A stretch of 64,000 nucleotides of DNA from positions 4,343-68,342 of the forward strand of contig JAHKAJ010000024.1 in NCBI GenBank assembly GCA_018826075.1, given 5' to 3'. Source of the stretch: Candidatus Omnitrophota bacterium (GTDB lineage: Bacteria > Omnitrophota > Gorgyraeia > Duberdicusellales > 4484-171). The translations under genes were made by a program, and so were the position numbers. Below the pieces are notes generated by a model, which was not told the DNA's origin, made no database searches, and saw only the letters and a program-made list of their open reading frames with translations. This document shows, in pieces, positions 1 through 64,000 of the stretch. Positions within the stretch are counted from its first letter, which is position 1, and the number at the start of each line of letters is the position of its first letter.

Positions 1-2160
1 ACCATTTCCAACATGAAGTCCTTGCTTTCTGAATCCGGACAGGTCCTGTTTGGCGATGAGCCAAATACGATCATGGTCATCGACCATCCGGAAAACATTA
101 ACAAAATCGCGGAATACATTGATATGGTTGATGTTGAACCCCAGCAAGTGCATATTGAAGCCCGGATCGTCGAAGTAAAACTTCAAGGAGAGAATGCGTT
201 AGGGATAGATTGGACTGCTTTCGCACAAAGCGGCGGCTTGAATTTTGGTAATTTCGATATGTATTCCGGTACTGCCAGCAGCGGTATTACAACTAATGGT
301 GTAATTAATTATAAAAGCACAGTTTATCCGCCGATATCCGGGACTACAACCGAGTCCCCTTTTAATCTTACCTTAGCCCAGAACAATATCAATGTGGTCA
401 TGAAGGCTTTAGCTAATACTTATGATAGCGATATTCTTTCAGCTCCTAGCGTGACTACGATCAACAATCATGAGGCTACGATCCAGATGAAGGATGTTTA
501 TCCCTGGGCTGAACCGGAAGTTTCTACCACTGATGCAGTCAGTCAGGTCAGCTGGTCAGTTAATTTTGAGGAAACCGGTATCATGCTTAAAGTTACCCCG
601 ACTATCAGCGAAAATGGAAAAATTGTCCTTGATCTTCAGCCGGAAGTCAGCGAAAAAACTGACGATTATGAAATTACTTTGCAGCCTACCGGAACTGACC
701 CTATTGTTTATACGATACCGATAGTAGCCACCCGTCAGGCAAAGACAAAAGTGGTGGTCGGCAGCGGCGAAACCTTGATCATTGGCGGATTGATTAAAAA
801 TAAGGAAATAGAAGGCGAGACTAAAATACCTTTTTTGGGTGATATTCCCTATATTGGGTACCTTTTTAAAAGCCAGAAAAAAACCCGAGATAAGACTGAA
901 CTGGTTATTTTTGTCTCACCAACGATAATCAACACTCCGGAACTGGCATATAGCGCTAAAATGGAAAAAAAGATCCGTGAAGATGTTGAAGGGAAAGTAT
1001 CTAAAATCGATATGGGTCCGATTAAAGAAGCGGCCCTGAAAGCAGCCGAAAAAGAAAAAGTCCAAGCCGAAAAGGAAGAGTTAGAAGCTGAGAAAGAAAC
1101 TGTCCAAGCTGAGACCGAAGAAGAGCTTTTAGATAAAAAAATAAATGCCTTATACTCTAAAGGAGTGAGGCTATATTTTAACCAGCAGTTTAGAAAATCC
1201 GAAGCAATGTTTAAGGAAATTTTACGTTATGATCCCGATCATAAAGGAGCTCTTAACTATTTAGAGAATAAGCTTCCTGGCAAGTTTCAGGAAGAAAGAG
1301 CTGAGAAGCCTGTTCAGCAAGAGGCAAAAAAACCTGAGCCGCAAGTTTATCAAAAGCCATGGGGCTTGCCTGAAAAAGCCGAACCAGTAAAAATCCAATC
1401 AGAAAGAATAGATATTCAGCAGGCAAAGGAAGCTCAGCAACAAGTCCTGAAAGAACAAGTTAAAAACCTCCAGATCCAGGAGGCAGCCGCTAAAAAAGCC
1501 GCGCAAGTTAAGGCTAAACAGCTTTACAGTTCAGCAGTGTCACTTTACCGCGATAAGCGCTACCAGGAAGCTTACGCTAAATTTCAGGAATTAGATTCTT
1601 TTAGCCCGGACTATGCCCGCAGCAGCTACTATCTGGTTAAAATACCGGAGCTGATTTCGGCTGCTGAAAATAAAAGAAAATCCGAACAAGAGTTAACAGT
1701 TAAAAGGGAAACCGAACTTAAAGCTAAACAGCTTTACAGTTCAGCAGTATCGCTTTATAAAGAAAAGCAGTATGAACGGGCTTACGCTGAATTTCAGAAG
1801 CTGGATAATTTGATGCCTGGATATCAGCGCACAGGAAGTTATTTGACCAGGATACCGGAGTTAATCCAACAACAGCAAAGTATTAAACGGGCGAAAGAAG
1901 CTCGGGAGAAGGAAGCGGCAATTAAAGGCCAGGTTAAGGATGCCTATCAAACCGCAATTTCGCTTTATAAGGCTAAAAGTTACCCGGCAGCCTACGATAA
2001 GTTTTCGCAAGTCCAAAGTCTTATTCCCGGTTATCGAGAAACTGCCTACTATCTAAATAAGATCCCTAAGCTATTGGAAAAAAAACGTAAAGATGATGAG
2101 GCTCGTTTTGAAAAAGACCGTGGTCAGGCAATAAAAGACATGCTGAATGCTTGTGAGTGA
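1..2160 (+). CDS. pilQ: Secretin (PilQ/GspD family), 5'-partial (reading frame open to window edge); secretin C-domain followed by ~450-aa extension with coiled-coil and four ~65-aa repeats
   Basis: Translation contains the canonical secretin C-domain (…VVVGSGETLIIGGLIKN…IPFLGDIPYIGYLFKSQKKTRDKTELVIFVSPTII). Upstream there is an N3-like segment (QVHIEARIVEV…LGIDW). Frame 1 has no stop back to position 1, so the 5' end is outside the window. Confidence 0.8.
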   Translation, partial: TISNMKSLLSESGQVLFGDEPNTIMVIDHPENINKIAEYIDMVDVEPQQVHIEARIVEVKLQGENALGIDWTAFAQSGGLNFGNFDMYSGTASSGITTNGVINYKSTVYPPISGTTTESPFNLTLAQNNINVVMKALANTYDSDILSAPSVTTINNHEATIQMKDVYPWAEPEVSTTDAVSQVSWSVNFEETGIMLKVTPTISENGKIVLDLQPEVSEKTDDYEITLQPTGTDPIVYTIPIVATRQAKTKVVVGSGETLIIGGLIKNKEIEGETKIPFLGDIPYIGYLFKSQKKTRDKTELVIFVSPTIINTPELAYSAKMEKKIREDVEGKVSKIDMGPIKEAALKAAEKEKVQAEKEELEAEKETVQAETEEELLDKKINALYSKGVRLYFNQQFRKSEAMFKEILRYDPDHKGALNYLENKLPGKFQEERAEKPVQQEAKKPEPQVYQKPWGLPEKAEPVKIQSERIDIQQAKEAQQQVLKEQVKNLQIQEAAAKKAAQVKAKQLYSSAVSLYRDKRYQEAYAKFQELDSFSPDYARSSYYLVKIPELISAAENKRKSEQELTVKRETELKAKQLYSSAVSLYKEKQYERAYAEFQKLDNLMPGYQRTGSYLTRIPELIQQQQSIKRAKEAREKEAAIKGQVKDAYQTAISLYKAKSYPAAYDKFSQVQSLIPGYRETAYYLNKIPKLLEKKRKDDEARFEKDRGQAIKDMLNACE

Positions 2161-2172
2161 GGCTGAATAATT

Positions 2173-3888
2173 ATGCCAGAACCAACAATCGACCCCAAGC
2201 CCCAGGAAAAAGAAAATAAATCCCGCAAAAAGCTTGGCGAGATCCTTATTGAGCAGAAGGTGGTAACCGAGGATGTTTTGCGCCAGGCTTTATCCGATCA
2301 AAAAGTTACTCGCCAAAGACTAGGCGAAATTTTGATCGAACGCGGCTGGGTAAGAGCAGAGGATATCAATATCGCCTTGGCCCACCAGATGGAGATCGAG
2401 ACTGTAAGCCTGGCTGATTATGTGATTGATTCCCAGATCCTCTCGGTGATCATAGAGGAGGAAGCTCGTAAATATAAACTGATGCCTTTGTTCAAAGCTG
2501 GAAATGTTTTGTCAGTGGCCATGGCTAACCCTAACGATGTGGTGGCAATTGATCAATTAAGAAGGCAGACCAGTTTTCAAATAAAACCTTTGGCGGCAAC
2601 CGAGTCTGATATATTTTGGGCTATTGAGCAATACTACCAGTCTTCGGGAACAGTTGAAACTGTTTTAACCGGCATAGATATAGACAAACTTCAAAAAGGC
2701 GATTCTAAACAGGAAATGGCGATTTTAAAGCTGGTCAATATGCTGATAACTCATGCGGTTCACGAGAGGATCTCGGACATCCATATCGAACCGGAAAAAA
2801 ATACAGTAAATATCCGTTATCGTCTTGATGGTATGCTTCATAAACAATATGTTTTGCCGAAGGTTTTGCAAGGGGCAGTAACCTCGCGGATAAAGATTTT
2901 AGCTAATCTGGATATTTCCGAAAAACGTTTGCCGCAGGACGGAAGGATCAGGATGCGGGTCGAAGGCCGGGAGATAGATTTTCGAGTTTCAACTTGCCCG
3001 ACAGTTTCCGGCGAAAACACGGTTTTGCGGGTTTTGGATAAGACCGGTTTGACCTTGGGGCTGGAGGGATTAGGATTTCCTGGACGTGACCTGGAAAGAT
3101 TTAAGAAGATGTTTACTTCGCCATATGGGATAATCCTGGTAACCGGGCCGACTGGTTCAGGAAAAACCACCACTCTTTATTCGGTTTTACAACAGCTTAA
3201 TAAAGAAGATGTAAACGTTATGACTGTCGAGGATCCGGTTGAGTATCAGTTTCACGGTATGCGCCAGGTCAATGTCAATTCATCTATCGGCCTTACCTTT
3301 GCCGCGGCTTTGCGTAGTTTCCTGCGCCAGGATCCGGATATTGTCATGGTCGGTGAGATTCGTGATTTAGAAACTGCCGAAATCGCCGTTCAAGCGGCTT
3401 TGACCGGGCATTTAGTTTTGTCAACTCTTCATACCAACGATGCACCTTCGGCTTTCAGCCGGTTGGTTGAGATGGGGGTTGAGCCGTTTTTAGTCTCTAG
3501 TTCACTTCTGGGTGTATTAGCCCAAAGGTTAGTACGTAAAGTCTGCGATAAATGCCATGAAGAATATTCACCCGATGAAACAATGATCAAAGCTTTGCAT
3601 TTAGAGGGAAAAGTGGCTCCTGGTCAAAAGTTTTTTCGGGCCAAAATAAAGGGTTGTCCGGTTTGTAATGGCACTGGCTACAAGGGCCGGGTGGGAATTT
3701 ATGAACTTTTGGATAATACGCCGGGTATCCAGACCTTAGTCCTTAAACGTTCTCCGGCTAATGAGATCCGGGCAAAAGCCCTGACCGAAGGTTTGGTAAG
3801 TTTACGCGATGCAGCAATGGATAAATTTTTAGCCGGACTGATCACCGCTGAAGAAGTCTTCCGGGTAACCCAGGAAGTTGAAATTTAA
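2173..3888 (+). CDS. pilB: Type IV pilus assembly / type II secretion ATPase (PilB/GspE family)
   Basis: N-terminal GspII_E-like domain, Walker A GPTGSGKTTT, Asp box and His box. C-terminal tetracysteine motif CDKCH…CPVCNGTGY typical of PilB/GspE. Confidence 0.9.
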   Translation: MPEPTIDPKPQEKENKSRKKLGEILIEQKVVTEDVLRQALSDQKVTRQRLGEILIERGWVRAEDINIALAHQMEIETVSLADYVIDSQILSVIIEEEARKYKLMPLFKAGNVLSVAMANPNDVVAIDQLRRQTSFQIKPLAATESDIFWAIEQYYQSSGTVETVLTGIDIDKLQKGDSKQEMAILKLVNMLITHAVHERISDIHIEPEKNTVNIRYRLDGMLHKQYVLPKVLQGAVTSRIKILANLDISEKRLPQDGRIRMRVEGREIDFRVSTCPTVSGENTVLRVLDKTGLTLGLEGLGFPGRDLERFKKMFTSPYGIILVTGPTGSGKTTTLYSVLQQLNKEDVNVMTVEDPVEYQFHGMRQVNVNSSIGLTFAAALRSFLRQDPDIVMVGEIRDLETAEIAVQAALTGHLVLSTLHTNDAPSAFSRLVEMGVEPFLVSSSLLGVLAQRLVRKVCDKCHEEYSPDETMIKALHLEGKVAPGQKFFRAKIKGCPVCNGTGYKGRVGIYELLDNTPGIQTLVLKRSPANEIRAKALTEGLVSLRDAAMDKFLAGLITAEEVFRVTQEVEI

Positions 3889-3905
3889 AATAACGGTGTT
3901 ATAAT
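3878..3905 (+). promoter_or_regulatory. Sigma70-like promoter (TTGAAA-16nt-TATAAT) upstream of first pilin gene
   Basis: TTGAAA at 3878-3883 and TATAAT at 3900-3905 with a 16-nt spacer, followed by RBS AAAGGAGAG and ATG at 3924. Confidence 0.45.
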
Positions 3906-3923
3906 GAAATTCAAAGGAGAGAT

Positions 3924-4634
3924 ATGCTAAATTTTAGGTTAGGCCGGAAAAAAATCGCCTTTACTTTAATCGAACTCTCAGTGGTTATTGCTATAATCAC
4001 AGTTTTAGCCAGCATTTCTATTCCCAATGTCAATCGTTACCTGATGAAGTCTCGCGATGCCAAACGGATTTCCGATATCCAGGTTTTGAGCCTGGCAATC
4101 GAAAGCTTTTATGATGACCAGGGTCATTATCCGGGTTGGAACGATACGCTTACCCTTACCCCTAAACTTGGCGATAATGGCGAATGTGTAGGTGTAGTCG
4201 GCCGTACGGTAGGAACAGACCCTTGCGCTAGCAGTATTTCCGGAGGCACTAACCGGGTTGACGGCGCTTTAGATGTCTTACTTAAGCCTTATATCCAGGG
4301 TGCGATTCCCAGGGATCCTTCCTACGATAATCAGCCAAATAATTTTTATTACGGCTATGATCCGCATCACGAGTACGTTATCCCTACTGCCATTGCTTGG
4401 TCTGATACTTTTCCTACTGCGAATACTTCTTGCAGCGGCTTAATGTATCCGCATGCCGGTTGGCCGGGAGTGGCTAACAATACTACTGCTGTTTTGAGCA
4501 TCCGCCGTTTTGAGTCAGATACTATACATCGCCACCGGGATACTTGTCGCGGTGCTACCCTTTATATGGATACTTCTGATTATAACATTGCTTTTCCGAA
4601 TATTGGTTATGGGAGTGGATTGGGTAATCTATAA
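3924..4634 (+). CDS. Type IV pilin / pseudopilin (prepilin-type N-terminal cleavage/methylation domain), 236 aa, many N-x-S/T sequons
   Basis: N-terminus MLNFRLGRKKIA|FTLIELSVVIAIITVLASISIP is a class III prepilin signal with Glu+5 and a hydrophobic helix. Confidence 0.8.
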   Translation: MLNFRLGRKKIAFTLIELSVVIAIITVLASISIPNVNRYLMKSRDAKRISDIQVLSLAIESFYDDQGHYPGWNDTLTLTPKLGDNGECVGVVGRTVGTDPCASSISGGTNRVDGALDVLLKPYIQGAIPRDPSYDNQPNNFYYGYDPHHEYVIPTAIAWSDTFPTANTSCSGLMYPHAGWPGVANNTTAVLSIRRFESDTIHRHRDTCRGATLYMDTSDYNIAFPNIGYGSGLGNL

Positions 4635-4642
4635 AAAAAAAC

Positions 4643-4670
4643 TTGCATTTTTTTTAATTTTCGTTATACT
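4643..4670 (+). promoter_or_regulatory. Sigma70-like promoter (TTGCAT-16nt-TATACT) upstream of second pilin gene
   Basis: TTGCAT at 4643-4648 and TATACT at 4665-4670. A strong RBS AAAGGAGG lies 8 nt before the ATG at 4742. Confidence 0.45.
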
Positions 4671-4741
4671 TCTAATTAAGGAAGTTCTAAATAGATCGGG
4701 TGTTTTTTCGTTGTTTAAAATGTGAAAAGGAGGTGTGTGAG

Positions 4742-5299
4742 ATGAAAGGTTTTACACTTATTGAATTGATTGTAGTCATTGCAATCATTGCAATTTTAGC
4801 TGCAATCATTGCTCCCAATGCTTTTAAGGCCATTGAAAAGGCTAGCCGTTCAGCTGCCATCGGTGATTTCCGCACCATCAAGACAGCTTCTATGGCTTTT
4901 TATGCTGACACTGGAACTTGGCCGATCACGAATTGTGAAGAGGCGCTTTTAAAGAATCGGAATAATACTACAGTTTGTGCTGATGTTACTGGCGCTGGAG
5001 GTATTTCCGGTTGGGATGGCCCTTATGTTGAAATGTGGCCGTCAAAAACCCGTTGGGGCGGGGTTTACACTTATACCAACAACAACAATATAACTTGGAA
5101 TGCTAGTTATGCTGCTGGTGAGACGGCTGGAGCTTGCATTGGAAGGTATATTGCCATGAATGGTACCCCGTTTGATACCGAAAAGAAGCTGGATGAACAG
5201 ATCGACGGAACAGTTAACAATACAACTGGTCAATATCGTTGGAATGCTTCTAATATTTCATACATGTTGATTTCAGCTGATTGCACATTGCAGAATTAA
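4742..5299 (+). CDS. Type IV pilin (likely major pilin), 185 aa; start corrected from ORF-track 4700 to the Met preceding the prepilin signal
   Basis: MKG|FTLIELIVVIAIIAILAAIIAP is a canonical short-leader prepilin signal. The gene has a strong RBS, its own promoter and a strong terminator. The mature part is sequon-rich. Confidence 0.8.
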   Translation: MKGFTLIELIVVIAIIAILAAIIAPNAFKAIEKASRSAAIGDFRTIKTASMAFYADTGTWPITNCEEALLKNRNNTTVCADVTGAGGISGWDGPYVEMWPSKTRWGGVYTYTNNNNITWNASYAAGETAGACIGRYIAMNGTPFDTEKKLDEQIDGTVNNTTGQYRWNASNISYMLISADCTLQN

Positions 5300-5316
5300 T
5301 TTTTAGACTATTAAGT

Positions 5317-5362
5317 AAAACCCTCTCTTTTCAGAAATGAAAGAGAGGGTTTTCTTTTTTTA
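5317..5362 (+). terminator. Rho-independent terminator after pilin gene
   Basis: AAAACCCTCTCTTT-loop-AAGAGAGGGTTTT stem followed by CTTTTTTTT. Confidence 0.7.
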
Positions 5363-5455
5363 AGAGCTTTGGGCTTTAAGAAAAACAAAAATACGATTGA
5401 CGCAGCAATAAACTTTAGTATAATAATCTATGTAGATTTATTCCAAAACCAAACC

Positions 5456-6169
5456 ATGGAACACTTACTTACTTTAGAAGGTATTTACAAAAAATTTAAG
5501 AGGACCGAAGTGCTTAAAGGGGTTAACCTTAAAGTACGAAAGGGCGAGATCTACGGCCTTTTAGGTATCAACGGAGCCGGTAAAACTACGCTGATCCGTT
5601 CCATTCTAGGTTTATTGCGAATCGACCAGGGCCGCATTCTGTTTAAAGGAAATATCTGCCAACCTAAGGATATCCAGAAAAATTTTGGTTTTTTACCGGA
5701 AAATTTCCTGCCCCCGAAAAATCTTAAAGGCATAGAGTTTCTTAGGATTTTAGGTTCGGGCTTTAATCTAAAACTGGCTGATATCAAGTCGTTGCTGGAG
5801 TTGGTTGGTTTAACCAAGCATAGCCGTAAATATATTGGAGCGTACTCCCGTGGGATGATCCAGCGCTTAGGCTTAGCCACTTGCCTGCTTAAAGATCCTG
5901 AAGTGATCATTTTGGATGAACCGACCTTAGGTTTAGATCCTCTGGGCCAGAAGCAGGTTTTAAATATAATCGCTGATTTAAACCGGAGGGGGAAAACCGT
6001 ATTTTTTTCATCGCATATACTTTCCCAAGTCGAACAGCTTAAAGCCAGGATAGCGGTGATCAACTCAGGCACTATCGCTTTTGAATCGGGAGTCGATGAG
6101 ATCCTAAAAAAACACAAGGCTTCCAGTCTAGAGGAGGCCTTTCTTAAAGAGGTAGAAGGGCAGAAATGA
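5456..6169 (+). CDS. ABC transporter ATP-binding protein; start placed at MEHLLTLEG rather than ORF-track 5369
   Basis: Walker A GINGAGKTTL, ABC signature-like SRGMIQRLGLA, Walker B IILDEPTLGLD and an H-loop. Overlaps the downstream permease by 4 nt. Confidence 0.8.
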   Translation: MEHLLTLEGIYKKFKRTEVLKGVNLKVRKGEIYGLLGINGAGKTTLIRSILGLLRIDQGRILFKGNICQPKDIQKNFGFLPENFLPPKNLKGIEFLRILGSGFNLKLADIKSLLELVGLTKHSRKYIGAYSRGMIQRLGLATCLLKDPEVIILDEPTLGLDPLGQKQVLNIIADLNRRGKTVFFSSHILSQVEQLKARIAVINSGTIAFESGVDEILKKHKASSLEEAFLKEVEGQK

Positions 6170-6927
6170 GAAAATTTTTAGCAATTTCTTTTCTTAATTT
6201 TAAAGAAGCAGTGCGCGATAAATTTTTCCTGGGAGTGGTTTTTTTCTTTATTTTTTATCTTTTGTTCTGTATTTTTCTGGGAAAGCTTTCAGTCGGCCAC
6301 GCTGACAAGGTGATGCGGGATGCCGGCCTGGCCGGAATCGAACTTACTGCTATAATCCTGGTCATTTTTAGTTTTACTTTCAGTTTTTTTCGCGAGAAAG
6401 AAAACCGGATCTTAGAAGTTTACTTGACTGATTTTTCACCCGGTATTTGCGTCAGCGGCAAAATTTTCGGTTATGTCCTGCTTTGCGGGTTATACCTACT
6501 TTTGTCAGCAATTGCCTTCGGAGGGCTGCTTTATTTAAACCAGGCCTTTAATCTGGCCTCACTGGTTGCTCTATACCCTTTATTCTTAAAGATCGTGATT
6601 ATCATTTTTTTGGCTTCTTTGTTTTCCACCTTATTTTCTTCGGCAACCACTGCCCTTCTTTCATTGCTTTTTGTTTATGTCGGGGCAGAGCTTATTCCTT
6701 CGGCTTTAGCTATCGTGAAAGCTTACGGGGCTCCGGTCCAAAAAGTTTTTATTAAATTTATCTATCTTTTTTTTCCTAATATGGACAAACTGGACATTAA
6801 ATCCCTGGCAGTATATGGGAAACTTCCCGATTACCGGTTTTTCCTGGGAATCACCATTTATGCCCTGGTCTACTGTTTGTTTTTATGGTTAATAAACTTG
6901 CTCATTTTTCAGAAAAAGGAATATTAA
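6166..6927 (+). CDS. ABC-2 family transporter permease (6 predicted TM helices)
   Basis: Highly hydrophobic 253-aa protein translationally coupled to the ABC ATPase. No specific motifs were seen. Confidence 0.6.
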   Translation: MRKFLAISFLNFKEAVRDKFFLGVVFFFIFYLLFCIFLGKLSVGHADKVMRDAGLAGIELTAIILVIFSFTFSFFREKENRILEVYLTDFSPGICVSGKIFGYVLLCGLYLLLSAIAFGGLLYLNQAFNLASLVALYPLFLKIVIIIFLASLFSTLFSSATTALLSLLFVYVGAELIPSALAIVKAYGAPVQKVFIKFIYLFFPNMDKLDIKSLAVYGKLPDYRFFLGITIYALVYCLFLWLINLLIFQKKEY

Positions 6928-7796
6928 AATTTCTAGTTTTCCTGGCCTGCCTTTTAATTATTCCTTTTTTGTCCCTTCGATTGCAGACGGACACTGCGCT
7001 GCTTGGTGAGCGTCTGCTTTTTGTCCCCCCGCAAGAGTATCTAAGTAACATCCGGGGAGGTTTTCGCAACCTCTTGGCCGATGTTTATTATATCAAAGGC
7101 GTGCTTGCTGTCACTGATGAGTTTAATAGCCGCCAGGAAAGGATTTCCTGGACCCAACAAGTTTTCAAAGCGGCAGTGCTTCTGGATAAAGATATGCTTC
7201 AGGCCTATTTTTTTGCCGGTTCGGCTATTGTCAACAGCAAAGAAGAACTTAAACAGGGAAACGAATTCTTGATCCTGGGTTTGACCAACAGCCCTTCCTA
7301 TTGGCAGATCCCTTACTGGATCGGATTTAATTATTACCTTATCGGCGACAGCCTTAAAGCCGCCGAGTTTTACCGGTTGGCTTCCCAGCGGCCGGGAGCG
7401 CCTAATTTTTTAAAAAGCAACCAGGCGATGCTGTTTTATAAGGCCGGTGAACCGCGAATGGGCTTGATGTACTTGGAAGGTTTGCTGGAGTCAGTAAGCG
7501 ATCCTGAGCAGCTCAAATGGGTAAAGCTTAAAATCGAATGGCTTAAGAACATGATTGTTTTGCAGGATGCAGTCGAGTCGTTTAAGGATCGTTACAACCG
7601 CCTGCCGCAGGATTTGGAAGAACTAATCAGCCGACGGCTGATCTCAAGCGTCCCCAAAGACCCTTTTGGCGGCGGCTATTACCTGGATGATCAATCGGGA
7701 AAAATCAAAAGTTCTTTTGGGATGCCGACTAAGGTCAAAACCACTCCGGAAAAGCCGGCTGAATCCGGAGAAGGCTGTTCTAAATGCAAAAAATAA
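6885..7796 (+). CDS. Hypothetical membrane-anchored protein with TPR-like helical region, part of the pilus/ABC cluster
   Basis: N-terminal TM (ILKFLVFLACLLIIPFLSL) followed by an alpha-helical region. Overlaps the permease 3' end and the next pilin gene start. Confidence 0.4.
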   Translation: MVNKLAHFSEKGILKFLVFLACLLIIPFLSLRLQTDTALLGERLLFVPPQEYLSNIRGGFRNLLADVYYIKGVLAVTDEFNSRQERISWTQQVFKAAVLLDKDMLQAYFFAGSAIVNSKEELKQGNEFLILGLTNSPSYWQIPYWIGFNYYLIGDSLKAAEFYRLASQRPGAPNFLKSNQAMLFYKAGEPRMGLMYLEGLLESVSDPEQLKWVKLKIEWLKNMIVLQDAVESFKDRYNRLPQDLEELISRRLISSVPKDPFGGGYYLDDQSGKIKSSFGMPTKVKTTPEKPAESGEGCSKCKK

Positions 7797-8305
7797 TCAC
7801 CAATCGGCAAAAATCGGGGTTTACTCTAGTTGAATTTATCATGGTCATTGCGATCATCTCCATGATCTCAGTGACTATCGGAGTTTCCCCTTCCACACTT
7901 ACGCCCCGCAAGCTTGAAAACGAAGTCCAGAAAATAGTCGGTGATTTAAACTGGGCCCGGGCTATGGCCATTTCCACTGGCTATCATTACCGGATAGATT
8001 TTGACATCAACAACGATACAGTGGTCAGTAGCACCGACAATAATACCTATATAATCTATAAAGTCGATCCCGCAGATTTAGTCAACGGAACACCGGTCAA
8101 ACGCGGGGTGTTGAGGGTAGATGGTATCAATCTGACTCATTCTTCGCCAGCCGTACCGATATATTTATTTGAATTTATCAGCCCGCAAGGCGGTCTTAAC
8201 AGTACGGTTCTTGACCCTTTGACTATTCATCTGGAGCTAAGCGGCGCGGCAAGTAACATAACTGTCCGCAACTTAACCGGTTATATAAGCTGGGATCGTT
8301 TATGA
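7784..8305 (+). CDS. Minor pilin / pseudopilin (GspH/FimT-like), 173 aa
   Basis: MQKIITNRQKSG|FTLVEFIMVIAIISMISV prepilin signal. The size and position are typical of a GspH-type pseudopilin. Confidence 0.7.
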   Translation: MQKIITNRQKSGFTLVEFIMVIAIISMISVTIGVSPSTLTPRKLENEVQKIVGDLNWARAMAISTGYHYRIDFDINNDTVVSSTDNNTYIIYKVDPADLVNGTPVKRGVLRVDGINLTHSSPAVPIYLFEFISPQGGLNSTVLDPLTIHLELSGAASNITVRNLTGYISWDRL

Positions 8306-9684
8306 AAAAAAAGCTGGCTAAAGCTTTCAGCCTTATTGAAGTTGCCGTGAGCATAACGGTTTTGGGCCTGGTCATTGTCGCAATTGTGCCGGCCATAAAC
8401 AGTGCTTTGCGCCGGGCCCGAATCTCAAACTACAAAGCCGTAGCTCACCGCCTAGCTCAGGAAAGGATTGAGCAGCTGACCGGGACTAATTTCAACAGTG
8501 ATTTTTATGACGGGTTATTCAATCTTACTACCGGCAATCCTTGGAACGATACCGTCTTTCATTTGTTAGGAAACAATACCTTTCCCGGAAACGAGGCTTA
8601 CGGAAACCTTTCGCTTAATACCAGCGACCCTGATGATCCTTTTAGTCATTACAGCCGGTTGACCGAAGGTTCCTGGGATCTTGACCAGGATAGGACTTTA
8701 GATAACGAGAAGTTGGCTGGACGGCCTTTAACGGGGATGTATGGTAATTTAAGCCTGGTCCGGGTAAGCGTATCTTGGGATTTTAATGAAGATGGAGTCG
8801 ATGATTATGAACCGGTGGTAGTAACAACTTTTAAGGCCGGCAGCCTTGAATCTACATGTTCAGCCATGAACCTGGTCAATACTCCTTTTTTAGATAATTC
8901 CACTGACCTTTGCTCTGAACCGGATAAAACTCTGCCAGCCAGTTTTGACGGTACTCTTAACAGCCGGATAACGCCTTACACTGCTGGTACTTTGACTATT
9001 AATGCCAATGTAGGCTGGGCTAATTGTCCTTCTTATTTTATCCTAGCTAATTCGGTAGTTTTAGATGGTTCACCCACGGTTTATGCTGAAGGTAAGACCA
9101 ACTCTACTCTTGATGGCGGTTCGGGTGGTTCTGGCGGCGGCGGTGGTGGTGGCTTTTGTGGGTTTGGTTTTCGTCTTGGAGGCAATGGCGGTAGTGGTGG
9201 TAACGGAATAGGTGCTTGCGGGGCAGGCGGAACTGGCTGTGGCAATAGTTATAATTCAGGTTTTACTTATGGTACGGGTGGTAGTGGTGGCAATGCCGTA
9301 CTGCCTGGCGGAGTCGGTGGCGCTGGCGGTAATGGTTTCGGTGGTGGTGGCGGCGGCGGGACTGTAGCTCCCGGGTTACCTTATGGCCAGGGTGGTGGTG
9401 GAGGTGGAGGCTTAATAGTGATCGTGACTTCTTCCCTTAGTGGCGGCGGCACTTTGAATGCCGCTGGTGGTAATGCTACAGGTTTGTCCTTTCCCGGAGG
9501 GGGCGGAGGAGGAGTGATTTGGATTGCTGCTGAGTCTTACGACGGTAGTATTAGTGCCGACGTTAACCGAGGCACCAACGACTTTCCAGTTCCTATTTTT
9601 AACGCCACATCCGGTATAGCCAGGATTTTTCAACTGAATACTGATGGTTCTCTTACCGCTAGGAATTTCACTGATACCTGGTAA
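8302..9684 (+). CDS. Large minor pilin-like protein with glycine-rich low-complexity central region
   Basis: MKKKLAKA|FSLIEVAVSITVLGLVIVAIVP prepilin-type N-terminus. About 140 aa (roughly 9115-9540) are dominated by GGSGG/GGNGG/GGGGGG tracts. It has ~11 N-x-S/T sequons. Confidence 0.6.
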   Translation: MKKKLAKAFSLIEVAVSITVLGLVIVAIVPAINSALRRARISNYKAVAHRLAQERIEQLTGTNFNSDFYDGLFNLTTGNPWNDTVFHLLGNNTFPGNEAYGNLSLNTSDPDDPFSHYSRLTEGSWDLDQDRTLDNEKLAGRPLTGMYGNLSLVRVSVSWDFNEDGVDDYEPVVVTTFKAGSLESTCSAMNLVNTPFLDNSTDLCSEPDKTLPASFDGTLNSRITPYTAGTLTINANVGWANCPSYFILANSVVLDGSPTVYAEGKTNSTLDGGSGGSGGGGGGGFCGFGFRLGGNGGSGGNGIGACGAGGTGCGNSYNSGFTYGTGGSGGNAVLPGGVGGAGGNGFGGGGGGGTVAPGLPYGQGGGGGGGLIVIVTSSLSGGGTLNAAGGNATGLSFPGGGGGGVIWIAAESYDGSISADVNRGTNDFPVPIFNATSGIARIFQLNTDGSLTARNFTDTW

Positions 9685-9703
9685 AATAAGTTTTGTTTAG
9701 AAT

Positions 9704-11248
9704 ATGAAGTTTAAAAAGTATAAGCTTTCAGTAACTTTGGTCGAGGCAGTGGTAGTTGTGGCTATCTTTGCGGTGATTGCCGCGGCTACTGGTTCGATCC
9801 TGTTTACAGCCAGCCGTTCTGGTTCGCGCCTGGCTGACAAGGCTAAGGTTTTTCAGGATGCTACCTGGGCTATGGATTATATGGTTAACGAAGCCCGCTG
9901 GGGAGCTGATTTTTACCTTGCTCCGGTTCCTTTTGAAAATTATGACCTGATTACCTTTCAAAGCGATACCAACCATAATAGGACTGATCCCAATGATCCT
10001 TGCGTTTGGTATTGGCGGGGTTTTACTACCACCGCTATTCCGGCGGTAAATTACGGCAATAGCAGCATCTTGTACCGTGGTTTGGATGCCGCTTGTAACA
10101 CTGATAATACTACTTCTTTACAGGCAGCTAATGCCAGCCGCCAGGAACTGGTTGGTTTTATAGTCGATAACCCGGTTAATGCTACGGGTAACCCGGTAAG
10201 GGTATTTGGTTGGAACAATACCACTAGTGAATTTAGCGTTGTCTTGACTACCCAGAATCCTTCAATCCATGATAACCAGACCTTGAAAGCTAAGGTAGTG
10301 GCTTTAAATAATGTAGAGAGAGCTATCTGTCAGTGTTCTGATGGCCAAGATAATGATGGAGATGGGGGGATTGATTATCTTACTGAAGCCAGTGAAACCT
10401 GCGGCCTTTTCTTTGAGTATGATGACGTCAGGTACGGCGGGACTGGTTTTCCCAATTTTAGATTTGACCAGACTCTTGATTCGATCTTGCCGGGAAACAA
10501 GTTTCAGGATTTTAATTTTCGCAATGAACGGTTTAAGCTTTGGGTAGATTTCAGGATGTTCTCAACTCTTGGCGCCAGCACCGGTTATGGCTATGGTTCC
10601 TCCGGCTATGCCGGCCCGAATTTCAGCAGCGATGCCGACAGTTTTATACATATGGATTTGCTTGTCCGGGCTCCTTATGATATTCAAGGTATCCCTGAGA
10701 GCACTTTTTATGCCAACACCATCAACTCTCAGACTATGCTGGGTATTGGCAGCTGGCTGGATTTATCCACTCAGCCTGCAGGCAACGTCTGGATTTTTAA
10801 GGATGAAAGAAGGGATAAATATCGTGTAAGCCAGGTTCATTCCAGCCGAGCGGAAAGGGCTGCAGCTGTGGTCAGTGCGCCGAATTTTAGCTATAGTGTA
10901 CCGCCCTGGTGTGAAACCAGCCCCGGCGGCCCCTGCGTAGCGAATTATTATTATAATACTTATGGTAATGGCGGTTATATTTATGTTGATAATAGCGGTG
11001 AGCTGCATATTGGTTACGTGATTAGCCGTACGAAGTACAATTATCTTTGTTCTGCCCACCCGACTTTTCTTGTCGGTATAACCAAAGACAGCTGTACTGA
11101 TCCGGCTTGCGCCGATGGAGTTGATAATGACGGTAATGGTTTTATTGATTATCCTGAGGATCCTGGCTGCGCCTCGGCTAAGGATATTTCAGAAGTTGCC
11201 CATGACCTGCAGTGTGTAGATGCCAATGACATGTACGAATATAAGTAG
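9704..11248 (+). CDS. Large minor pilin-like protein with two MopE-like putative metal-binding motifs
   Basis: N-terminus MKFKKYKLSVTLVEAVVVVAIFAVIAAA is a degenerate prepilin-like signal with Glu and a hydrophobic helix. It has CSDGQDNDGDGGIDY (about 10324-10378) and CADGVDNDGNGFIDYPEDPGC (about 11088-11170). Confidence 0.55.
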   Translation: MKFKKYKLSVTLVEAVVVVAIFAVIAAATGSILFTASRSGSRLADKAKVFQDATWAMDYMVNEARWGADFYLAPVPFENYDLITFQSDTNHNRTDPNDPCVWYWRGFTTTAIPAVNYGNSSILYRGLDAACNTDNTTSLQAANASRQELVGFIVDNPVNATGNPVRVFGWNNTTSEFSVVLTTQNPSIHDNQTLKAKVVALNNVERAICQCSDGQDNDGDGGIDYLTEASETCGLFFEYDDVRYGGTGFPNFRFDQTLDSILPGNKFQDFNFRNERFKLWVDFRMFSTLGASTGYGYGSSGYAGPNFSSDADSFIHMDLLVRAPYDIQGIPESTFYANTINSQTMLGIGSWLDLSTQPAGNVWIFKDERRDKYRVSQVHSSRAERAAAVVSAPNFSYSVPPWCETSPGGPCVANYYYNTYGNGGYIYVDNSGELHIGYVISRTKYNYLCSAHPTFLVGITKDSCTDPACADGVDNDGNGFIDYPEDPGCASAKDISEVAHDLQCVDANDMYEYK

Positions 11249-11251
11249 ACA

Positions 11252-13501
11252 ATGAGTCAAAATAAGCTTCAAAAAACTCAAACTTTGCTTTACGTCAGTT
11301 TTGCCCTGCTGGCAGTCAGTGTGGTGGCGGCTGTGGTTATGACCAGTGTCATCACTAACCTAAAAACCGCCTCTTATCAGCAGAAAGGAATGGATGCTTA
11401 TCAGCTGGCCATGGCCGGGGTTGAACGGGCTAAGGTCGAGCTGGCTAATAGTTGGGGTTGGCCAGGCATGGATGATGGCGGGGATGATGATCCTCATTTG
11501 GGAGAAGCCGGCTCGGATGAAACTGAAAGCCTGGGTGATGGCCAATACTGGGTGGCGATAGCAGATAATGTTGATGGTACGGTGACTGCGATTTCTCACG
11601 GTTGGGTGGGTGATGCTCATCAGGTGATCGAGGTGATAATAGAACAAGTAGCCGGCACAGTCCCTGTTCCTGAAGGGGTATTTGTGGCTGAACGGGATAG
11701 AAACCGGGTCAGTCAACTGGATGAGAACGGTGATCCTGTCTGGTCGCTGGAAGGAGCGCCTATGGGTGCCGGTCAAATTGCTTTTAACCCTAACACTAAT
11801 GAATCCTGGGTGTTTGCCGGGAGTCAGATCGTCAAATTAGGGGCTAATGGCATAGCCGAGTGGTCTTATCAGTTAGCTGTTGGTTCTGGACGCCTTGATG
11901 TTACGGTTAACCCTTATACTAGTGAAGTCTGGGTGGCTAATTTTGACGGCGACCAGGTAGTTAAATTAAATGCTGACGGAAGTTTGGGCTGGGTAGTTAA
12001 TTTTGGCAGTAACAGCCGGCCGACTTCAGTGGCTATAGTTCCTGAAACTACACCAAATACTACTCAATCCTGGGTGAGCTGCAGCAATAGCAACAGAAGG
12101 CTTTATAAGTTAAACGCTAATGGCAGTGTTGCTTGGTCTCTTTACAGGACTGATTTCCGGCTTTATTCGGTGGCAGTTGACCCTAATACTAAGGATTCTT
12201 GGGTAGCGCAGTATTATAACAACCGTATTGGTAGAGTAGATAATAATGGAGCAATGAAGTCTGGCTGGCCTAAAGGCGGCTTTAACCGTCCTTTTGCTGT
12301 TTCAATTAATCCTACTACGCGGGAATGCTGGGTAGGCGAAGTACGTGGTCACCGAATCATAAAATTAAATGATAACGGTACTTGGGCTTGGAATCTGAAT
12401 ACCGGTAGAGATATAGGCAAAATTTCGGTTGACCCTAATACTAATGAATGTTGGGCCGTTGGTGCTAACTGGGTTGCTAAAATAATAGACAATGGTACGT
12501 TTGGATCATTTGCTTTCCAAAATACCTCATTATCGATTCCTAGTTTGGATGTAGCCTCGATTGAAGTTGACCCGGCTACTGGAGAATGCTGGGTGAATGA
12601 ATCTGGCCGCAGCCGGGTTGTGCGTTTGGATACCAATGGCAATAAAGTTTGGCAAAGCCCGGCTTTCAATGCTTATGCGCTTGCCGGACTCGATTCCGGA
12701 GAAGTTTGGGTAGCTAATTACAACTCTTCAGCTGCATACACCGGTGTGGTTAAAGCCAATTCTGTTCCTTCAGTTGACTGGATGAGTGATGATATCTGGG
12801 CTGAGTCGCGTTCGATAGCAGTAAATTTTGCCGGTGAATCCTGGGTGGCTGATTATAACCGTGATAGAGTTAGGAAATTGAGGGCTGATGGTACAATTGA
12901 GTGGACCAAGAATCTTAACAACCCAATTTCAGTTGCAGTTAACCCTAACACCAATGAGTGTTGGGTGGCTTATAATGGTAACAGAGTTAGAAAATTAAAT
13001 GCCGATAGTACAAATGCCTGGACCAGGAGCGGCCTTAACGACCCAAGATCAGTTTCAGTTAACCCTAACACCAATGAGTGCTGGGTGGCTGAATATGGCG
13101 GTGGTAGAGTTAGAAAATTAAGGGCTGATGGTACAATTGAGTGGGGCAGGAATCTTAGCAACCCGATCTCGGTCTCAGTTAACCCCACTACTAGCGAATC
13201 CTGGGTGGCTGAATATGGTGCTAATCGGGTTAGAAAACTAAATGCCGACTCTACAGTTGCCTGGACCAGGGGCAGCCTTAGCGGACCGGTTTCAGTATCA
13301 GTCAATCCGGTTACCAGCCAATGCTGGGTGTCTACTGTTACGGGTACTGCTCGAGTAATCAAGTTGGATACCGACGGTACCGTAGTAGTTGACAAGTCCG
13401 GGTATAGTTATCCATCAGCAGTATCAGTCCCGCTGGTTGACACCAGTGCAACAGTTAACAATTCGATTAATGTTCAGTCCGGCAGCTGGCGGAAACCTTG
13501 A
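11252..13501 (+). CDS. PilX-N-terminal-domain minor pilin fused to ~14 tandem beta-propeller-type repeats (PilY1-like tip adhesin candidate)
   Basis: The N-terminus has a TM helix plus LAMAGVERAKVEL, which is PilX_N-like. About 40-aa repeats then run from 11690 to 13430, with consensus V-R/K-K-L-N-A-D-G-x-x-x-W … V-S-V-N-P-N-T-N-E-C-W-V-A. Confidence 0.55.
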   Translation: MSQNKLQKTQTLLYVSFALLAVSVVAAVVMTSVITNLKTASYQQKGMDAYQLAMAGVERAKVELANSWGWPGMDDGGDDDPHLGEAGSDETESLGDGQYWVAIADNVDGTVTAISHGWVGDAHQVIEVIIEQVAGTVPVPEGVFVAERDRNRVSQLDENGDPVWSLEGAPMGAGQIAFNPNTNESWVFAGSQIVKLGANGIAEWSYQLAVGSGRLDVTVNPYTSEVWVANFDGDQVVKLNADGSLGWVVNFGSNSRPTSVAIVPETTPNTTQSWVSCSNSNRRLYKLNANGSVAWSLYRTDFRLYSVAVDPNTKDSWVAQYYNNRIGRVDNNGAMKSGWPKGGFNRPFAVSINPTTRECWVGEVRGHRIIKLNDNGTWAWNLNTGRDIGKISVDPNTNECWAVGANWVAKIIDNGTFGSFAFQNTSLSIPSLDVASIEVDPATGECWVNESGRSRVVRLDTNGNKVWQSPAFNAYALAGLDSGEVWVANYNSSAAYTGVVKANSVPSVDWMSDDIWAESRSIAVNFAGESWVADYNRDRVRKLRADGTIEWTKNLNNPISVAVNPNTNECWVAYNGNRVRKLNADSTNAWTRSGLNDPRSVSVNPNTNECWVAEYGGGRVRKLRADGTIEWGRNLSNPISVSVNPTTSESWVAEYGANRVRKLNADSTVAWTRGSLSGPVSVSVNPVTSQCWVSTVTGTARVIKLDTDGTVVVDKSGYSYPSAVSVPLVDTSATVNNSINVQSGSWRKP

Positions 13502-13585
13502 ATCGAATAAATTTATTAATCAATAATTTACTTTTGTCCAGGCGCATAATATAATAAACTTAGCGAAAGTTAATTTAAAAAATCT

Positions 13586-14785
13586 ATGCCAGCTTATAAA
13601 TACACAGTAAGGGACAGGTTCGGAAGAAAAGTCAAAGGCTTTTCTATTGCTGCTGACCGCAGAGTTTTAGCTGAAGAGCTGGCTAAAATGGGCTATATTT
13701 TTATCTCCGCTGATGAAGTCGGCCGGCTAAAGCAGGGAAAAACCATAAAGATCAAGAAAGGCGAGGTTCTTAATCTTACCCGTAACCTATCAGCGCTTTT
13801 AAACGGCGGTATTCCTTTACTTGAGTCTTTGACTGCTTTGATCGGTGATACGTCCGAGTTAAATTTATTAAGTATCCTTATAAGTATTAAGAGTTATGTT
13901 GAGGCCGGCGGTTCATTCCGGGATGCTTTAGTTCTTCATCCCAAAGTATTTTCGGAATTATACCGGGCAGTAGTGGCTGGCGGAGAGGCAACTGGAAGGT
14001 TAGGGGCAGCGCTTGAGCAGATGTCTGATTATCTTGAGTGGGAGCAGGACCTTCAATCAAGGGTGCAAGGATTGGCAATATACCCGATCATTCTTTCAGT
14101 GATCATGCTTTTGGCTTTAGGTGTTATTGTTATCGTAGTTTTGCCGAAGTTTGAAGCTTTGTTTTCTGATTTTGGAGCTGAATTACCACTGATCACCCAG
14201 TTGGCCATGTCCATGAGTAAAATAGTCGCCAAGACCTGGGTTTATATTCTTGGGGCTATCATTTCTGCGGTAATTGTGTTAAAATTGATAATAAAGCGGA
14301 ATTACCGCTTGGCTCTTTTTTTCGATAAGTATAAACTTAAGCTTCCGATTTTCGGCGATGTAATCTATAAGTTATGCGTTTCACATTTCGCCAGGTCAAC
14401 GTACCTTTGTTTGTTTAACGGGATACCGATCGTCACCACCTTGGATATGGTACGCCAGACTGTGGGGAACAAATATTTAGAGGCGGCTTTGGACATGGTT
14501 AAGAAAAGTGTTTTTACCGGAGGCGAACTTTCAATGGCTCTTTCCGGGACCAATGCTTTCCCCAGCTTTATGGTCCGGATGGTCCACGTCGGAGAGAGCG
14601 CCGGTAATTTAGCCGACGGTTTTAGTAAAACCTGTAAGTTTTACGATAAGGAGATCCCCCGATTGATCGGCGCGGTATTCTCTATTTTAGAGCCGCTAAT
14701 AATTGTTTTTTTAGGCGTAGCAGTCATGGGTTTGGCCTTTGTGGTCTTTTTGCCTTTGACCCAGCTGTTACAGAAAGTAGGTTAA
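13586..14785 (+). CDS. pilC: Type IV pilus / T2SS inner-membrane platform protein (PilC/GspF family)
   Basis: 399 aa with two T2SSF-like repeats and 3 TM segments. The N-terminal cytoplasmic domain resembles PilC. Confidence 0.8.
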   Translation: MPAYKYTVRDRFGRKVKGFSIAADRRVLAEELAKMGYIFISADEVGRLKQGKTIKIKKGEVLNLTRNLSALLNGGIPLLESLTALIGDTSELNLLSILISIKSYVEAGGSFRDALVLHPKVFSELYRAVVAGGEATGRLGAALEQMSDYLEWEQDLQSRVQGLAIYPIILSVIMLLALGVIVIVVLPKFEALFSDFGAELPLITQLAMSMSKIVAKTWVYILGAIISAVIVLKLIIKRNYRLALFFDKYKLKLPIFGDVIYKLCVSHFARSTYLCLFNGIPIVTTLDMVRQTVGNKYLEAALDMVKKSVFTGGELSMALSGTNAFPSFMVRMVHVGESAGNLADGFSKTCKFYDKEIPRLIGAVFSILEPLIIVFLGVAVMGLAFVVFLPLTQLLQKVG

Positions 14786-14786
14786 T

Positions 14787-16448
14787 ATGAAAAATATTGT
14801 TGCTATTGATATCGGCGCCTGCCTTACCAAAATAATTGTTGCTGAAGACAAGCGCAAACTGCTGGAGATAGCCTCGTTTAAATATTTCCCGACCCCTTAC
14901 CGTAAAGACGACGTTTTTGATGAAGAGGTTTTTTTCGAACGCTTATTTGCGGTTATCAGCCAGGAAGTGCTAAAGTCATCACAGGTGGCTATCGGGCTTC
15001 CTTCGCCGACGACTAACTTTTCTTTTTTTGAATTACCGTCGATGGGGGCTGCTGATTTAAAAAAAGCCATTATCAGTGAAGCTCAGCGGACGATCCGTCC
15101 CACACCGGCAGATAGTGATATCCTGCGCTATGCTGTTTTGAAGAGTCCCCAGGCTAAGGAAGTCAAACATGCCAATATTTTAGTTGGTTCGGGGGTATCG
15201 GCTGAGATTACCCGCTATTACACTTTATTCGAGCGCCAGGGGATCACCCCCAGTTTTATCGGTTCTTCGGCCTCAAGCCCGATGGTTTATCCTTTAGGCT
15301 ATTACCCGGATTTACCGTCCGGTTGGTGTTTTGTCGACATTGGTTATACTAACACTACGATTGTTATTTTTTTCAACAACATCCCGACTTTAGTCCGGAC
15401 CATACTTTTTGCCACTCGCGATTTTATCCGGGCCATCTCCACCGATAAAAAAATCGGGCTTAAAGAAGCTCAGGATGTTTTTTTAAAACGCGAAGCCCAG
15501 GAATTAGCCGATACTAACTGGGAATACCTGATTTCGGAGATCCGGCGTTCTTTTGCTTACTACAAGGAAGTTTCCGGCGGTAAAGCCATTGAAGGGGTGC
15601 ACTTTACCGGAGGCATCTTTGCCGTAGGGCCCTATATCGATATTTTAAAGAAAAACATTGGCGGAAAAGTCGAGCTATTCGATGCCCGTATAGTTAAAAA
15701 AATATCCTTGGATAAAGTCGCGGCTGAAGAAATTACCAGCGCCGGTTACTTTTTCGCTAATTCTTTAGGTTTAGCCTTATCTTTATGCGAAAAGAAGCAA
15801 ACCTTGAATTTTTTACCGGAAACGGCTTTGAAAGAGAAACAAACCGAAATCGTTAAGTCTCTTTCTCGGCAAGTGCTCACGGTTTTGACTCTTGGCTTAG
15901 CAGTAATTTTCTGCCTGTCGTTGTTTTGGATTTCAGCAGTCAGGGGAAAATTAAAAAATGAGCTTTTGACTTTTTCCGAACAGGAATACCAAGATGCGGT
16001 TGCTACTGAAAATGAGATCACTCAAATAGAAAATCAAGTTACCGCCGAAGCTGATTTTATTGCCGAACAAGTCAGGCTCGGCGAGCAGCGCCGTAAGGTT
16101 TTTTCGGTTATCGCCAAATGCCTGCCTAGCAATGCTTATGTGGTTACTTTTGAATTCGGTTCGGGTTCTCCAGCGGCTGCCCCAAGTTCTTCTGGCGGCC
16201 GGCGCGGCCAGCCAGCCAGTCCAGCCAGCGAAGGAGAAACTGTTAAATGTGAGGGCCGGATTCAAGGAACCTACGAAGATACCGTTGAACAGCTTAAAGT
16301 CCTTGCCCGCAAGCTGCGTAAATCCGATATGTTTTCGGAAGTCACAGTTTCCCGTCAGACCCTTGGCAGTGAGCCGTTTTTGCCTTATCTTTCTGATTTT
16401 ACCGAAAATGTAAGAAGACAATTTACTTTGGAGTTAAAATTAAAATGA
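14787..16448 (+). CDS. pilM: Fused PilM (actin-like ATPase fold) - PilN-like (TM + periplasmic) protein
   Basis: N-terminus MKNIVAIDIGACLTKIIV is a PilM/FtsA-like fold running for ~340 aa. A single TM helix (VLTVLTLGLAVIFCLSLFWISAV) follows, then a ~180-aa periplasmic region. Confidence 0.6.
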   Translation: MKNIVAIDIGACLTKIIVAEDKRKLLEIASFKYFPTPYRKDDVFDEEVFFERLFAVISQEVLKSSQVAIGLPSPTTNFSFFELPSMGAADLKKAIISEAQRTIRPTPADSDILRYAVLKSPQAKEVKHANILVGSGVSAEITRYYTLFERQGITPSFIGSSASSPMVYPLGYYPDLPSGWCFVDIGYTNTTIVIFFNNIPTLVRTILFATRDFIRAISTDKKIGLKEAQDVFLKREAQELADTNWEYLISEIRRSFAYYKEVSGGKAIEGVHFTGGIFAVGPYIDILKKNIGGKVELFDARIVKKISLDKVAAEEITSAGYFFANSLGLALSLCEKKQTLNFLPETALKEKQTEIVKSLSRQVLTVLTLGLAVIFCLSLFWISAVRGKLKNELLTFSEQEYQDAVATENEITQIENQVTAEADFIAEQVRLGEQRRKVFSVIAKCLPSNAYVVTFEFGSGSPAAAPSSSGGRRGQPASPASEGETVKCEGRIQGTYEDTVEQLKVLARKLRKSDMFSEVTVSRQTLGSEPFLPYLSDFTENVRRQFTLELKLK

Positions 16449-17170
16449 GCGAAAAAATCAAAGTGAAAATCCCCAAAATAAGCCCCGAACTGTTAAAAAA
16501 TAATCTGTTGATCGTGGTTTTCGCCGCCGCCGTATTATTTTTAGTTTTGAATGTTTTAGTTTGGCTTTCAGGGCAGGCGGTGGTGAAGCAGACCGTTGAG
16601 ATCAAGCAAAAGAAGGAAAAGATAGTACAGGTCGCTAAAAAATTAAAAAAGACCATTGAAAATAAGCCTCACCTTAAGGCTGAGGAGTTTGCCCGAAAAA
16701 TTCCTTTTCAGGCAATACCGCCGATAGCGGCTATTCAACAGGCTGGCTTGATCATCAGCTCAATCGGAGCCCAAGGTGAGATTGTTGCCAGCGAAGGTTC
16801 AGCCGGGGCTGCATCAGGGGGGTCTGGTTCGGGAAGCCAGGGCACTTCCAGCCAGGACATCGGAGAACTTATTCTAGTTGGTTCCAAAAGCCTCAGCCAA
16901 CAGCAATTTTCTTTTCAATTTGACTCTGACTATGAAGATCTTATGAAAATTTTGGAAAAAATCCCTTCTGCTGATCCTTTGATGTTGGTTAGTGGTTTTG
17001 TCATCGAGCGGATAGATAAAGATGATGTAGGAGAACCGATACCCGGCACCCCATTCGTTACCATACCTCTGGTATCCGGCGACGTGCGTAAGCTGGACAT
17101 TGAACTTAAACTGATTACTTTTACTGAAGTCTCGCCCGATGAACCTATCTGGTCATCAGGAAAAAAATAA
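16445..17170 (+). CDS. PilO/PilP-like bitopic membrane protein (hypothetical)
   Basis: N-terminal TM followed by a coiled segment, a Gly/Ser linker and a beta-rich C-terminal domain. It sits directly after PilM-N. No diagnostic motif was seen. Confidence 0.35.
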   Translation: MSEKIKVKIPKISPELLKNNLLIVVFAAAVLFLVLNVLVWLSGQAVVKQTVEIKQKKEKIVQVAKKLKKTIENKPHLKAEEFARKIPFQAIPPIAAIQQAGLIISSIGAQGEIVASEGSAGAASGGSGSGSQGTSSQDIGELILVGSKSLSQQQFSFQFDSDYEDLMKILEKIPSADPLMLVSGFVIERIDKDDVGEPIPGTPFVTIPLVSGDVRKLDIELKLITFTEVSPDEPIWSSGKK

Positions 17171-17209
17171 TTCCCAATTTTCCAACCTTAAGGTATAATC
17201 CTTCTAATC

Positions 17210-19885
17210 ATGGAAATTTTACCGCGCTATAACCCTAAACAGGTTGAACCCAAGATTCTGAAAAGCTGGCTGGAAAACGGTTTTTTCAAAGCTAAAATCA
17301 CGGCGAAAGCTAAGCCTTTCTCGATTGTTATTCCGCCGCCTAATGTTACTGGAATTCTTCATATGGGCCATGCCTTAAACAACACTATTCAGGATGTTTT
17401 GATCCGTTATCAGCGCCTGAAAGGCTCAAGCGTTCTTTGGATGCCGGGAACTGACCATGCCGGGATAGCCACCCAGAACGTGGTTGAAAAAAAATTGGCT
17501 AAACAGGGTAAAAACCGCAAAAGCCTCGGCCGCGATAATTTTTTAGAGGAAGTCTGGAAGTGGCGTGATGAATATGGCACGACCATAATCAGTCAATTAG
17601 AAAAACTGGGAGCGTCTTGTGACTGGGAGCGCCTGCGCTTTACTATGGATGAGGCTTATTCCCAGGCGGTAACCCGGGTTTTTGTTCAGCTTTGGCGAAA
17701 GAAATTGATCTATCAGGGTAATTATATTATAAATTGGTGCCCGCGTTGTCAGACTGCCCTTTCAGACGAAGAGGCCCCCCGTCAGGAGAAAGAGGGGTTT
17801 CTTTATTATATAAAATACCGGCTTAAAAATTCCGATCAATTTATAACTGTGGCTACCACCCGGCCGGAGACCATGCTAGGAGATGTGGCTGTGGCAGTTA
17901 ACCCCCAGGATCTGCGTTATCAGTCTTTTTGGGGTAAGACTTTAATCTTGCCGTTAGTCGAACGGGAAGTCCCGCTAATAAAAGACAAGTTGGTTGATTC
18001 TCAATTCGGTACTGGAGCGGTTAAGGTGACTCCGGCCCATGACCTGGCTGACTTCCAGATGGCTAGCCGCTGTAAAGAACTGACTCCGGTATTAGTGATG
18101 AATCCTGATGCCACTATGAATGAAAATGCCGGTGTTTATCAGGGGATGGATCGGTTCCAGGCCAGGGAAGCGATTGTTGAAAGCTTAAAAAAACTGGATT
18201 TACTTGAAAAAATCGAACCACATTCTTTGGCCGTTGGCCACTGCTACCGCTGCAATACCATAATTGAACCCTATCTGTCCCGGCAGTGGTTTGTCCGGAT
18301 GAAACCTTTAGCTAAGCCGGCGATCAAGGCTGTAAAAAAAGGCGATATTAAGTTTTACCCCCAAAGGTGGACTAAAGTCTATCTTAATTGGATGGAAAAT
18401 ATTCGCGATTGGTGTATATCTCGGCAAATCTGGTGGGGCCACCGGATCCCGGTCTATTATTGCCGGGATTGCCGCAAGGAAGTCATCGCTTCAGAAACCA
18501 AGCCGGAAAAATGCCGTTTTTGCAAATCCACTAATTTAGAGCAGGATCAGGATGTTTTGGATACCTGGTTTTCTTCCTGGCTTTGGCCGTTTGCTACTTT
18601 TGGCTGGCCATTTGAAAGTTCACCAGTTGCCAGTTGCCAGTTGCCAGTAGATATAAAGAAGAAGAAAAAGGAGTTTGAATATTTCTATCCGACTTCGGTC
18701 CTGGTTACTGCGCCGGAGATAATTTTTTTCTGGGTAGCTCGGATGATTATGGCTGGATTTGAATTTACCGGCAAACTTCCCTTTAAGGATATCTATATCC
18801 ACGGGACAGTCCGGGACAAGACTGGTAAAAAAATGTCTAAGTCCCTGGGCAATACCATAGATCCCTTGGAAGTGATTGAAGATTTCGGAGCTGATGCTTT
18901 ACGGTTTTCTATAATTCTTTGTGCGGCAAGCGGTTCTGACGTGTATCTTTCTAATGAGCGATTTCTGGTCGGCAGAAATTTTTCCAATAAGATTTGGAAT
19001 GCTGCCCGGTTTATCCTGCTTAAAATCGAAAGCCTGGGGATTGAGATAGCTGATTTTGATTTTACCCAATTAGCCGATTCTGAAAAGTGGATAATCGCCG
19101 AGCTCAACCAGACGGTGGCCGCGGTTTCAGCTCATCTCGATTCGTTCCGCCTCAATGAAGCGGCTAAAGAAGTCTATGATTTTTTCTGGCATGATTTTTG
19201 TGACTGGTATATTGAGATCATTAAAGATGATTTTTCAGGCACCCAGGCCAAAGTCTCTCTATATATACTGCAGGAGTCCCTAAAACTGTTGCATCCGTTT
19301 ATGCCGTTTATCAGTGAGGAGATCTTTGGATTGATTAAGAAAAATACTGCTTTGACTTTGCCACCGGCCCTGGTGGTTTCTGCCTGGCCGCAGTGCCGCA
19401 AAAAAATCGAGCCCCGGGAAATCGAAACCTTTAAAGCCTTGATAAAAACGGTAGCCGAAATCAGGAACATAAAAGCTATTCTTGGTCTAAGCAGCCGCCG
19501 CCTGGATTTAGCCATACGGACCGATAGTGATCACCTTCAATTTTTAGAAGCCAATAAGATTTGGTTGCGGCGTTTAACCCTCGCTGATGAGGTAAAGTTT
19601 AAGGATAAAAACCAGGGAGAGGATTTAACCCGGGTCCTTTATGATAATGGTTTATGGCAGATTGACCTTGATGCCGGAAATATTAGTCCTGAAAGTTTTG
19701 TTGCTGTTTTAGACAAAAAGATTCAAGCTAAAGAAGCAGTCGCCGGCAAAATCAAAGCCCGCTTGGCCAGCCAGCAATTTCGCAAAAATGCCGGGTCAGA
19801 AAAAATCGCCGAGGAAGAATTTAGATTAAAGGATTTGCAGGCGGAACTGGACCGCTTAGAGGGTTTGAAAGATGCATATCAATAA
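17210..19885 (+). CDS. valS: Valine--tRNA ligase
   Basis: HIGH motif (PPPNVTGILHMGHALN), KMSKS motif (KKMSKSLGN), zinc-binding cysteines, 891 aa with a C-terminal coiled coil. Confidence 0.95.
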   Translation: MEILPRYNPKQVEPKILKSWLENGFFKAKITAKAKPFSIVIPPPNVTGILHMGHALNNTIQDVLIRYQRLKGSSVLWMPGTDHAGIATQNVVEKKLAKQGKNRKSLGRDNFLEEVWKWRDEYGTTIISQLEKLGASCDWERLRFTMDEAYSQAVTRVFVQLWRKKLIYQGNYIINWCPRCQTALSDEEAPRQEKEGFLYYIKYRLKNSDQFITVATTRPETMLGDVAVAVNPQDLRYQSFWGKTLILPLVEREVPLIKDKLVDSQFGTGAVKVTPAHDLADFQMASRCKELTPVLVMNPDATMNENAGVYQGMDRFQAREAIVESLKKLDLLEKIEPHSLAVGHCYRCNTIIEPYLSRQWFVRMKPLAKPAIKAVKKGDIKFYPQRWTKVYLNWMENIRDWCISRQIWWGHRIPVYYCRDCRKEVIASETKPEKCRFCKSTNLEQDQDVLDTWFSSWLWPFATFGWPFESSPVASCQLPVDIKKKKKEFEYFYPTSVLVTAPEIIFFWVARMIMAGFEFTGKLPFKDIYIHGTVRDKTGKKMSKSLGNTIDPLEVIEDFGADALRFSIILCAASGSDVYLSNERFLVGRNFSNKIWNAARFILLKIESLGIEIADFDFTQLADSEKWIIAELNQTVAAVSAHLDSFRLNEAAKEVYDFFWHDFCDWYIEIIKDDFSGTQAKVSLYILQESLKLLHPFMPFISEEIFGLIKKNTALTLPPALVVSAWPQCRKKIEPREIETFKALIKTVAEIRNIKAILGLSSRRLDLAIRTDSDHLQFLEANKIWLRRLTLADEVKFKDKNQGEDLTRVLYDNGLWQIDLDAGNISPESFVAVLDKKIQAKEAVAGKIKARLASQQFRKNAGSEKIAEEEFRLKDLQAELDRLEGLKDAYQ

Positions 19886-20762
19886 AGCGATTAAAAAGTT
19901 TATTAGTTTAGCGTTAGCCGAGGATTCAGCCAGCCGGGATGTCACTACTGGTTTGTTGATTTCTGAAGGTATCCGGGCTAGAGCTAAGATTATTGCTAAA
20001 GAACCCGGAGTTCTTTGTGGGTTGGATATTGCTAAAACGGTTTTTAAACAGTTAGATAAAAGAGTCGTTTTCCGAGTTTTAAAAAAAGAGGGGGCGGTTT
20101 TAACAAGGTTTGAGGAGGTGGCTTTGATTCGGGGGCCGGCCAGAGCTATTTTACAGGCCGAGAGAATAGCTTTAAATTTCTTATCGTTTTTGTCGGCTAC
20201 CGCTACTCTTACTGCTAAATTCATCGAACAGGTAAAAGGTATCGATGTAAAAATCATGGATACCCGAAAAACCATACCCAATTTACGCTGTTTTCAGAAA
20301 TATGCAGTTTCAGTCGGCGGCGGAATAAACCACCGCAGTTCCTTATCGGAAGCGGTCTTGATCAAGGACAATCATCTCAAAGCCGGCTGTTTCTTTAATA
20401 AAAAAAGGCTTGATTCCAAAAAGTTAGCTGCCTTATTCGGCAGTTCAGCGGTCAGAACCTTAGCTAAGGCTGAAGTCGAAGTTGAGAATTTAGACGAATT
20501 TAAACAGGTGATTAAGCTTAACCCTGGGATAATTATGCTGGATAATTTTTCTCTGGTTTCTTTGAAAAAAGCAGTCCGGCTGCGTAATGAATACTGTTTA
20601 AGAACGCCGAGTTTAAAACAACGTATCCTTCTGGAAGCTTCCGGGGGGATAGCTCTAAAAAATATAAGGGCAGTTGCCCTTACCGGCGTTGACCGCATAT
20701 CAATCGGGTTAATAACTCACTCTCCGAAAGCCATTGATTTTTCTTTAGAGATAAGAAGATGA
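19872..20762 (+). CDS. nadC: Nicotinate-nucleotide pyrophosphorylase (quinolinate phosphoribosyltransferase)
   Basis: The QPRTase fold motifs DTRKT…AVSVGGG and NHR…LIKDNH are conserved. Overlaps valS by 14 nt. Confidence 0.8.
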   Translation: MHINKAIKKFISLALAEDSASRDVTTGLLISEGIRARAKIIAKEPGVLCGLDIAKTVFKQLDKRVVFRVLKKEGAVLTRFEEVALIRGPARAILQAERIALNFLSFLSATATLTAKFIEQVKGIDVKIMDTRKTIPNLRCFQKYAVSVGGGINHRSSLSEAVLIKDNHLKAGCFFNKKRLDSKKLAALFGSSAVRTLAKAEVEVENLDEFKQVIKLNPGIIMLDNFSLVSLKKAVRLRNEYCLRTPSLKQRILLEASGGIALKNIRAVALTGVDRISIGLITHSPKAIDFSLEIRR

Positions 20763-20773
20763 TTCGTGTTTAT

Positions 20774-20802
20774 GTAGGGGCGACCCGCCGGGTCGCCCCT
20801 AC
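20774..20802 (+). repeat. REP-like palindrome copy 1 (GTAGGGGCGACCCG-C-CGGGTCGCCCCTAC)
   Basis: A perfect 14-bp inverted repeat with 1-nt centre. Near-identical copies lie at 29250-29280 and 41822-41850, all in same-strand intergenic gaps. Confidence 0.7.
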
Positions 20803-20826
20803 GGTGATTATCAACAAACAAGAGAT

Positions 20827-22797
20827 ATGAATTTTAGGTTGGTTAGCAAATTCAAACCAACCGGAGACCAGCCCCGGGCGATCAAAGCTATTGTTCAGCG
20901 CCTTAAGGAACAAAAGCCTTACACCACGCTTTTGGGGGTAACTGGTTCAGGTAAAACCTTTACTTTGGCCGCGGCAATCGAAAAGCTTGACCGGCCGGTC
21001 TTAGTTATTTCGCATAATAAGACTTTAGCCAGCCAGCTTTACGCCGAGTTCAGGGATTTTTTTCCGCAAAATTCGGTAGAATATTTTGTCAGTTATTACG
21101 ACTATTATCAGCCGGAAAGCTACATTCCTCAAACCGATACTTATATTGAGAAAGATGCTTCGATTAATGAACGCCTTGACCGCTTGAGGCTTTCGGCTAC
21201 CAGTTCCCTGGTCAGCCGCCGGGATGTATTAGTGGTGGCCTCGGTTTCCTGTATTTATAACCTCGGTTCGCCTGAGGATTACCAGAAGCTGACCTTAAAC
21301 CTTTCAGCCGGCCGGCCGCTTAAAACTGAAGAAGTCATCGCCGGTTTAGTCAGCCTGCAATATGAACGTAATGATTACGATTTTAAACCGGGAACTTTCC
21401 GTCTGAAGGGAGACAATCTAGATATTTTTCCTGCTTATCGCCAGCTGCCGTTGCGGTTTGAATTTTTTACTGACTGCCTTGAAAAGATCTATGAGTTTGA
21501 ATCATTGAGCGGTAAGAAAATTGCAAAGCTCGATAAAGTCAGCATCTATCCGGCAAAACATTTTATTATCGAAAAGGAACGGATCGAGTCAGCTTCCCAG
21601 GTGATAACCCGGGAGCTAAATCAGCACCTCGATTTTTTAAAAACCGAAGGTAAACTGCTTGAAGCCCAGCGTCTTAGGCAGCGTACCCTTTTTGATTTGG
21701 AGATGCTTAAAGAATGCGGATACTGTCATGGGATCGAAAACTATTCACGGCATTTATCCGGCCGTCCGTCCGGATCGCGGCCGTTTTGCCTGATCGATTA
21801 TTTTCCCGAAGATTTTATTACCCTGATTGATGAAAGCCACGTTACTGTACCTCAACTGCGCGGGATGTATGAAGGTGACCGTTCACGTAAACAGACTTTA
21901 GTCGATTATGGTTTTCGTCTGCCGTCTTGCTTGGATAACCGGCCTTTGCGGTTTGATGAGTTCCGGAAATTGACTAAACAGACGGTTTATGTTTCGGCAA
22001 CCCCGGCTGAGTTTGAAACCAACCTTTGCGGCGGCCAGATCGTGGAGCAGATAATCAGGCCGACTGGTTTGCCGGATCCGCAAATCCAGGTCCGGCCGAG
22101 TGAAAACCAGATCAGTGATTTGATCCAGGAGATCAAAAAACGGACTAAGAATAAAGAACGGACTTTAGTCACTACCTTGACTAAGCGGATGGCCGAAGAC
22201 CTGGCTGGATATTTATTTGAGGCCGGCCTGAAGGCTTCCTATATTCATTCAGAAATCGACACTTTGAAGCGTTCGCAGATCCTTAAAGACCTGCGTTTGA
22301 AAAAAATCGACATTTTAGTGGGAATAAATCTGTTACGTGAAGGTTTGGATTTACCCGAGGTATCCTTGGTAGCGATTCTTGATGCCGATAAAGAAGGGTT
22401 TTTGCGTTCAGCCAGCTCGTTGATTCAGGTGGCTGGCCGTTGTGCCCGCAATATAAACGGAAAAGTCATCATGTATGCCGATACCATTACTAAATCGATG
22501 CAGAAAGCGATCTCTGAAAGTAACCGGCGGCGCAAAACCCAGATTAGCTATAATGCCCGTCATAAAATCACACCGCGCAGTATCGTGAAGGCGATCGGCG
22601 AAGGTATCGAGGTCCATTTAAAAGAGGACTCTAAACTAAGCCGTTTTTTAGACATTTCCCCGGAGGAAAACGAACTTCTCGATATTATCAGCCAACTCCA
22701 GAAAGAGATGGATTTGGCGGCCAAGAGCTTGCATTTTGAGAAAGCCGCCGAACTCCGCGACAAAATAGCGGATTTACACAAAGCCTTGAAAAAGTGA
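20827..22797 (+). CDS. uvrB: Excinuclease ABC subunit B
   Basis: Walker A GVTGSGKTFT, helicase motifs, and a C-terminal UVR domain (…FEKAAELRDKIADL). Confidence 0.95.
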   Translation: MNFRLVSKFKPTGDQPRAIKAIVQRLKEQKPYTTLLGVTGSGKTFTLAAAIEKLDRPVLVISHNKTLASQLYAEFRDFFPQNSVEYFVSYYDYYQPESYIPQTDTYIEKDASINERLDRLRLSATSSLVSRRDVLVVASVSCIYNLGSPEDYQKLTLNLSAGRPLKTEEVIAGLVSLQYERNDYDFKPGTFRLKGDNLDIFPAYRQLPLRFEFFTDCLEKIYEFESLSGKKIAKLDKVSIYPAKHFIIEKERIESASQVITRELNQHLDFLKTEGKLLEAQRLRQRTLFDLEMLKECGYCHGIENYSRHLSGRPSGSRPFCLIDYFPEDFITLIDESHVTVPQLRGMYEGDRSRKQTLVDYGFRLPSCLDNRPLRFDEFRKLTKQTVYVSATPAEFETNLCGGQIVEQIIRPTGLPDPQIQVRPSENQISDLIQEIKKRTKNKERTLVTTLTKRMAEDLAGYLFEAGLKASYIHSEIDTLKRSQILKDLRLKKIDILVGINLLREGLDLPEVSLVAILDADKEGFLRSASSLIQVAGRCARNINGKVIMYADTITKSMQKAISESNRRRKTQISYNARHKITPRSIVKAIGEGIEVHLKEDSKLSRFLDISPEENELLDIISQLQKEMDLAAKSLHFEKAAELRDKIADLHKALKK

Positions 22798-22810
22798 TAT
22801 AATTATCGTT

Positions 22811-23563
22811 ATGATTGCTGTAGACATTGGAAATACTTATCTGCATTTTTTCGGGTTTAAAAACGGCGAGATTTTTAAGAGCTTAAGAATTCCAACTTTA
22901 GGGGTTACCAAAAATAAGATCAAAGAAACTTTGGCAAAGTTTCTTTCGGGGCCGGTGATCGTCTGTTCGGTTGTGCCGGGAATAAACCATTTGTTTCGGG
23001 GATTAAAGCTAAAAGTTTATTTCGTTGGTTCCCAGATCCGAGTCCCGATAATCTGCCAGTACAAAAAAACAGAAGTTGGCAGTGACCGGTTGGTTGCGGC
23101 CTTTGCCGCCCGAACCCTATTTAGCCAAACCCGGATAGTTATTGATTTTGGCACTGCCATAACTTTTGATTTTTTATCCAAGAATGGGCATTACCAGGGT
23201 GGTATTATTTTGCCGGGTATTGGCTCGACGCTTTCAGTATTTTCCAGTTGTGCTTTGCTGCCCAATCATATAAAATTAAAAAAAACCAATCGGATGATTC
23301 CTCGCAATACCCAGGAAAGCATCAGTAAGGGTTTGACCGAAGGGTTTCCGGCAATGATTAATACTTTAGTTAAAAAGTATATCAAGCTTTTAAAAATTTC
23401 CGCTGAACCAACAGTAGTCCTTACCGGCGGAGAAGCTTTTGGGATCAAATCAGCTTTAAATTTCCGTTACTATTACGAACCTTATTTGGTAGCCAAAGGC
23501 CTTTATTTTTTGGCAGCTAAATATGGCTTTACCGAACAGCCGCCGACAACCCCGAAAAATTAA
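22811..23563 (+). CDS. coaX: Type III pantothenate kinase
   Basis: N-terminus MIAVDIGNTYLHF and the ASKHA fold motifs (VIDFGTAITFD, LTGGEA) are present. Confidence 0.8.
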   Translation: MIAVDIGNTYLHFFGFKNGEIFKSLRIPTLGVTKNKIKETLAKFLSGPVIVCSVVPGINHLFRGLKLKVYFVGSQIRVPIICQYKKTEVGSDRLVAAFAARTLFSQTRIVIDFGTAITFDFLSKNGHYQGGIILPGIGSTLSVFSSCALLPNHIKLKKTNRMIPRNTQESISKGLTEGFPAMINTLVKKYIKLLKISAEPTVVLTGGEAFGIKSALNFRYYYEPYLVAKGLYFLAAKYGFTEQPPTTPKN

Positions 23564-23603
23564 AAAATTTCCTTGACAAGTTTTTAGGCTTGAGTAAAAT
23601 AGT

Positions 23604-23630
23604 TAGCAATCTCAGGTCGAGAGTGCTAAA
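23604..23630 (+). promoter_or_regulatory. CIRCE operator (HrcA binding site) upstream of groES
   Basis: TTAGCAATC-N9-GAGTGCTAA matches the CIRCE consensus TTAGCACTC-N9-GAGTGCTAA with 1 mismatch. It lies 17 nt upstream of the groES ATG. Confidence 0.8.
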
Positions 23631-23646
23631 CTAAGGAGGTGTTTGT

Positions 23647-23934
23647 ATGAAGTTTAAACCATTAGCTGACCGGATTCTCGTTAAGCCGCTTGAGGCCAAA
23701 GAGCAGACTAAAGGAGGGATAGTCCTTCCGGATACTGCCAAAGAAAAGCCCCAGGAAGGCGAAATCATTGCTGTGGGATCCGGTAAAAAAACCGATGACG
23801 GCAAAGTGATCGCGGTATCACTGAAGGCCGGTGACAAGGTCCTTTACGGAAAATATTCCGGGACTGAAATCACCTTGGACGGTGAAGAGTATTTGATCAT
23901 TCGGGAAGAAGATGTTTTAGGAATAGTGGGATAA
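23647..23934 (+). CDS. groES: Co-chaperonin GroES
   Basis: 95 aa with the mobile-loop region and conserved …KEKPQEGEI…GDKVLY. Confidence 0.95.
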
Positions 23935-23944
23935 GGAGGCGTAA

Positions 23945-25588
<1,644 letters not shown>

Positions 25589-25600
25589 TCGCTTGATTTG

Positions 25601-25640
25601 ATTTTTAATTAAGGGACACATCCTTAAAGGGTGTGTCCCT
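25601..25640 (+). terminator. Rho-independent terminator after groEL
   Basis: AAGGGACACATCC-TTAAA-GGGTGTGTCCCTT stem-loop followed by TTTATTTTTT. Confidence 0.7.
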
Positions 25641-25708
25641 TTTATTTTTTATGGATTTTTGTTTCAAACAGTGCTATAATAAATAAAAGTTTTTATACTT
25701 TGATTTTT

Positions 25709-27058
25709 ATGAATGAAACGCCTTTTTATCTGACTACTCTCGGTGCCGATAACCTGGAATTAGGTTTATTTCGCTATTCGCTTTTGCCCGAGGAAGGGTT
25801 TATCGCTTCTAATACTTCTTTATTTCGTCTGCTCGGCTATACCAACAAGGGGAATTTTCTCCAGAAAAAGTTAGCTGAACTCTTTTTTAACCCCCAGGAT
25901 AGCGATATTTTTTTTGAGCTCCTGCGTCGGAACCAAAAGGTCAAATTTTTCGAAGTTGCTTTTAAGAAAAAAGACGCTTCGCCGATCTGGATAGCCATCA
26001 CCGCTTCGCTTATTTTTTCCAGCGACCAGCGCCAGTGTTTAGAAGGGGTGGTCCAGGATATTTCTTATCAAAAACAGATGCAGAATAAGCTTTTAATGGA
26101 GAAAGATTTCTTGCAGGCCCTTTTTGACAATATCCCTGACGCGGTTTATTTTAAGGACCGTAACAACCGGATAATCAAAGTCAATAAATTTTACGTTAAA
26201 GGTACCGGCCTTGACGAAAAAAATATCGTCGGAAAGACTGATTTCCATTTTTTCCCTTACCAGCAAGCCAAAGAGATGTTTGAAGATGATAATCATGTTC
26301 TAAACACTGGAAAACCGATAGTCGGCAAGATCGAAAAAACCCAGTTGCCTGACGGCAGCTGGAACCAGGTCATTACTACTAAAATCCCGATGCATGATCG
26401 TGACGGAAAAATTATCGGCTCGATCGGTACTACCCGGGACATGACTGCCCATGCTAACCTGGAAGAAAAACGCCTGTTTATGGCCATAAATGCTTTAGAG
26501 GTTTTGGGTAAGGCCCTTGAGATGCGCGATCCTTACACTTTCAGCCATACCCGCCATGTAGCTAAAATCGCCGCAACCATTGCTAAAGCTTTAGGTTGGG
26601 ATGAAAACCGCCTTCTGGCTATGCAGTTAGCCGGCGAGCTTCATGATTTGGGAAAAATCAGTATCCCCTTGGATATTCTAAACAAGCCTGGAGATCTAAG
26701 TAATTTAGAATATGGTTTGATCAAGGAACATACTACTAATTGTTACAATTTGATCAAAGATATTGAATTTCCTTTTCCTCTGGCCGAAATCATCTACCAG
26801 CATCATGAGCGGCTTGACGGTTCTGGTTATCCTCGTAAGCTTTCCGGAAAAAAGATCCTGCCTGAAGCCCGCATCCTGGCGGTTAGCGATGTTTTAGAGG
26901 CCATGACTCATCACCGGCCATACCGGGCAGCTTTAGGCTTAAAAGCTGCCTGTAATGAGTTATCAACTAACAAAGGCACTAAGTACGATCCGGTTATTGT
27001 AGAGGTGCTGTTGAGCTTAGTCAAAAACAGCGGCGACAAAGAGTTTTGGCTAAACTAA
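25709..27058 (+). CDS. PAS domain - HD-GYP domain protein (probable c-di-GMP phosphodiesterase); start moved to MNETPFYL
   Basis: HD motif (HTRHVAKIA…HDLGK), HHERLDGSGYP (the GYP motif), and an upstream PAS-like region (LQALFDNIPDAVYFKDRNNRII). Confidence 0.8.
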   Translation: MNETPFYLTTLGADNLELGLFRYSLLPEEGFIASNTSLFRLLGYTNKGNFLQKKLAELFFNPQDSDIFFELLRRNQKVKFFEVAFKKKDASPIWIAITASLIFSSDQRQCLEGVVQDISYQKQMQNKLLMEKDFLQALFDNIPDAVYFKDRNNRIIKVNKFYVKGTGLDEKNIVGKTDFHFFPYQQAKEMFEDDNHVLNTGKPIVGKIEKTQLPDGSWNQVITTKIPMHDRDGKIIGSIGTTRDMTAHANLEEKRLFMAINALEVLGKALEMRDPYTFSHTRHVAKIAATIAKALGWDENRLLAMQLAGELHDLGKISIPLDILNKPGDLSNLEYGLIKEHTTNCYNLIKDIEFPFPLAEIIYQHHERLDGSGYPRKLSGKKILPEARILAVSDVLEAMTHHRPYRAALGLKAACNELSTNKGTKYDPVIVEVLLSLVKNSGDKEFWLN

Positions 27059-27216
27059 TTCGGGACACATCCCATTTAAATAGGTTATGGTTTTATTGCG
27101 TCATTTATACTCGATTAGCTTTTTGTGTTTTTTATTTATCGGTATTTGGGGTTTTTAAAATAGTCCTAATTGGTTAAACAAAACATGCAGTTTTTAAATG
27201 GGATGTGTCCCGAATT
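27057..27216 (+). repeat. 160-bp element bounded by perfect 24-bp terminal inverted repeats (AATTCGGGACACATCCCATTTAAA … TTTAAATGGGATGTGTCCCGAATT); MITE-like or long regulatory palindrome upstream of por operon
   Basis: The left arm 27057-27080 and right arm 27193-27216 are exact reverse complements. The 112-bp interior is AT-rich. The GGGACACATCC core is shared with the groEL terminator. Confidence 0.6.
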
Positions 27217-27257
27217 AGTTCTTGCTATTCTTTTATTTTGTGATATAACCAAACCTT

Positions 27258-27794
27258 ATGAAAGAAGCCAAAATTTTTGCTCGAGCCGGGCAGGGGGCGA
27301 TTACTACTGCAGCGATCCTCGGTGAAGCCCTGTTTTATGAAAATAAATACGCTTATGCTTTTCCGCATTTCGGAGCCGCGCGTATGGGGGCGCCGATGAA
27401 TGCTTTTTTACGCTTTGATTCCAAACCGATTCGTTTACGTTCTCAAGTATATAACCCAGACTATGTTATAGTGGTAGATCCGACTTTAATCAAAAGCCAA
27501 AATTGTTTCACCAATTTAAAAACCGGCGCAAAAGCGGTGGTGGCGGTGCGTGAAGCAACAGTTATTCCTAAAGTTGCCGGCGTCGATATCTATTCCTTAG
27601 AGGCAGAAAAAATTGCCATGGAGCTTATCGGCCGGCCGTTTGCTAATACTGTGTTGATTGGAGCTTTCGCCAAAATGAGCGGCGAGTTAAGCCTGGATTC
27701 AATATTTAAAGCGGTAACCAATGCCTTTGCTGAAAAGCCGGAGGTTTTGGAGAAGAACCTGGCGGCAGTAAAAAAGGGGTACGAAAGTGTTTAG
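27258..27794 (+). CDS. porC: Pyruvate/2-oxoacid:ferredoxin oxidoreductase gamma subunit
   Basis: 178-aa Pyr_Fd_oxred gamma-like sequence. It is first in the gamma-delta-alpha-beta gene order. Confidence 0.75.
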   Translation: MKEAKIFARAGQGAITTAAILGEALFYENKYAYAFPHFGAARMGAPMNAFLRFDSKPIRLRSQVYNPDYVIVVDPTLIKSQNCFTNLKTGAKAVVAVREATVIPKVAGVDIYSLEAEKIAMELIGRPFANTVLIGAFAKMSGELSLDSIFKAVTNAFAEKPEVLEKNLAAVKKGYESV

Positions 27795-28041
27795 TGTTTT
27801 AGCCAGTCGCGCGAAGACTTCTAAAGCAAATTTGACCGGTTCCTGGCGTTCAACCCAGAAACCGAAGTTTTTAAAAAAAGATTGTATTAATTGCGGATTA
27901 TGTAAATTCGTCTGTCCGGAAGGTTGCATTGAGGGTATCGAGAAGAATGCTTACGATACCGACCTTGACTATTGCAAAGGTTGCGGTCTTTGCGCCTACA
28001 TTTGTCCGAAGAAAGATATTGAGATGGTCTCTAATGATTAA
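27787..28041 (+). CDS. porD: Pyruvate:ferredoxin oxidoreductase delta subunit (2x[4Fe-4S] ferredoxin)
   Basis: Two CxxCxxCxxxCP motifs (CINCGLCKFVCP and CKGCGLCAYICP). Confidence 0.8.
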   Translation: MFSVLASRAKTSKANLTGSWRSTQKPKFLKKDCINCGLCKFVCPEGCIEGIEKNAYDTDLDYCKGCGLCAYICPKKDIEMVSND

Positions 28042-28066
28042 ATTTCGATCAGGAGGATTAATCTAA

Positions 28067-29242
28067 GTGAAACAGTTTCTTGAAGGTTCCTGGGCGGTGG
28101 CGCAAGCGACTAAACTTTGCCGTCCCGGCGTAGTAGCAGCTTATCCGATAACACCCCAGACTCATATTGTTGAGCATCTGGCCCAATTTATCGCCGACGG
28201 CGACCTGAAAGCGCAAACTCTGAATGTGGAAAGTGAACATTCGGCGGCTTCAGTAGTCCTGGGTTCACAGGCTGCCGGAGTCAGGAGTTTTACCTGTACT
28301 AGCTCTCAAGGCCTTCTTTTGATGGGTGAAGTTGTTTTTTGTATAGCCGGTATGCGGCTTCCGGTGATGATGGTCTGTGCTAACCGGGCGATTTCAGCAC
28401 CGATTAATATTTGGAATGATCAGCAGGATTCAATATCTTTACGGGATGCCGGTTGGATACAGTTTTATGCCGAAAACAATCAGGAAGCAGTAGACCTGAT
28501 CATTGCCGGCTACAAAATCGGCGAAAATCCTAAGATCATGCTTCCGATAATGGTCTGTATGGATGGTTTTATTTTGACTCATGGTATGGAAGTCGTAGAT
28601 GTCCCGGATCAGGCCGAGGTCGATAAATTTCTTCCCAGCTACAAACCGCCCTATAAACTAGATGTAAACGACCCGATGAGCTTCGGCCTTTTAGGTGATC
28701 CTACGGTTTATACGGAAACGCGTTTTGCGATCCAGGATACTTTTAAAGATTTGCTTAAGCTCATACCGGATGTCGGGGCCGAATACAGTAAAGTTTTTGG
28801 CCGCCAGAGCATAAGATTAGTTGAGGAATATCTTATGGAGGATGCTGATACCGTTTTGGTGGCTATGGGGTCGGTTTGCGGGACAATAAAAGATGTAATT
28901 GATCTTGAACGCCAGAAAGGCAAAAAGGTCGGCCTGCTTAAAGTAGTGACTTACCGTCCGTTTCCTAAAGAAGCGATAAAAAAATCTTTAGCTAAAGTTA
29001 AATCTATCGGCGTGTTGGATAAAGATATTTCTTTGGGTTCTGACGGAGCTTTGTTTACTGAAGTCAAGGCAATCACTCCTGAGGATAAAAAAATCAGCGG
29101 CTTTATCGCTGGTTTAGGCGGCCGGGATATTCGGCCGGAATCTATTGAAAAGATGATTGTTACAACTGAAAAAGGTTCGGGATCTTCTGAATTTATCGAC
29201 TTAAATAAAGATTTGCTGTGGAACGAATTCCGGGTGATATAG
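28067..29242 (+). CDS. porA: Pyruvate:ferredoxin oxidoreductase alpha subunit
   Basis: 391-aa PFOR domain I/II-like sequence (AYPITPQT…, GMRLPVMMV). Confidence 0.8.
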   Translation: MKQFLEGSWAVAQATKLCRPGVVAAYPITPQTHIVEHLAQFIADGDLKAQTLNVESEHSAASVVLGSQAAGVRSFTCTSSQGLLLMGEVVFCIAGMRLPVMMVCANRAISAPINIWNDQQDSISLRDAGWIQFYAENNQEAVDLIIAGYKIGENPKIMLPIMVCMDGFILTHGMEVVDVPDQAEVDKFLPSYKPPYKLDVNDPMSFGLLGDPTVYTETRFAIQDTFKDLLKLIPDVGAEYSKVFGRQSIRLVEEYLMEDADTVLVAMGSVCGTIKDVIDLERQKGKKVGLLKVVTYRPFPKEAIKKSLAKVKSIGVLDKDISLGSDGALFTEVKAITPEDKKISGFIAGLGGRDIRPESIEKMIVTTEKGSGSSEFIDLNKDLLWNEFRVI

Positions 29243-29249
29243 GCATATA

Positions 29250-29280
29250 TGTAGGGGCGACCCGACGGGTCGCCCCTACA
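29250..29280 (+). repeat. REP-like palindrome copy 2 (TGTAGGGGCGACCCG-A-CGGGTCGCCCCTACA), located inside the por operon between porA and porB
   Basis: Same palindrome as at 20774 and 41822. Only the central nucleotide differs. Confidence 0.7.
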
Positions 29281-29300
29281 GAACGAGGTAAAAGATAGAT

Positions 29301-30185
29301 ATGGAACGAAAACATTTTACTGAAAATCTTTATGTGTCCGGGCATACAGCCTGTTCAGGCTGCGGCCAGTCAATGGCTGTACGGATAGTGATGAATACTG
29401 CCGGAAAAAATACCATGGTGGCTAATTCAACTGGTTGTCTTGAGGTTTTTTCGACTAAAGCGCCGGAAACTGCTTTTGGTGTACCTTGGATTCATTCGCT
29501 GTTTGAGAATTCAGCGGCAGTAGCCAGCGGCATAGAAGCGGCTTTAAAGCATCTAGGCACCCTTGATAAAATAAAAGTGATCTCTCAGGCCGGCGACGGT
29601 GGAACCGGAGACATCGGTTTGCAGGCAATATCCGGGATGCTTGAGCGCGGCCATGATATTTTATTTGTTTGTTACGATAATGAAGCCTATATGAATACCG
29701 GTATCCAGCGCAGCGGCTTGACCCCGTTTTATGCTAATACTACTACTTCACCGGTAGGTAAAAATTCTTTCGGTAACCCTCAAGTCAAAAAACCGGTGGT
29801 TGAGATCTGTGCCGCACACCATATTCCTTATTCAGCTACAGCTTCTGTAGGAAACCCTAAGGATATTGAGCGGAAAGTTAAAAAAGCCTTGTCGATCCGC
29901 GGCCCGAAATATCTACAGATCCATGTGCCTTGTCCTTTAGGTTGGAAATCTGAACCTTCTCAGACTATTGAGATCGCCCGCCTAGCAGTGGCTTGCGGTT
30001 TATATCCTTTGGTCGAATACGAATACGGAAAACTGGTAAGGGTTAATAAGTTGCCGGCGGCTAAACCAGTTGCTGATTACTTAAAGCTTCAAGGCCGCTT
30101 TCGCCATTTATTGAAGAAACCCGAAGAGCTAAAACGGGTTCAGGAAGTCGCTGACAAAAATATTGAATATTACGGATTGAAGTAG
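29301..30185 (+). CDS. porB: Pyruvate:ferredoxin oxidoreductase beta subunit (TPP-binding)
   Basis: A Cys-rich N-terminus (CSGCGQS) and a TPP-binding GDG…N region (AGDGGTGDIG). Confidence 0.8.
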   Translation: MERKHFTENLYVSGHTACSGCGQSMAVRIVMNTAGKNTMVANSTGCLEVFSTKAPETAFGVPWIHSLFENSAAVASGIEAALKHLGTLDKIKVISQAGDGGTGDIGLQAISGMLERGHDILFVCYDNEAYMNTGIQRSGLTPFYANTTTSPVGKNSFGNPQVKKPVVEICAAHHIPYSATASVGNPKDIERKVKKALSIRGPKYLQIHVPCPLGWKSEPSQTIEIARLAVACGLYPLVEYEYGKLVRVNKLPAAKPVADYLKLQGRFRHLLKKPEELKRVQEVADKNIEYYGLK

Positions 30186-30196
30186 GAGGATTCGTT

Positions 30197-30382
30197 ATGT
30201 CTAAGGTTAAGATTGACGAAAATGCTTGTGTTGGTTGCGGTTTGTGCGTTAATATTTGTGCTGAAGTTTTTGAGCTGGCCGATAACGGCATTGTCAAAGT
30301 CAAAGCTCATGAATGCGCCAGTTGCGACCTTTCCGAGGTAGCTTCTCAATGCCCGGTTAATGCGATTTTAATTGAAGATTAG
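30197..30382 (+). CDS. Small 2x[4Fe-4S]-type ferredoxin
   Basis: 61 aa with CVGCGLCVNIC and C…CASCDLSEVASQCP. Confidence 0.7.
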   Translation: MSKVKIDENACVGCGLCVNICAEVFELADNGIVKVKAHECASCDLSEVASQCPVNAILIED

Positions 30383-30395
30383 TTTTTAGTTAACT

Positions 30396-30433
30396 AAAAA
30401 CCCCGTTTGAAGAGATTTAAACGGGGTATTTTT
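30396..30433. terminator. Bidirectional rho-independent terminator between convergent ferredoxin and ppiD-like genes
   Basis: AAAAA-CCCCGTTT-loop-AAACGGGG-TATTTTT. A-run and T-run flank the stem on both sides. Confidence 0.65.
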
Positions 30434-30441
30434 CTATCAGT

Positions 30442-31890
30442 TTAAGGCAGGAAGTCAAGGGTCAGGTTAGCTTCGGTTTTTATCTTTTCCAGAAATCGCT
30501 GGTATTTGAACAACCTTTTATTCTGGTCGATCAAAGCGTAGTAGTTATCTTTTTTCTTCTGAAAATCCTTTTCATCAAAATCAGTCAGGTTTTTTAATTG
30601 AATAATAACAGCAGCGGTTTCTTTCAGGAATAGCTGTGAATCGACTTGATCAGGTTGTAGCGAAAAAACTGCTTGGCTGATTCTTGAGTCAACCCCCAAC
30701 CCTTCAATATAATCGTAAAATTTAAAGTAGCCGGTTTCCTGGTAGGTGATATTTTCTTGGCTGGCTATTTTTTTCAAATTGGTAAGATTTTCGGTTTTTA
30801 TCTTTTCAAGCAGCTCCCGGCTGAACCTTTCGGTTTCGGTCTTTGCCCGCTCCAGCACCAGGCGGTCATTGACTTCAGCCTCAATATCAGAAAGCGGCGG
30901 AGTGAATTGTGGTTGTTGGTCAAGTTTTTCGATGATCAGGATCCCTTTTTCGGTTTCCAGCGGAGGAGTTAAACTGTTTTTATCCAGCGAAAAAGCTATT
31001 TGGGTTATTTCCGGCTGCCAGCCGATTTCCTCGATCGGATCGGAAATCCCGATTGGCCCGGTTTCCTTAAGCGGCAGATTATACATTTCAGCCAGTTTAT
31101 TCAAAACCTTGATTTCGGAAAGGCTTTTAAGGATATTGGTGACTTTGGGGTTATTTTTTTCGATAAGGACATAAGCAATGGTGACTTTGGCTTCCCGTTC
31201 AAAGAACAGTTTATTGTTTTGATAAAAATCTTCGATTTCAGCCGGGGTGATCCCGATCTCGACTTTAAATTTTTCATAGGGAATGGTCAAATAGGCGATT
31301 TTAGCTTTTTGGCTATCACGCAGGTAGAGCTCTTTGATTTCTTCAGGTTTCACGTCGACCTCGGCATATTTTTGGAATAATTTATCGATTTTTACGAACG
31401 AACGGATATATTCCTCAAAACTACGGGCGTCCAAGCCTAAATTGTAGCGCCGGGAAATAGTCTGCAAGAAACGAGCGTAGGTTTCTGGGTTAAATTTTCT
31501 TCCGGCGAACAGGTTTCGGATGATATAATTTCTGACTTCCTGGTTGCTGGCGGTGATTTTTTCCTGTTTAGCTTTCCAGATCAAAACCAAAAAGTCAAAA
31601 CCCAAGCGTTCAAAATCAAGCGGAGTTAAAGTTTTAGCGTCTTCCTTGGAGAGGATAAGCTGGATTTGGGCCAGGCGAATAGCGTTTTGAAGTTCAGAAA
31701 GGGTTATTTTTTTCCCGCCGATTTTACCGATCGGTTTTTTATCCCGGCCGCTTAAGTAAAAACCGGCTCCTGAGAGCCCAAAAGCGATGATAATCACTAT
31801 TGCCAGTATCCAGATTATCTTTTTAGCATGACGGTCGCGAAATTGGTTAAGCATGACGCCTATATTATCATAGAAAGCCTGTCTTGCCAA
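30442..31890 (-). CDS. Membrane-anchored periplasmic chaperone, SurA-N-terminal-domain type (PpiD-like); no clear PPIase motif recognised
   Basis: N-terminal TM (IIWILAIVIIIAFGLSGAGFYL) followed by a long helical chaperone-like domain. The call comes from overall architecture only. Confidence 0.4.
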   Translation of the reverse strand: MARQAFYDNIGVMLNQFRDRHAKKIIWILAIVIIIAFGLSGAGFYLSGRDKKPIGKIGGKKITLSELQNAIRLAQIQLILSKEDAKTLTPLDFERLGFDFLVLIWKAKQEKITASNQEVRNYIIRNLFAGRKFNPETYARFLQTISRRYNLGLDARSFEEYIRSFVKIDKLFQKYAEVDVKPEEIKELYLRDSQKAKIAYLTIPYEKFKVEIGITPAEIEDFYQNNKLFFEREAKVTIAYVLIEKNNPKVTNILKSLSEIKVLNKLAEMYNLPLKETGPIGISDPIEEIGWQPEITQIAFSLDKNSLTPPLETEKGILIIEKLDQQPQFTPPLSDIEAEVNDRLVLERAKTETERFSRELLEKIKTENLTNLKKIASQENITYQETGYFKFYDYIEGLGVDSRISQAVFSLQPDQVDSQLFLKETAAVIIQLKNLTDFDEKDFQKKKDNYYALIDQNKRLFKYQRFLEKIKTEANLTLDFLP

Positions 31891-31943
31891 TAGTCTTAGT
31901 TTATGTTATCTTTTAAGCAGTTGATTATGGTTCATTGATAAAT

Positions 31944-32299
31944 GGGGGTGTAAAGGCTTCGACGTACTGGCTAAATGAACGGCCGCATGCCGCGAGGGTA
32001 AGCCGCCCGCGTTAACGGGGCTTACAAAACACAAATGCAACACCTTACGTTGCTGAACCTGAATACGCGTTAAGCTAATCAGGGCACTGATATTCTTTAC
32101 CTCAAGGGGTATTAGTGTTTAAACTAAGAGGTTAGGATCCGGTTCTTTTGCTTTGAGAGCCTGGTCTGAAAACAAGAAAGCTGCTGCTCGGAGGATCTGG
32201 CCCTTTAGAGCCTTGGGGCTTAAGCTAAACAGAGGGATAAGCATGTAGTGGCTTTTCGTTGAACCTTTACGGACGCGGGTTCGATTCCCGCCACCTCCA
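31944..32299 (+). ncRNA. ssrA: tmRNA (SsrA)
   Basis: The 5' GGGGGTG pairs with the 3' CACCTCC to form a 7-bp acceptor stem with a G3:U70 pair. The 5' GGCTTCGACG is a D-analogue. A 3' T-arm GCGGGTTCGATTCCCGC is followed by discriminator A. An internal tag-like ORF reads …ANTNATPYVAEPEYALS-stop. A T-run follows. Confidence 0.85.
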
Positions 32300-32397
32300 G
32301 TTTTTATTTTTGCAAAGTAAAAAACGGTATGGTAAAATAAATTAAGTTTCAGTTAACTTTTTTTGTACAGAATTTTTTGTAAAACAAAGGGGGCAGG

Positions 32398-32712
32398 ATG
32401 GCTAAAAAAAATGATGGGCTAAAGGAGATGTTGGATAAGATTTGGCCGAAGACTAAAAAGGAATTGGAAAAGGGTATTGTCGAGGCAAAAAAGATGCTCG
32501 GCAAGGGCGAGAAATATCTTAAGCAAGTTTCGGAACGGGGAGTCATTAAGACCAAGAAACTTTCTTTAGGATTAAAGAAAGAGAAGCTGTATTATGATTT
32601 AGGCAAGGCTTTAGCTAAAACCCAGGCTAGCGAATGGCCGGCTAACCGAAAGATCAGCAGCCTGCTCGGCCAAATTAAAAACTTGGATCAGCAGATTCGG
32701 AAAATAAAATAA
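32398..32712 (+). CDS. Hypothetical Lys-rich small protein (104 aa)
   Basis: A clean ORF after tmRNA with a GGAGG-like RBS (AAAGGGGGCAGG). No recognisable motif. Confidence 0.4.
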   Translation: MAKKNDGLKEMLDKIWPKTKKELEKGIVEAKKMLGKGEKYLKQVSERGVIKTKKLSLGLKKEKLYYDLGKALAKTQASEWPANRKISSLLGQIKNLDQQIRKIK

Positions 32713-32739
32713 ATAGTCAGCAAAAGGGGGAAAGCAGTT

Positions 32740-33057
32740 ATGGAAATCAACCTCACCGCCAAAAATTTTCAGTCTGAAGTTATTGAGGCTAAAACGCCGG
32801 TATTAGTCGATTTTTGGGCTCCCTGGTGCGGGCCTTGCAAGCTGGTCGCACCTTATCTTGAGCAGTTAGCTAAAGAATACGAGGGTAAACTCAAGGTTTG
32901 CAAGCTTAACGTTGATGAAGCCCCGGATTTAGCCACTAAATATACGATAATGAGTATACCGGCCTTGTTGATATTTAAAGACGGCAAGATTATGGAAAAG
33001 CGGGTCGGGGCAATGGGTAAAAATGAGCTTGAGAAGTTTAGCCAAGCTTATTTGTAG
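32740..33057 (+). CDS. trxA: Thioredoxin
   Basis: WAPWCGPC active site in a 105-aa protein. Confidence 0.95.
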   Translation: MEINLTAKNFQSEVIEAKTPVLVDFWAPWCGPCKLVAPYLEQLAKEYEGKLKVCKLNVDEAPDLATKYTIMSIPALLIFKDGKIMEKRVGAMGKNELEKFSQAYL

Positions 33058-33158
33058 TCTTTTTCTTCCCTCCTAAATAATATATGGCTCCGGCTAAAAA
33101 ATACTTGCCGATAAGCTGATATATTGCTATAATCATACGGTTTAAACCGGCTTATCAC

Positions 33159-33232
33159 GGGCCCGTAGCTCAGCTGGTTAGAGCAGGACACTCATAATGT
33201 CTTGGTCCGGGGTTCGAGTCCCTGCGGGCCCA
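33159..33232 (+). tRNA. tRNA-Met (anticodon CAT; elongator-type, could alternatively be lysidine-modified tRNA-Ile2)
   Basis: Cloverleaf with acceptor GGGCCCG/CGGGCCC, D-arm GCTCAGCTGGTTAGAGC, anticodon loop CTCATAA and T-loop GGTTCGAGTCC. No encoded CCA. Confidence 0.85.
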
Positions 33233-33339
33233 TTCTGCTTCGCCGCTCGAGCAGCAAAATTACGGTGCGGCTACGCAGTAATTTGAGTAGTCCTGCGAAG
33301 CTCTACCGGCGTGTTAGAAAGTCTAAGAGCGAAGTAGAC

Positions 33340-33413
33340 GCGCGCATGGCTCAGTTGGCTAGAGCATTGCCTTCACATGGCAGGGATCGCTGGTTCAAGT
33401 CCAGCTGCGCGCA
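33340..33413 (+). tRNA. tRNA-Val (anticodon CAC)
   Basis: Acceptor GCGCGCA/TGCGCGC, D-arm GCTCAGTTGGCTAGAGC, anticodon loop TTCACAT and T-loop GGTTCAAGTCC. Confidence 0.85.
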
Positions 33414-33435
33414 TTTAAAAATTTAAGCAGTTTTC

Positions 33436-34161
33436 ATGAATTTAAAAGACGAAATCAGAAAATTAGCCGAACTTCAGGAGTTGGATTCCCAAATATACGA
33501 GTTAAACCGGGAGCACGACGTAACCAAGCCGGAATCATTGCAAAAAATAAAAACTGATTTTCAGGAAAAACAAAGCACATTGGCAAAGTTTGAAACCGAT
33601 CTGAAAAATCTGCAGTTAAAGAAAAAAGAACGTGAAATTGAGCTGGCAACTAAAGAAGACAGTTTGCGTAAAGCCCAGGGGCAGCTTTATCAATTGAAAA
33701 CCAACAAAGAGTATCAAGCTAAACTTACTGAAATCGGTTCGTTGAAGGCCGATATTTCGGTTGCCGAAGAGGAAGTTTTAAAGACCCTTGAAGAAATCGA
33801 TGTAGCCAAAACTAAGTTAGACCAGGAAAAGGCCGTTGTTCTTGAGATTGAAAATAAATATAAGCTTCAAGAAGGGAAAGTAAATCAGGAGATAAAAGAT
33901 ATCGAGGTGAAACTTTCAAGTCTAAACAGTAAGCGCGATCAACTCTCCCGAGAAATTGATAAGACCATCGCGGTCAAATACGAAAAGTTGATTTTAAGCC
34001 GTAATGGCCTGGCGCTAGCGGCGGTGAAAAACAACAATTGCAGTGCTTGCCATCTAGCCCTGACTCATCAGAAAATAAATGAAATAAAAATGTACGATAA
34101 TATGGTTTTTTGTGAAAACTGTGTGCGAATGCTTTATCTGCCAGAGGATATTTTCCAATGA
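33436..34161 (+). CDS. Coiled-coil protein with C-terminal C4 zinc-ribbon (DUF164-like)
   Basis: A long heptad-rich N-terminus and a C-terminal CSACH…CENC zinc ribbon. Translationally coupled to the downstream RNase H gene. Confidence 0.55.
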   Translation: MNLKDEIRKLAELQELDSQIYELNREHDVTKPESLQKIKTDFQEKQSTLAKFETDLKNLQLKKKEREIELATKEDSLRKAQGQLYQLKTNKEYQAKLTEIGSLKADISVAEEEVLKTLEEIDVAKTKLDQEKAVVLEIENKYKLQEGKVNQEIKDIEVKLSSLNSKRDQLSREIDKTIAVKYEKLILSRNGLALAAVKNNNCSACHLALTHQKINEIKMYDNMVFCENCVRMLYLPEDIFQ

Positions 34162-34550
34162 CAGTTTATATCGACGGCGCTTCGGTAGGCAATCCCGGTA
34201 AAAGCGGTATCGGTTATTTGATCTACGATCAGGGCCGCTGCTTAAAAAAAGAAAGTATTTATCTAGGCGTACAGTCAAACAACTTTGCCGAATATATGGC
34301 CTTGATTTTTTCGTTAGCCGAGATAACTGCCATGGGCCAGAAAGAAGCGGCAGTATTTTCTGACAGTGAATTGATCTGTGAACAGATCAAGGGTAACTAC
34401 AAGGTGAAAAATCAAAATCTCTATCCGCTTTATGTTTTAGCCAAGACTTTGATCTCAAAATTAGACAAGTTTACTATAACTCATATCGATCGGGAGAAAA
34501 ATCAGGAAGCTGATAAATTAGCTAAGCAAGCAACTGGATTTTTAGTATAG
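34158..34550 (+). CDS. rnhA: Ribonuclease H (type 1 family)
   Basis: MTVYIDGASVGNPGKSGIGY…NNFAEYMALI…D…REKNQEAD carries the DEDD catalytic-residue pattern of RNase HI. Confidence 0.7.
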   Translation: MTVYIDGASVGNPGKSGIGYLIYDQGRCLKKESIYLGVQSNNFAEYMALIFSLAEITAMGQKEAAVFSDSELICEQIKGNYKVKNQNLYPLYVLAKTLISKLDKFTITHIDREKNQEADKLAKQATGFLV

Positions 34551-34569
34551 CCTAATTAAGGAGGTAATA

Positions 34570-35325
34570 ATGAGTGGTCATTCAAAATGGGCAAGTATTA
34601 AACATAAAAAAGGAGCGGCTGACGCTAAACGCGGCCGCCTGTTTACAAAATTAATCCGGGAAATTACCGTAGCCGCCAAGTCCGGAGGTGGTAACTCCGA
34701 TACCAATCCCAGCCTGCGCACTGCTGTTTCCCGGGCCCAGGCCGCTAATATGCCTAAAGATAATATTGAGAAGGCAATTAAGAAAGGCACTGGCGAACTT
34801 CCCGGGGTAAACTATGAAAGCTGCGTTTTTGAAGGCTATGGCCCGGGAGGAGTTGCGATCATCGTTGATGTCCTTACTGATAATAAAAACCGGGCTTCTG
34901 CTGAAATCCGCAATATTTTTACTAAGCGTGGTGCCAATATGGCCGGCGCTGGCAGCGTAGCCTGGATTTTCACATCTAAAGGCTATATTTTGATCGATAA
35001 AGAGGTTATTTCTGAAGAGGAGCTTTTTTCGCTGTGTATTGATGCCGGAGCTGAAGACATAAAAGCTGCCGATAAAAGTTTTGAAGTTTATTGCGACCCT
35101 AAAGATTTTGAAAAAGTAAAAGCGGCTCTGGAAGCTAAAAAGATTACTTGGGAAGAGGCCGACCTGACTAAAGTTCCAAACTCTACTGTCCGAGTCGGCG
35201 GGCCAGAAGCCAAGCAACTCCTTTCGCTTGTCGAATCGCTGGAAGACCATGATGATGTCCAAAAGGTTTACGCTAACTTTGATATTCCTGATGATGTTTT
35301 AGAAAAGATAGCCCAGGAGATCTAA
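34570..35325 (+). CDS. yebC: YebC/PmpR family DNA-binding transcriptional regulator
   Basis: Highly conserved N-terminus MSGHSKWASIKHKKGAADAKRG. Confidence 0.95.
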   Translation: MSGHSKWASIKHKKGAADAKRGRLFTKLIREITVAAKSGGGNSDTNPSLRTAVSRAQAANMPKDNIEKAIKKGTGELPGVNYESCVFEGYGPGGVAIIVDVLTDNKNRASAEIRNIFTKRGANMAGAGSVAWIFTSKGYILIDKEVISEEELFSLCIDAGAEDIKAADKSFEVYCDPKDFEKVKAALEAKKITWEEADLTKVPNSTVRVGGPEAKQLLSLVESLEDHDDVQKVYANFDIPDDVLEKIAQEI

Positions 35326-35327
35326 GA

Positions 35328-35822
35328 GTGGTAGTTTTAGGGGTTGATGTCGGGATAAGAGTCTTAGGATACGTTCTTTGTAAACTACACGGTTTGGAGG
35401 TTAGCTTACTCAAAGAGAGCCAGATTAAACCCGACCCCAAAAAAACTTTACCTGAAAAACTGGGTTATATTTTTCAGGAGTTATCTGGTGATATTAGTCA
35501 ATATCAGCCCAAAGCCATAGTGGTTGAAAAACTTTATTCGCACTATCGTCATCCTACCACTTTAGGAGTTTTGGCCCAGGTGCGCGGCGCGGTAGCTTTG
35601 CTGGCTCATCAGCGGGCAGTAGATTTTTTTGAATATTCACCCACCCGGGCTCGTAAATCTTTTTTGGGAAAGGGAAGTGCTGATTCCCGCCAGGTTCAGC
35701 GGATGGCTGAAAATATCACCGGTAGGAGTTTTATTTCCGGGCACACCGCGGATGCGTTTTCTTTAGTGGTGGCTTTTTCCCATGCTCAAAAACTAAAAAA
35801 AGTGTTAGAGGGGGCTTTCTAA
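35328..35822 (+). CDS. ruvC: Crossover junction endodeoxyribonuclease RuvC (GTG start)
   Basis: VLGVDVGIRVLGYV fits the RuvC N-terminal catalytic Asp region. 164 aa, with RBS AGGAGA. Confidence 0.75.
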   Translation: MVVLGVDVGIRVLGYVLCKLHGLEVSLLKESQIKPDPKKTLPEKLGYIFQELSGDISQYQPKAIVVEKLYSHYRHPTTLGVLAQVRGAVALLAHQRAVDFFEYSPTRARKSFLGKGSADSRQVQRMAENITGRSFISGHTADAFSLVVAFSHAQKLKKVLEGAF

Positions 35823-35839
35823 AGCTTTGAAAATAGTTT

Positions 35840-36451
35840 ATGATCTATAAGCTTAAAGGTAAACTGGTCAAAAAAGAGGATCACCGAGTGATCATCGATG
35901 TTAACGGTATTTTTTATGAGGTGAATATACCGCAAACTGTTGCTAGGAACCTTAAACCCGATGCCAATAATAATGTTGAGTTGATCATTTATCATTATTT
36001 GTCGATGGATCAAAACCGGGGAATCCCGGTTTTAGTCGGATTCAGCGAAGAGTTGGAAAAAGATTTTTTTGAGAAGTTTATCAGCGTTACCGGAGTCGGG
36101 CCACGGGCAGCTTTAAAAGCATTTGAGGAACCAGTGCCAGCTATTGCCCAGGCGATTGAAAGAGGCGATTCAGGATTTCTTACTAGTTTAGTCGGTATCG
36201 GCAACCAGCGGGCTAAACAGATCATTGCTCATCTTCAGGGTAAAGTCGGCAGGTTTGCCCTTATCCGGACTGAAGAAACGAAACCCGAGCCTCAAAAAAC
36301 CGCAGTCATCGAAGAAGCCAAACAGATCTTGCGGCGCCTTCAATATAACCCGCGGGAAATCGAAACTATGATTGAGAAGGCGGTTTCCGCCAACTCCGGG
36401 TTGGGCAGCAGTGAAGAGTTATTAAATGAGATCTATCGTCAGAGGAAATAG
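35840..36451 (+). CDS. ruvA: Holliday junction branch migration protein RuvA
   Basis: N-terminus MIYKLKGKL…VIIDVNGIFYEVNI and an HhH domain (GVGPRAALKA). Confidence 0.85.
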   Translation: MIYKLKGKLVKKEDHRVIIDVNGIFYEVNIPQTVARNLKPDANNNVELIIYHYLSMDQNRGIPVLVGFSEELEKDFFEKFISVTGVGPRAALKAFEEPVPAIAQAIERGDSGFLTSLVGIGNQRAKQIIAHLQGKVGRFALIRTEETKPEPQKTAVIEEAKQILRRLQYNPREIETMIEKAVSANSGLGSSEELLNEIYRQRK

Positions 36452-36454
36452 ACT

Positions 36455-37018
36455 ATGGATAACCAAAAAATAAAATCGATTCTTGAATCCTTACTTTTTA
36501 TTAATGAACGACCGGTAGAGGTAAATGAGCTCTTGGATGTCCTTGAAGTCGGAAAAAAAGAGATCGAAGCTGCGGCTTCTGATCTGATCGAGGAGTATAA
36601 ACAACGTCAAAGCGGGATATCGATTGTGAAGGTAGCTGGCGGATATCAAATGTGTTCGACTCCCGACAATGAGCCTTGGGTTAAAAAGATGTACCAGGAG
36701 CGGACTAAACAAAAACTTTCTACGGCTTCACTGGAAACTTTGGCGATTGTGGCTTACAAACAGCCGATTACCCGTATCGAGGTCGAAGCTATCCGTGGCG
36801 TCAATATCGACGGTGTGGTAAAAAAGTTAACTGATGCCGGATTGATCAAAATCGGCGGTAGAAAAGATGTAGTCGGCCGGCCGTTTCTTTATATCACTAC
36901 CCGTAAATTTTTGGAATATTTTGGAATTAACAGCTTAAAAGACCTGCCTAAATTGGAAGATTTTGTTGCTTTGGCTGGCAAAGAACAGGAATCTCCGGCG
37001 CCGGCAGAGTCAGGATAA
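36455..37018 (+). CDS. scpB: Segregation and condensation protein B
   Basis: Tandem winged-helix ScpB architecture (…ILESLLFINERPV…, …YKQPITRIEVEAIRGV…). Confidence 0.8.
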   Translation: MDNQKIKSILESLLFINERPVEVNELLDVLEVGKKEIEAAASDLIEEYKQRQSGISIVKVAGGYQMCSTPDNEPWVKKMYQERTKQKLSTASLETLAIVAYKQPITRIEVEAIRGVNIDGVVKKLTDAGLIKIGGRKDVVGRPFLYITTRKFLEYFGINSLKDLPKLEDFVALAGKEQESPAPAESG

Positions 37019-37035
37019 ACAAAGGAGATTAAAGT

Positions 37036-38172
37036 ATGAAAAGTTATTTTGCCTCAGAATCAGTAACCGAAGGCCATCCGGATAAAGTTTGCGATCAGAT
37101 ATCTGACGCTGTTCTAGATATGGTTTTAACCAACGATACCAAAGGTAGGGTAGCCTGTGAGGCCTTGGTGACCCGCGGTTTGGTGATCGTGGCTGGAGAA
37201 ATAACCACTGATTGTTATGTGGGAGTGCCGAAGCTGGTCAGAAAACTGCTTAAAGATATCGGCTATGATGACCCGGCAGTAGGGTTTGATTATGAAAGCT
37301 GCGGGGTGATGACGGCAATCCAAGAGCAGTCAGCGGATATCGCCTTAGGTGTCGATACTGGCGGCGCCGGAGATCAGGGGCTGATGTTTGGTTTTGCCAA
37401 TAATGAAACTCCGGAGTTGATGCCGATGCCGATCATGCTTTCGCATAAACTGGTGCGCCGGCTTTCGGCAGTGCGTAAAGACGGGACTCTAAGCTATCTA
37501 CGTCCCGACGGTAAATCTCAAGTTTCGGTTGAATACGAAAACGGGATTCCCAAACGGGTAGATGCGATTGTTATCGGCGCTCACCACACTAAGGACGTAA
37601 AGACCGAAGACTTAAGGGCCGATGTCCGAAAATTAGTTATTGACCAGGTAGTTCCTAAACAGCTTTTGGATAGCAATTCTAAGATTTTTATAAATGGTAC
37701 CGGCCGGTTTGAGATCGGCGGCCCGGTTTCGGATACCGGAGTTACCGGAAGAAAAATAATCGTCGATACTTATGGCGGGTATGCCCGTCACGGCGGCGGG
37801 GCTTTTTCGGGAAAAGACCCGACCAAAGTCGACCGTTCAGCTTCTTATGTTTCTCGCTATGTAGCTAAAAACATCGTTAAGGCCGGGATCGCTACTGCTT
37901 GTGAAGTCCAGCTTTCCTATTGTATCGGTGTTGCTGAACCAGTGTCAGTAAATGTAAATACTTTCGGCACTGCCCAGGTCGATGAAGTTAAGATCGCTAA
38001 AGCGGTGAGAGAAGTATTTAAACTGACTCCAGCCGGAATCATCCAGGATTTAAAATTGCTGCAGCCGATTTATACAAAGGCGGCTGCTTACGGGCATTTC
38101 GGGCGTGAAGATGAGGGCTTTACCTGGGAAAACACCGATAAGGTCGATCAACTCAAGAGGGCTTTAAGATGA
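37036..38172 (+). CDS. metK: S-adenosylmethionine synthetase
   Basis: Has [24 protein letters not shown] and [16 protein letters not shown], the hallmark MetK motifs. Confidence 0.95.
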
Positions 38173-39434
38173 ATTACGATATTAAGGATAAAAATTTAGC
38201 TAAAATCGGAAAACAGAGGATTGAATGGGCAGTTCAGAGGATGCCGGTCCTAGAACAGATCCGGCAGCGTTTTTCCAGAGAGCAACCGTTAAAAGGCTTA
38301 ACCGTTGCTGCGTGTTTGCATATTACCACTGAAACTGCCGGTTTAGCGATTACCTTGAAAGCTGCCGGCGCCCGGGCTCTGTTTTGCGCATCCAATCCTT
38401 TATCAACCCAGGATGACACAGCAGCGTCATTAGTATTGGATTACGGAATAGAAGTCTTTGCGATTAATGCTGAAAATACAAAAGTCTATTATCAGCACAT
38501 TGATTCAGTTTTGGCAGTCAAACCCCAGATTACCTTAGATGACGGAGCAGATTTAGTTTCAACGATCCACAAGCGGGCAGCCGGTTCTGGTAAAGATTTT
38601 CACCTTCCTTGGGCTAGTACCGAAGAGACTACTACCGGCGTTATCCGCCTTAAAGCTTTGGAGAAAGAAGGCCGTCTGCTTTACCCGGTAATCGCGGTTA
38701 ATGATGCTTATACTAAACATCTGTTCGATAACCGTTATGGAACCGGCCAGTCAACTCTGGACGGGATCATTCGTTCGACCAACAAGTTGATTGCCGGGAC
38801 AACCGTGGTTATCTGCGGTTACGGCTGGTGTGGACGGGGAGCCTCTCAGAGAGCCAGGGGTATGGGTGCTAAGGTGGTTATTTGCGAAGTCGATCACTTA
38901 AAAGCCTTAGAAGCGGTTATGGACGGATTTTCAGTGATGCCGATGAAAGAAGCGGCAAAACTTGGCGATATCTTTATCACCGTTACCGGAGATATCAATG
39001 TTATCACTACCGAACATTTCCGGTTGATGAAAGATCAAGCCATAATTTCAAATTCCGGCCATTTTGATGTGGAAATCGATATTAAAAGCCTGGAAAAGAT
39101 CGCAGTTAAAAAACGCGAGGTTAAGCCCCTGGTGCGGGAATATACCCTTAAAGATAAAAAGCGGATTTATCTTTTAGGCGAAGGCCGTTTGGTAAATCTT
39201 GCCTGCGCTGAAGGCCATCCGGCCGAGGTAATGGATTTAAGTTTCGCTAACCAGGCTTTGAGTTGTGAATATATTGCCAAAAATAAGGATAAACTAAAGA
39301 AAAAAGTTTACAAGGTCCCTGATGTGATAGATCTAAAGGTCGCCGAACTAAAATTAAAATCACTGGGGATTAAAATCGATAAGCTTACGCTTGAGCAGAA
39401 AGCCTATTTGAGCGCCTGGCAGGAAGGGACTTAA
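38169..39434 (+). CDS. ahcY: Adenosylhomocysteinase
   Basis: AdoHcyase fold with NAD-binding GYGWCGRG, 421 aa. Coupled to metK. Confidence 0.9.
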
Positions 39435-39440
39435 AAAAAG

Positions 39441-40394
39441 ATGAAAAAGATTGCCGTTATAACTCGTGATTGTGCCGGAGTAAATGCTGCACTTCGGTCA
39501 GTGGTCCGTAGCGCCTCAGCCAAGGGTGTTGAAGTTTTAGGGGTTATGCGCGGCTATGACGGTTTGATTGACGCTGACCTGATGTCTTTGGATCGCCGGG
39601 CAGTTTCCGGGATAATAAATCGCGGAGGGACGATTTTAAAAACTTCCCGTTCTTTAAGGTTTAAATCGGCTAATTGGCAAAAGCAGGCAGTGATGACCAT
39701 CAGGGATCAGAGGATAGACGGTTTGATTGTAATCGGCGGCAATGGTTCTTTGACCGGCGCCCATATTTTAGCCAGCCGTTATTCAATACCGGTAGTCGGT
39801 ATTCCGGCAACCATTGACAATGATGTGAACGGGGTGACGATGACTATCGGGGCTGATACAGCGATCAATGTAGCCTTGGATGCTTTGGATAAAATACGCG
39901 ATACCGCAACTTCCCTGGAGCGTATTTTTGTGGTTGAGGTTATGGGCCGCAATTGCGGCTATATTGCTTTACGGGTAGCTTTGGCAGCCGGCTGTGAGGA
40001 TGTGATAATCCCCGAACGTAAATTTAACCTCAAGAAAATTTCTGAAAATATCGTAGAAGGCAACATTCGCGGCAAGCGCAGCTGGATTACAATTGTTGCT
40101 GAAGGAAAGGCTAAGGCTTCGAAAGTTGCTTCGGAGATCACCAGGCTAACCGGTTTGGAAACCAGGATCGTGGTATTAGGGCACGTTCAGCGCGGCGGCT
40201 CGCCTACTGCTTTTGACCGGATTTTGGCGGCTCGTTACGGACATTTTGCGGTTTCAGTCTTATTAAAAGGTAAAACCGACTGCTGCGTGGCTTTAAGAAA
40301 TGACCAATTGACCACGGTTAGCTTAGCCAAAGCTATCCAGAAAAAAGACATTGAAGCTAGTGAGTATTATAGACTTATTCAAATACTTACCTAA
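39441..40394 (+). CDS. pfkA: ATP-dependent 6-phosphofructokinase
   Basis: N-terminus MKKIAVITRDCAGVNAA, plus GGNGS, MGR and an F6P-binding region. Confidence 0.85.
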   Translation: MKKIAVITRDCAGVNAALRSVVRSASAKGVEVLGVMRGYDGLIDADLMSLDRRAVSGIINRGGTILKTSRSLRFKSANWQKQAVMTIRDQRIDGLIVIGGNGSLTGAHILASRYSIPVVGIPATIDNDVNGVTMTIGADTAINVALDALDKIRDTATSLERIFVVEVMGRNCGYIALRVALAAGCEDVIIPERKFNLKKISENIVEGNIRGKRSWITIVAEGKAKASKVASEITRLTGLETRIVVLGHVQRGGSPTAFDRILAARYGHFAVSVLLKGKTDCCVALRNDQLTTVSLAKAIQKKDIEASEYYRLIQILT

Positions 40395-40403
40395 GGAGGG
40401 GAA

Positions 40404-41807
40404 ATGATTTATACAAAAGAGGTAGAATTGCTCAATAACAAAGGTTTGAAAACCGTAGATGGACGAGTTAAAGTTATTGATGAGAAAGAATTTCGTGCTC
40501 ATATTATCGATAATCTTTTAGACACTATTGTGTTGGGCGTTGATCCGCATTTACGAAGATTGTCTTACTGGGTAGCTTACAGTGCCGGAGTCCAACTGGG
40601 AGTCGTTCCGGCTTCGATTCAGGAACTTTATACAGCTATGGGGCAGGGTAAAGTAAAAGGATTTACGGTTCCGGCGATGAATATCCGTACGCTTACTTTT
40701 GACCTGGCCAGGGCGGTTTTTCGGTCAGCTAAAAAAATCAATGCCGGAGCATTTATTTTTGAGATCGCCAAGAGCGAAATCGGCTATACTGACCAGCGTC
40801 CTTTGGAATATAGCTCGGTGATCACTTTGGCAGCGCTTAAAGAAGGCTATCACGGCCCGATTTTTATCCAGGGTGACCATTTTCAACTTAAGGCGGCAAA
40901 CTATCTAAAAGACCGTGAAAAAGAAATTTCTCAGTTAGAGGTTTTGCTCAAAGAGGCGATCTCGGCACATTTTTACAATATCGATATTGATTCTTCGACT
41001 TTAGTTGATTTATCTAAAGATAACCTTAACGAACAGCAAAGAAACAATTACGAAGTCTGTGTTGAGATCAGCCGGTATATACGCAAACTCCAGCCGGCTG
41101 GAATCAATATTTCTATCGGTGGCGAGATCGGCGAGGTGGGCGGTAAGAATTCAACCCCTGAGGAATTAGATGCTTTTATGCAAGGGTATCTAAATTCTCT
41201 GGGTTCACAAGCTGGTATTTCTAAAATCAGTATCCAGACCGGTACCAGCCATGGCGGGGTGGTCCTGCCTGACGGTTCAATCGCAAAGGTCAGTATTGAT
41301 TTTGATACTTTGGCCAAGCTTTCGGAAATTGCCAGGAAAAAATACGGTTTAGCCGGCGCTGTCCAGCATGGAGCTTCAACTTTGCCTAACGAAGCCTTTC
41401 ACCGTTTTTCAGAAGTCGGCTGTGCTGAAATTCACCTGGCCACCCAATTTCAAAATATGGTTTATGATTATTTGCCGTTGCCGCTTAAAGAAGAGATCTA
41501 TGCTTGGCTGCATACTAATTGTGCCGGTGAAAAAAAGCCTGATTGGACCGATGACCAGTTTATTTATAAAACTCGTAAAACTGCCCTTGGGCCGTTTAAA
41601 AAGAAGATCCACTCGCTTTCCCGGGAGCTAAAAGATAAGATATCTTTGGTTTTAGAAGAGGAATTTTCTTTTCTTTTTGAGCAGCTGAAAATAAAAGATA
41701 CTAAAAATTATGTTGACCAGTATATTACTTTGCTTAAAACCGAGAAAGAAAAAAATTATTTTTTGGGCGAAGAAAAAGATTTAGGCGAATTAGAAGGAGC
41801 GGATTGA
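40404..41807 (+). CDS. fba: Class II fructose/ketose-bisphosphate aldolase family protein (unusually long, 467 aa)
   Basis: IFIQGDHFQ (DH zinc ligand), [12 protein letters not shown] and [10 protein letters not shown] resemble class II FBA motifs. Placement directly after pfkA supports the call. Confidence 0.55.
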
Positions 41808-41821
41808 AATAATTTGTCACC

Positions 41822-41850
41822 GTAGGGGCGACCCGGCGGGTCGCCCCTAC
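41822..41850 (+). repeat. REP-like palindrome copy 3 (GTAGGGGCGACCCG-G-CGGGTCGCCCCTAC)
   Basis: Third copy, between the aldolase gene and ilvD. Confidence 0.7.
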
Positions 41851-41868
41851 AATAAATCGGAGGTTTTA

Positions 41869-43539
41869 ATGCGTTCGGACAAAATCAAAAAAGGAATTGA
41901 ACGGATGCCTAACCGGGCATTACTTTATGGTACCGGAGCCCATCCCGATCATTTAAGACGCCCGTTTATCGGTATTGCTTCAAGCTTCAGCGATCTTATT
42001 CCCGGGCATATTAACATGCGCACTCTTGAGCGCTATATTGAGCGGGGAGTTGAAAATGCTGATGGCGCGCCGTTTATCTTCGGTGTTCCCGGGATCTGCG
42101 ACGGAATCGCCATGGGCCACAGCGGGATGAAACAATCACTGCCTTCCCGGGAGCTAATCGCTGACATCATCGAAAGCATGGTTTCTGCTTATTCTTTAGA
42201 TGGATTGATCCTGCTGACCAATTGCGACAAGATTACTCCTGGTATGATCATGGGGGCTTTGCGGGTGAATGTACCGGCGATTGTGGTTACTGCCGGGCCG
42301 ATGCTGGCCGGTCATCTGGGTAAAAAACGACTATCTTTGGTGCGGGATACTTTTGAAGCGGTTGGTCGTTTCCAGGCTGGAGAAATAACTGAAAGTGAGC
42401 AGAAAAATTTGGAAATCGAGGCTTGTCCGTCTTGCGGTTCCTGCCAAGGGCTTTATACTGCAAACACCATGGCTTGTCTAACCGAGGCTATGGGTTTTTC
42501 TTTGCCCTATTGCGCAACTTCACCGGCAGTATTAAATAAAAAAATGCGGATTGCCTATGAAAGCGGGCAAAAAATAGTCGCTTTAGTCAAACAAGGGTTA
42601 AAGCCGCGTGATATTATCAATAAGGATTCGTTGGCGAATGCTATCCGGGTGGATATGGCTTTAGGCGGTTCGACTAACACGGTTTTACACCTGATGGCTA
42701 TTGCTAAGGAAGCTGGAATAAAGCTGGATTTGAAGGAGTTTGACCGGATAAGCCTGGAAACTCCTCATATTTCTAATTTGCGGCCCGGTGGAGAATATTT
42801 TATGGAGGATTTAGACCAGGCTGGGGGGATTCCGGCAGTTTTACATCGCCTGATCAATAAATTAAAACCTAGCCCTACGGTTTGCGGTAAATCAATAAAA
42901 GAAATCGCCAAAAGTGCTTTGGTCAGCGACCAAGACATTATCCGGCCGTTGAACAACCCTTACCATAAGCAGGGAGGGATCGCTATTCTTTTTGGCAATC
43001 TTGCGCCGGAAGGAGCGGTGGTCAAACAGTCTGCGGTTGATCCGCAAATGTTAAGTTTTTGCGGCAAAGCGAATGTTTTTGACTCTGAAGAAGATGCTAT
43101 GACTGCGATTCTCGGTAAGAAAGTTAAAAAGGGGGAAGTAGTGGTTATCCGTTATGAAGGGCCGGCCGGCGGACCAGGTATGCGGGAGATGTTGGCGCCT
43201 ACTTCAGCAATAGTCGGTTTGAACCTTCATAAACAGGTAGCTTTGATCACTGATGGCCGTTTTTCCGGCGGAACCCGCGGGCCTTGTATCGGCCATATTT
43301 CTCCCGAGGCCGCTTCGGGAGGGTTATTAGCTTATTTAAAGAATGGCGATGCCATTACTATTGATATACCTAAGCGAAAAATTGAAGTAAAACTTAGCCA
43401 AGCTGAAATCAAAAACCGTAAAAAAGCAATAAAAATAAGGCCGGCTAAGGCGATTAGCGGATATCTAAGCCGTTATTCAAAATCGGTGAGTTCGGCTTCA
43501 ACCGGGGCGGTTTTGGGAAAGCTATTGACAGAGAAGTGA
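41869..43539 (+). CDS. ilvD: Dihydroxy-acid dehydratase (IlvD/EDD family)
   Basis: [18 protein letters not shown], the Cys ligands (CPSCGSCQG) and the C-terminal SGGTRG are present. No other ilv genes are nearby. Confidence 0.85.
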
Positions 43540-43563
43540 CTCTTTGTTATGATTTAGTCTAAT

Positions 43564-44634
43564 ATGAATAAAGCGGTAAAAATTATTAAACGGGTTATTA
43601 AGAATATTGCCAACCTTCTTGGCACTTTTTCCAGCGATATTGGAATAGATTTGGGGACAGCCACCACGTTGGTCTATTTACGCGGTGAGGGTATAGTCCT
43701 TTGTGAACCGTCAGTAGTTGCAATCTATAAAGATACTGGTGTTCCCTTGGCAGTTGGCGAAGAGGCTAAGCGCATGCTTGGTAAAACACCGGGAAGTATT
43801 GTGGCTATTCGCCCGATGAAGAATGGGGTAATCGCTGATTTTGGCGTTACCGAAGAAATGCTGCGTTATTTTATTAAGAAGGCTTATCCGCGAAGACTTC
43901 TTATCGGTCCGCGCATCGTGATTGCGGTTCCTTCAGGGATAACTGAGGTAGAACGCCGGGCAGTAAAGGATTCTGCGCACCGGGCCGGAGCCCGGGAAGT
44001 AATACCAGTTGAAGAGCCGGTAGCCGCAGCCATTGGCGTGGGATTACCGATTGCTGAACCCCAAGGGAATATGATTATCGACGTTGGCGGCGGAACCACT
44101 GAAATTGCCGTTCTATCTTTGGGCGGCATAGTTTCTGCCCGTTCAATCCGCATTGGCGGCGATGAGATGGATACGGCGATAACTGAACATTTGAAGAAAA
44201 ATTATAACCTGCTGATTGGTGAAAGAACTGCTGAAGAAATAAAAATCAAAGTGGGCTCGGCTTGGCCTATGGCTGAGGAGCTAACCATCGAAGTAAGAGG
44301 CCGTGATCTTATTACCGGATTACCTAAATTTATAAAGGCTCATTCTGAGGAAATCCGGACAGCTTTAGAAGCTCCTTTGCGGGAGATCGTGGAAGCCACT
44401 AAAGTTACTCTTGAACGTACCCCGCCGGAACTAGCCGCTGACCTTATTGAACGCGGAATAGTCCTTTGCGGAGGTGGGGCATTATTACGGGGTTTGGATA
44501 AATTAATCTCCGAGGAGACCGGCTTGGCCTGTTTTGTAGCTGACGACCCTTTGACTGCCGTAGCCTTGGGCACCGGAAAAATTTTAGAAGAGCCAAAATT
44601 CCTAAAAAAGCTTTCCCTTGTATCTTCCTTCTAG
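43564..44634 (+). CDS. mreB: Rod shape-determining protein MreB
   Basis: Actin-like sequence ([24 protein letters not shown]). Confidence 0.95.
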
Positions 44635-45343
44635 ATCGAAAGTAAAAATCTCCTTATTAATCCTTGCCGGTATTTTTCTGCTTTTTCTGTCTTTTAAAAG
44701 TTTCGTTAGCTACCTCCTGTTTTTTACTGCTGAGCGGCTTTTTTCGCCGCAGACCAACAGTCAGAAAACAATAAGTACCCTTGAACAAGAAATGGTTGCC
44801 CGGGATCTTAAACTGGCCGAATATAAAACTTTACTTGAGGAAAATGACCGGTTACGCAAAGCCCTTGATTTTAAAACCAAAACCAGCTACCAACTTACCG
44901 GGGCCGAAGTTTTAGTTTTTTCGCCTTCAGCCTGGCAGCGTTTGGTAGTTATTTCGGCCGGCCGGGACCAGGGAATAGAAAAAGGTTTTTTCGCTATCGA
45001 CGCAGAGGGAAATTTGGCCGGAAAAATAGTCGAGGTTGATAAAAATTTTTCTCGCTTGATGCTGGTTTCTGACCCGGATTTTTCAGCACCGGTATTTATC
45101 GGTAAAAATAATCTCGGGCTTTTTAAAGGTGGTTTGGCCGGTGCTCAAGTTCTCTATATCGAAGATGCTGAATCAATAACGGTCGGCGATCCGGTCAGCC
45201 TTAAGGTCAGCCAGCTGCCAATACCTTTAGAGATCGGGAAAGTAAAACGTTTGACTAAGGATTCAAACAGTTTATTTTGGGATTTAGAAGTAGAGCTGAT
45301 CCAGAAAAAAGGATTTTTCAGCAAAGTCTATATAATCAAATGA
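44618..45343 (+). CDS. mreC: Rod shape-determining protein MreC
   Basis: N-terminal TM, a coiled coil and a beta-rich C-terminal domain. Sits in the mreB-C-D position. Confidence 0.7.
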
Positions 45344-45813
45344 TAAAGTCGGTTTTTAAAGTTTTCCTGATTATTTTTGGATTGTTTATCTTGGATTCAG
45401 TAAAGCCTTTTGGTTACTCTTTGTCGGTAGAGTTTGTTTTTTTAGGTTTTGTCATCGTAGCTTTAACCCAACCCTTGCCGATAGCTTTTTTCGGTGCTTT
45501 GTTTGCGGCTTATTTTCGGGATTTTTTTATTTCCAGTGGTTTTTCGCTCTCCTGGCTGGAATTTCCGCTTCTCTGTGTAGCTATTCGTTATATACGTTTA
45601 CACCGGATTTTTTTGGACCGTCAAAGATATTTTTTTATCGCCCGGGGGGTTTTAGCTGGGTTTTGTCTTCTGGTTCACAGCCTGGTAAATTCATTAACCA
45701 GCGGTTTGACCGGCCCGATTTTTTTACTGCAATTTTTTATTCAATCTCTGTGCCTTTATTACCTTATGGATTACCTTTTACAGCTAAAGGCCGGTCCCGA
45801 CCATAGCTTTTAA
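45340..45813 (+). CDS. mreD: Rod shape-determining protein MreD (start at ATGA overlap with mreC stop)
   Basis: Small polytopic membrane protein in the mreD position. Confidence 0.6.
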   Translation: MIKSVFKVFLIIFGLFILDSVKPFGYSLSVEFVFLGFVIVALTQPLPIAFFGALFAAYFRDFFISSGFSLSWLEFPLLCVAIRYIRLHRIFLDRQRYFFIARGVLAGFCLLVHSLVNSLTSGLTGPIFLLQFFIQSLCLYYLMDYLLQLKAGPDHSF

Positions 45814-45825
45814 ATTAATTTTTCT

Positions 45826-47553
45826 ATGTTTAGGAACTTTTTTCGGATCGTCAGCGGAAGTTTTTCCCCGGAATTACTAAAAAGAGTCTATCTCGGCGGT
45901 TTTCTTGTTCTAGCCGGGGTGCTTTTTTGGTATCAAATCATCCGCGGTGATTATTATTTCCAGCGGGCCAAGAATAATTATCTTAAAGTCATTCCTTTGG
46001 CATCAATGCGCGGGGCGATTTTTGATCGTAACGGCCAGGCCATTGCTTATGACCGGCCGGTATTCAGTATCGGGGTTATTCCCTATCAAATCGAGAGTTC
46101 CCGGGAAGGATTGTTTGCGGCTTTGAGTGAGTTCTCGGGTTCTAGCCTTAAAACTTTAGATAAAAGTTACCGCAAAAACTTTCAAAGTTATTTTAGCCCG
46201 GTGGATATAATCACTGATGTCGATAAGGCTAAAGCCTTGGCGATTAAAGAAAAATTTTCCGATTCAGTAGTAGTCATTACCCGTCCTCAGCGTTATTATC
46301 CTAATTCTTATCAACTGGCTCATGTTTTGGGTTATGTTAAGGAAGCTAAAGCTTTTTATCAAGAGCTTAAAAATTACGGCTACAGCCCCTTGGAACGGGT
46401 CGGCATTAACGGCGTTGAACAGGTTTACGATGCTTACTTGCGCGGTGCCGAAGGCGGAAAGCTCATCGAGGTCGACTCCCGGGGGAGGATTATGGGATTT
46501 TTAGGCGAACAACTTCCTCAAAAAGGCAAGGATATTACTCTTACTGTTGACAGCCGAATACAGCTTGCTGCTGACAGCGCTCTTGGCCAGCAAAAAGGTG
46601 CTCTTATCTTGATGGATTCGCAAGACGGAGGAATCCTGGCGCTGTGTTCAAAGCCGTATTTTAACCCTAATGATTTTATTAGCGGAAAAAATATTCAGGC
46701 AGTTTTTAATGATCCGGGTAGCCCTTTATTAAACCGGGCTTACCAGGCCACTTTTCCGATCGGTTCGACTTTTAAACCGATTATGGCCACTGCTGCCCTT
46801 GAAGAGGGAAAAATAACTCCGGCTTCAAGTTTTAACTGCAGTGGAGAATTTCATCTGGGTAGAGCCGCGTTCCGCTGTTGGACTATTCACGGTATCCAGA
46901 ATCTTTATGAAGCCTTGGCTCATTCCTGCAACGTTTATTTTTATAATTTAGGCATGATTTTAGGCCCGGAACCGATCACTGACTGGGCTGGGAAATTCGG
47001 GCTAAATTCACTTACCGGTATAGATCTACCTTCAGAAAAGTCAGGGTTTGTTCCCAGCCGGCAGTGGAAACAAAAGGAGATCAAGTCTGTCTGGTATCCC
47101 GGTGATACGGTTAATTTTTCAATCGGCCAGGGTTATTTACTGGCTAGTCCCCTGGCGATAATGCGAGCGATGAATGTTTTTGCTAACGGTGGGTATTTAG
47201 TTCGTCCCCATCTAATTAAGGAGATTGATTCAATTGATTCCGGGATAAGTACCAGGGCTTATTTGGGGATTTCGGAAAAAAATCTTCAGGCCGTGCGTCA
47301 AGGTTTACGTGAAGCGGTCTTGCGCGATGACGGTTCAGCTCATATTTTACAGCGGTTAAACCTCAAATTCAGCGGTAAAACCGGAACTGCCCAGAATTCG
47401 GGTAAGGCCCATGGTTGGTTTACCGGGTTTTTTACCTATCAGGATAAAACTTATACTATTTGCGTTTTTATCGAACACGGCGGCGCAAGCTACGAGGCAG
47501 TGAAGATCGCCTACTATTTTTTAAAGTCGGTAATTGAAAATAATCTTTTATGA
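45826..47553 (+). CDS. mrdA: Penicillin-binding protein 2 (peptidoglycan D,D-transpeptidase)
   Basis: N-terminal TM, SxxK (GSTFKP), SxN and KTG (SGKTGTAQ) motifs. Confidence 0.9.
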   Translation: MFRNFFRIVSGSFSPELLKRVYLGGFLVLAGVLFWYQIIRGDYYFQRAKNNYLKVIPLASMRGAIFDRNGQAIAYDRPVFSIGVIPYQIESSREGLFAALSEFSGSSLKTLDKSYRKNFQSYFSPVDIITDVDKAKALAIKEKFSDSVVVITRPQRYYPNSYQLAHVLGYVKEAKAFYQELKNYGYSPLERVGINGVEQVYDAYLRGAEGGKLIEVDSRGRIMGFLGEQLPQKGKDITLTVDSRIQLAADSALGQQKGALILMDSQDGGILALCSKPYFNPNDFISGKNIQAVFNDPGSPLLNRAYQATFPIGSTFKPIMATAALEEGKITPASSFNCSGEFHLGRAAFRCWTIHGIQNLYEALAHSCNVYFYNLGMILGPEPITDWAGKFGLNSLTGIDLPSEKSGFVPSRQWKQKEIKSVWYPGDTVNFSIGQGYLLASPLAIMRAMNVFANGGYLVRPHLIKEIDSIDSGISTRAYLGISEKNLQAVRQGLREAVLRDDGSAHILQRLNLKFSGKTGTAQNSGKAHGWFTGFFTYQDKTYTICVFIEHGGASYEAVKIAYYFLKSVIENNLL

Positions 47554-48653
47554 ATATTTTTTCTCGAAAATTCACAAGTCTTGATTTTAAAGGCCTGAAG
47601 ACTATCTGTGTCTGCTTACTGATCCTCAATATTTTGAGTTTAGCCTCGATCTACAGCAGTTTGCATCAGGCCGGCCAGTTTGCCGAACGAGAAGTCCTTT
47701 ATAAACAGATAGTCTGGATCATTGTTTCTTGGCTGGCGTTGATAATTTTCGCTAACATCAACTACCGTATCTATTTTGACTTAGCTTATCTGATCTATGG
47801 TTTAAATCTGATTTTGTTGATCGGAGTAATGTTTTTCGGAAAAAGCGTAATGGGAGCGCAAAGATGGATTGAGATTTTCGGAATGAATTTTCAGCCGTCG
47901 GAACTTTCAAAAATTGCGGCAATAATTATTTTAGCTAGGTTTTTTTCCCTGTCTTCGCCGCGCGGCTTGGTCTATGGTTTTTTACTGCCCTTGATTTTTA
48001 TTGTCCTGAATGCCCTGGTTATTTTTATCCAACCGGATTTAGGCACGGCTTTGATAATCGTTTTTCTATTTTTTAGTTTAGGTTTTTTTTCGCGTATCCC
48101 TAAGCGGTTTTTCATCGGTTTGATCGCCCTTGGCCTTTTGGTCTCGCCGTTTTTATTAAACCATTTAAAGGATTATCAAAAGCGGCGGCTGTTAGTGTTT
48201 ATGAATCCTAACCTAGATCCCTTAGGGGCTGGTTATAGTATTATTCAGTCAAAGATTGCCGTTGGTTCGGGAAAATTAGCCGGTAAAGGTTTTCTTTCGG
48301 GAACCCAAAATCAATTTAACTTTCTTCCCGAGCGCCACACTGATTTTATTTTTACGGTTATTGGTGAAGAATGGGGATTTATCGGCTCCTTGTTTTTAAT
48401 TATTATTTATTGGTTGATCTTGAAGAAAATACTCCAGCAGGCTCAGCGAGCCCGTGATGAATTCGCCTCATTTTTTTGCCTGGGAATCAGCTTGTTTTTT
48501 TTCTTTCATCTGTTCATTAATATCGGGATGACTTTAGGGATTTTACCGGTGGTCGGGCTGCCGTTGATTTTCTTGAGCTACGGAGGAAGCAATCTATTGA
48601 TTGCTTCCATTCTTTTGGGCATATTTTTTAATATTTCCCGAACCGCCAGATAA
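47550..48653 (+). CDS. rodA: Peptidoglycan glycosyltransferase RodA (SEDS family)
   Basis: 10-TM FtsW/RodA-like sequence. Coupled to mrdA. Confidence 0.85.
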   Translation: MNIFSRKFTSLDFKGLKTICVCLLILNILSLASIYSSLHQAGQFAEREVLYKQIVWIIVSWLALIIFANINYRIYFDLAYLIYGLNLILLIGVMFFGKSVMGAQRWIEIFGMNFQPSELSKIAAIIILARFFSLSSPRGLVYGFLLPLIFIVLNALVIFIQPDLGTALIIVFLFFSLGFFSRIPKRFFIGLIALGLLVSPFLLNHLKDYQKRRLLVFMNPNLDPLGAGYSIIQSKIAVGSGKLAGKGFLSGTQNQFNFLPERHTDFIFTVIGEEWGFIGSLFLIIIYWLILKKILQQAQRARDEFASFFCLGISLFFFFHLFINIGMTLGILPVVGLPLIFLSYGGSNLLIASILLGIFFNISRTAR

Positions 48654-50278
48654 TGATCGACTTTAAAAATTTCCAGCGGCCGCAGCGCTACATCGGAAAT
48701 GAATGGAATGTGGTAAAGAAATCTCATTCGGGGCGAGTTTCTTTTTGTTTTTGCTATCCTGACCTTTACGAGATCGGGATGAGCAACCTTGGCACCCATA
48801 TCGTTTACGGGTTGCTTAATCGTAACCCTGATTTTGTTTGCGAACGCTCATTTATGCCGGCCGAAGACCTGGCGAATTACCTTAAAACTAGTAAAATTCC
48901 TTTATTCTCCTTGGAAACCAAAACTGCTTTGCACGATTTTGAGGTTTTGGGGTTTCATCTGGGTTGCGAACTAAATTTTACCAATGTTTTACACATGTTG
49001 GCTTTGGGCGGCGTTGAGATTTTTTCGGCTGAGCGCAAAGACCTAATCGTCTTGGGGGGCGGGATAGTTAATCCTGAACCTTTGGCTGAATTCATTGATG
49101 TATTCTATTTAGGTGAATTTGAGGAGGTCGCCGACCGGTTTATCGAGATTTTTCATAAATATAAAGATAAATCAGCCCGACTCAAAGCCTTGGCTGAAAC
49201 AGAAGGTTTTTATGTGCCGGCATTTTACCAGGCCAGCCGCCAAGCCGACCAGTATGTTTTTGAGCAAAGATACAGTTATGCCCGGCTGCCCCAAAAACGG
49301 GTAGCAGTTAAAGATTTAAACCGTTCTTTTGTTCCGGAGGCGTGGCTTACTGCCCATACTGAGATTATCCATGACCGGATACCGATTGAGATTGCCCGGG
49401 GTTGCCCTAATGCCTGCAGTTTTTGCCAGGCTAGAGCCGTGTATACTCCTTATCGCCAGCGTCAGACAGCTACGGTCATCAACATTCTCCAAAGGCTTTA
49501 TCAGGGCAGCGGTTCTGAAAATTTTTCGTTTTTAGCGCTTTCAGCTTCGGATCATTCTGAAATAGAAGAGCTTATTGATGCCGGGCTGGATTATTGCCGC
49601 AAGCGACGCATCGGGTTATCGCTGCCATCGTTGCGGGCCAGTGATATAGTCGGCCGGCTTTATAAAAAACTGTCTTCTTTTAGGAAAGCTTCCCTTACTG
49701 TTGCCATTGAGGCAGCCCGGCAGCCGTTGCGAGAAGCCTTGAATAAAAAAATAGATCTTGGGGTTGTTTTTGAAGCGGCAAAAATACTTCAAAGCCTGGG
49801 CTTAAGACAGATAAAAATTTATTTTATGTATGGTTTTCCTCAGGAGACTGATGAAGATTTGTTGGCTATCGGCGAGTTTTTAGATGATTTGTACCGCAGA
49901 AGCCGCCTGAAGTTGAGGGTGAGCCTGAATGTATTTATCCCCAAGCCGTTTTCGCTTTGGCAGGCAAAATCTATATTGCCGGAGGATATTTTGCGTCGCC
50001 GCCAAGACCTGATCCTTAGAAATCTTCCCCGGCAGAGGGGGGTCAGTGTTTCGTTTTCCTCTATTGAACGTAGCCTTTTTGAAGCCCTGGTTTCGCGAGC
50101 CGGCCGGGAGTTCGGAAAGGTTTTATACCTGGCTTATTCCCGGGGTGTTTGTTTTGACGGTTCCCGGGAGAATTTTTCGTTTGGAATTTGGAAGGAATTA
50201 ATGGAGGAAGCCGGCTTTGATTATCGAAGGTGCCTGGAAGAACAAACCGCCAACTTCCCCTGGTCCTTCATCGAGTAA
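48653..50278 (+). CDS. Radical SAM protein with N-terminal B12-binding-like domain (TIGR03960-like)
   Basis: CPNACSFCQA carries the CxxxCxxC motif. 541 aa. Paired with the downstream DUF2344-like gene. Confidence 0.65.
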   Translation: MIDFKNFQRPQRYIGNEWNVVKKSHSGRVSFCFCYPDLYEIGMSNLGTHIVYGLLNRNPDFVCERSFMPAEDLANYLKTSKIPLFSLETKTALHDFEVLGFHLGCELNFTNVLHMLALGGVEIFSAERKDLIVLGGGIVNPEPLAEFIDVFYLGEFEEVADRFIEIFHKYKDKSARLKALAETEGFYVPAFYQASRQADQYVFEQRYSYARLPQKRVAVKDLNRSFVPEAWLTAHTEIIHDRIPIEIARGCPNACSFCQARAVYTPYRQRQTATVINILQRLYQGSGSENFSFLALSASDHSEIEELIDAGLDYCRKRRIGLSLPSLRASDIVGRLYKKLSSFRKASLTVAIEAARQPLREALNKKIDLGVVFEAAKILQSLGLRQIKIYFMYGFPQETDEDLLAIGEFLDDLYRRSRLKLRVSLNVFIPKPFSLWQAKSILPEDILRRRQDLILRNLPRQRGVSVSFSSIERSLFEALVSRAGREFGKVLYLAYSRGVCFDGSRENFSFGIWKELMEEAGFDYRRCLEEQTANFPWSFIE

Positions 50279-50281
50279 AAC

Positions 50282-50593
50282 ATGCAAACTATCAAATTCC
50301 CTATAGCAGTAATTTTACATAAACACGGCGAGATGGTCTATTTTTCCCAGCTTGACCTGATACATATTCTGGAACGGGCTTTACGCCGCAGCGATTTGCC
50401 GCTTTACTTTACTCAAGGATTCAATCCTCACGTAAAGATAAGTTTTAAGAACGGCTTAAAACTCGGCCAGGAAGGCTTTATTGAAGTTATCTTTTATTTT
50501 ACCGAAAATATAGTTTTTTGCCGGCTTAAGGAAATTCTTCAGCCGCAGTTGCCCGAAGGATTGGAAATAATAGATAAGGAGGTCAGCGGGTAA
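50282..50593 (+). CDS. Radical-SAM-linked DUF2344-like protein (short form)
   Basis: HKHGEMVYFSQLDLIHILERALRRSDLPLYFTQGFNPHVK fits the TIGR03936 core motif. Confidence 0.5.
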   Translation: MQTIKFPIAVILHKHGEMVYFSQLDLIHILERALRRSDLPLYFTQGFNPHVKISFKNGLKLGQEGFIEVIFYFTENIVFCRLKEILQPQLPEGLEIIDKEVSG

Positions 50594-51071
50594 GGAAAGT
50601 GCTTTTTATACTTTCAGCTTTAAAAAATTCCTTAGTGAATTTTTCAGCCAGTTTATGGTCGTATTTTTGGCAGGAAAAAATATTGATATAGGATTTGCGC
50701 CAGTATTCGGAAAAATGTCCGGTAATCGAACTAGTCTCGATAAACTGCAGAAGAGAATAGCCCTTAGTGAAAGGTTTGTCCAGGCCAAAATAGGGCAGCT
50801 GAACTTTACCGAACTTCTTCATTTTAATCAACTTACAAAGCTCATCTACGTATTGGCTTAGCTTTTTTTTCGAACTCATAACCGCCAGGTCACATCCGGA
50901 AAGGTCAAGAATCAACTCATAACCGAATACATTAGTTTTTTTCTTTAATGGATCGAGTTTGGAAGTGGAGGGAAAAGTAGGGTTACCAGATGGTTCGTTT
51001 GCAAGGCGAACCTCTGGGGAATGCGTTAGCTCGTCAGTCACAGAGTATTTTTCTGGTATCATCCCCTTCAA
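50583..51071 (-). CDS. speH: S-adenosylmethionine decarboxylase proenzyme-like (SpeH/class 1a family) with ~45-aa N-terminal extension
   Basis: GYELILDLSGCD, IETSSITGHFSEY (putative Glu-Ser self-cleavage region) and YINIFSCQKYD parallel the SpeH motifs. Confidence 0.55.
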   Translation of the reverse strand: MKGMIPEKYSVTDELTHSPEVRLANEPSGNPTFPSTSKLDPLKKKTNVFGYELILDLSGCDLAVMSSKKKLSQYVDELCKLIKMKKFGKVQLPYFGLDKPFTKGYSLLQFIETSSITGHFSEYWRKSYINIFSCQKYDHKLAEKFTKEFFKAESIKSTFLTR

Positions 51072-51344
51072 ATGTTTTTAAAGTCGTTATTAACATAATA
51101 ATATCTTTACTAATTAAGTTTATATCACAATTTTATTTTCTTGGCAAGCCTTTTTTTAAAAATTTTTTAATGAGCAGATAATTTATAAAAATCAAAGATT
51201 TTCATAAATTATAGTCCCGCTAACGGCGGGACGCCTGCGAATTAACTCTGGACATTTACTTTGATATTTTTATTTAGGTAAATGTCCAGAGTAAGTTCGG
51301 ACAAACAACTTACGTTCGCTTTGCTCCGTAAGTTGTGTCCTCAC

Positions 51345-52592
51345 TTAGCTTAGTAAGTGAACTGATTCAAAAGTTGCCGGCACTTCGGAAATTTTAGTTT
51401 CCAAACCCAGGGTGTCCAGTAGCTTTATGAATGGATCCGGGTCTAGCTCTTCGACATTGGCCATGGTTTTTACGTCCCAGGTCCCTTGAGCTATCAGCAT
51501 TGCCACGGCGACGGGAGGAACTCCGGCAGTATAACAGATAGCCTGTGACTCTAACTCTTTATAACAGGCGGCATGGTTGCAGATATTATAAATAAAAATG
51601 TCTTTATCTTTACCGTCTTTCTCACCGTGGATCAGGTTTCCAATGCAGGTTTTTCCGGAGTATTTGGGTGCCAGAGAAAGAGGGTCAGGTAAAATGGCCT
51701 TCAAAACTTTTAGCGGCACGACTTCAATGCCTTCGGCGGTTTTTACCGGTTTTTCGGAAGTCAGCCCCAGGTTGGTCAGGACTGAAAAAACATTAATATA
51801 GTGGTCGCTAAAACCCATCCAAAAACGGATGCTATTGGCATCGATATTTTTTGACAGGGAATGAAGCTCATCATGGCCGTTTAAATAGATCGGTTGTTTG
51901 CCGACTACCGGAAAATCGTAGATTCTTTTTATCGAATGAACTTTTTCGCAAACCCATTTACGGTCGATCCAGGCCCAAACTTTTTTAAATTCCCGAAAGT
52001 TTATTTCCGGGTCAAAATTAGTAGCAAAATATTTACCGTGGTTTCCGACATTAACATCCATAATGTCAATAGTATCGATTTTATCAAAGTGATGCTTTAC
52101 CGCTAAAGCGCAATAGGCGTTTACTACTCCCGGGTCAAAGCCTGCGCCTAAAATAGCCGTAATCTTGTTTTCTTTGCAACGATCTTTGCGTTTCCATTCA
52201 TAGTTAGCATACCATGGCGGATCTTCACAAACCTTATTTGGTTCTTCATGAATGGCCGTATCAATATAGGCAGCCCCGGTTTGGATACATGCCTCGAGAA
52301 GAGACATATTCACATAAGATTGCGCAAGATTAAGCACTATTTCAGAGTTAGTTTCCTTGATTAGTTTTATTGTAGCCGGGATATCTAAGGCGTCTATCTG
52401 ACGTGAATATAACTTTTGATTGTTCATTTTTATGTGTTTTTTTCTTTTAACACTTTCAATGATCAGGTCACATTTTTTTTGGGTCCTTGAAGCAAGGCAA
52501 ATATCACCTAGAAGATCATTGTTTTGAGCGCATTTGTGTGCGGCTACATGGGCAACGCCTCCGGCCCCGACAATTAGTATGTTTTTTCTCAT
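51345..52592 (-). CDS. Carboxynorspermidine/carboxyspermidine dehydrogenase (saccharopine dehydrogenase family)
   Basis: Rossmann motif ILIVGAGGVAHVAAHK in a 415-aa protein immediately downstream of the nspC-like gene. Confidence 0.75.
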   Translation of the reverse strand: MRKNILIVGAGGVAHVAAHKCAQNNDLLGDICLASRTQKKCDLIIESVKRKKHIKMNNQKLYSRQIDALDIPATIKLIKETNSEIVLNLAQSYVNMSLLEACIQTGAAYIDTAIHEEPNKVCEDPPWYANYEWKRKDRCKENKITAILGAGFDPGVVNAYCALAVKHHFDKIDTIDIMDVNVGNHGKYFATNFDPEINFREFKKVWAWIDRKWVCEKVHSIKRIYDFPVVGKQPIYLNGHDELHSLSKNIDANSIRFWMGFSDHYINVFSVLTNLGLTSEKPVKTAEGIEVVPLKVLKAILPDPLSLAPKYSGKTCIGNLIHGEKDGKDKDIFIYNICNHAACYKELESQAICYTAGVPPVAVAMLIAQGTWDVKTMANVEELDPDPFIKLLDTLGLETKISEVPATFESVHLLS

Positions 52593-52607
52593 CTTTTAAT
52601 ACCCTCC

Positions 52608-53711
52608 TTAGGATAAGCTTTTTAAAAAATCTTCATATTCAAAACAGCGGACAGTATCTATTGTTCCATCCAATCTTTTTACCACGATTGAAGGCATTGG
52701 CAACCCGTTAAACCAGTTCTTTTTTACCATGGTGTAACCGGCAGCATCCTTGATCCGGATGATCGTACCGGTTTTGAGGGGGGATTTAAAGCAGTAAGTC
52801 CCAAAGATATCGCCGGCTAAACAGGAACGGCCGGCAACCATATATTTATAGCGGCCGTCATCCGGCGTTGAGATCTTAGCTTTTGTCTGGTAAACTAAAA
52901 GATCCAGCATATGAGCTTCAGTTGAAGCATCAATCACAGCGATATTGATCTCGTTGCGGACAATATCTAAAACCCGGGTTACTAATTCTGCTGATTGGCT
53001 GACTACGGCTTCACCCGGTTCAAGATAGACTTGAAGTTTAAACCGGCTTGCGAATTCTTTTAATTTTCTGGCGAATTTTTCTATTGGGTAGCCGGGTTTA
53101 GTGAAGTGGATTCCGCCGCCCAGGCTGACCCATTCTAGATTTTTTAGGATGCCGCCGTAATTGCCAGCGATTAAGTCGAGATTACTGGAAAAATTTTCAA
53201 AGTCGTCGTTTTCACAGTTAAAATGAAACATTAAGCCGTTGATCAAACCGGCTGATTTCTTGAGCGATTTTTTATCGGTTACTCCTAATCGGGAGAACCT
53301 TCGGGCCGGGTCAGCCAGTTTGAACCGGGAATAGCTGACCTGAGGATTTACCCTCAAACCCAATTGACGGCCGGGCAAGCTTCTGTAGAACATCTTCAGT
53401 TGTGACAGCGAATTGAAGATGATTTTATCGGCATAGGGTTTGATCTGGTTTATTTCGCCTTTAGAGAAAGCCACGCTGTAGGCATGGACTTCTTTAGCGA
53501 ATTTTTCATAACCCAGGCGGGTTTCATACAGCGAACTGCTGGTTGTCCCATCGAGGTAGTCTTTCATCAAATCAAAAACCGACCAGGTAGAGAAACATTT
53601 TAAAGCCAGGACAAATTTAGCTCCCGAAAGCCGGCCGATCCTGCGGACGATCTTTAGATTTCGCAGGAGCTTTTGTTCATAGATCAGATAATAAGGTGTT
53701 ACTGGGGGCAT
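52608..53711 (-). CDS. nspC: Carboxynorspermidine/carboxyspermidine decarboxylase
   Basis: Has TPYYLIYE, LALKCFS and DGTTSSSLYE, the characteristic NspC motifs, in a PLP fold. Confidence 0.85.
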   Translation of the reverse strand: MPPVTPYYLIYEQKLLRNLKIVRRIGRLSGAKFVLALKCFSTWSVFDLMKDYLDGTTSSSLYETRLGYEKFAKEVHAYSVAFSKGEINQIKPYADKIIFNSLSQLKMFYRSLPGRQLGLRVNPQVSYSRFKLADPARRFSRLGVTDKKSLKKSAGLINGLMFHFNCENDDFENFSSNLDLIAGNYGGILKNLEWVSLGGGIHFTKPGYPIEKFARKLKEFASRFKLQVYLEPGEAVVSQSAELVTRVLDIVRNEINIAVIDASTEAHMLDLLVYQTKAKISTPDDGRYKYMVAGRSCLAGDIFGTYCFKSPLKTGTIIRIKDAAGYTMVKKNWFNGLPMPSIVVKRLDGTIDTVRCFEYEDFLKSLS

Positions 53712-53859
53712 AAGTTTGTTTGTTCTCCTGTTTACTAAAATTTCTAACGGGATTTATATTAGCAATATTTGATTATTCTGGCAAGAAAAAAGTTTATTCA
53801 ATAACCTGCTTGTTAACAAAGGGTATTTCTGTTAAAATCTAAACACTACTCAAGAAGCT

Positions 53860-53932
53860 GCCCGCGTAGCTCAGCTGGCAGAGCAGAGCATTCGTAATGC
53901 TCAGGCCGGAGGTTCGACTCCTCTCGCGGGCT
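53860..53932 (+). tRNA. tRNA-Thr (anticodon CGT)
   Basis: Acceptor GCCCGCG/CGCGGGC, D-arm GCTCAGCTGGCAGAGC, anticodon loop TTCGTAA and T-loop GGTTCGACTCC. Confidence 0.85.
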
Positions 53933-53944
53933 TAAAATAAATAA

Positions 53945-55213
53945 ATGATCATACCTTATTTTAAACTACTTCTAAAGAGAAATTTTTTTCTGCTTTGTTT
54001 TAGCCAAATAATCTCTCAATTTGGCGATAAATTGACTCAGTTGGCGCTGGTCGGTTTAGTCAGTTCGCTTTTTAAAACTTCTTCTAATATCCACTTGGCG
54101 ATAGTTTTCAGCATGACGATTATCCCGGTGGTCCTTTTTTCACCGATCACCGGAGTCTATGTTGACCGCTGGAGCAAACGTAAAACAATGTATTTTTGTG
54201 ATTTTCTGCGGGCAATAATGATCTTTACTATCCCGCTTTTTTTCCTTAAAACCCATCTTTTTCCGTTTATCTGTTTGATGATATTTTTATCGGCCAGCGC
54301 CGGAAGATTTTTCATTCCGGCCAAAATGGCTTTTTTTCCCCAGCTTATCGAAAAGAAAGAAATATTTCTGGCTAATTCTCTGATCTCGGTAACCGCGACC
54401 AGTGCGGCAATTTTTGGTTTCTTTTTCGGCGGAATAATCGTTGACCGATTAGGATTAGATGCTGTTTTTCGCTTGGATGCAGCCACTTTTTTGATTTCAG
54501 CCTTAGCTATTATTTTTATCACTGCCCGGGAAGAAGATAAGTTTTTCACAAAAAATATCCTAAAAGTTGGAAAAGAAATGGTTGAAGCGGTGAAGAGGTC
54601 ATTTATCCAGGAACTTAAAGAGGGGATCAAATACATACACAGTTCAGATGAAACTAAGTATGCTTTTCGAACTTTCCTATTTCTTTTTTCCTATGTGGGA
54701 GCCCTTTCTACTGCCAGCATAAGATATTTTCAGAAAATTTTGGGCGATTCTTCTTCCAATGTTAGAGAGGTGGGGTTTATCGGGGTGTCCTTAGGGGTAG
54801 GTATTTTTATCGGTTCTTTGATCTACGGGAGGATCGCCCATCGATTTTCAATAAAAAAGATCATTAACTATTCAATACTTATCGCTTCGGGTTTTTTGAT
54901 TTTCTTTACGGTTTCAATTAGAGTAAATCCCGATTCCGGGTATGCGATTTTTCTTTCTTTTATCTTGGGCTTGATTATTTCCCCGATATTTATCGGGATA
55001 AACGCACTTATCCATAAGGAAAGCCAGGCAGATCTTTTAGGAAGAATTTTCGGCAGCCTGGAGTTTATCGGCCACTTGGGCCTTTTAATCTTTATGTTTG
55101 TTTCCTCGCTTTTAGCCGACATCATGACTCCCTTTACAATTATTGTTTCGGTTGGTATAATTGGTTTCCTTTTTTCAATATTTTTTATTTTTTCCGATGA
55201 TCACAGTCATTGA
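53945..55213 (+). CDS. MFS transporter
   Basis: 12-TM hydrophobic protein with an MFS-like loop motif (GVYVDRWSKRK). Confidence 0.6.
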   Translation: MIIPYFKLLLKRNFFLLCFSQIISQFGDKLTQLALVGLVSSLFKTSSNIHLAIVFSMTIIPVVLFSPITGVYVDRWSKRKTMYFCDFLRAIMIFTIPLFFLKTHLFPFICLMIFLSASAGRFFIPAKMAFFPQLIEKKEIFLANSLISVTATSAAIFGFFFGGIIVDRLGLDAVFRLDAATFLISALAIIFITAREEDKFFTKNILKVGKEMVEAVKRSFIQELKEGIKYIHSSDETKYAFRTFLFLFSYVGALSTASIRYFQKILGDSSSNVREVGFIGVSLGVGIFIGSLIYGRIAHRFSIKKIINYSILIASGFLIFFTVSIRVNPDSGYAIFLSFILGLIISPIFIGINALIHKESQADLLGRIFGSLEFIGHLGLLIFMFVSSLLADIMTPFTIIVSVGIIGFLFSIFFIFSDDHSH

Positions 55214-56483
55214 CCACAAAGAGCCTCAAAAGGCAAAACCGTCCGAAAAGTTTTTAACCCCGAAAAAACTCTATTTGCCGCTTTCCCAGCATACCGGAAA
55301 GCCTTCAAACCCTTGTGTTAAGATCTCTGACTTAGTCCAGGAGGCGCAGCTGATCGCTAAGGCTGACGGTTATATCTCTTCTAACCTTCATGCTCCGGTT
55401 AGCGGAAAGATTGCTGCCGTTGAGCGGTATAATCATCCGGTTCTTCAAAGCGCCGAAGCAATAGTTTTAGAGCCTAGTGGAACCAATAAAGAATACTTGT
55501 TTTCTGAACCGGCAAAAAGCCTTAAAAAAGAGGAGTTGCTCGAGATCATTGCCCAGGCCGGTATCGTCGGAATGGGCGGCGCGGCTTTTCCTTCTCAGGT
55601 CAAGCTTAAGCCCCCGAAAAAAATCATTACTTTGATCATTAATGGCTGTGAATGTGAGCCTTACTTGACCTGCGATCACCGGTTGATGCTGGAAAATTTA
55701 AAAGAGATATTTTTAGGTATCGAGATAATCTGTCGGATAATCGAGCCAAGTAAGGTGATTTTTGCCATTGAAGAGAATAAGCCCGATGTGATAAAACAGC
55801 TTAATCTATACGTAAATACCAAAAAATTCAATCTACCGGCCCTTGAGACAGTAATCTTACCCCATGAATACCCGCAAGGCTCCGAAAAACAACTTATTTA
55901 CAATACTACCAACCGTAAAGTTCCCGGAGGTAAACTTCCCCTAGATGTCGGCTGTCTGGTGCATAATGTGGCAACTTGTTTTGCTATTTATCAGGCAGTT
56001 TATTATTCAAAACCTTTGATCGAGCGTTTGGTGAGTTTTTGCGGCGAAGCCTTGACCTCGCCTAAAAATATCTGGGTAAAAATAGGGACATCACTGCGTG
56101 AGCTGTTTGAACAGAAGATCCTGGAGTTAGACTGTGAACCGGCGAAAATAATTTCCGGAGGCCCCTTGATGGGGATAGCACTTACCGATCTGGATTACCC
56201 GATTTTAAAATCAACCGGCGGATTTTTATTTTTAAAGCCGTCCCCAGATCCGGTTTCTGAACAACCTTGCTTAAAGTGCGCCCGCTGTGTTGATAATTGT
56301 CCGATGGGCCTTCTGCCCTTAGAATATGTCCGGCAGGTTAAACGCGAAAATTATGAAAGTTTAACCGGCTACAATATCAATGATTGTATTGAATGTGGCT
56401 GCTGCACTTACGGTTGTCCAGCTAAAATATCCCTGGTACATTATATAAAAATCGGAAAAGGTTATGTCCCTAAAAGTAACTAG
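55197..56483 (+). CDS. rnfC: Rnf electron transport complex subunit C (start uncertain; ORF track starts at 55161)
   Basis: PLSQHTG, GIVGMGGAAFP (NADH-binding) and two 4Fe-4S motifs (CLKCARCVDNCP, CIECGCCTYGCP). Confidence 0.85.
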   Translation: MITVIDHKEPQKAKPSEKFLTPKKLYLPLSQHTGKPSNPCVKISDLVQEAQLIAKADGYISSNLHAPVSGKIAAVERYNHPVLQSAEAIVLEPSGTNKEYLFSEPAKSLKKEELLEIIAQAGIVGMGGAAFPSQVKLKPPKKIITLIINGCECEPYLTCDHRLMLENLKEIFLGIEIICRIIEPSKVIFAIEENKPDVIKQLNLYVNTKKFNLPALETVILPHEYPQGSEKQLIYNTTNRKVPGGKLPLDVGCLVHNVATCFAIYQAVYYSKPLIERLVSFCGEALTSPKNIWVKIGTSLRELFEQKILELDCEPAKIISGGPLMGIALTDLDYPILKSTGGFLFLKPSPDPVSEQPCLKCARCVDNCPMGLLPLEYVRQVKRENYESLTGYNINDCIECGCCTYGCPAKISLVHYIKIGKGYVPKSN

Positions 56484-57390
56484 TTCGCCTCATATTTTTT
56501 CCAGCGTCAATACCCGGCAGTTGATGTTTGGAGTTTTAATCGGGCTTATCCCGGTTGCTTTCGCCTCGTTGTATTTTTTCGGAATCAGAGCTTTGACCCT
56601 TATTTTAAATTGCTTAATAACTTCTCTAATTTCCGAAAGAATTATTTCCTGGTTACGTAAAAAACCTTCTACTCTAAGCGATGGCAGTGCAGTAGTTACC
56701 GGGCTGCTTTTAGCCTTGATTCTGCCGCCGTCTACTGCCTGGTATGCGGCTACCCTGGGTTCAGTATTCGCGATTTTTATCGGTAAACATATCTTTGGAG
56801 GATTGGGTGCTAATATTTTTAACCCGGCTTTGATTGCCCGGGCCTTTCTCATGGCTGCTTACCCTAAGATGCTTACCACTTTTATTAAGCCCCGGACTAT
56901 TGATGCCGTGACCAGCGCAACGCCTTTAGTCTTAAAAAAATTCAGCCAGACTTCGACTGGAATTCGGGATTTATTTTTAGGTAATGTTTCCGGAAGCCTG
57001 GGGGAGACTTCGGCCCTTTGTATTCTTATCGGAAGCGTTTATCTTTTAGCCAGAAAAATTATTGATTGGCGTATACCTTTAAGCCTTATTTTAACGGTGG
57101 CAGTTATTTCCGGAACCGGTGTTCTATTGGATCCGGCCAAAGGCTCGGTTTTATTCCATCTTTTAAGCGGAGGAGTTCTTCTAGGGGCTTTTTTTATGGC
57201 CACTGATCCGGTGACTACTCCGGTTACCAAAAAGGGAAGGTATATTTTTGGAATTGCTTGCGGCTGTCTGATCATGGTAATTCGTTATTTTAGCGGCTTA
57301 CCAGAAGGAGTCATGTATTCAATACTTTTTTTAAATGCTTTTACGCCGTTAATCAACCGTTACACTAAACCAAAACCTTTTGGAAGGTAA
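56464..57390 (+). CDS. rnfD: Rnf complex subunit D
   Basis: Polytopic NqrB/RnfD-like membrane protein. Confidence 0.85.
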   Translation: MSLKVTSSPHIFSSVNTRQLMFGVLIGLIPVAFASLYFFGIRALTLILNCLITSLISERIISWLRKKPSTLSDGSAVVTGLLLALILPPSTAWYAATLGSVFAIFIGKHIFGGLGANIFNPALIARAFLMAAYPKMLTTFIKPRTIDAVTSATPLVLKKFSQTSTGIRDLFLGNVSGSLGETSALCILIGSVYLLARKIIDWRIPLSLILTVAVISGTGVLLDPAKGSVLFHLLSGGVLLGAFFMATDPVTTPVTKKGRYIFGIACGCLIMVIRYFSGLPEGVMYSILFLNAFTPLINRYTKPKPFGR

Positions 57391-57393
57391 ATA

Positions 57394-57951
57394 ATGAAAG
57401 AGACGTTAAGGATTATTGGAGTGTTGACTTCGGTTTGTCTGGTTTGTGCGTTTTTACTGGCTTTGGTCTATAGCCGGGCAGCTGAAAAAATCGAAGTCAA
57501 TCAGAATCAACGTTTGAAAACTGCCATTGCTAATTTGGCTCCCGGAGCGGAAAAGGTTGAGGAAGTTTCGCTTGGAGATTCAACTATTTTTAAACTTAGC
57601 GACAAAAAACAAAAGCTGATCGGTTATGCCTTTTTAGCTCAAGGCCAGGGTTATCAGGATAAAATAGCCATTTTGGCGGTGATTGATGTTTCCTTCGGGA
57701 AATTGTCGGGAATCGAGATCCTGGAGTCATCGGAAACTCCCGGTTTAGGCGGTAAAATCCAGGAAACAGATTTTTTAAAACAGTTTAAACAGCTTCCAGT
57801 AAACAATGGCCTTGAGTGTGTAAAAACTGAAGCCCAGGCTGACGGCCAGATCAAGGCTATTACCGGAGCAACGGTTTCTTCCCGGGCAGTTGTTGATACC
57901 ATAAATAAAAAACTGGTGGTTTTAAAATCGGAGATCAAAAATTTAAAATGA
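57394..57951 (+). CDS. rnfG: Rnf complex subunit G (FMN-binding)
   Basis: N-terminal TM and the FMN-attachment motif ITGATVSSRAV. Confidence 0.85.
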   Translation: MKETLRIIGVLTSVCLVCAFLLALVYSRAAEKIEVNQNQRLKTAIANLAPGAEKVEEVSLGDSTIFKLSDKKQKLIGYAFLAQGQGYQDKIAILAVIDVSFGKLSGIEILESSETPGLGGKIQETDFLKQFKQLPVNNGLECVKTEAQADGQIKAITGATVSSRAVVDTINKKLVVLKSEIKNLK

Positions 57952-58535
57952 ATAACCGCGACAACTTTCTTAAAGGGCTATGGTCAGAGCATCCGGTGTT
58001 TCGCCAGCTCTTAGGCATGTGCCCGACTCTGGCAGTGACTACTTCGGCTAAAAACGGCCTTTATATGGGTATGGCAGTCATCTTTGTGCTTACCTTTTCT
58101 TCGTTGGTAGTTTCTTTGATCAAAAAAATAGTGCCGAATCAGGTCAGGATAGCAGTATATACGGTTATTATCGCTACTTTCGTGACTGTGGTCGATATTT
58201 TTTTTAAGGCTTATATCCCGGATATGAGCCGCCAGCTTGGGCCTTATCTTCCTTTGATCATTGTTAATTGTATAATCCTTGGACGTTGCGAAGCCTTTGC
58301 TTCTAAAAATAACCTGAAAAAATCCACAATTGATGCTTTGGGTATGAGCGCTGGTTTTACCTGGGGGCTTTTTGTCTTAGGCTCGATCAGGGAACTTTTC
58401 GGTTCGGGGATGATTTTAGGATTTACTATTTTAGGCAAAAATTACAATCCTTTGATCGTGATGATCCTGCCGGCCGGAGCCTTTATTGTTTTAGGGCTTT
58501 TGGTGGCCGGAATGAATAGATTGGAGCAAAAATGA
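57948..58535 (+). CDS. rnfE: Rnf complex subunit E
   Basis: FRQLLGMCPTLAVTTS matches RnfE. Confidence 0.85.
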   Translation: MNNRDNFLKGLWSEHPVFRQLLGMCPTLAVTTSAKNGLYMGMAVIFVLTFSSLVVSLIKKIVPNQVRIAVYTVIIATFVTVVDIFFKAYIPDMSRQLGPYLPLIIVNCIILGRCEAFASKNNLKKSTIDALGMSAGFTWGLFVLGSIRELFGSGMILGFTILGKNYNPLIVMILPAGAFIVLGLLVAGMNRLEQK

Positions 58536-59116
58536 CCGAGTTATTATTAATTTTCATATCCACGCTTTTAATCAACAATTTTGTTCTTTCATATTTTTTG
58601 GGGATTTGCCCGTTTCTCGGTGTATCGGGAAAGATCGAATCAGCTATTGGGATGGGCTTGGCGGTTACTTTTGTGATGACTCTGGCCACTAGTATCAGCT
58701 GGCTGATCTACCATTTGATTTTGGTAAAGTTTAACCTGCTTTTTTTGCAATACGTTATTTTTATCCTGGTTATTGCATCTTTAGTCCAGATGGTTGAGAT
58801 GTTTATCCGTAAGTTTTCATCCGGGCTCTATCAGGCCTTGGGAATATATTTACCGTTGATCACTACTAATTGTGCGATCCTGGGCGCGGCCTTGTTTATG
58901 GTTTCCCGAAATTACTCATTTTTAGAATCAGTGGTTTTCGGATTTTCCGGAGGCTTGGGGTTTTCATTAGTGCTTTTAGTCATGGCTGGAATCCGTCAGG
59001 AATTAGAGGATGCTGATGTTCCTCGGGTATTTAAGGGAGTTCCTTTGACTTTGATTACCGCGGGATTATTGGCTTTGATCTTTATGGGCTTTTCCGGTTT
59101 ATTCAGCAGCATTTAA
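58532..59116 (+). CDS. rnfA: Rnf complex subunit A
   Basis: NNFVLSYFLGICPFLGVS matches RnfA. Confidence 0.85.
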   Translation: MTELLLIFISTLLINNFVLSYFLGICPFLGVSGKIESAIGMGLAVTFVMTLATSISWLIYHLILVKFNLLFLQYVIFILVIASLVQMVEMFIRKFSSGLYQALGIYLPLITTNCAILGAALFMVSRNYSFLESVVFGFSGGLGFSLVLLVMAGIRQELEDADVPRVFKGVPLTLITAGLLALIFMGFSGLFSSI

Positions 59117-59121
59117 TATCG

Positions 59122-59937
59122 ATGATTACTACGGCAATAATAACTTTAGGAGTGGCCGGTTTTATTTTTTCCTTAACTTTAGCTTTGTTGAGTAAACGGC
59201 TGAAGGTAGAGGAGGATCCTCGCGCATTAAAAGTCATAGAAATCCTTCCTGGCTTGAATTGCGGAGCCTGTGGTTTTTCCGGTTGCCGGGCTTTTGCTGA
59301 GGCGGTAGTAAGGGAAGGCCAGATTTTTAACGGCTGTCTGCCTGGCGGGGATGAGTTAAACCAGCAGATATCGGCAGTAATCGGCGTAACTGCCTGCTTA
59401 CAGTCAAAAAGCCAGGTAGTAGTCTGCCGTTGTGGAGCCGAAGCCAGTGAAAAAAAAGTGGCTACTGATTACCAGGGTCTTTTAACCTGCCGGGCGGCTC
59501 AAATAACCGGTGGAGCTTTAGATTGCCTTTACGGCTGTTTGGCCTTTGGTGATTGCTTGAAAGTTTGCCCGGTAAGCGCCTTGTCGCTGGAGAATAAAAA
59601 AATCCGTGTTGATTTTTCAAAATGTATTGCCTGCGGCAAATGTATCCAGGCTTGTCCGCGCAATCTTTTTGAATTGGTTCCTTGGTCCAAAGTAAATGAT
59701 CTTTATTGGGTTGCCTGCAATAATACCGAAAAAGCCCTGAAGGTAAAAAAAGTCTGCAGCCGTGGGTGTATTAGTTGTACAATTTGCGCTAAAGTCAGCG
59801 AATCGCCTTACTATATAAAAAATAACCTTTCTTATCTAGACTACACTAAGCTTAGTAGCGAAACACCTTTGGAAGCCGCAAAGACTAAATGCCCGACCAA
59901 GTGTATTTTTTCAGCTAAAAACCCAAAAGGCGCTTAA
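59122..59937 (+). CDS. rnfB: Rnf complex subunit B (polyferredoxin)
   Basis: N-terminal TM, CGACGFSGC, and several CxxCxxCxxxCP clusters. Confidence 0.85.
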   Translation: MITTAIITLGVAGFIFSLTLALLSKRLKVEEDPRALKVIEILPGLNCGACGFSGCRAFAEAVVREGQIFNGCLPGGDELNQQISAVIGVTACLQSKSQVVVCRCGAEASEKKVATDYQGLLTCRAAQITGGALDCLYGCLAFGDCLKVCPVSALSLENKKIRVDFSKCIACGKCIQACPRNLFELVPWSKVNDLYWVACNNTEKALKVKKVCSRGCISCTICAKVSESPYYIKNNLSYLDYTKLSSETPLEAAKTKCPTKCIFSAKNPKGA

Positions 59938-60335
59938 TGCCCAAGGAAATCTTAAAAGTAACCAAAGTTTTTGAGGGGAAAGTCAGCCTAAAAACTGACC
60001 GGTTGAAAATGTGCTCGTGTTGTTCGTTGTTTCATTTCTGCGGCAACCGTAAAGATGATTTCACGGTTGCCGACCAGGGAATAAGTTATAAACCCGGCGA
60101 TAAGGTCGAAGTCGAGATCAGCGAGGGAAAGATAGTTTCAGCCGGGCTGATTATTTTTCTATTGCCGGCAATGATTTTTCTCGTTAGCCTGGTAGGTTTT
60201 CGCCGTTTCGGCGAGCTTAGGAGTTTTTTACTTGCCTTGGGGGTAGTTTCTGTTTATTATATAACTGTAAAGCTAAGTTTAAGAAAATGGGGTAAGCGTT
60301 GGGAGTTAAAAGTTATAAAAAAATGCGAATCGTAA
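59937..60335 (+). CDS. RseC/MucC-family protein (SoxR-reducing system/Rnf-associated)
   Basis: 132 aa with an N-terminal Cys cluster (MCSCCSLFHFCG) and two C-terminal TM helices. It sits immediately after rnfB. Confidence 0.55.
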   Translation: MPKEILKVTKVFEGKVSLKTDRLKMCSCCSLFHFCGNRKDDFTVADQGISYKPGDKVEVEISEGKIVSAGLIIFLLPAMIFLVSLVGFRRFGELRSFLLALGVVSVYYITVKLSLRKWGKRWELKVIKKCES

Positions 60336-60931
60336 ATATTGCGGTATTAGCTTCAGGGAAGGGGAGTAATTTTGAGGCGATCGTCAATGCCCAGCGGCGC
60401 GGCCAGATCAGGGCTGAAATAAAGCTTTTGCTGGTTGATAAGGTCAAGGCTTTCGCCCGTCAGAAGGCCAAACGTTTGGGGGTCAGAGAAATATTTTTGA
60501 GCCCTAAGGATTATCCGACTTCTTTAGAGTTTGACCGGGCGGCAGTTAAAATTTTAAAAAGCGAAAAGATCGATCTTGTGGTCTTGGCCGGATACCTAAG
60601 GATTCTCTCGCCTTACTTTATTAAAAAATATAAAAACCGTATTTTAAATATTCATCCGGCGCTTTTGCCGAGTTTTAAAGGCATTGATTCTATCCAACGG
60701 GCATTTGAATATGGTTGTAAAATAACCGGAGTTACGGTTCATCTGGTCGATGAAAAAGTTGACCACGGGCCGATAATTTTACAGGAACCAGTTTGGATAA
60801 AGAAGGGGATGTCTCTAGAGCTTTTAGAGAAAAAAATTCATCATCTTGAACATAAACTTTATCCTTTGGCTATACGGCTTTTTATCCAAAAAAAGCTAAA
60901 AATCAAAGGAAGAAATGTTTCGACCATATAG
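60323..60931 (+). CDS. purN: Phosphoribosylglycinamide formyltransferase
   Basis: N-terminus MRIVNIAVLASGKGSNFEAI and the HPALLPSFKG formyltransferase motif. Confidence 0.8.
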   Translation: MRIVNIAVLASGKGSNFEAIVNAQRRGQIRAEIKLLLVDKVKAFARQKAKRLGVREIFLSPKDYPTSLEFDRAAVKILKSEKIDLVVLAGYLRILSPYFIKKYKNRILNIHPALLPSFKGIDSIQRAFEYGCKITGVTVHLVDEKVDHGPIILQEPVWIKKGMSLELLEKKIHHLEHKLYPLAIRLFIQKKLKIKGRNVSTI

Positions 60932-61352
60932 AATCATCTTTTTGTCCATTTTAGCTGTCGGTTTATTGGGAGCTGGAAAAACCGAGAACCTGGTCAAGGC
61001 TAGGGTGGATAAGGTTTCGGTTTCAACCGGTGAACCTTTACGCTACACTTTGGTTGTTGAAGGAGTTTTTGATGAGCCAAAGTTAAAACTTCCGGAATTC
61101 AAAGGATTTAAGATTATTTCTCAGGCTCAGTCAGAGAACTATTCTCATCTAAAAAGTGGCACAAGGCTTACTCTAAAGCTGGAATATGTTTTATATGCCG
61201 GAGAGCCAGGCGAGTTAATTATCGAGCCGGCAACTATTGAAGATAAAAAGAGTGAATATAAAAGTGATCCGATTTCTGTCCGCGTAAACGGCAAGCCTTT
61301 AAAAGAAAAGAAAAAAATCCTTCCCTTTTTGAGAAACAGCACCGACCTTTAA
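60915..61352 (+). CDS. Hypothetical secreted/membrane-anchored protein (BatD-like N-terminus)
   Basis: A signal/TM segment (IIFLSILAVGLLGAG) followed by a beta-rich domain. No motif recognised. Confidence 0.4.
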   Translation: MFRPYRIIFLSILAVGLLGAGKTENLVKARVDKVSVSTGEPLRYTLVVEGVFDEPKLKLPEFKGFKIISQAQSENYSHLKSGTRLTLKLEYVLYAGEPGELIIEPATIEDKKSEYKSDPISVRVNGKPLKEKKKILPFLRNSTDL

Positions 61353-61355
61353 AAA

Positions 61356-61519
61356 TGGGGACAGGTCCCGTTCAAATCAACCCAATAAAATCAAGCGTTA
61401 TTTGCTGGTTTTTACGAAAATCAAAAATATTCATAAAGAAAAGGGAATTTTTAAAAATTTTAAAAAATGACCAAAAAAGTATTGAAAACATTAGGTTAAT
61501 AAAGCGGGACCTGTCCCCA
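61356..61519. repeat. 164-bp element bounded by perfect 15-bp inverted repeats (TGGGGACAGGTCCCG … CGGGACCTGTCCCCA) in a convergent intergenic gap
   Basis: The arms at 61356-61370 and 61505-61519 are exact reverse complements. The 134-bp interior is AT-rich. The GGGACA..TCCC core resembles the 27057-27216 element. Confidence 0.55.
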
Positions 61520-61530
61520 AAAGTCAAAAG

Positions 61531-63579
61531 TCAAGGGATGTTGCGCAGGTTTTCTTCAGCTTTACGAGCGTTAAGGTAGTCTTTACGCTCGTAGAAGATA
61601 TTATGGGCTTTTAAGAAATTTTCTTTGGCTTTATCGTTTTGGCCCAAGGCATACCAGGCCCGTCCCAGCCCGAAATAGCTTTCAGCTAAACCGGGGTTAA
61701 GTTCTATGGATTTTTGAAAGTATTCCGCTGCTGCATTGTTTTTTCCCAAATTAGCATAATTTTCCCCTAAACGATAATAGATCCTAGAGTTAGTAGGAAA
61801 GGATTTTAAAGCTTTCTTAAGGTAACCTATAGCTTTTTTGTATTCCGAAGGTTTAGATTTAGCCAGACCCAATTCAGTATGAGCTAACGCTAGGTCAATA
61901 TAAATTTCGCTAGATTCGGGGCTTAGCTGAATAGCCTTTTTATATTCGTTAATCGCTAACTCATGTTGGCCTAAAAGCAGATAGGTGTGGGCTAATTCAA
62001 AATGAACCAGACCATAGTCAGGGTTAAGAGCCAAGGCTTTCTGAAGGTTTTTTATTGATTCATCGGAATTAGCCAACAAGCGGTAAGTTCTACCTAGCGA
62101 AAGATAAACCGGAAGATAATCAGGTTTTGAATCCTTGGCTTTATTTAGGTAGATAAGGGCTTTTTGGTATTGGCCAAGTTCAGTGTAGCTGTCGCCGAGA
62201 AGGCGGTAATTTTCGGGATCTTCAATTTTTTGCTCTATAGTCTGCTTAACCGCTTGCTCTAAATAGGCAGAAGCTTCTTTGAGATCGCCTAAACTAATAT
62301 GCACTAGACATAACTTTAAAGAAATTCCCGGATATTGCGGATAGAATAAAGCCGCATCTTCAAAATGATTCAAAGCTTCCTGGAATTTTCCCGATACCCG
62401 ATAAAATTCACCGAGGTTGAAGTGAAGGATCGGGTTGTGTGGATCTTTAATAGCAGCATCCTGCAGGATTAGGAGAGCTTGCTCTGGTTGATTAAGCAGA
62501 CTGTAGATTTCAGCTAGGAGAGTCTGAGCGTAAAGATAGCGCGGAAAAACTTCAAGGGCTTTTTTGCAAAATTCAGCAGCTTTTAGTAAGTTTTTTTGGT
62601 CCGTCCGTAAATCGTAGGCAAGAGCAGTGTAGAGGCTGGCTTGAGAAAGTTTTGATAAAGTATTAGTCTGTTCAGACTTGATGTCGGCAATTGAATCAGT
62701 CGGCATAAGGTCAGGATTGGAAGCGAAGGTAATAGTCCTGGTCTTGTCATTAAAGGTATCATTGATGACAACCCGAGGGATGTTTACGAAGGAGGAATAG
62801 ATGCCGATAACTTTCCGGGTTATTTCTTCGATTTTTTCTAGAGGTATCGATAAGTTTTCTTTGAATTTTTTGAATTTTATATTAAAGCCTATATTTAAAG
62901 TTCCAGAGGCATAACCCATAGTCAGATCGTTAAATTCGTAATCATCTTTATGCTCCGCGGATAAAAAAGTACGGATGATATTTTGTTGGATAAGCAAAAG
63001 TATAAATTCGGTCAAAGGGATGTCATATTTATGGATATAATTTCCTTCAATATCTTTTAGTATTTCACTGTCGATCGAAGGTATTTGAACAGTGACTACC
63101 CGTTCACTTAATTCTTTTGTGGAGACTGGGATTCCCAGAGCCCAGGATATTATTTGGAGCCTTATCTGATCTGGGATAAACACTAAGTCGTAAGAATCAA
63201 GCCTAAGGAGGTCAACCCCTCCGGTCCGTAAAATATCCGATTTAATAAAACAGTAAAATGTTGGGAGGCTTTCGATGTTCAGGAGAGCCCGGTTTATTGA
63301 TTCGGAGATTTTTCGGGTAGTTTCAAAAAGGTCTTCGTCGAGCCGGCCTTCTTTATTGACTTTTAGTTTTCCCTGCTCATTGAAAAGTTTTATTGGTGCA
63401 AAGACCCAGACTGTATCGCCGACTGCCCAAGCATTGATTTTAGTCTTAAAATCGGATTGAGCGATATTTTTTATCACTTTATCAATATCTTTACGGGAAT
63501 AGGTGGGGGGTGTTGAGCAGGATATAAAAATTAGCAAGCAGAGGCTAAAGATATTTTTCTTTAGGACGTTCTTTGCCAT
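61531..63579 (-). CDS. Large TPR-repeat lipoprotein/periplasmic protein (start uncertain: 63579 MAKNV… or 63621)
   Basis: N-terminal signal with lipobox-like LIFISC. The C-terminal ~330 aa are consecutive TPR motifs (…AxxYxxLGxxYxxxGxxxxAxxxxxKAL…). Confidence 0.65.
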   Translation of the reverse strand: MAKNVLKKNIFSLCLLIFISCSTPPTYSRKDIDKVIKNIAQSDFKTKINAWAVGDTVWVFAPIKLFNEQGKLKVNKEGRLDEDLFETTRKISESINRALLNIESLPTFYCFIKSDILRTGGVDLLRLDSYDLVFIPDQIRLQIISWALGIPVSTKELSERVVTVQIPSIDSEILKDIEGNYIHKYDIPLTEFILLLIQQNIIRTFLSAEHKDDYEFNDLTMGYASGTLNIGFNIKFKKFKENLSIPLEKIEEITRKVIGIYSSFVNIPRVVINDTFNDKTRTITFASNPDLMPTDSIADIKSEQTNTLSKLSQASLYTALAYDLRTDQKNLLKAAEFCKKALEVFPRYLYAQTLLAEIYSLLNQPEQALLILQDAAIKDPHNPILHFNLGEFYRVSGKFQEALNHFEDAALFYPQYPGISLKLCLVHISLGDLKEASAYLEQAVKQTIEQKIEDPENYRLLGDSYTELGQYQKALIYLNKAKDSKPDYLPVYLSLGRTYRLLANSDESIKNLQKALALNPDYGLVHFELAHTYLLLGQHELAINEYKKAIQLSPESSEIYIDLALAHTELGLAKSKPSEYKKAIGYLKKALKSFPTNSRIYYRLGENYANLGKNNAAAEYFQKSIELNPGLAESYFGLGRAWYALGQNDKAKENFLKAHNIFYERKDYLNARKAEENLRNIP

Positions 63580-64000
63580 GCTTTTTGAATATTTCGACGA
63601 TCTCGTCATATTCCAGCTCACCCTTAGTGACTAGCTGTTGTGAGAAATTATCGAGAAGCTCTTTTTCGCGAGTTAAAATTTCTTCGACTTCCTTAATACA
63701 GGTTTGCAATATGGTTTGTACGTCTCTTTCCATCCTTTGACGGGTTTCTTCGGAAAGCTGGTATCCCCCGAATAATTGTGAATCGCCATAACCAGACCGG
63801 ATCCCAGCAGTCAGAGCGTCGAAATTACCGAGGATGCCGCTGGGGCCCATACCGTAGTTAAAAACCATTCCATGAGCTAGGAGTAAAGCGCTTTGAAAAT
63901 CGCTGCTTACGCCGGAAGTGGTTGTTCCATAACGAATCTTTTCCGCAGCATAGCCTCCCAACGAACATTTTATATTAGCTAAAAACCATTCTTTGGTTTG
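63545..64000 (-). CDS. ftsH: ATP-dependent zinc metalloprotease FtsH, 3'-terminal part only (gene starts beyond window end)
   Basis: The translation matches the FtsH protease-domain C-terminus (…LGGYAAEKIRYGTTTSGVSSDFQSA…GMGP…). The open frame reaches position 64000. Confidence 0.7.
   Translation of the reverse strand, partial: QTKEWFLANIKCSLGGYAAEKIRYGTTTSGVSSDFQSALLLAHGMVFNYGMGPSGILGNFDALTAGIRSGYGDSQLFGGYQLSEETRQRMERDVQTILQTCIKEVEEILTREKELLDNFSQQLVTKGELEYDEIVEIFKKHGKERPKEKYL

Follow-up and report, generated by a model that had tools for sequence, protein, structure and literature searches.

The gap between a gene for an HD-GYP protein and the por operon in an Omnitrophota MAG is filled by a long palindrome, and the core of this palindrome recurs in the terminator of the groEL gene 1.4 kb away. 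We examined this locus within the 64-kb stretch of DNA that was analysed as a whole (the window). The question is whether the palindrome serves its neighbours, whether it is a scar left by the insertion of the HD-GYP gene, or whether it is a mobile element in its own right.

The palindrome and its neighbours

The features of the locus are the following.

25611 to 25641, forward strand: intrinsic terminator of groEL, AAGGGACACATCC-TTAAA-GGGTGTGTCCCTT, then a T-run
25709 to 27058, forward strand: gene for a PAS-PAS-HD-GYP protein of 449 aa (Pfam HD_5 at 2e-42, PAS_9 and PAS)
27053 to 27080, forward strand: left arm of the palindrome, a type A TIR/REP unit, AACTAATTC-GGGACACATCCC-ATTTAAA (arm-profile E-value 7.5e-08)
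27081 to 27192, no strand: spacer, AT-rich, unique and with no function detected by fold, Rfam, promoter, similarity and tblastn analyses, all of them null
27193 to 27220, reverse strand: right arm, identical to the left arm in reverse complement (arm-profile E-value 3.3e-07)
27222 to 27249, forward strand: predicted por promoter, -35 TTGCTA at 27222-27227 and extended -10 TGATATAAC (TGnTATAAC) at 27241-27249

A preliminary description of this DNA had reported perfect arms of 24 bp around 112 bp. These are exact (AATTCGGGACACATCCCATTTAAA at 27057-27080 and its reverse complement at 27193-27216), and the perfect repeat in fact reaches 28 bp (AACTAATTCGGGACACATCCCATTTAAA, 27053-27080 and 27193-27220). 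Pairing between the arms continues imperfectly to 41 nt with 85% complementarity, and the whole doublet measures 168 bp from arm end to arm end. The end of the HD-GYP gene, with its last sense codon (AAC) and its TAA stop codon (27056-27058), lies within the left arm, while the right arm ends 1 nt short of the por -35 element. With up to three mismatches allowed, the 24-mer occurs in the 64 kb at the two arms only, versus an expectation of 0. The self-pairing of a type A arm is limited to 4 bp (GGGA/TCCC), and the arm contains no GTAG. The 112-bp spacer has no significant similarity to any of the 129 loci that we collected or to the spacer of a second doublet in the window (see below).

It had been suggested that the por promoter might lie in the enclosed AT-rich DNA. 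No promoter-like site was detected at 27081-27192, and the -35/-10 block that we assign to por adjoins the right arm on the outside and is conserved in three relatives (L013, L014 and L016), all of which are without the doublet. This promoter is putative, consensus and conservation being the grounds for it; as the porG ATG is at 27258, it would give rise to a near-leaderless por mRNA.

Full-length orthologues of the HD-GYP protein number in the hundreds in Omnitrophota, at 60-90% identity. In five relatives (L013, L014, L016, L121 and L122; 64-90% HD-GYP identity) the gene also lies between groEL and por/PFOR. Since the order groES-groEL-HD-GYP-por/PFOR is kept in these five with or without the repeats, and the motif is absent on either side of the gene in three of them, the palindrome is not the footprint of an HD-GYP insertion, as had been suggested; the HD-GYP gene is a resident, conserved gene outside the mobile element. 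The idea of a conserved regulatory stem-loop fares no better: in the closest relative (L013, 90% HD-GYP identity) HD-GYP and porG are only 64 bp apart, without a palindrome. Its empty site is not clean, with a different stretch of 26 nt at the position, so that it does not mark the boundaries of an insertion. The assemblies of the source species all carry the doublet, and no presence/absence polymorphism was seen among them; being more than 99.9% identical, they are uninformative on this point.

The arm family in other genomes and its transposase

In a scan of about 186,000 species genomes, the 19-mer GGGACACATCCCATTTAAA was found in 23 stretches in the genomes of other species, the source species not being among the genomes matched; by our estimate, a random 19-mer would give about 4. 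Thirteen of the stretches are inverted pairs whose spacers (0-96 nt) are unrelated in sequence: these spacers measure 0, 1, 7, 9, 14, 14, 21, 34, 54, 54, 56 and 96 nt, and one pair overlaps by 1 nt. Four MAGs have two exact 19-mer loci each. The exact 24-mer arm is present at five loci (L019, L021, L036, L038 and L039), and the arms match repeats of distant genomes over 24-26 nt. The 19-mer had no match in viral contigs. The hosts belong to Omnitrophota or are MAGs that carry the label Atribacterota or another one, and such labels are unreliable: an apparently archaeal occurrence (L025), on a contig labelled 'Methanosarcinales', was rejected as a binning error since the GltX and Dxs encoded there are of the bacterial type. 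The preliminary description had named, as evidence against its reading, an arm unique in the genome together with an interval conserved in relatives without the palindrome; the interval is indeed so conserved, but the arm does recur in other genomes.

At two loci (L020 and L022) the arms lie 740-870 nt apart around an ORF of 194-204 aa that encodes a small Y1/HUH tyrosine transposase of IS200/RAYT-like type (Pfam Y1_Tnp, 1e-17 to 1e-19). Against the NCBIfam model for REP-associated tyrosine transposases these ORFs score 84.4 and 77.8 bits (cut-off 80), and the best match of a transposase homologue among solved structures is TnpA-REP of E. coli (4ER8). The arms sit about 55-60 nt upstream of the transposase start and just after its stop. 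More arm-flanked transposase genes occur at L123, L124 and L129, and the genes seen between such arms all encode Y1_Tnp, never a DDE enzyme. Among the 68 metagenomic transposase homologues for which both flanks were available, 46 carry GGGACA no more than 200 nt before the gene and TGTCCC no more than 200 nt after it, versus 1 of 1339 control placements. The core of the arm, GGGACACAT, is conserved even around transposases that are only about 50% identical. Tblastn found no transposase gene or remnant in the 64-kb window, the 112-bp spacer included, and the three closest NCBI homologues that we looked up (P0126, P0129 and P0131) are from assemblies other than the source. The association of arm and transposase is established in related genomes, and in the source itself the family is known from three repeat sites in one 64-kb window.

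The palindrome is likely a gene-less, non-autonomous TIR/REP doublet of this tyrosine-transposase-linked repeat family. It would have come to lie between the stop codon of HD-GYP and the promoter of por in the lineage of the window, after the split from the relative with 90% identity, through a transposase supplied in trans that acts on single-stranded DNA while the two arms are paired, along the lines of the mechanisms proposed for IS200/IS605 elements and REPINs. Because spacers are unrelated between doublets, they give no sign that an existing doublet gave rise to this one as a single unit; single arms may instead have inserted twice, independently, or a transposase-bearing unit may have decayed in situ. 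We consider the doublet at this site to be essentially selfish or neutral.

The groEL terminator and a second doublet

The core that the palindrome was said to have in common with the groEL terminator is present at both sites: the 11-mer GGGACACATCC, with at most one mismatch, occurs four times in the 64 kb versus 0.44 expected, and all four occurrences are in the groEL terminator and the palindrome arms. In a terminator scan the groEL hairpin has 14 pairs, a loop of 3 and a T-rich tail. It combines the GC-rich stem, the short loop and the directly adjoining U-run of an intrinsic terminator, and its T.G wobble pairs form only in the transcript of the forward strand. The arm profile matches the two halves of this hairpin weakly (E-values 0.032 and 3.4). 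At the orthologous groEL site L013 has TTTCGGGACACATCCCAAATAGGGTGTGTCCCGA, and L016 has GGGACACAGCACATTTAAA-TT-TTTAAATGGGATGTGTCCC with the exact 19-mer in its right arm; L014 and L122 have a CCCCGT...ACGGGG hairpin, which we take as ancestral. The best explanation for the groEL terminator is that a tight pair of the repeat that forms the palindrome, older and since trimmed, now acts as a canonical intrinsic terminator. Since the exact 24-mer recurs at five loci in other genomes and the groEL hairpin shares only 11 nt, the likeness between the two sites, as judged from their sequences, points to a common repeat family, neither site being a local copy of the other.

The arm profile identifies three sites of the repeat family in the window, all of them dimers. 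The third is a doublet of a variant type.

61356 to 61370, forward strand: left arm of the type B doublet, TGGGGACAGGTCCCG (arm-profile E-value 0.015)
61505 to 61519, reverse strand: right arm of this doublet, CGGGACCTGTCCCCA

Its left arm begins 4 nt past the TAA stop of the ORF at 60915-61352, and 12 nt separate the end of its right arm from the stop of a convergent ORF at 61531-63621 on the reverse strand. The type B arms are paired in the predicted fold of the RNA at 61335-61540 (z -4.3), and the 134-bp spacer between them is unrelated to the 112-nt spacer of the palindrome (z 0.8 and 0.1). The type B variant also flanks the transposase gene in L020. A cluster of palindromes at 51238-51341 (AACTTACTCTGGACA) is weakly similar and was dropped, having no match to the arm profile. 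The window also contains three copies of an unrelated family of GTAG palindromes.

Alternative explanations

An alternative explanation is that a functional RNA or DNA structure has been selected at this site, serving as a terminator or insulator between HD-GYP and por, or as a stem that stabilises mRNA or is a substrate of RNase III, with the repeats as raw material. The arms begin right at the stop codon and leave a single nucleotide before the por -35, a placement that fits this explanation, as do the strong fold (the RNA at 27040-27260 is predicted to form one long hairpin of -62.1 kcal/mol, z = -5.6), the groEL copy as a textbook intrinsic terminator, and the type B doublet, which similarly takes up the space between the stop codons of two convergent ORFs. 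REP elements of E. coli stabilise upstream mRNA and, when near a stop codon, can affect translation, which we also count in its favour. However, no hairpin was found between HD-GYP and por/PFOR in the five relatives compared, so that no such function is conserved. Rfam matches to the long hairpin, at gathering and permissive thresholds, were spurious miRNA-precursor matches only. The 112-nt interior is unstructured when folded alone (z = +0.45). Nor does the structure have the form of an intrinsic terminator, as its loop is 112 nt long and no U-run follows immediately (CUUGCUAUUC comes after the stem, and the sequence 3' of the 168-bp structure is CTTGCTATTC). Selection for a structure at this site is unlikely. 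Independently of such selection, a transcript reading through from HD-GYP would carry a perfect RNA stem of 28 bp from the stop codon on, which could, as a side effect, stop 3' exonucleases, serve as an RNase III substrate or impede ribosomes at the termination codon.

A local event without transposition is very unlikely: here the groEL hairpin would have been duplicated and 112 bp then gained in its loop, or the arms would have been acquired separately around an ancestral spacer. The core in common with the groEL terminator 1.4 kb away agrees with it, and without the intervening 112 bp the inner arm ends would join perfectly, as the palindrome ...CCCATTTAAATGGG.... The ends of the interior also bear a faint likeness to the spacers of relatives, with GGTTAT after the stop in L014 and L016 and AAAACxGCAGTT in L013; however, these resemblances are short and did not emerge as blocks of an alignment, and the interior as a whole has no significant match among the 129 loci. 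In addition, the arms match those of distant genomes over 24-26 nt but their own groEL hairpin over only 11 nt.

The preliminary description had called the element MITE-like. Of the four readings that it offered, the miniature inverted-repeat transposable element is the one supported, though with a mechanism other than the term implies: the doublet is MITE-like without a target-site duplication, and the family is linked to a Y1/HUH enzyme. A classical MITE, that is, an insertion sequence with a DDE transposase that has been deleted internally and moves by cut-and-paste with target-site duplication, would agree with the perfect terminal inverted repeats, the small size, the AT-rich interior and the intergenic position. 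However, the sequences outside the arms (TTTTGGCTA ending in GGCTA on the left, CTTGCTATT beginning with CTTGC on the right) have no direct repeat in common, and Y1/HUH is the sole type of protein found between such arms. The TTTAAAT repeat at the inner arm ends, which we considered as a target-site duplication, was rejected as the palindromic arm end present in all members of the family. This makes a classical MITE highly improbable.

Finally, an invertible switch, in which a site-specific recombinase would flip the segment to control por, can hardly be entertained, since, although 28-bp inverted repeats that enclose about 110 bp immediately 5' of an operon are its typical geometry, all eleven assemblies of the species (NCBI, ENA, Logan) have the segment in one orientation, the two contigs produced by a break inside the interior in SRR27458547 overlap by 24 nt in that same orientation, the conserved por promoter lies outside a segment that has no promoter-like site within it, and no recombinase gene is nearby.

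Implications

On the likely reading, the doublet belongs to an ordinary, previously uncatalogued family of miniature mobile DNA, and is neither a regulatory device nor an insertion scar. The palindrome thereby gains a name and an origin, and three readings of it are removed (por regulator, invertible switch and gene-insertion scar); the practical consequence at the HD-GYP/por locus is small. RAYT/TIRYT-linked repeats are extended to Omnitrophota and neighbouring uncultivated lineages, for which our searches of the searchable literature returned no relevant description, either of the motif or of REP elements in Omnitrophica. The arm consensus, ATA/ATTC-GGGACACAT[C/A]CC-ATTT, can be used by annotators for masking, and a simple substrate of the TIR type would suit tests of RAYT-like DNA recognition if the transposase can be purified.

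A wider reading is that the repeat family and its transposase spread among uncultivated anaerobic phyla and repeatedly replaced native intrinsic terminators, which would make the repeat a 'portable terminator' that moves horizontally. One hint in this direction is that the repeat took the place of the groEL terminator in the lineage of the window and L013 and, apparently independently, in L016; another is the A-run and T-run flanks of many short doublets elsewhere, which resemble bidirectional terminators. The phyla in question would be Omnitrophota, Atribacterota and possibly Nitrospirota and Desulfobacterota, with 19-24 nt identical. However, identity of the arms need not mean recent transfer, because the core is conserved around transposases of about 50% identity. 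We offer this reading tentatively and think it rather doubtful; if true, a portable terminator would differ from the REPIN-RAYT systems known to date, which are lineage-specific and passed on vertically.

Comparison with known systems

Correia (NEMIS) elements of Neisseria and similar MITEs are about 100-160 bp long, have terminal inverted repeats of about 26 bp and lie adjacent to genes. They are transcribed into long hairpins that can be processed by RNase III, and some supply or abut promoters or terminators. In contrast to the doublet, Correia elements have a TA target duplication, a conserved interior and no known link to a Y1 transposase, so that the analogy is functional only.

The REPIN-RAYT systems of P. 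fluorescens and the BIMEs of E. coli (Bertels and Rainey 2011, PMC3116915) share with our family the inverted doublet of short repeats with a spacer and a long predicted hairpin, the extragenic location, the lack of target duplication, and a repeat that also borders a single tyrosine transposase gene, whose product is presumed to move the doublets in trans. The arms described here, however, lack the 5' GTAG (or GTGG) tag and a real hairpin of their own, and the abundance that we see is modest. Whereas REPIN families have a characteristic spacing, our spacers range from 0 to more than 100 nt and are unrelated; the conservation of the core arm across such divergent transposases is a further difference.

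The arrangement of arms and transposase matches a published class, the TIRYT genes or TIRtrons (Di Nocera et al. 2013, PMC3733652; subclass discussed in Quentin et al. 2018, PMC6006769). Two differences are evident: neither the ..ATA/ATTC-GGGACACATCCC-ATTTAAA family nor its hosts were found in the searchable literature, and Pfam finds no C-terminal HTH domain in our transposases, whereas Quentin et al. report one for most TIRYTs (PMC6006769). The cited literature holds no demonstration of transposition by a TIRYT. In both systems, in our case in the relatives of the source, a RAYT-like Y1/HUH gene lies between plain inverted repeats rather than GTAG hairpins, and the distance from the upstream TIR to the gene is roughly constant. 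TIRs of TIRYT genes also occur away from the gene, single, dimeric or grouped, in moderate numbers (PMC3733652). They have GGGGWSAS in common, at a similar distance from the gene (PMC3733652), and this motif is matched at eight of eight positions by the type B arm (GGGGACAG, 61357-61364) and at seven of eight by the type A arm (CGGGACAC, 27061-27068); the arms at L045, L049 and L053 carry GGGGACAC at the motif.

Palindrome between the HD-GYP gene and the por operon

All of the sequence features named in the preliminary description were found in the window. The perfect inverted repeat that it placed behind the HD-GYP gene exists, with arms of 28 bp rather than 24 bp. The features discussed here are:

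20774-20802, 29251-29279 and 41822-41850, copies of a GTAG palindrome
25611-25641, groEL terminator, a canonical stem and T-run, with the 11-mer GGGACACATCC in common with the arm
25709-27058, PAS-PAS-HD-GYP gene, 449 aa
27053-27080, left arm AACTAATTCGGGACACATCCCATTTAAA, with its exact complement at 27193-27220
27222-27260, conserved block with the predicted por promoter, directly outside the right arm
61356-61370, left arm of the second (type B) doublet, TGGGGACAGGTCCCG, a perfect 15-bp arm
61505-61519, right arm of the type B doublet, the complement of TGGGGACAGGTCCCG

The 28-bp arms enclose a spacer of 112 bp, and their complementarity extends, more weakly, out to 41 nt; the number of chance matches expected in the window for a 24-mer arm is 0. 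The left arm spans the TAA stop (27056-27058) of the HD-GYP gene together with the sense codon before it. The AACTAA at the end of this gene is also native in the relative L121 (GATAACTAA), so that 3-6 nt at the outer edge of the repeat may belong to the host. The predicted RNA fold of the palindrome is strong (z -5.6), a signal owed wholly to the arms, since the 112-bp interior alone gives z +0.45. A search of the palindrome against Rfam matched no family. In a read-through transcript from HD-GYP, a 28-bp perfect stem starting from the stop codon could affect mRNA decay or ribosomes at the termination codon; the long loop and the missing U-run argue against efficient intrinsic termination.

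Distribution of the arm and its link to a transposase

The arm was found elsewhere. We scanned one genome per species (~186,000 genomes) with GGGACACATCCCATTTAAA and found it in 23 stretches, none from the source species, against about 4 expected for a random 19-mer by our own arithmetic estimate. Inverted pairs with the GGGACA ends facing outward make up 13 of the 23; their spacers (0-96 nt; the two arms of one pair overlap by 1 nt) are unrelated in sequence. The arm flanks are of two sorts, ...ATA-GGGACA or ...ATTC-GGGACA, mirrored on the opposite side. The full 24-mer of the window is present at five loci in other genomes, and four MAGs carry two loci each. The genomes with the repeat are labelled Omnitrophota, 'Planctomycetia', Atribacteria, Sulfobium, Syntrophaceae and others, and the phylum label of a MAG contig is reliable only as far as the binning; at least one 'Planctomycetia'-labelled MAG appears to be an Omnitrophota relative. 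An archaeal occurrence was rejected: the contig concerned (JAIWAR010000017.1, labelled Methanosarcinales archaeon) encodes a bacterial-type glutamate-tRNA ligase GltX (TIGR00464, 452 bits) and Dxs, and it probably comes from a bacterium and was binned wrongly with the archaeal MAG. A tight repeat doublet in a further Omnitrophota MAG (L018, 1663-1701) lies directly 3' of a tRNA gene (...GGTTCGAATCC...CCA) and may act as its terminator.

In two of the repeat-bearing stretches, L020 and L022, a single ORF of 194-204 aa with HUH (HVHLLL) and YIxxNP motifs lies between arms spaced 740-870 nt apart. This ORF matches Pfam Y1_Tnp (1e-17 to 1e-19); among NCBIfam models, 'REP-associated tyrosine transposase' scores highest (84.4 and 77.8 bits, cut-off 80). 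For a 227-aa homologue, the best solved relative is TnpA-REP of E. coli (4ER8). The L020 transposase is flanked by the type B arm, and the L022 transposase, 75% identical to it, by the type A arm, the variant found behind HD-GYP.

We also compared 80 metagenomic homologues of the transposase with their flanks (33-51% identity). An upstream arm of the type ATAGGGACACAT(A/C)CCATTTTT recurs at about 55-60 nt 5' of the ATG, with a -35-like hexamer, CTTGACA, directly after it; a complementary arm lies just 3' of the stop. GGGACA upstream and TGTCCC downstream occur within 200 nt at 46 of the 68 loci for which both flanks are present, versus 1 of 1339 control placements drawn in the same DNA. Three more homologues (73-76% identity) have the same flanking-arm pattern. 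In more distant ones the arm takes forms like GGGGACACAATACTTAATT or GGGACAGTATAC and so diverges together with the enzyme.

Searched with a profile built from 68 arms, the window has three sites: the doublet behind HD-GYP, the groEL hairpin (weak matches) and the type B doublet, which has a 134-bp spacer and fills the space where two ORFs converge, from one stop codon to the other. The two long doublets have spacers of unrelated sequence. The profile has no match in a dense hairpin cluster at 51218-51341, between ORFs 50583..51071(-) and 51345..52592(-); among the hairpins of this cluster are an imperfect palindrome of 29 nt (CGAATTAACTCTGGACATTTAC.../...GTAAATGTCCAGAGTAAGTTCG) and GGACAAACAACTTACG...CGTAAGTTGTGTCC.

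A second repeat family in the window, unrelated to the arm, is a canonical GTAG...CTAC REP, the palindrome GTAGGGGCGACCCGNCGGGTCGCCCCTAC, which is perfect over its 29 nt. Its copies lie in three co-directional gene spacers (nadC-uvrB, porA-porB and 40404..41807 / 41869..43539), and its half-sites have six matches versus 0.79 expected. The nadC-uvrB copy is missing when window 20753-20839 is compared with GCA_018829265.1 and GCA_043812175.1 (1087-1131 of their loci), which are otherwise 99.97% identical and differ from the window in this spacer and the first uvrB codons. Either a presence/absence polymorphism or a short tract of recombination accounts for this difference.

Gene neighbourhood in relatives

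The HD-GYP gene lies downstream of uvrB, coaX, groES and groEL and upstream of porG-porD-porA-porB; its protein has hundreds of full-length orthologues (60-90% identity). In L013, the closest relative, HD-GYP and porG are just 64 bp apart, with no palindrome between them. A block TTGCTA-N16-TGnTATAAC-N8-ATG is common to the window, L013 and L014, and L016 keeps its promoter hexamers. The missing palindrome in L013 and the conservation of this block outside the arm indicate that the element is a lineage-specific addition of ~160 bp between the stop codon and a pre-existing promoter; the idea that the palindrome contains the por promoter is thereby abandoned. The L013 spacer is no clean empty site from which the insertion boundaries could be fixed. 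Exact protein matches assign the window to an Omnitrophota MAG population, whose assemblies (GCA_018829265.1, GCA_043812175.1 and others; >99.9% identity) all carry the element in a single orientation. Since relatives lack a hairpin between HD-GYP and por, a selected role at this locus is not evident.

The predicted por -10 and the porG ATG are separated by just 8 nt (27241-27260), with the same geometry in L013 and L014, and no Shine-Dalgarno precedes this ATG in the window, which suggests a leaderless or near-leaderless por mRNA. L014, L016 and L122 have a single-chain PFOR of ~1200 aa after HD-GYP (5443-9033, 5465-9058 and 4427-7365+, respectively) in place of the four-subunit por (porGDAB, 27258-30185 in the window); the enzyme type has been swapped in situ behind one conserved promoter in some close relatives.

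At the groEL terminator, L014 and L122 have a different hairpin (AATCCCCGT...ACGGGGATT), likely the ancestral one. The window and L013 have a GGGACACATCC hairpin with an identical T.G wobble (0.44 chance matches to this 11-mer are expected in the window), and a nearly complete tight doublet is present in L016, a relative that groups with L014. This distribution suggests two or more replacements of the native terminator by the repeat, a hint of either a target preference for hairpins or selection for terminator function.

That the palindrome is a footprint of HD-GYP insertion is contradicted by the groES-groEL-HD-GYP-por order, retained in five relatives (HD-GYP identity 90% in L013, 84% in L014 and L016, 68% in L121 and 66% in L122), which makes HD-GYP a long-standing resident.

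Comparison with known systems

The description that fits the feature best is a TIR/REP doublet that lacks a gene and belongs to a RAYT/TIRYT-type tyrosine transposase family, to which it is linked in related genomes. By analogy with the established mechanism of IS200/IS605 and the one proposed for REPINs, the doublet would be mobilised in trans on single-stranded DNA with its arms paired. The earlier MITE-like label captured a real resemblance; the doublet does not fit a classical MITE, as a target duplication around the doublet was looked for and is absent, and it has no DDE parent. Like REPINs (PMC3116915), the element is an inverted doublet tied to a RAYT-type gene; unlike them, its arm units do not each carry a GTAG-tagged hairpin, and the doublets have neither characteristic spacing nor related spacers.

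RAYT-like genes flanked by plain terminal inverted repeats instead of GTAG REPs were described by Di Nocera et al. (PMC3733652), who introduced the terms TIRYT for the gene and TIRtron for the unit; the same description is given by Quentin et al. (PMC6006769). These TIRs have GGGGWSAS in common and are spaced similarly from the gene; some genomes contain families of them, of moderate abundance, as single, dimeric or grouped repeats (PMC3733652). The arm family fits this description, with GGGGACAG in the second doublet, GGGGACAC in relatives and CGGGACAC in the arm behind HD-GYP. Its sequence is new and its hosts have been little studied, but the kind of element is known.
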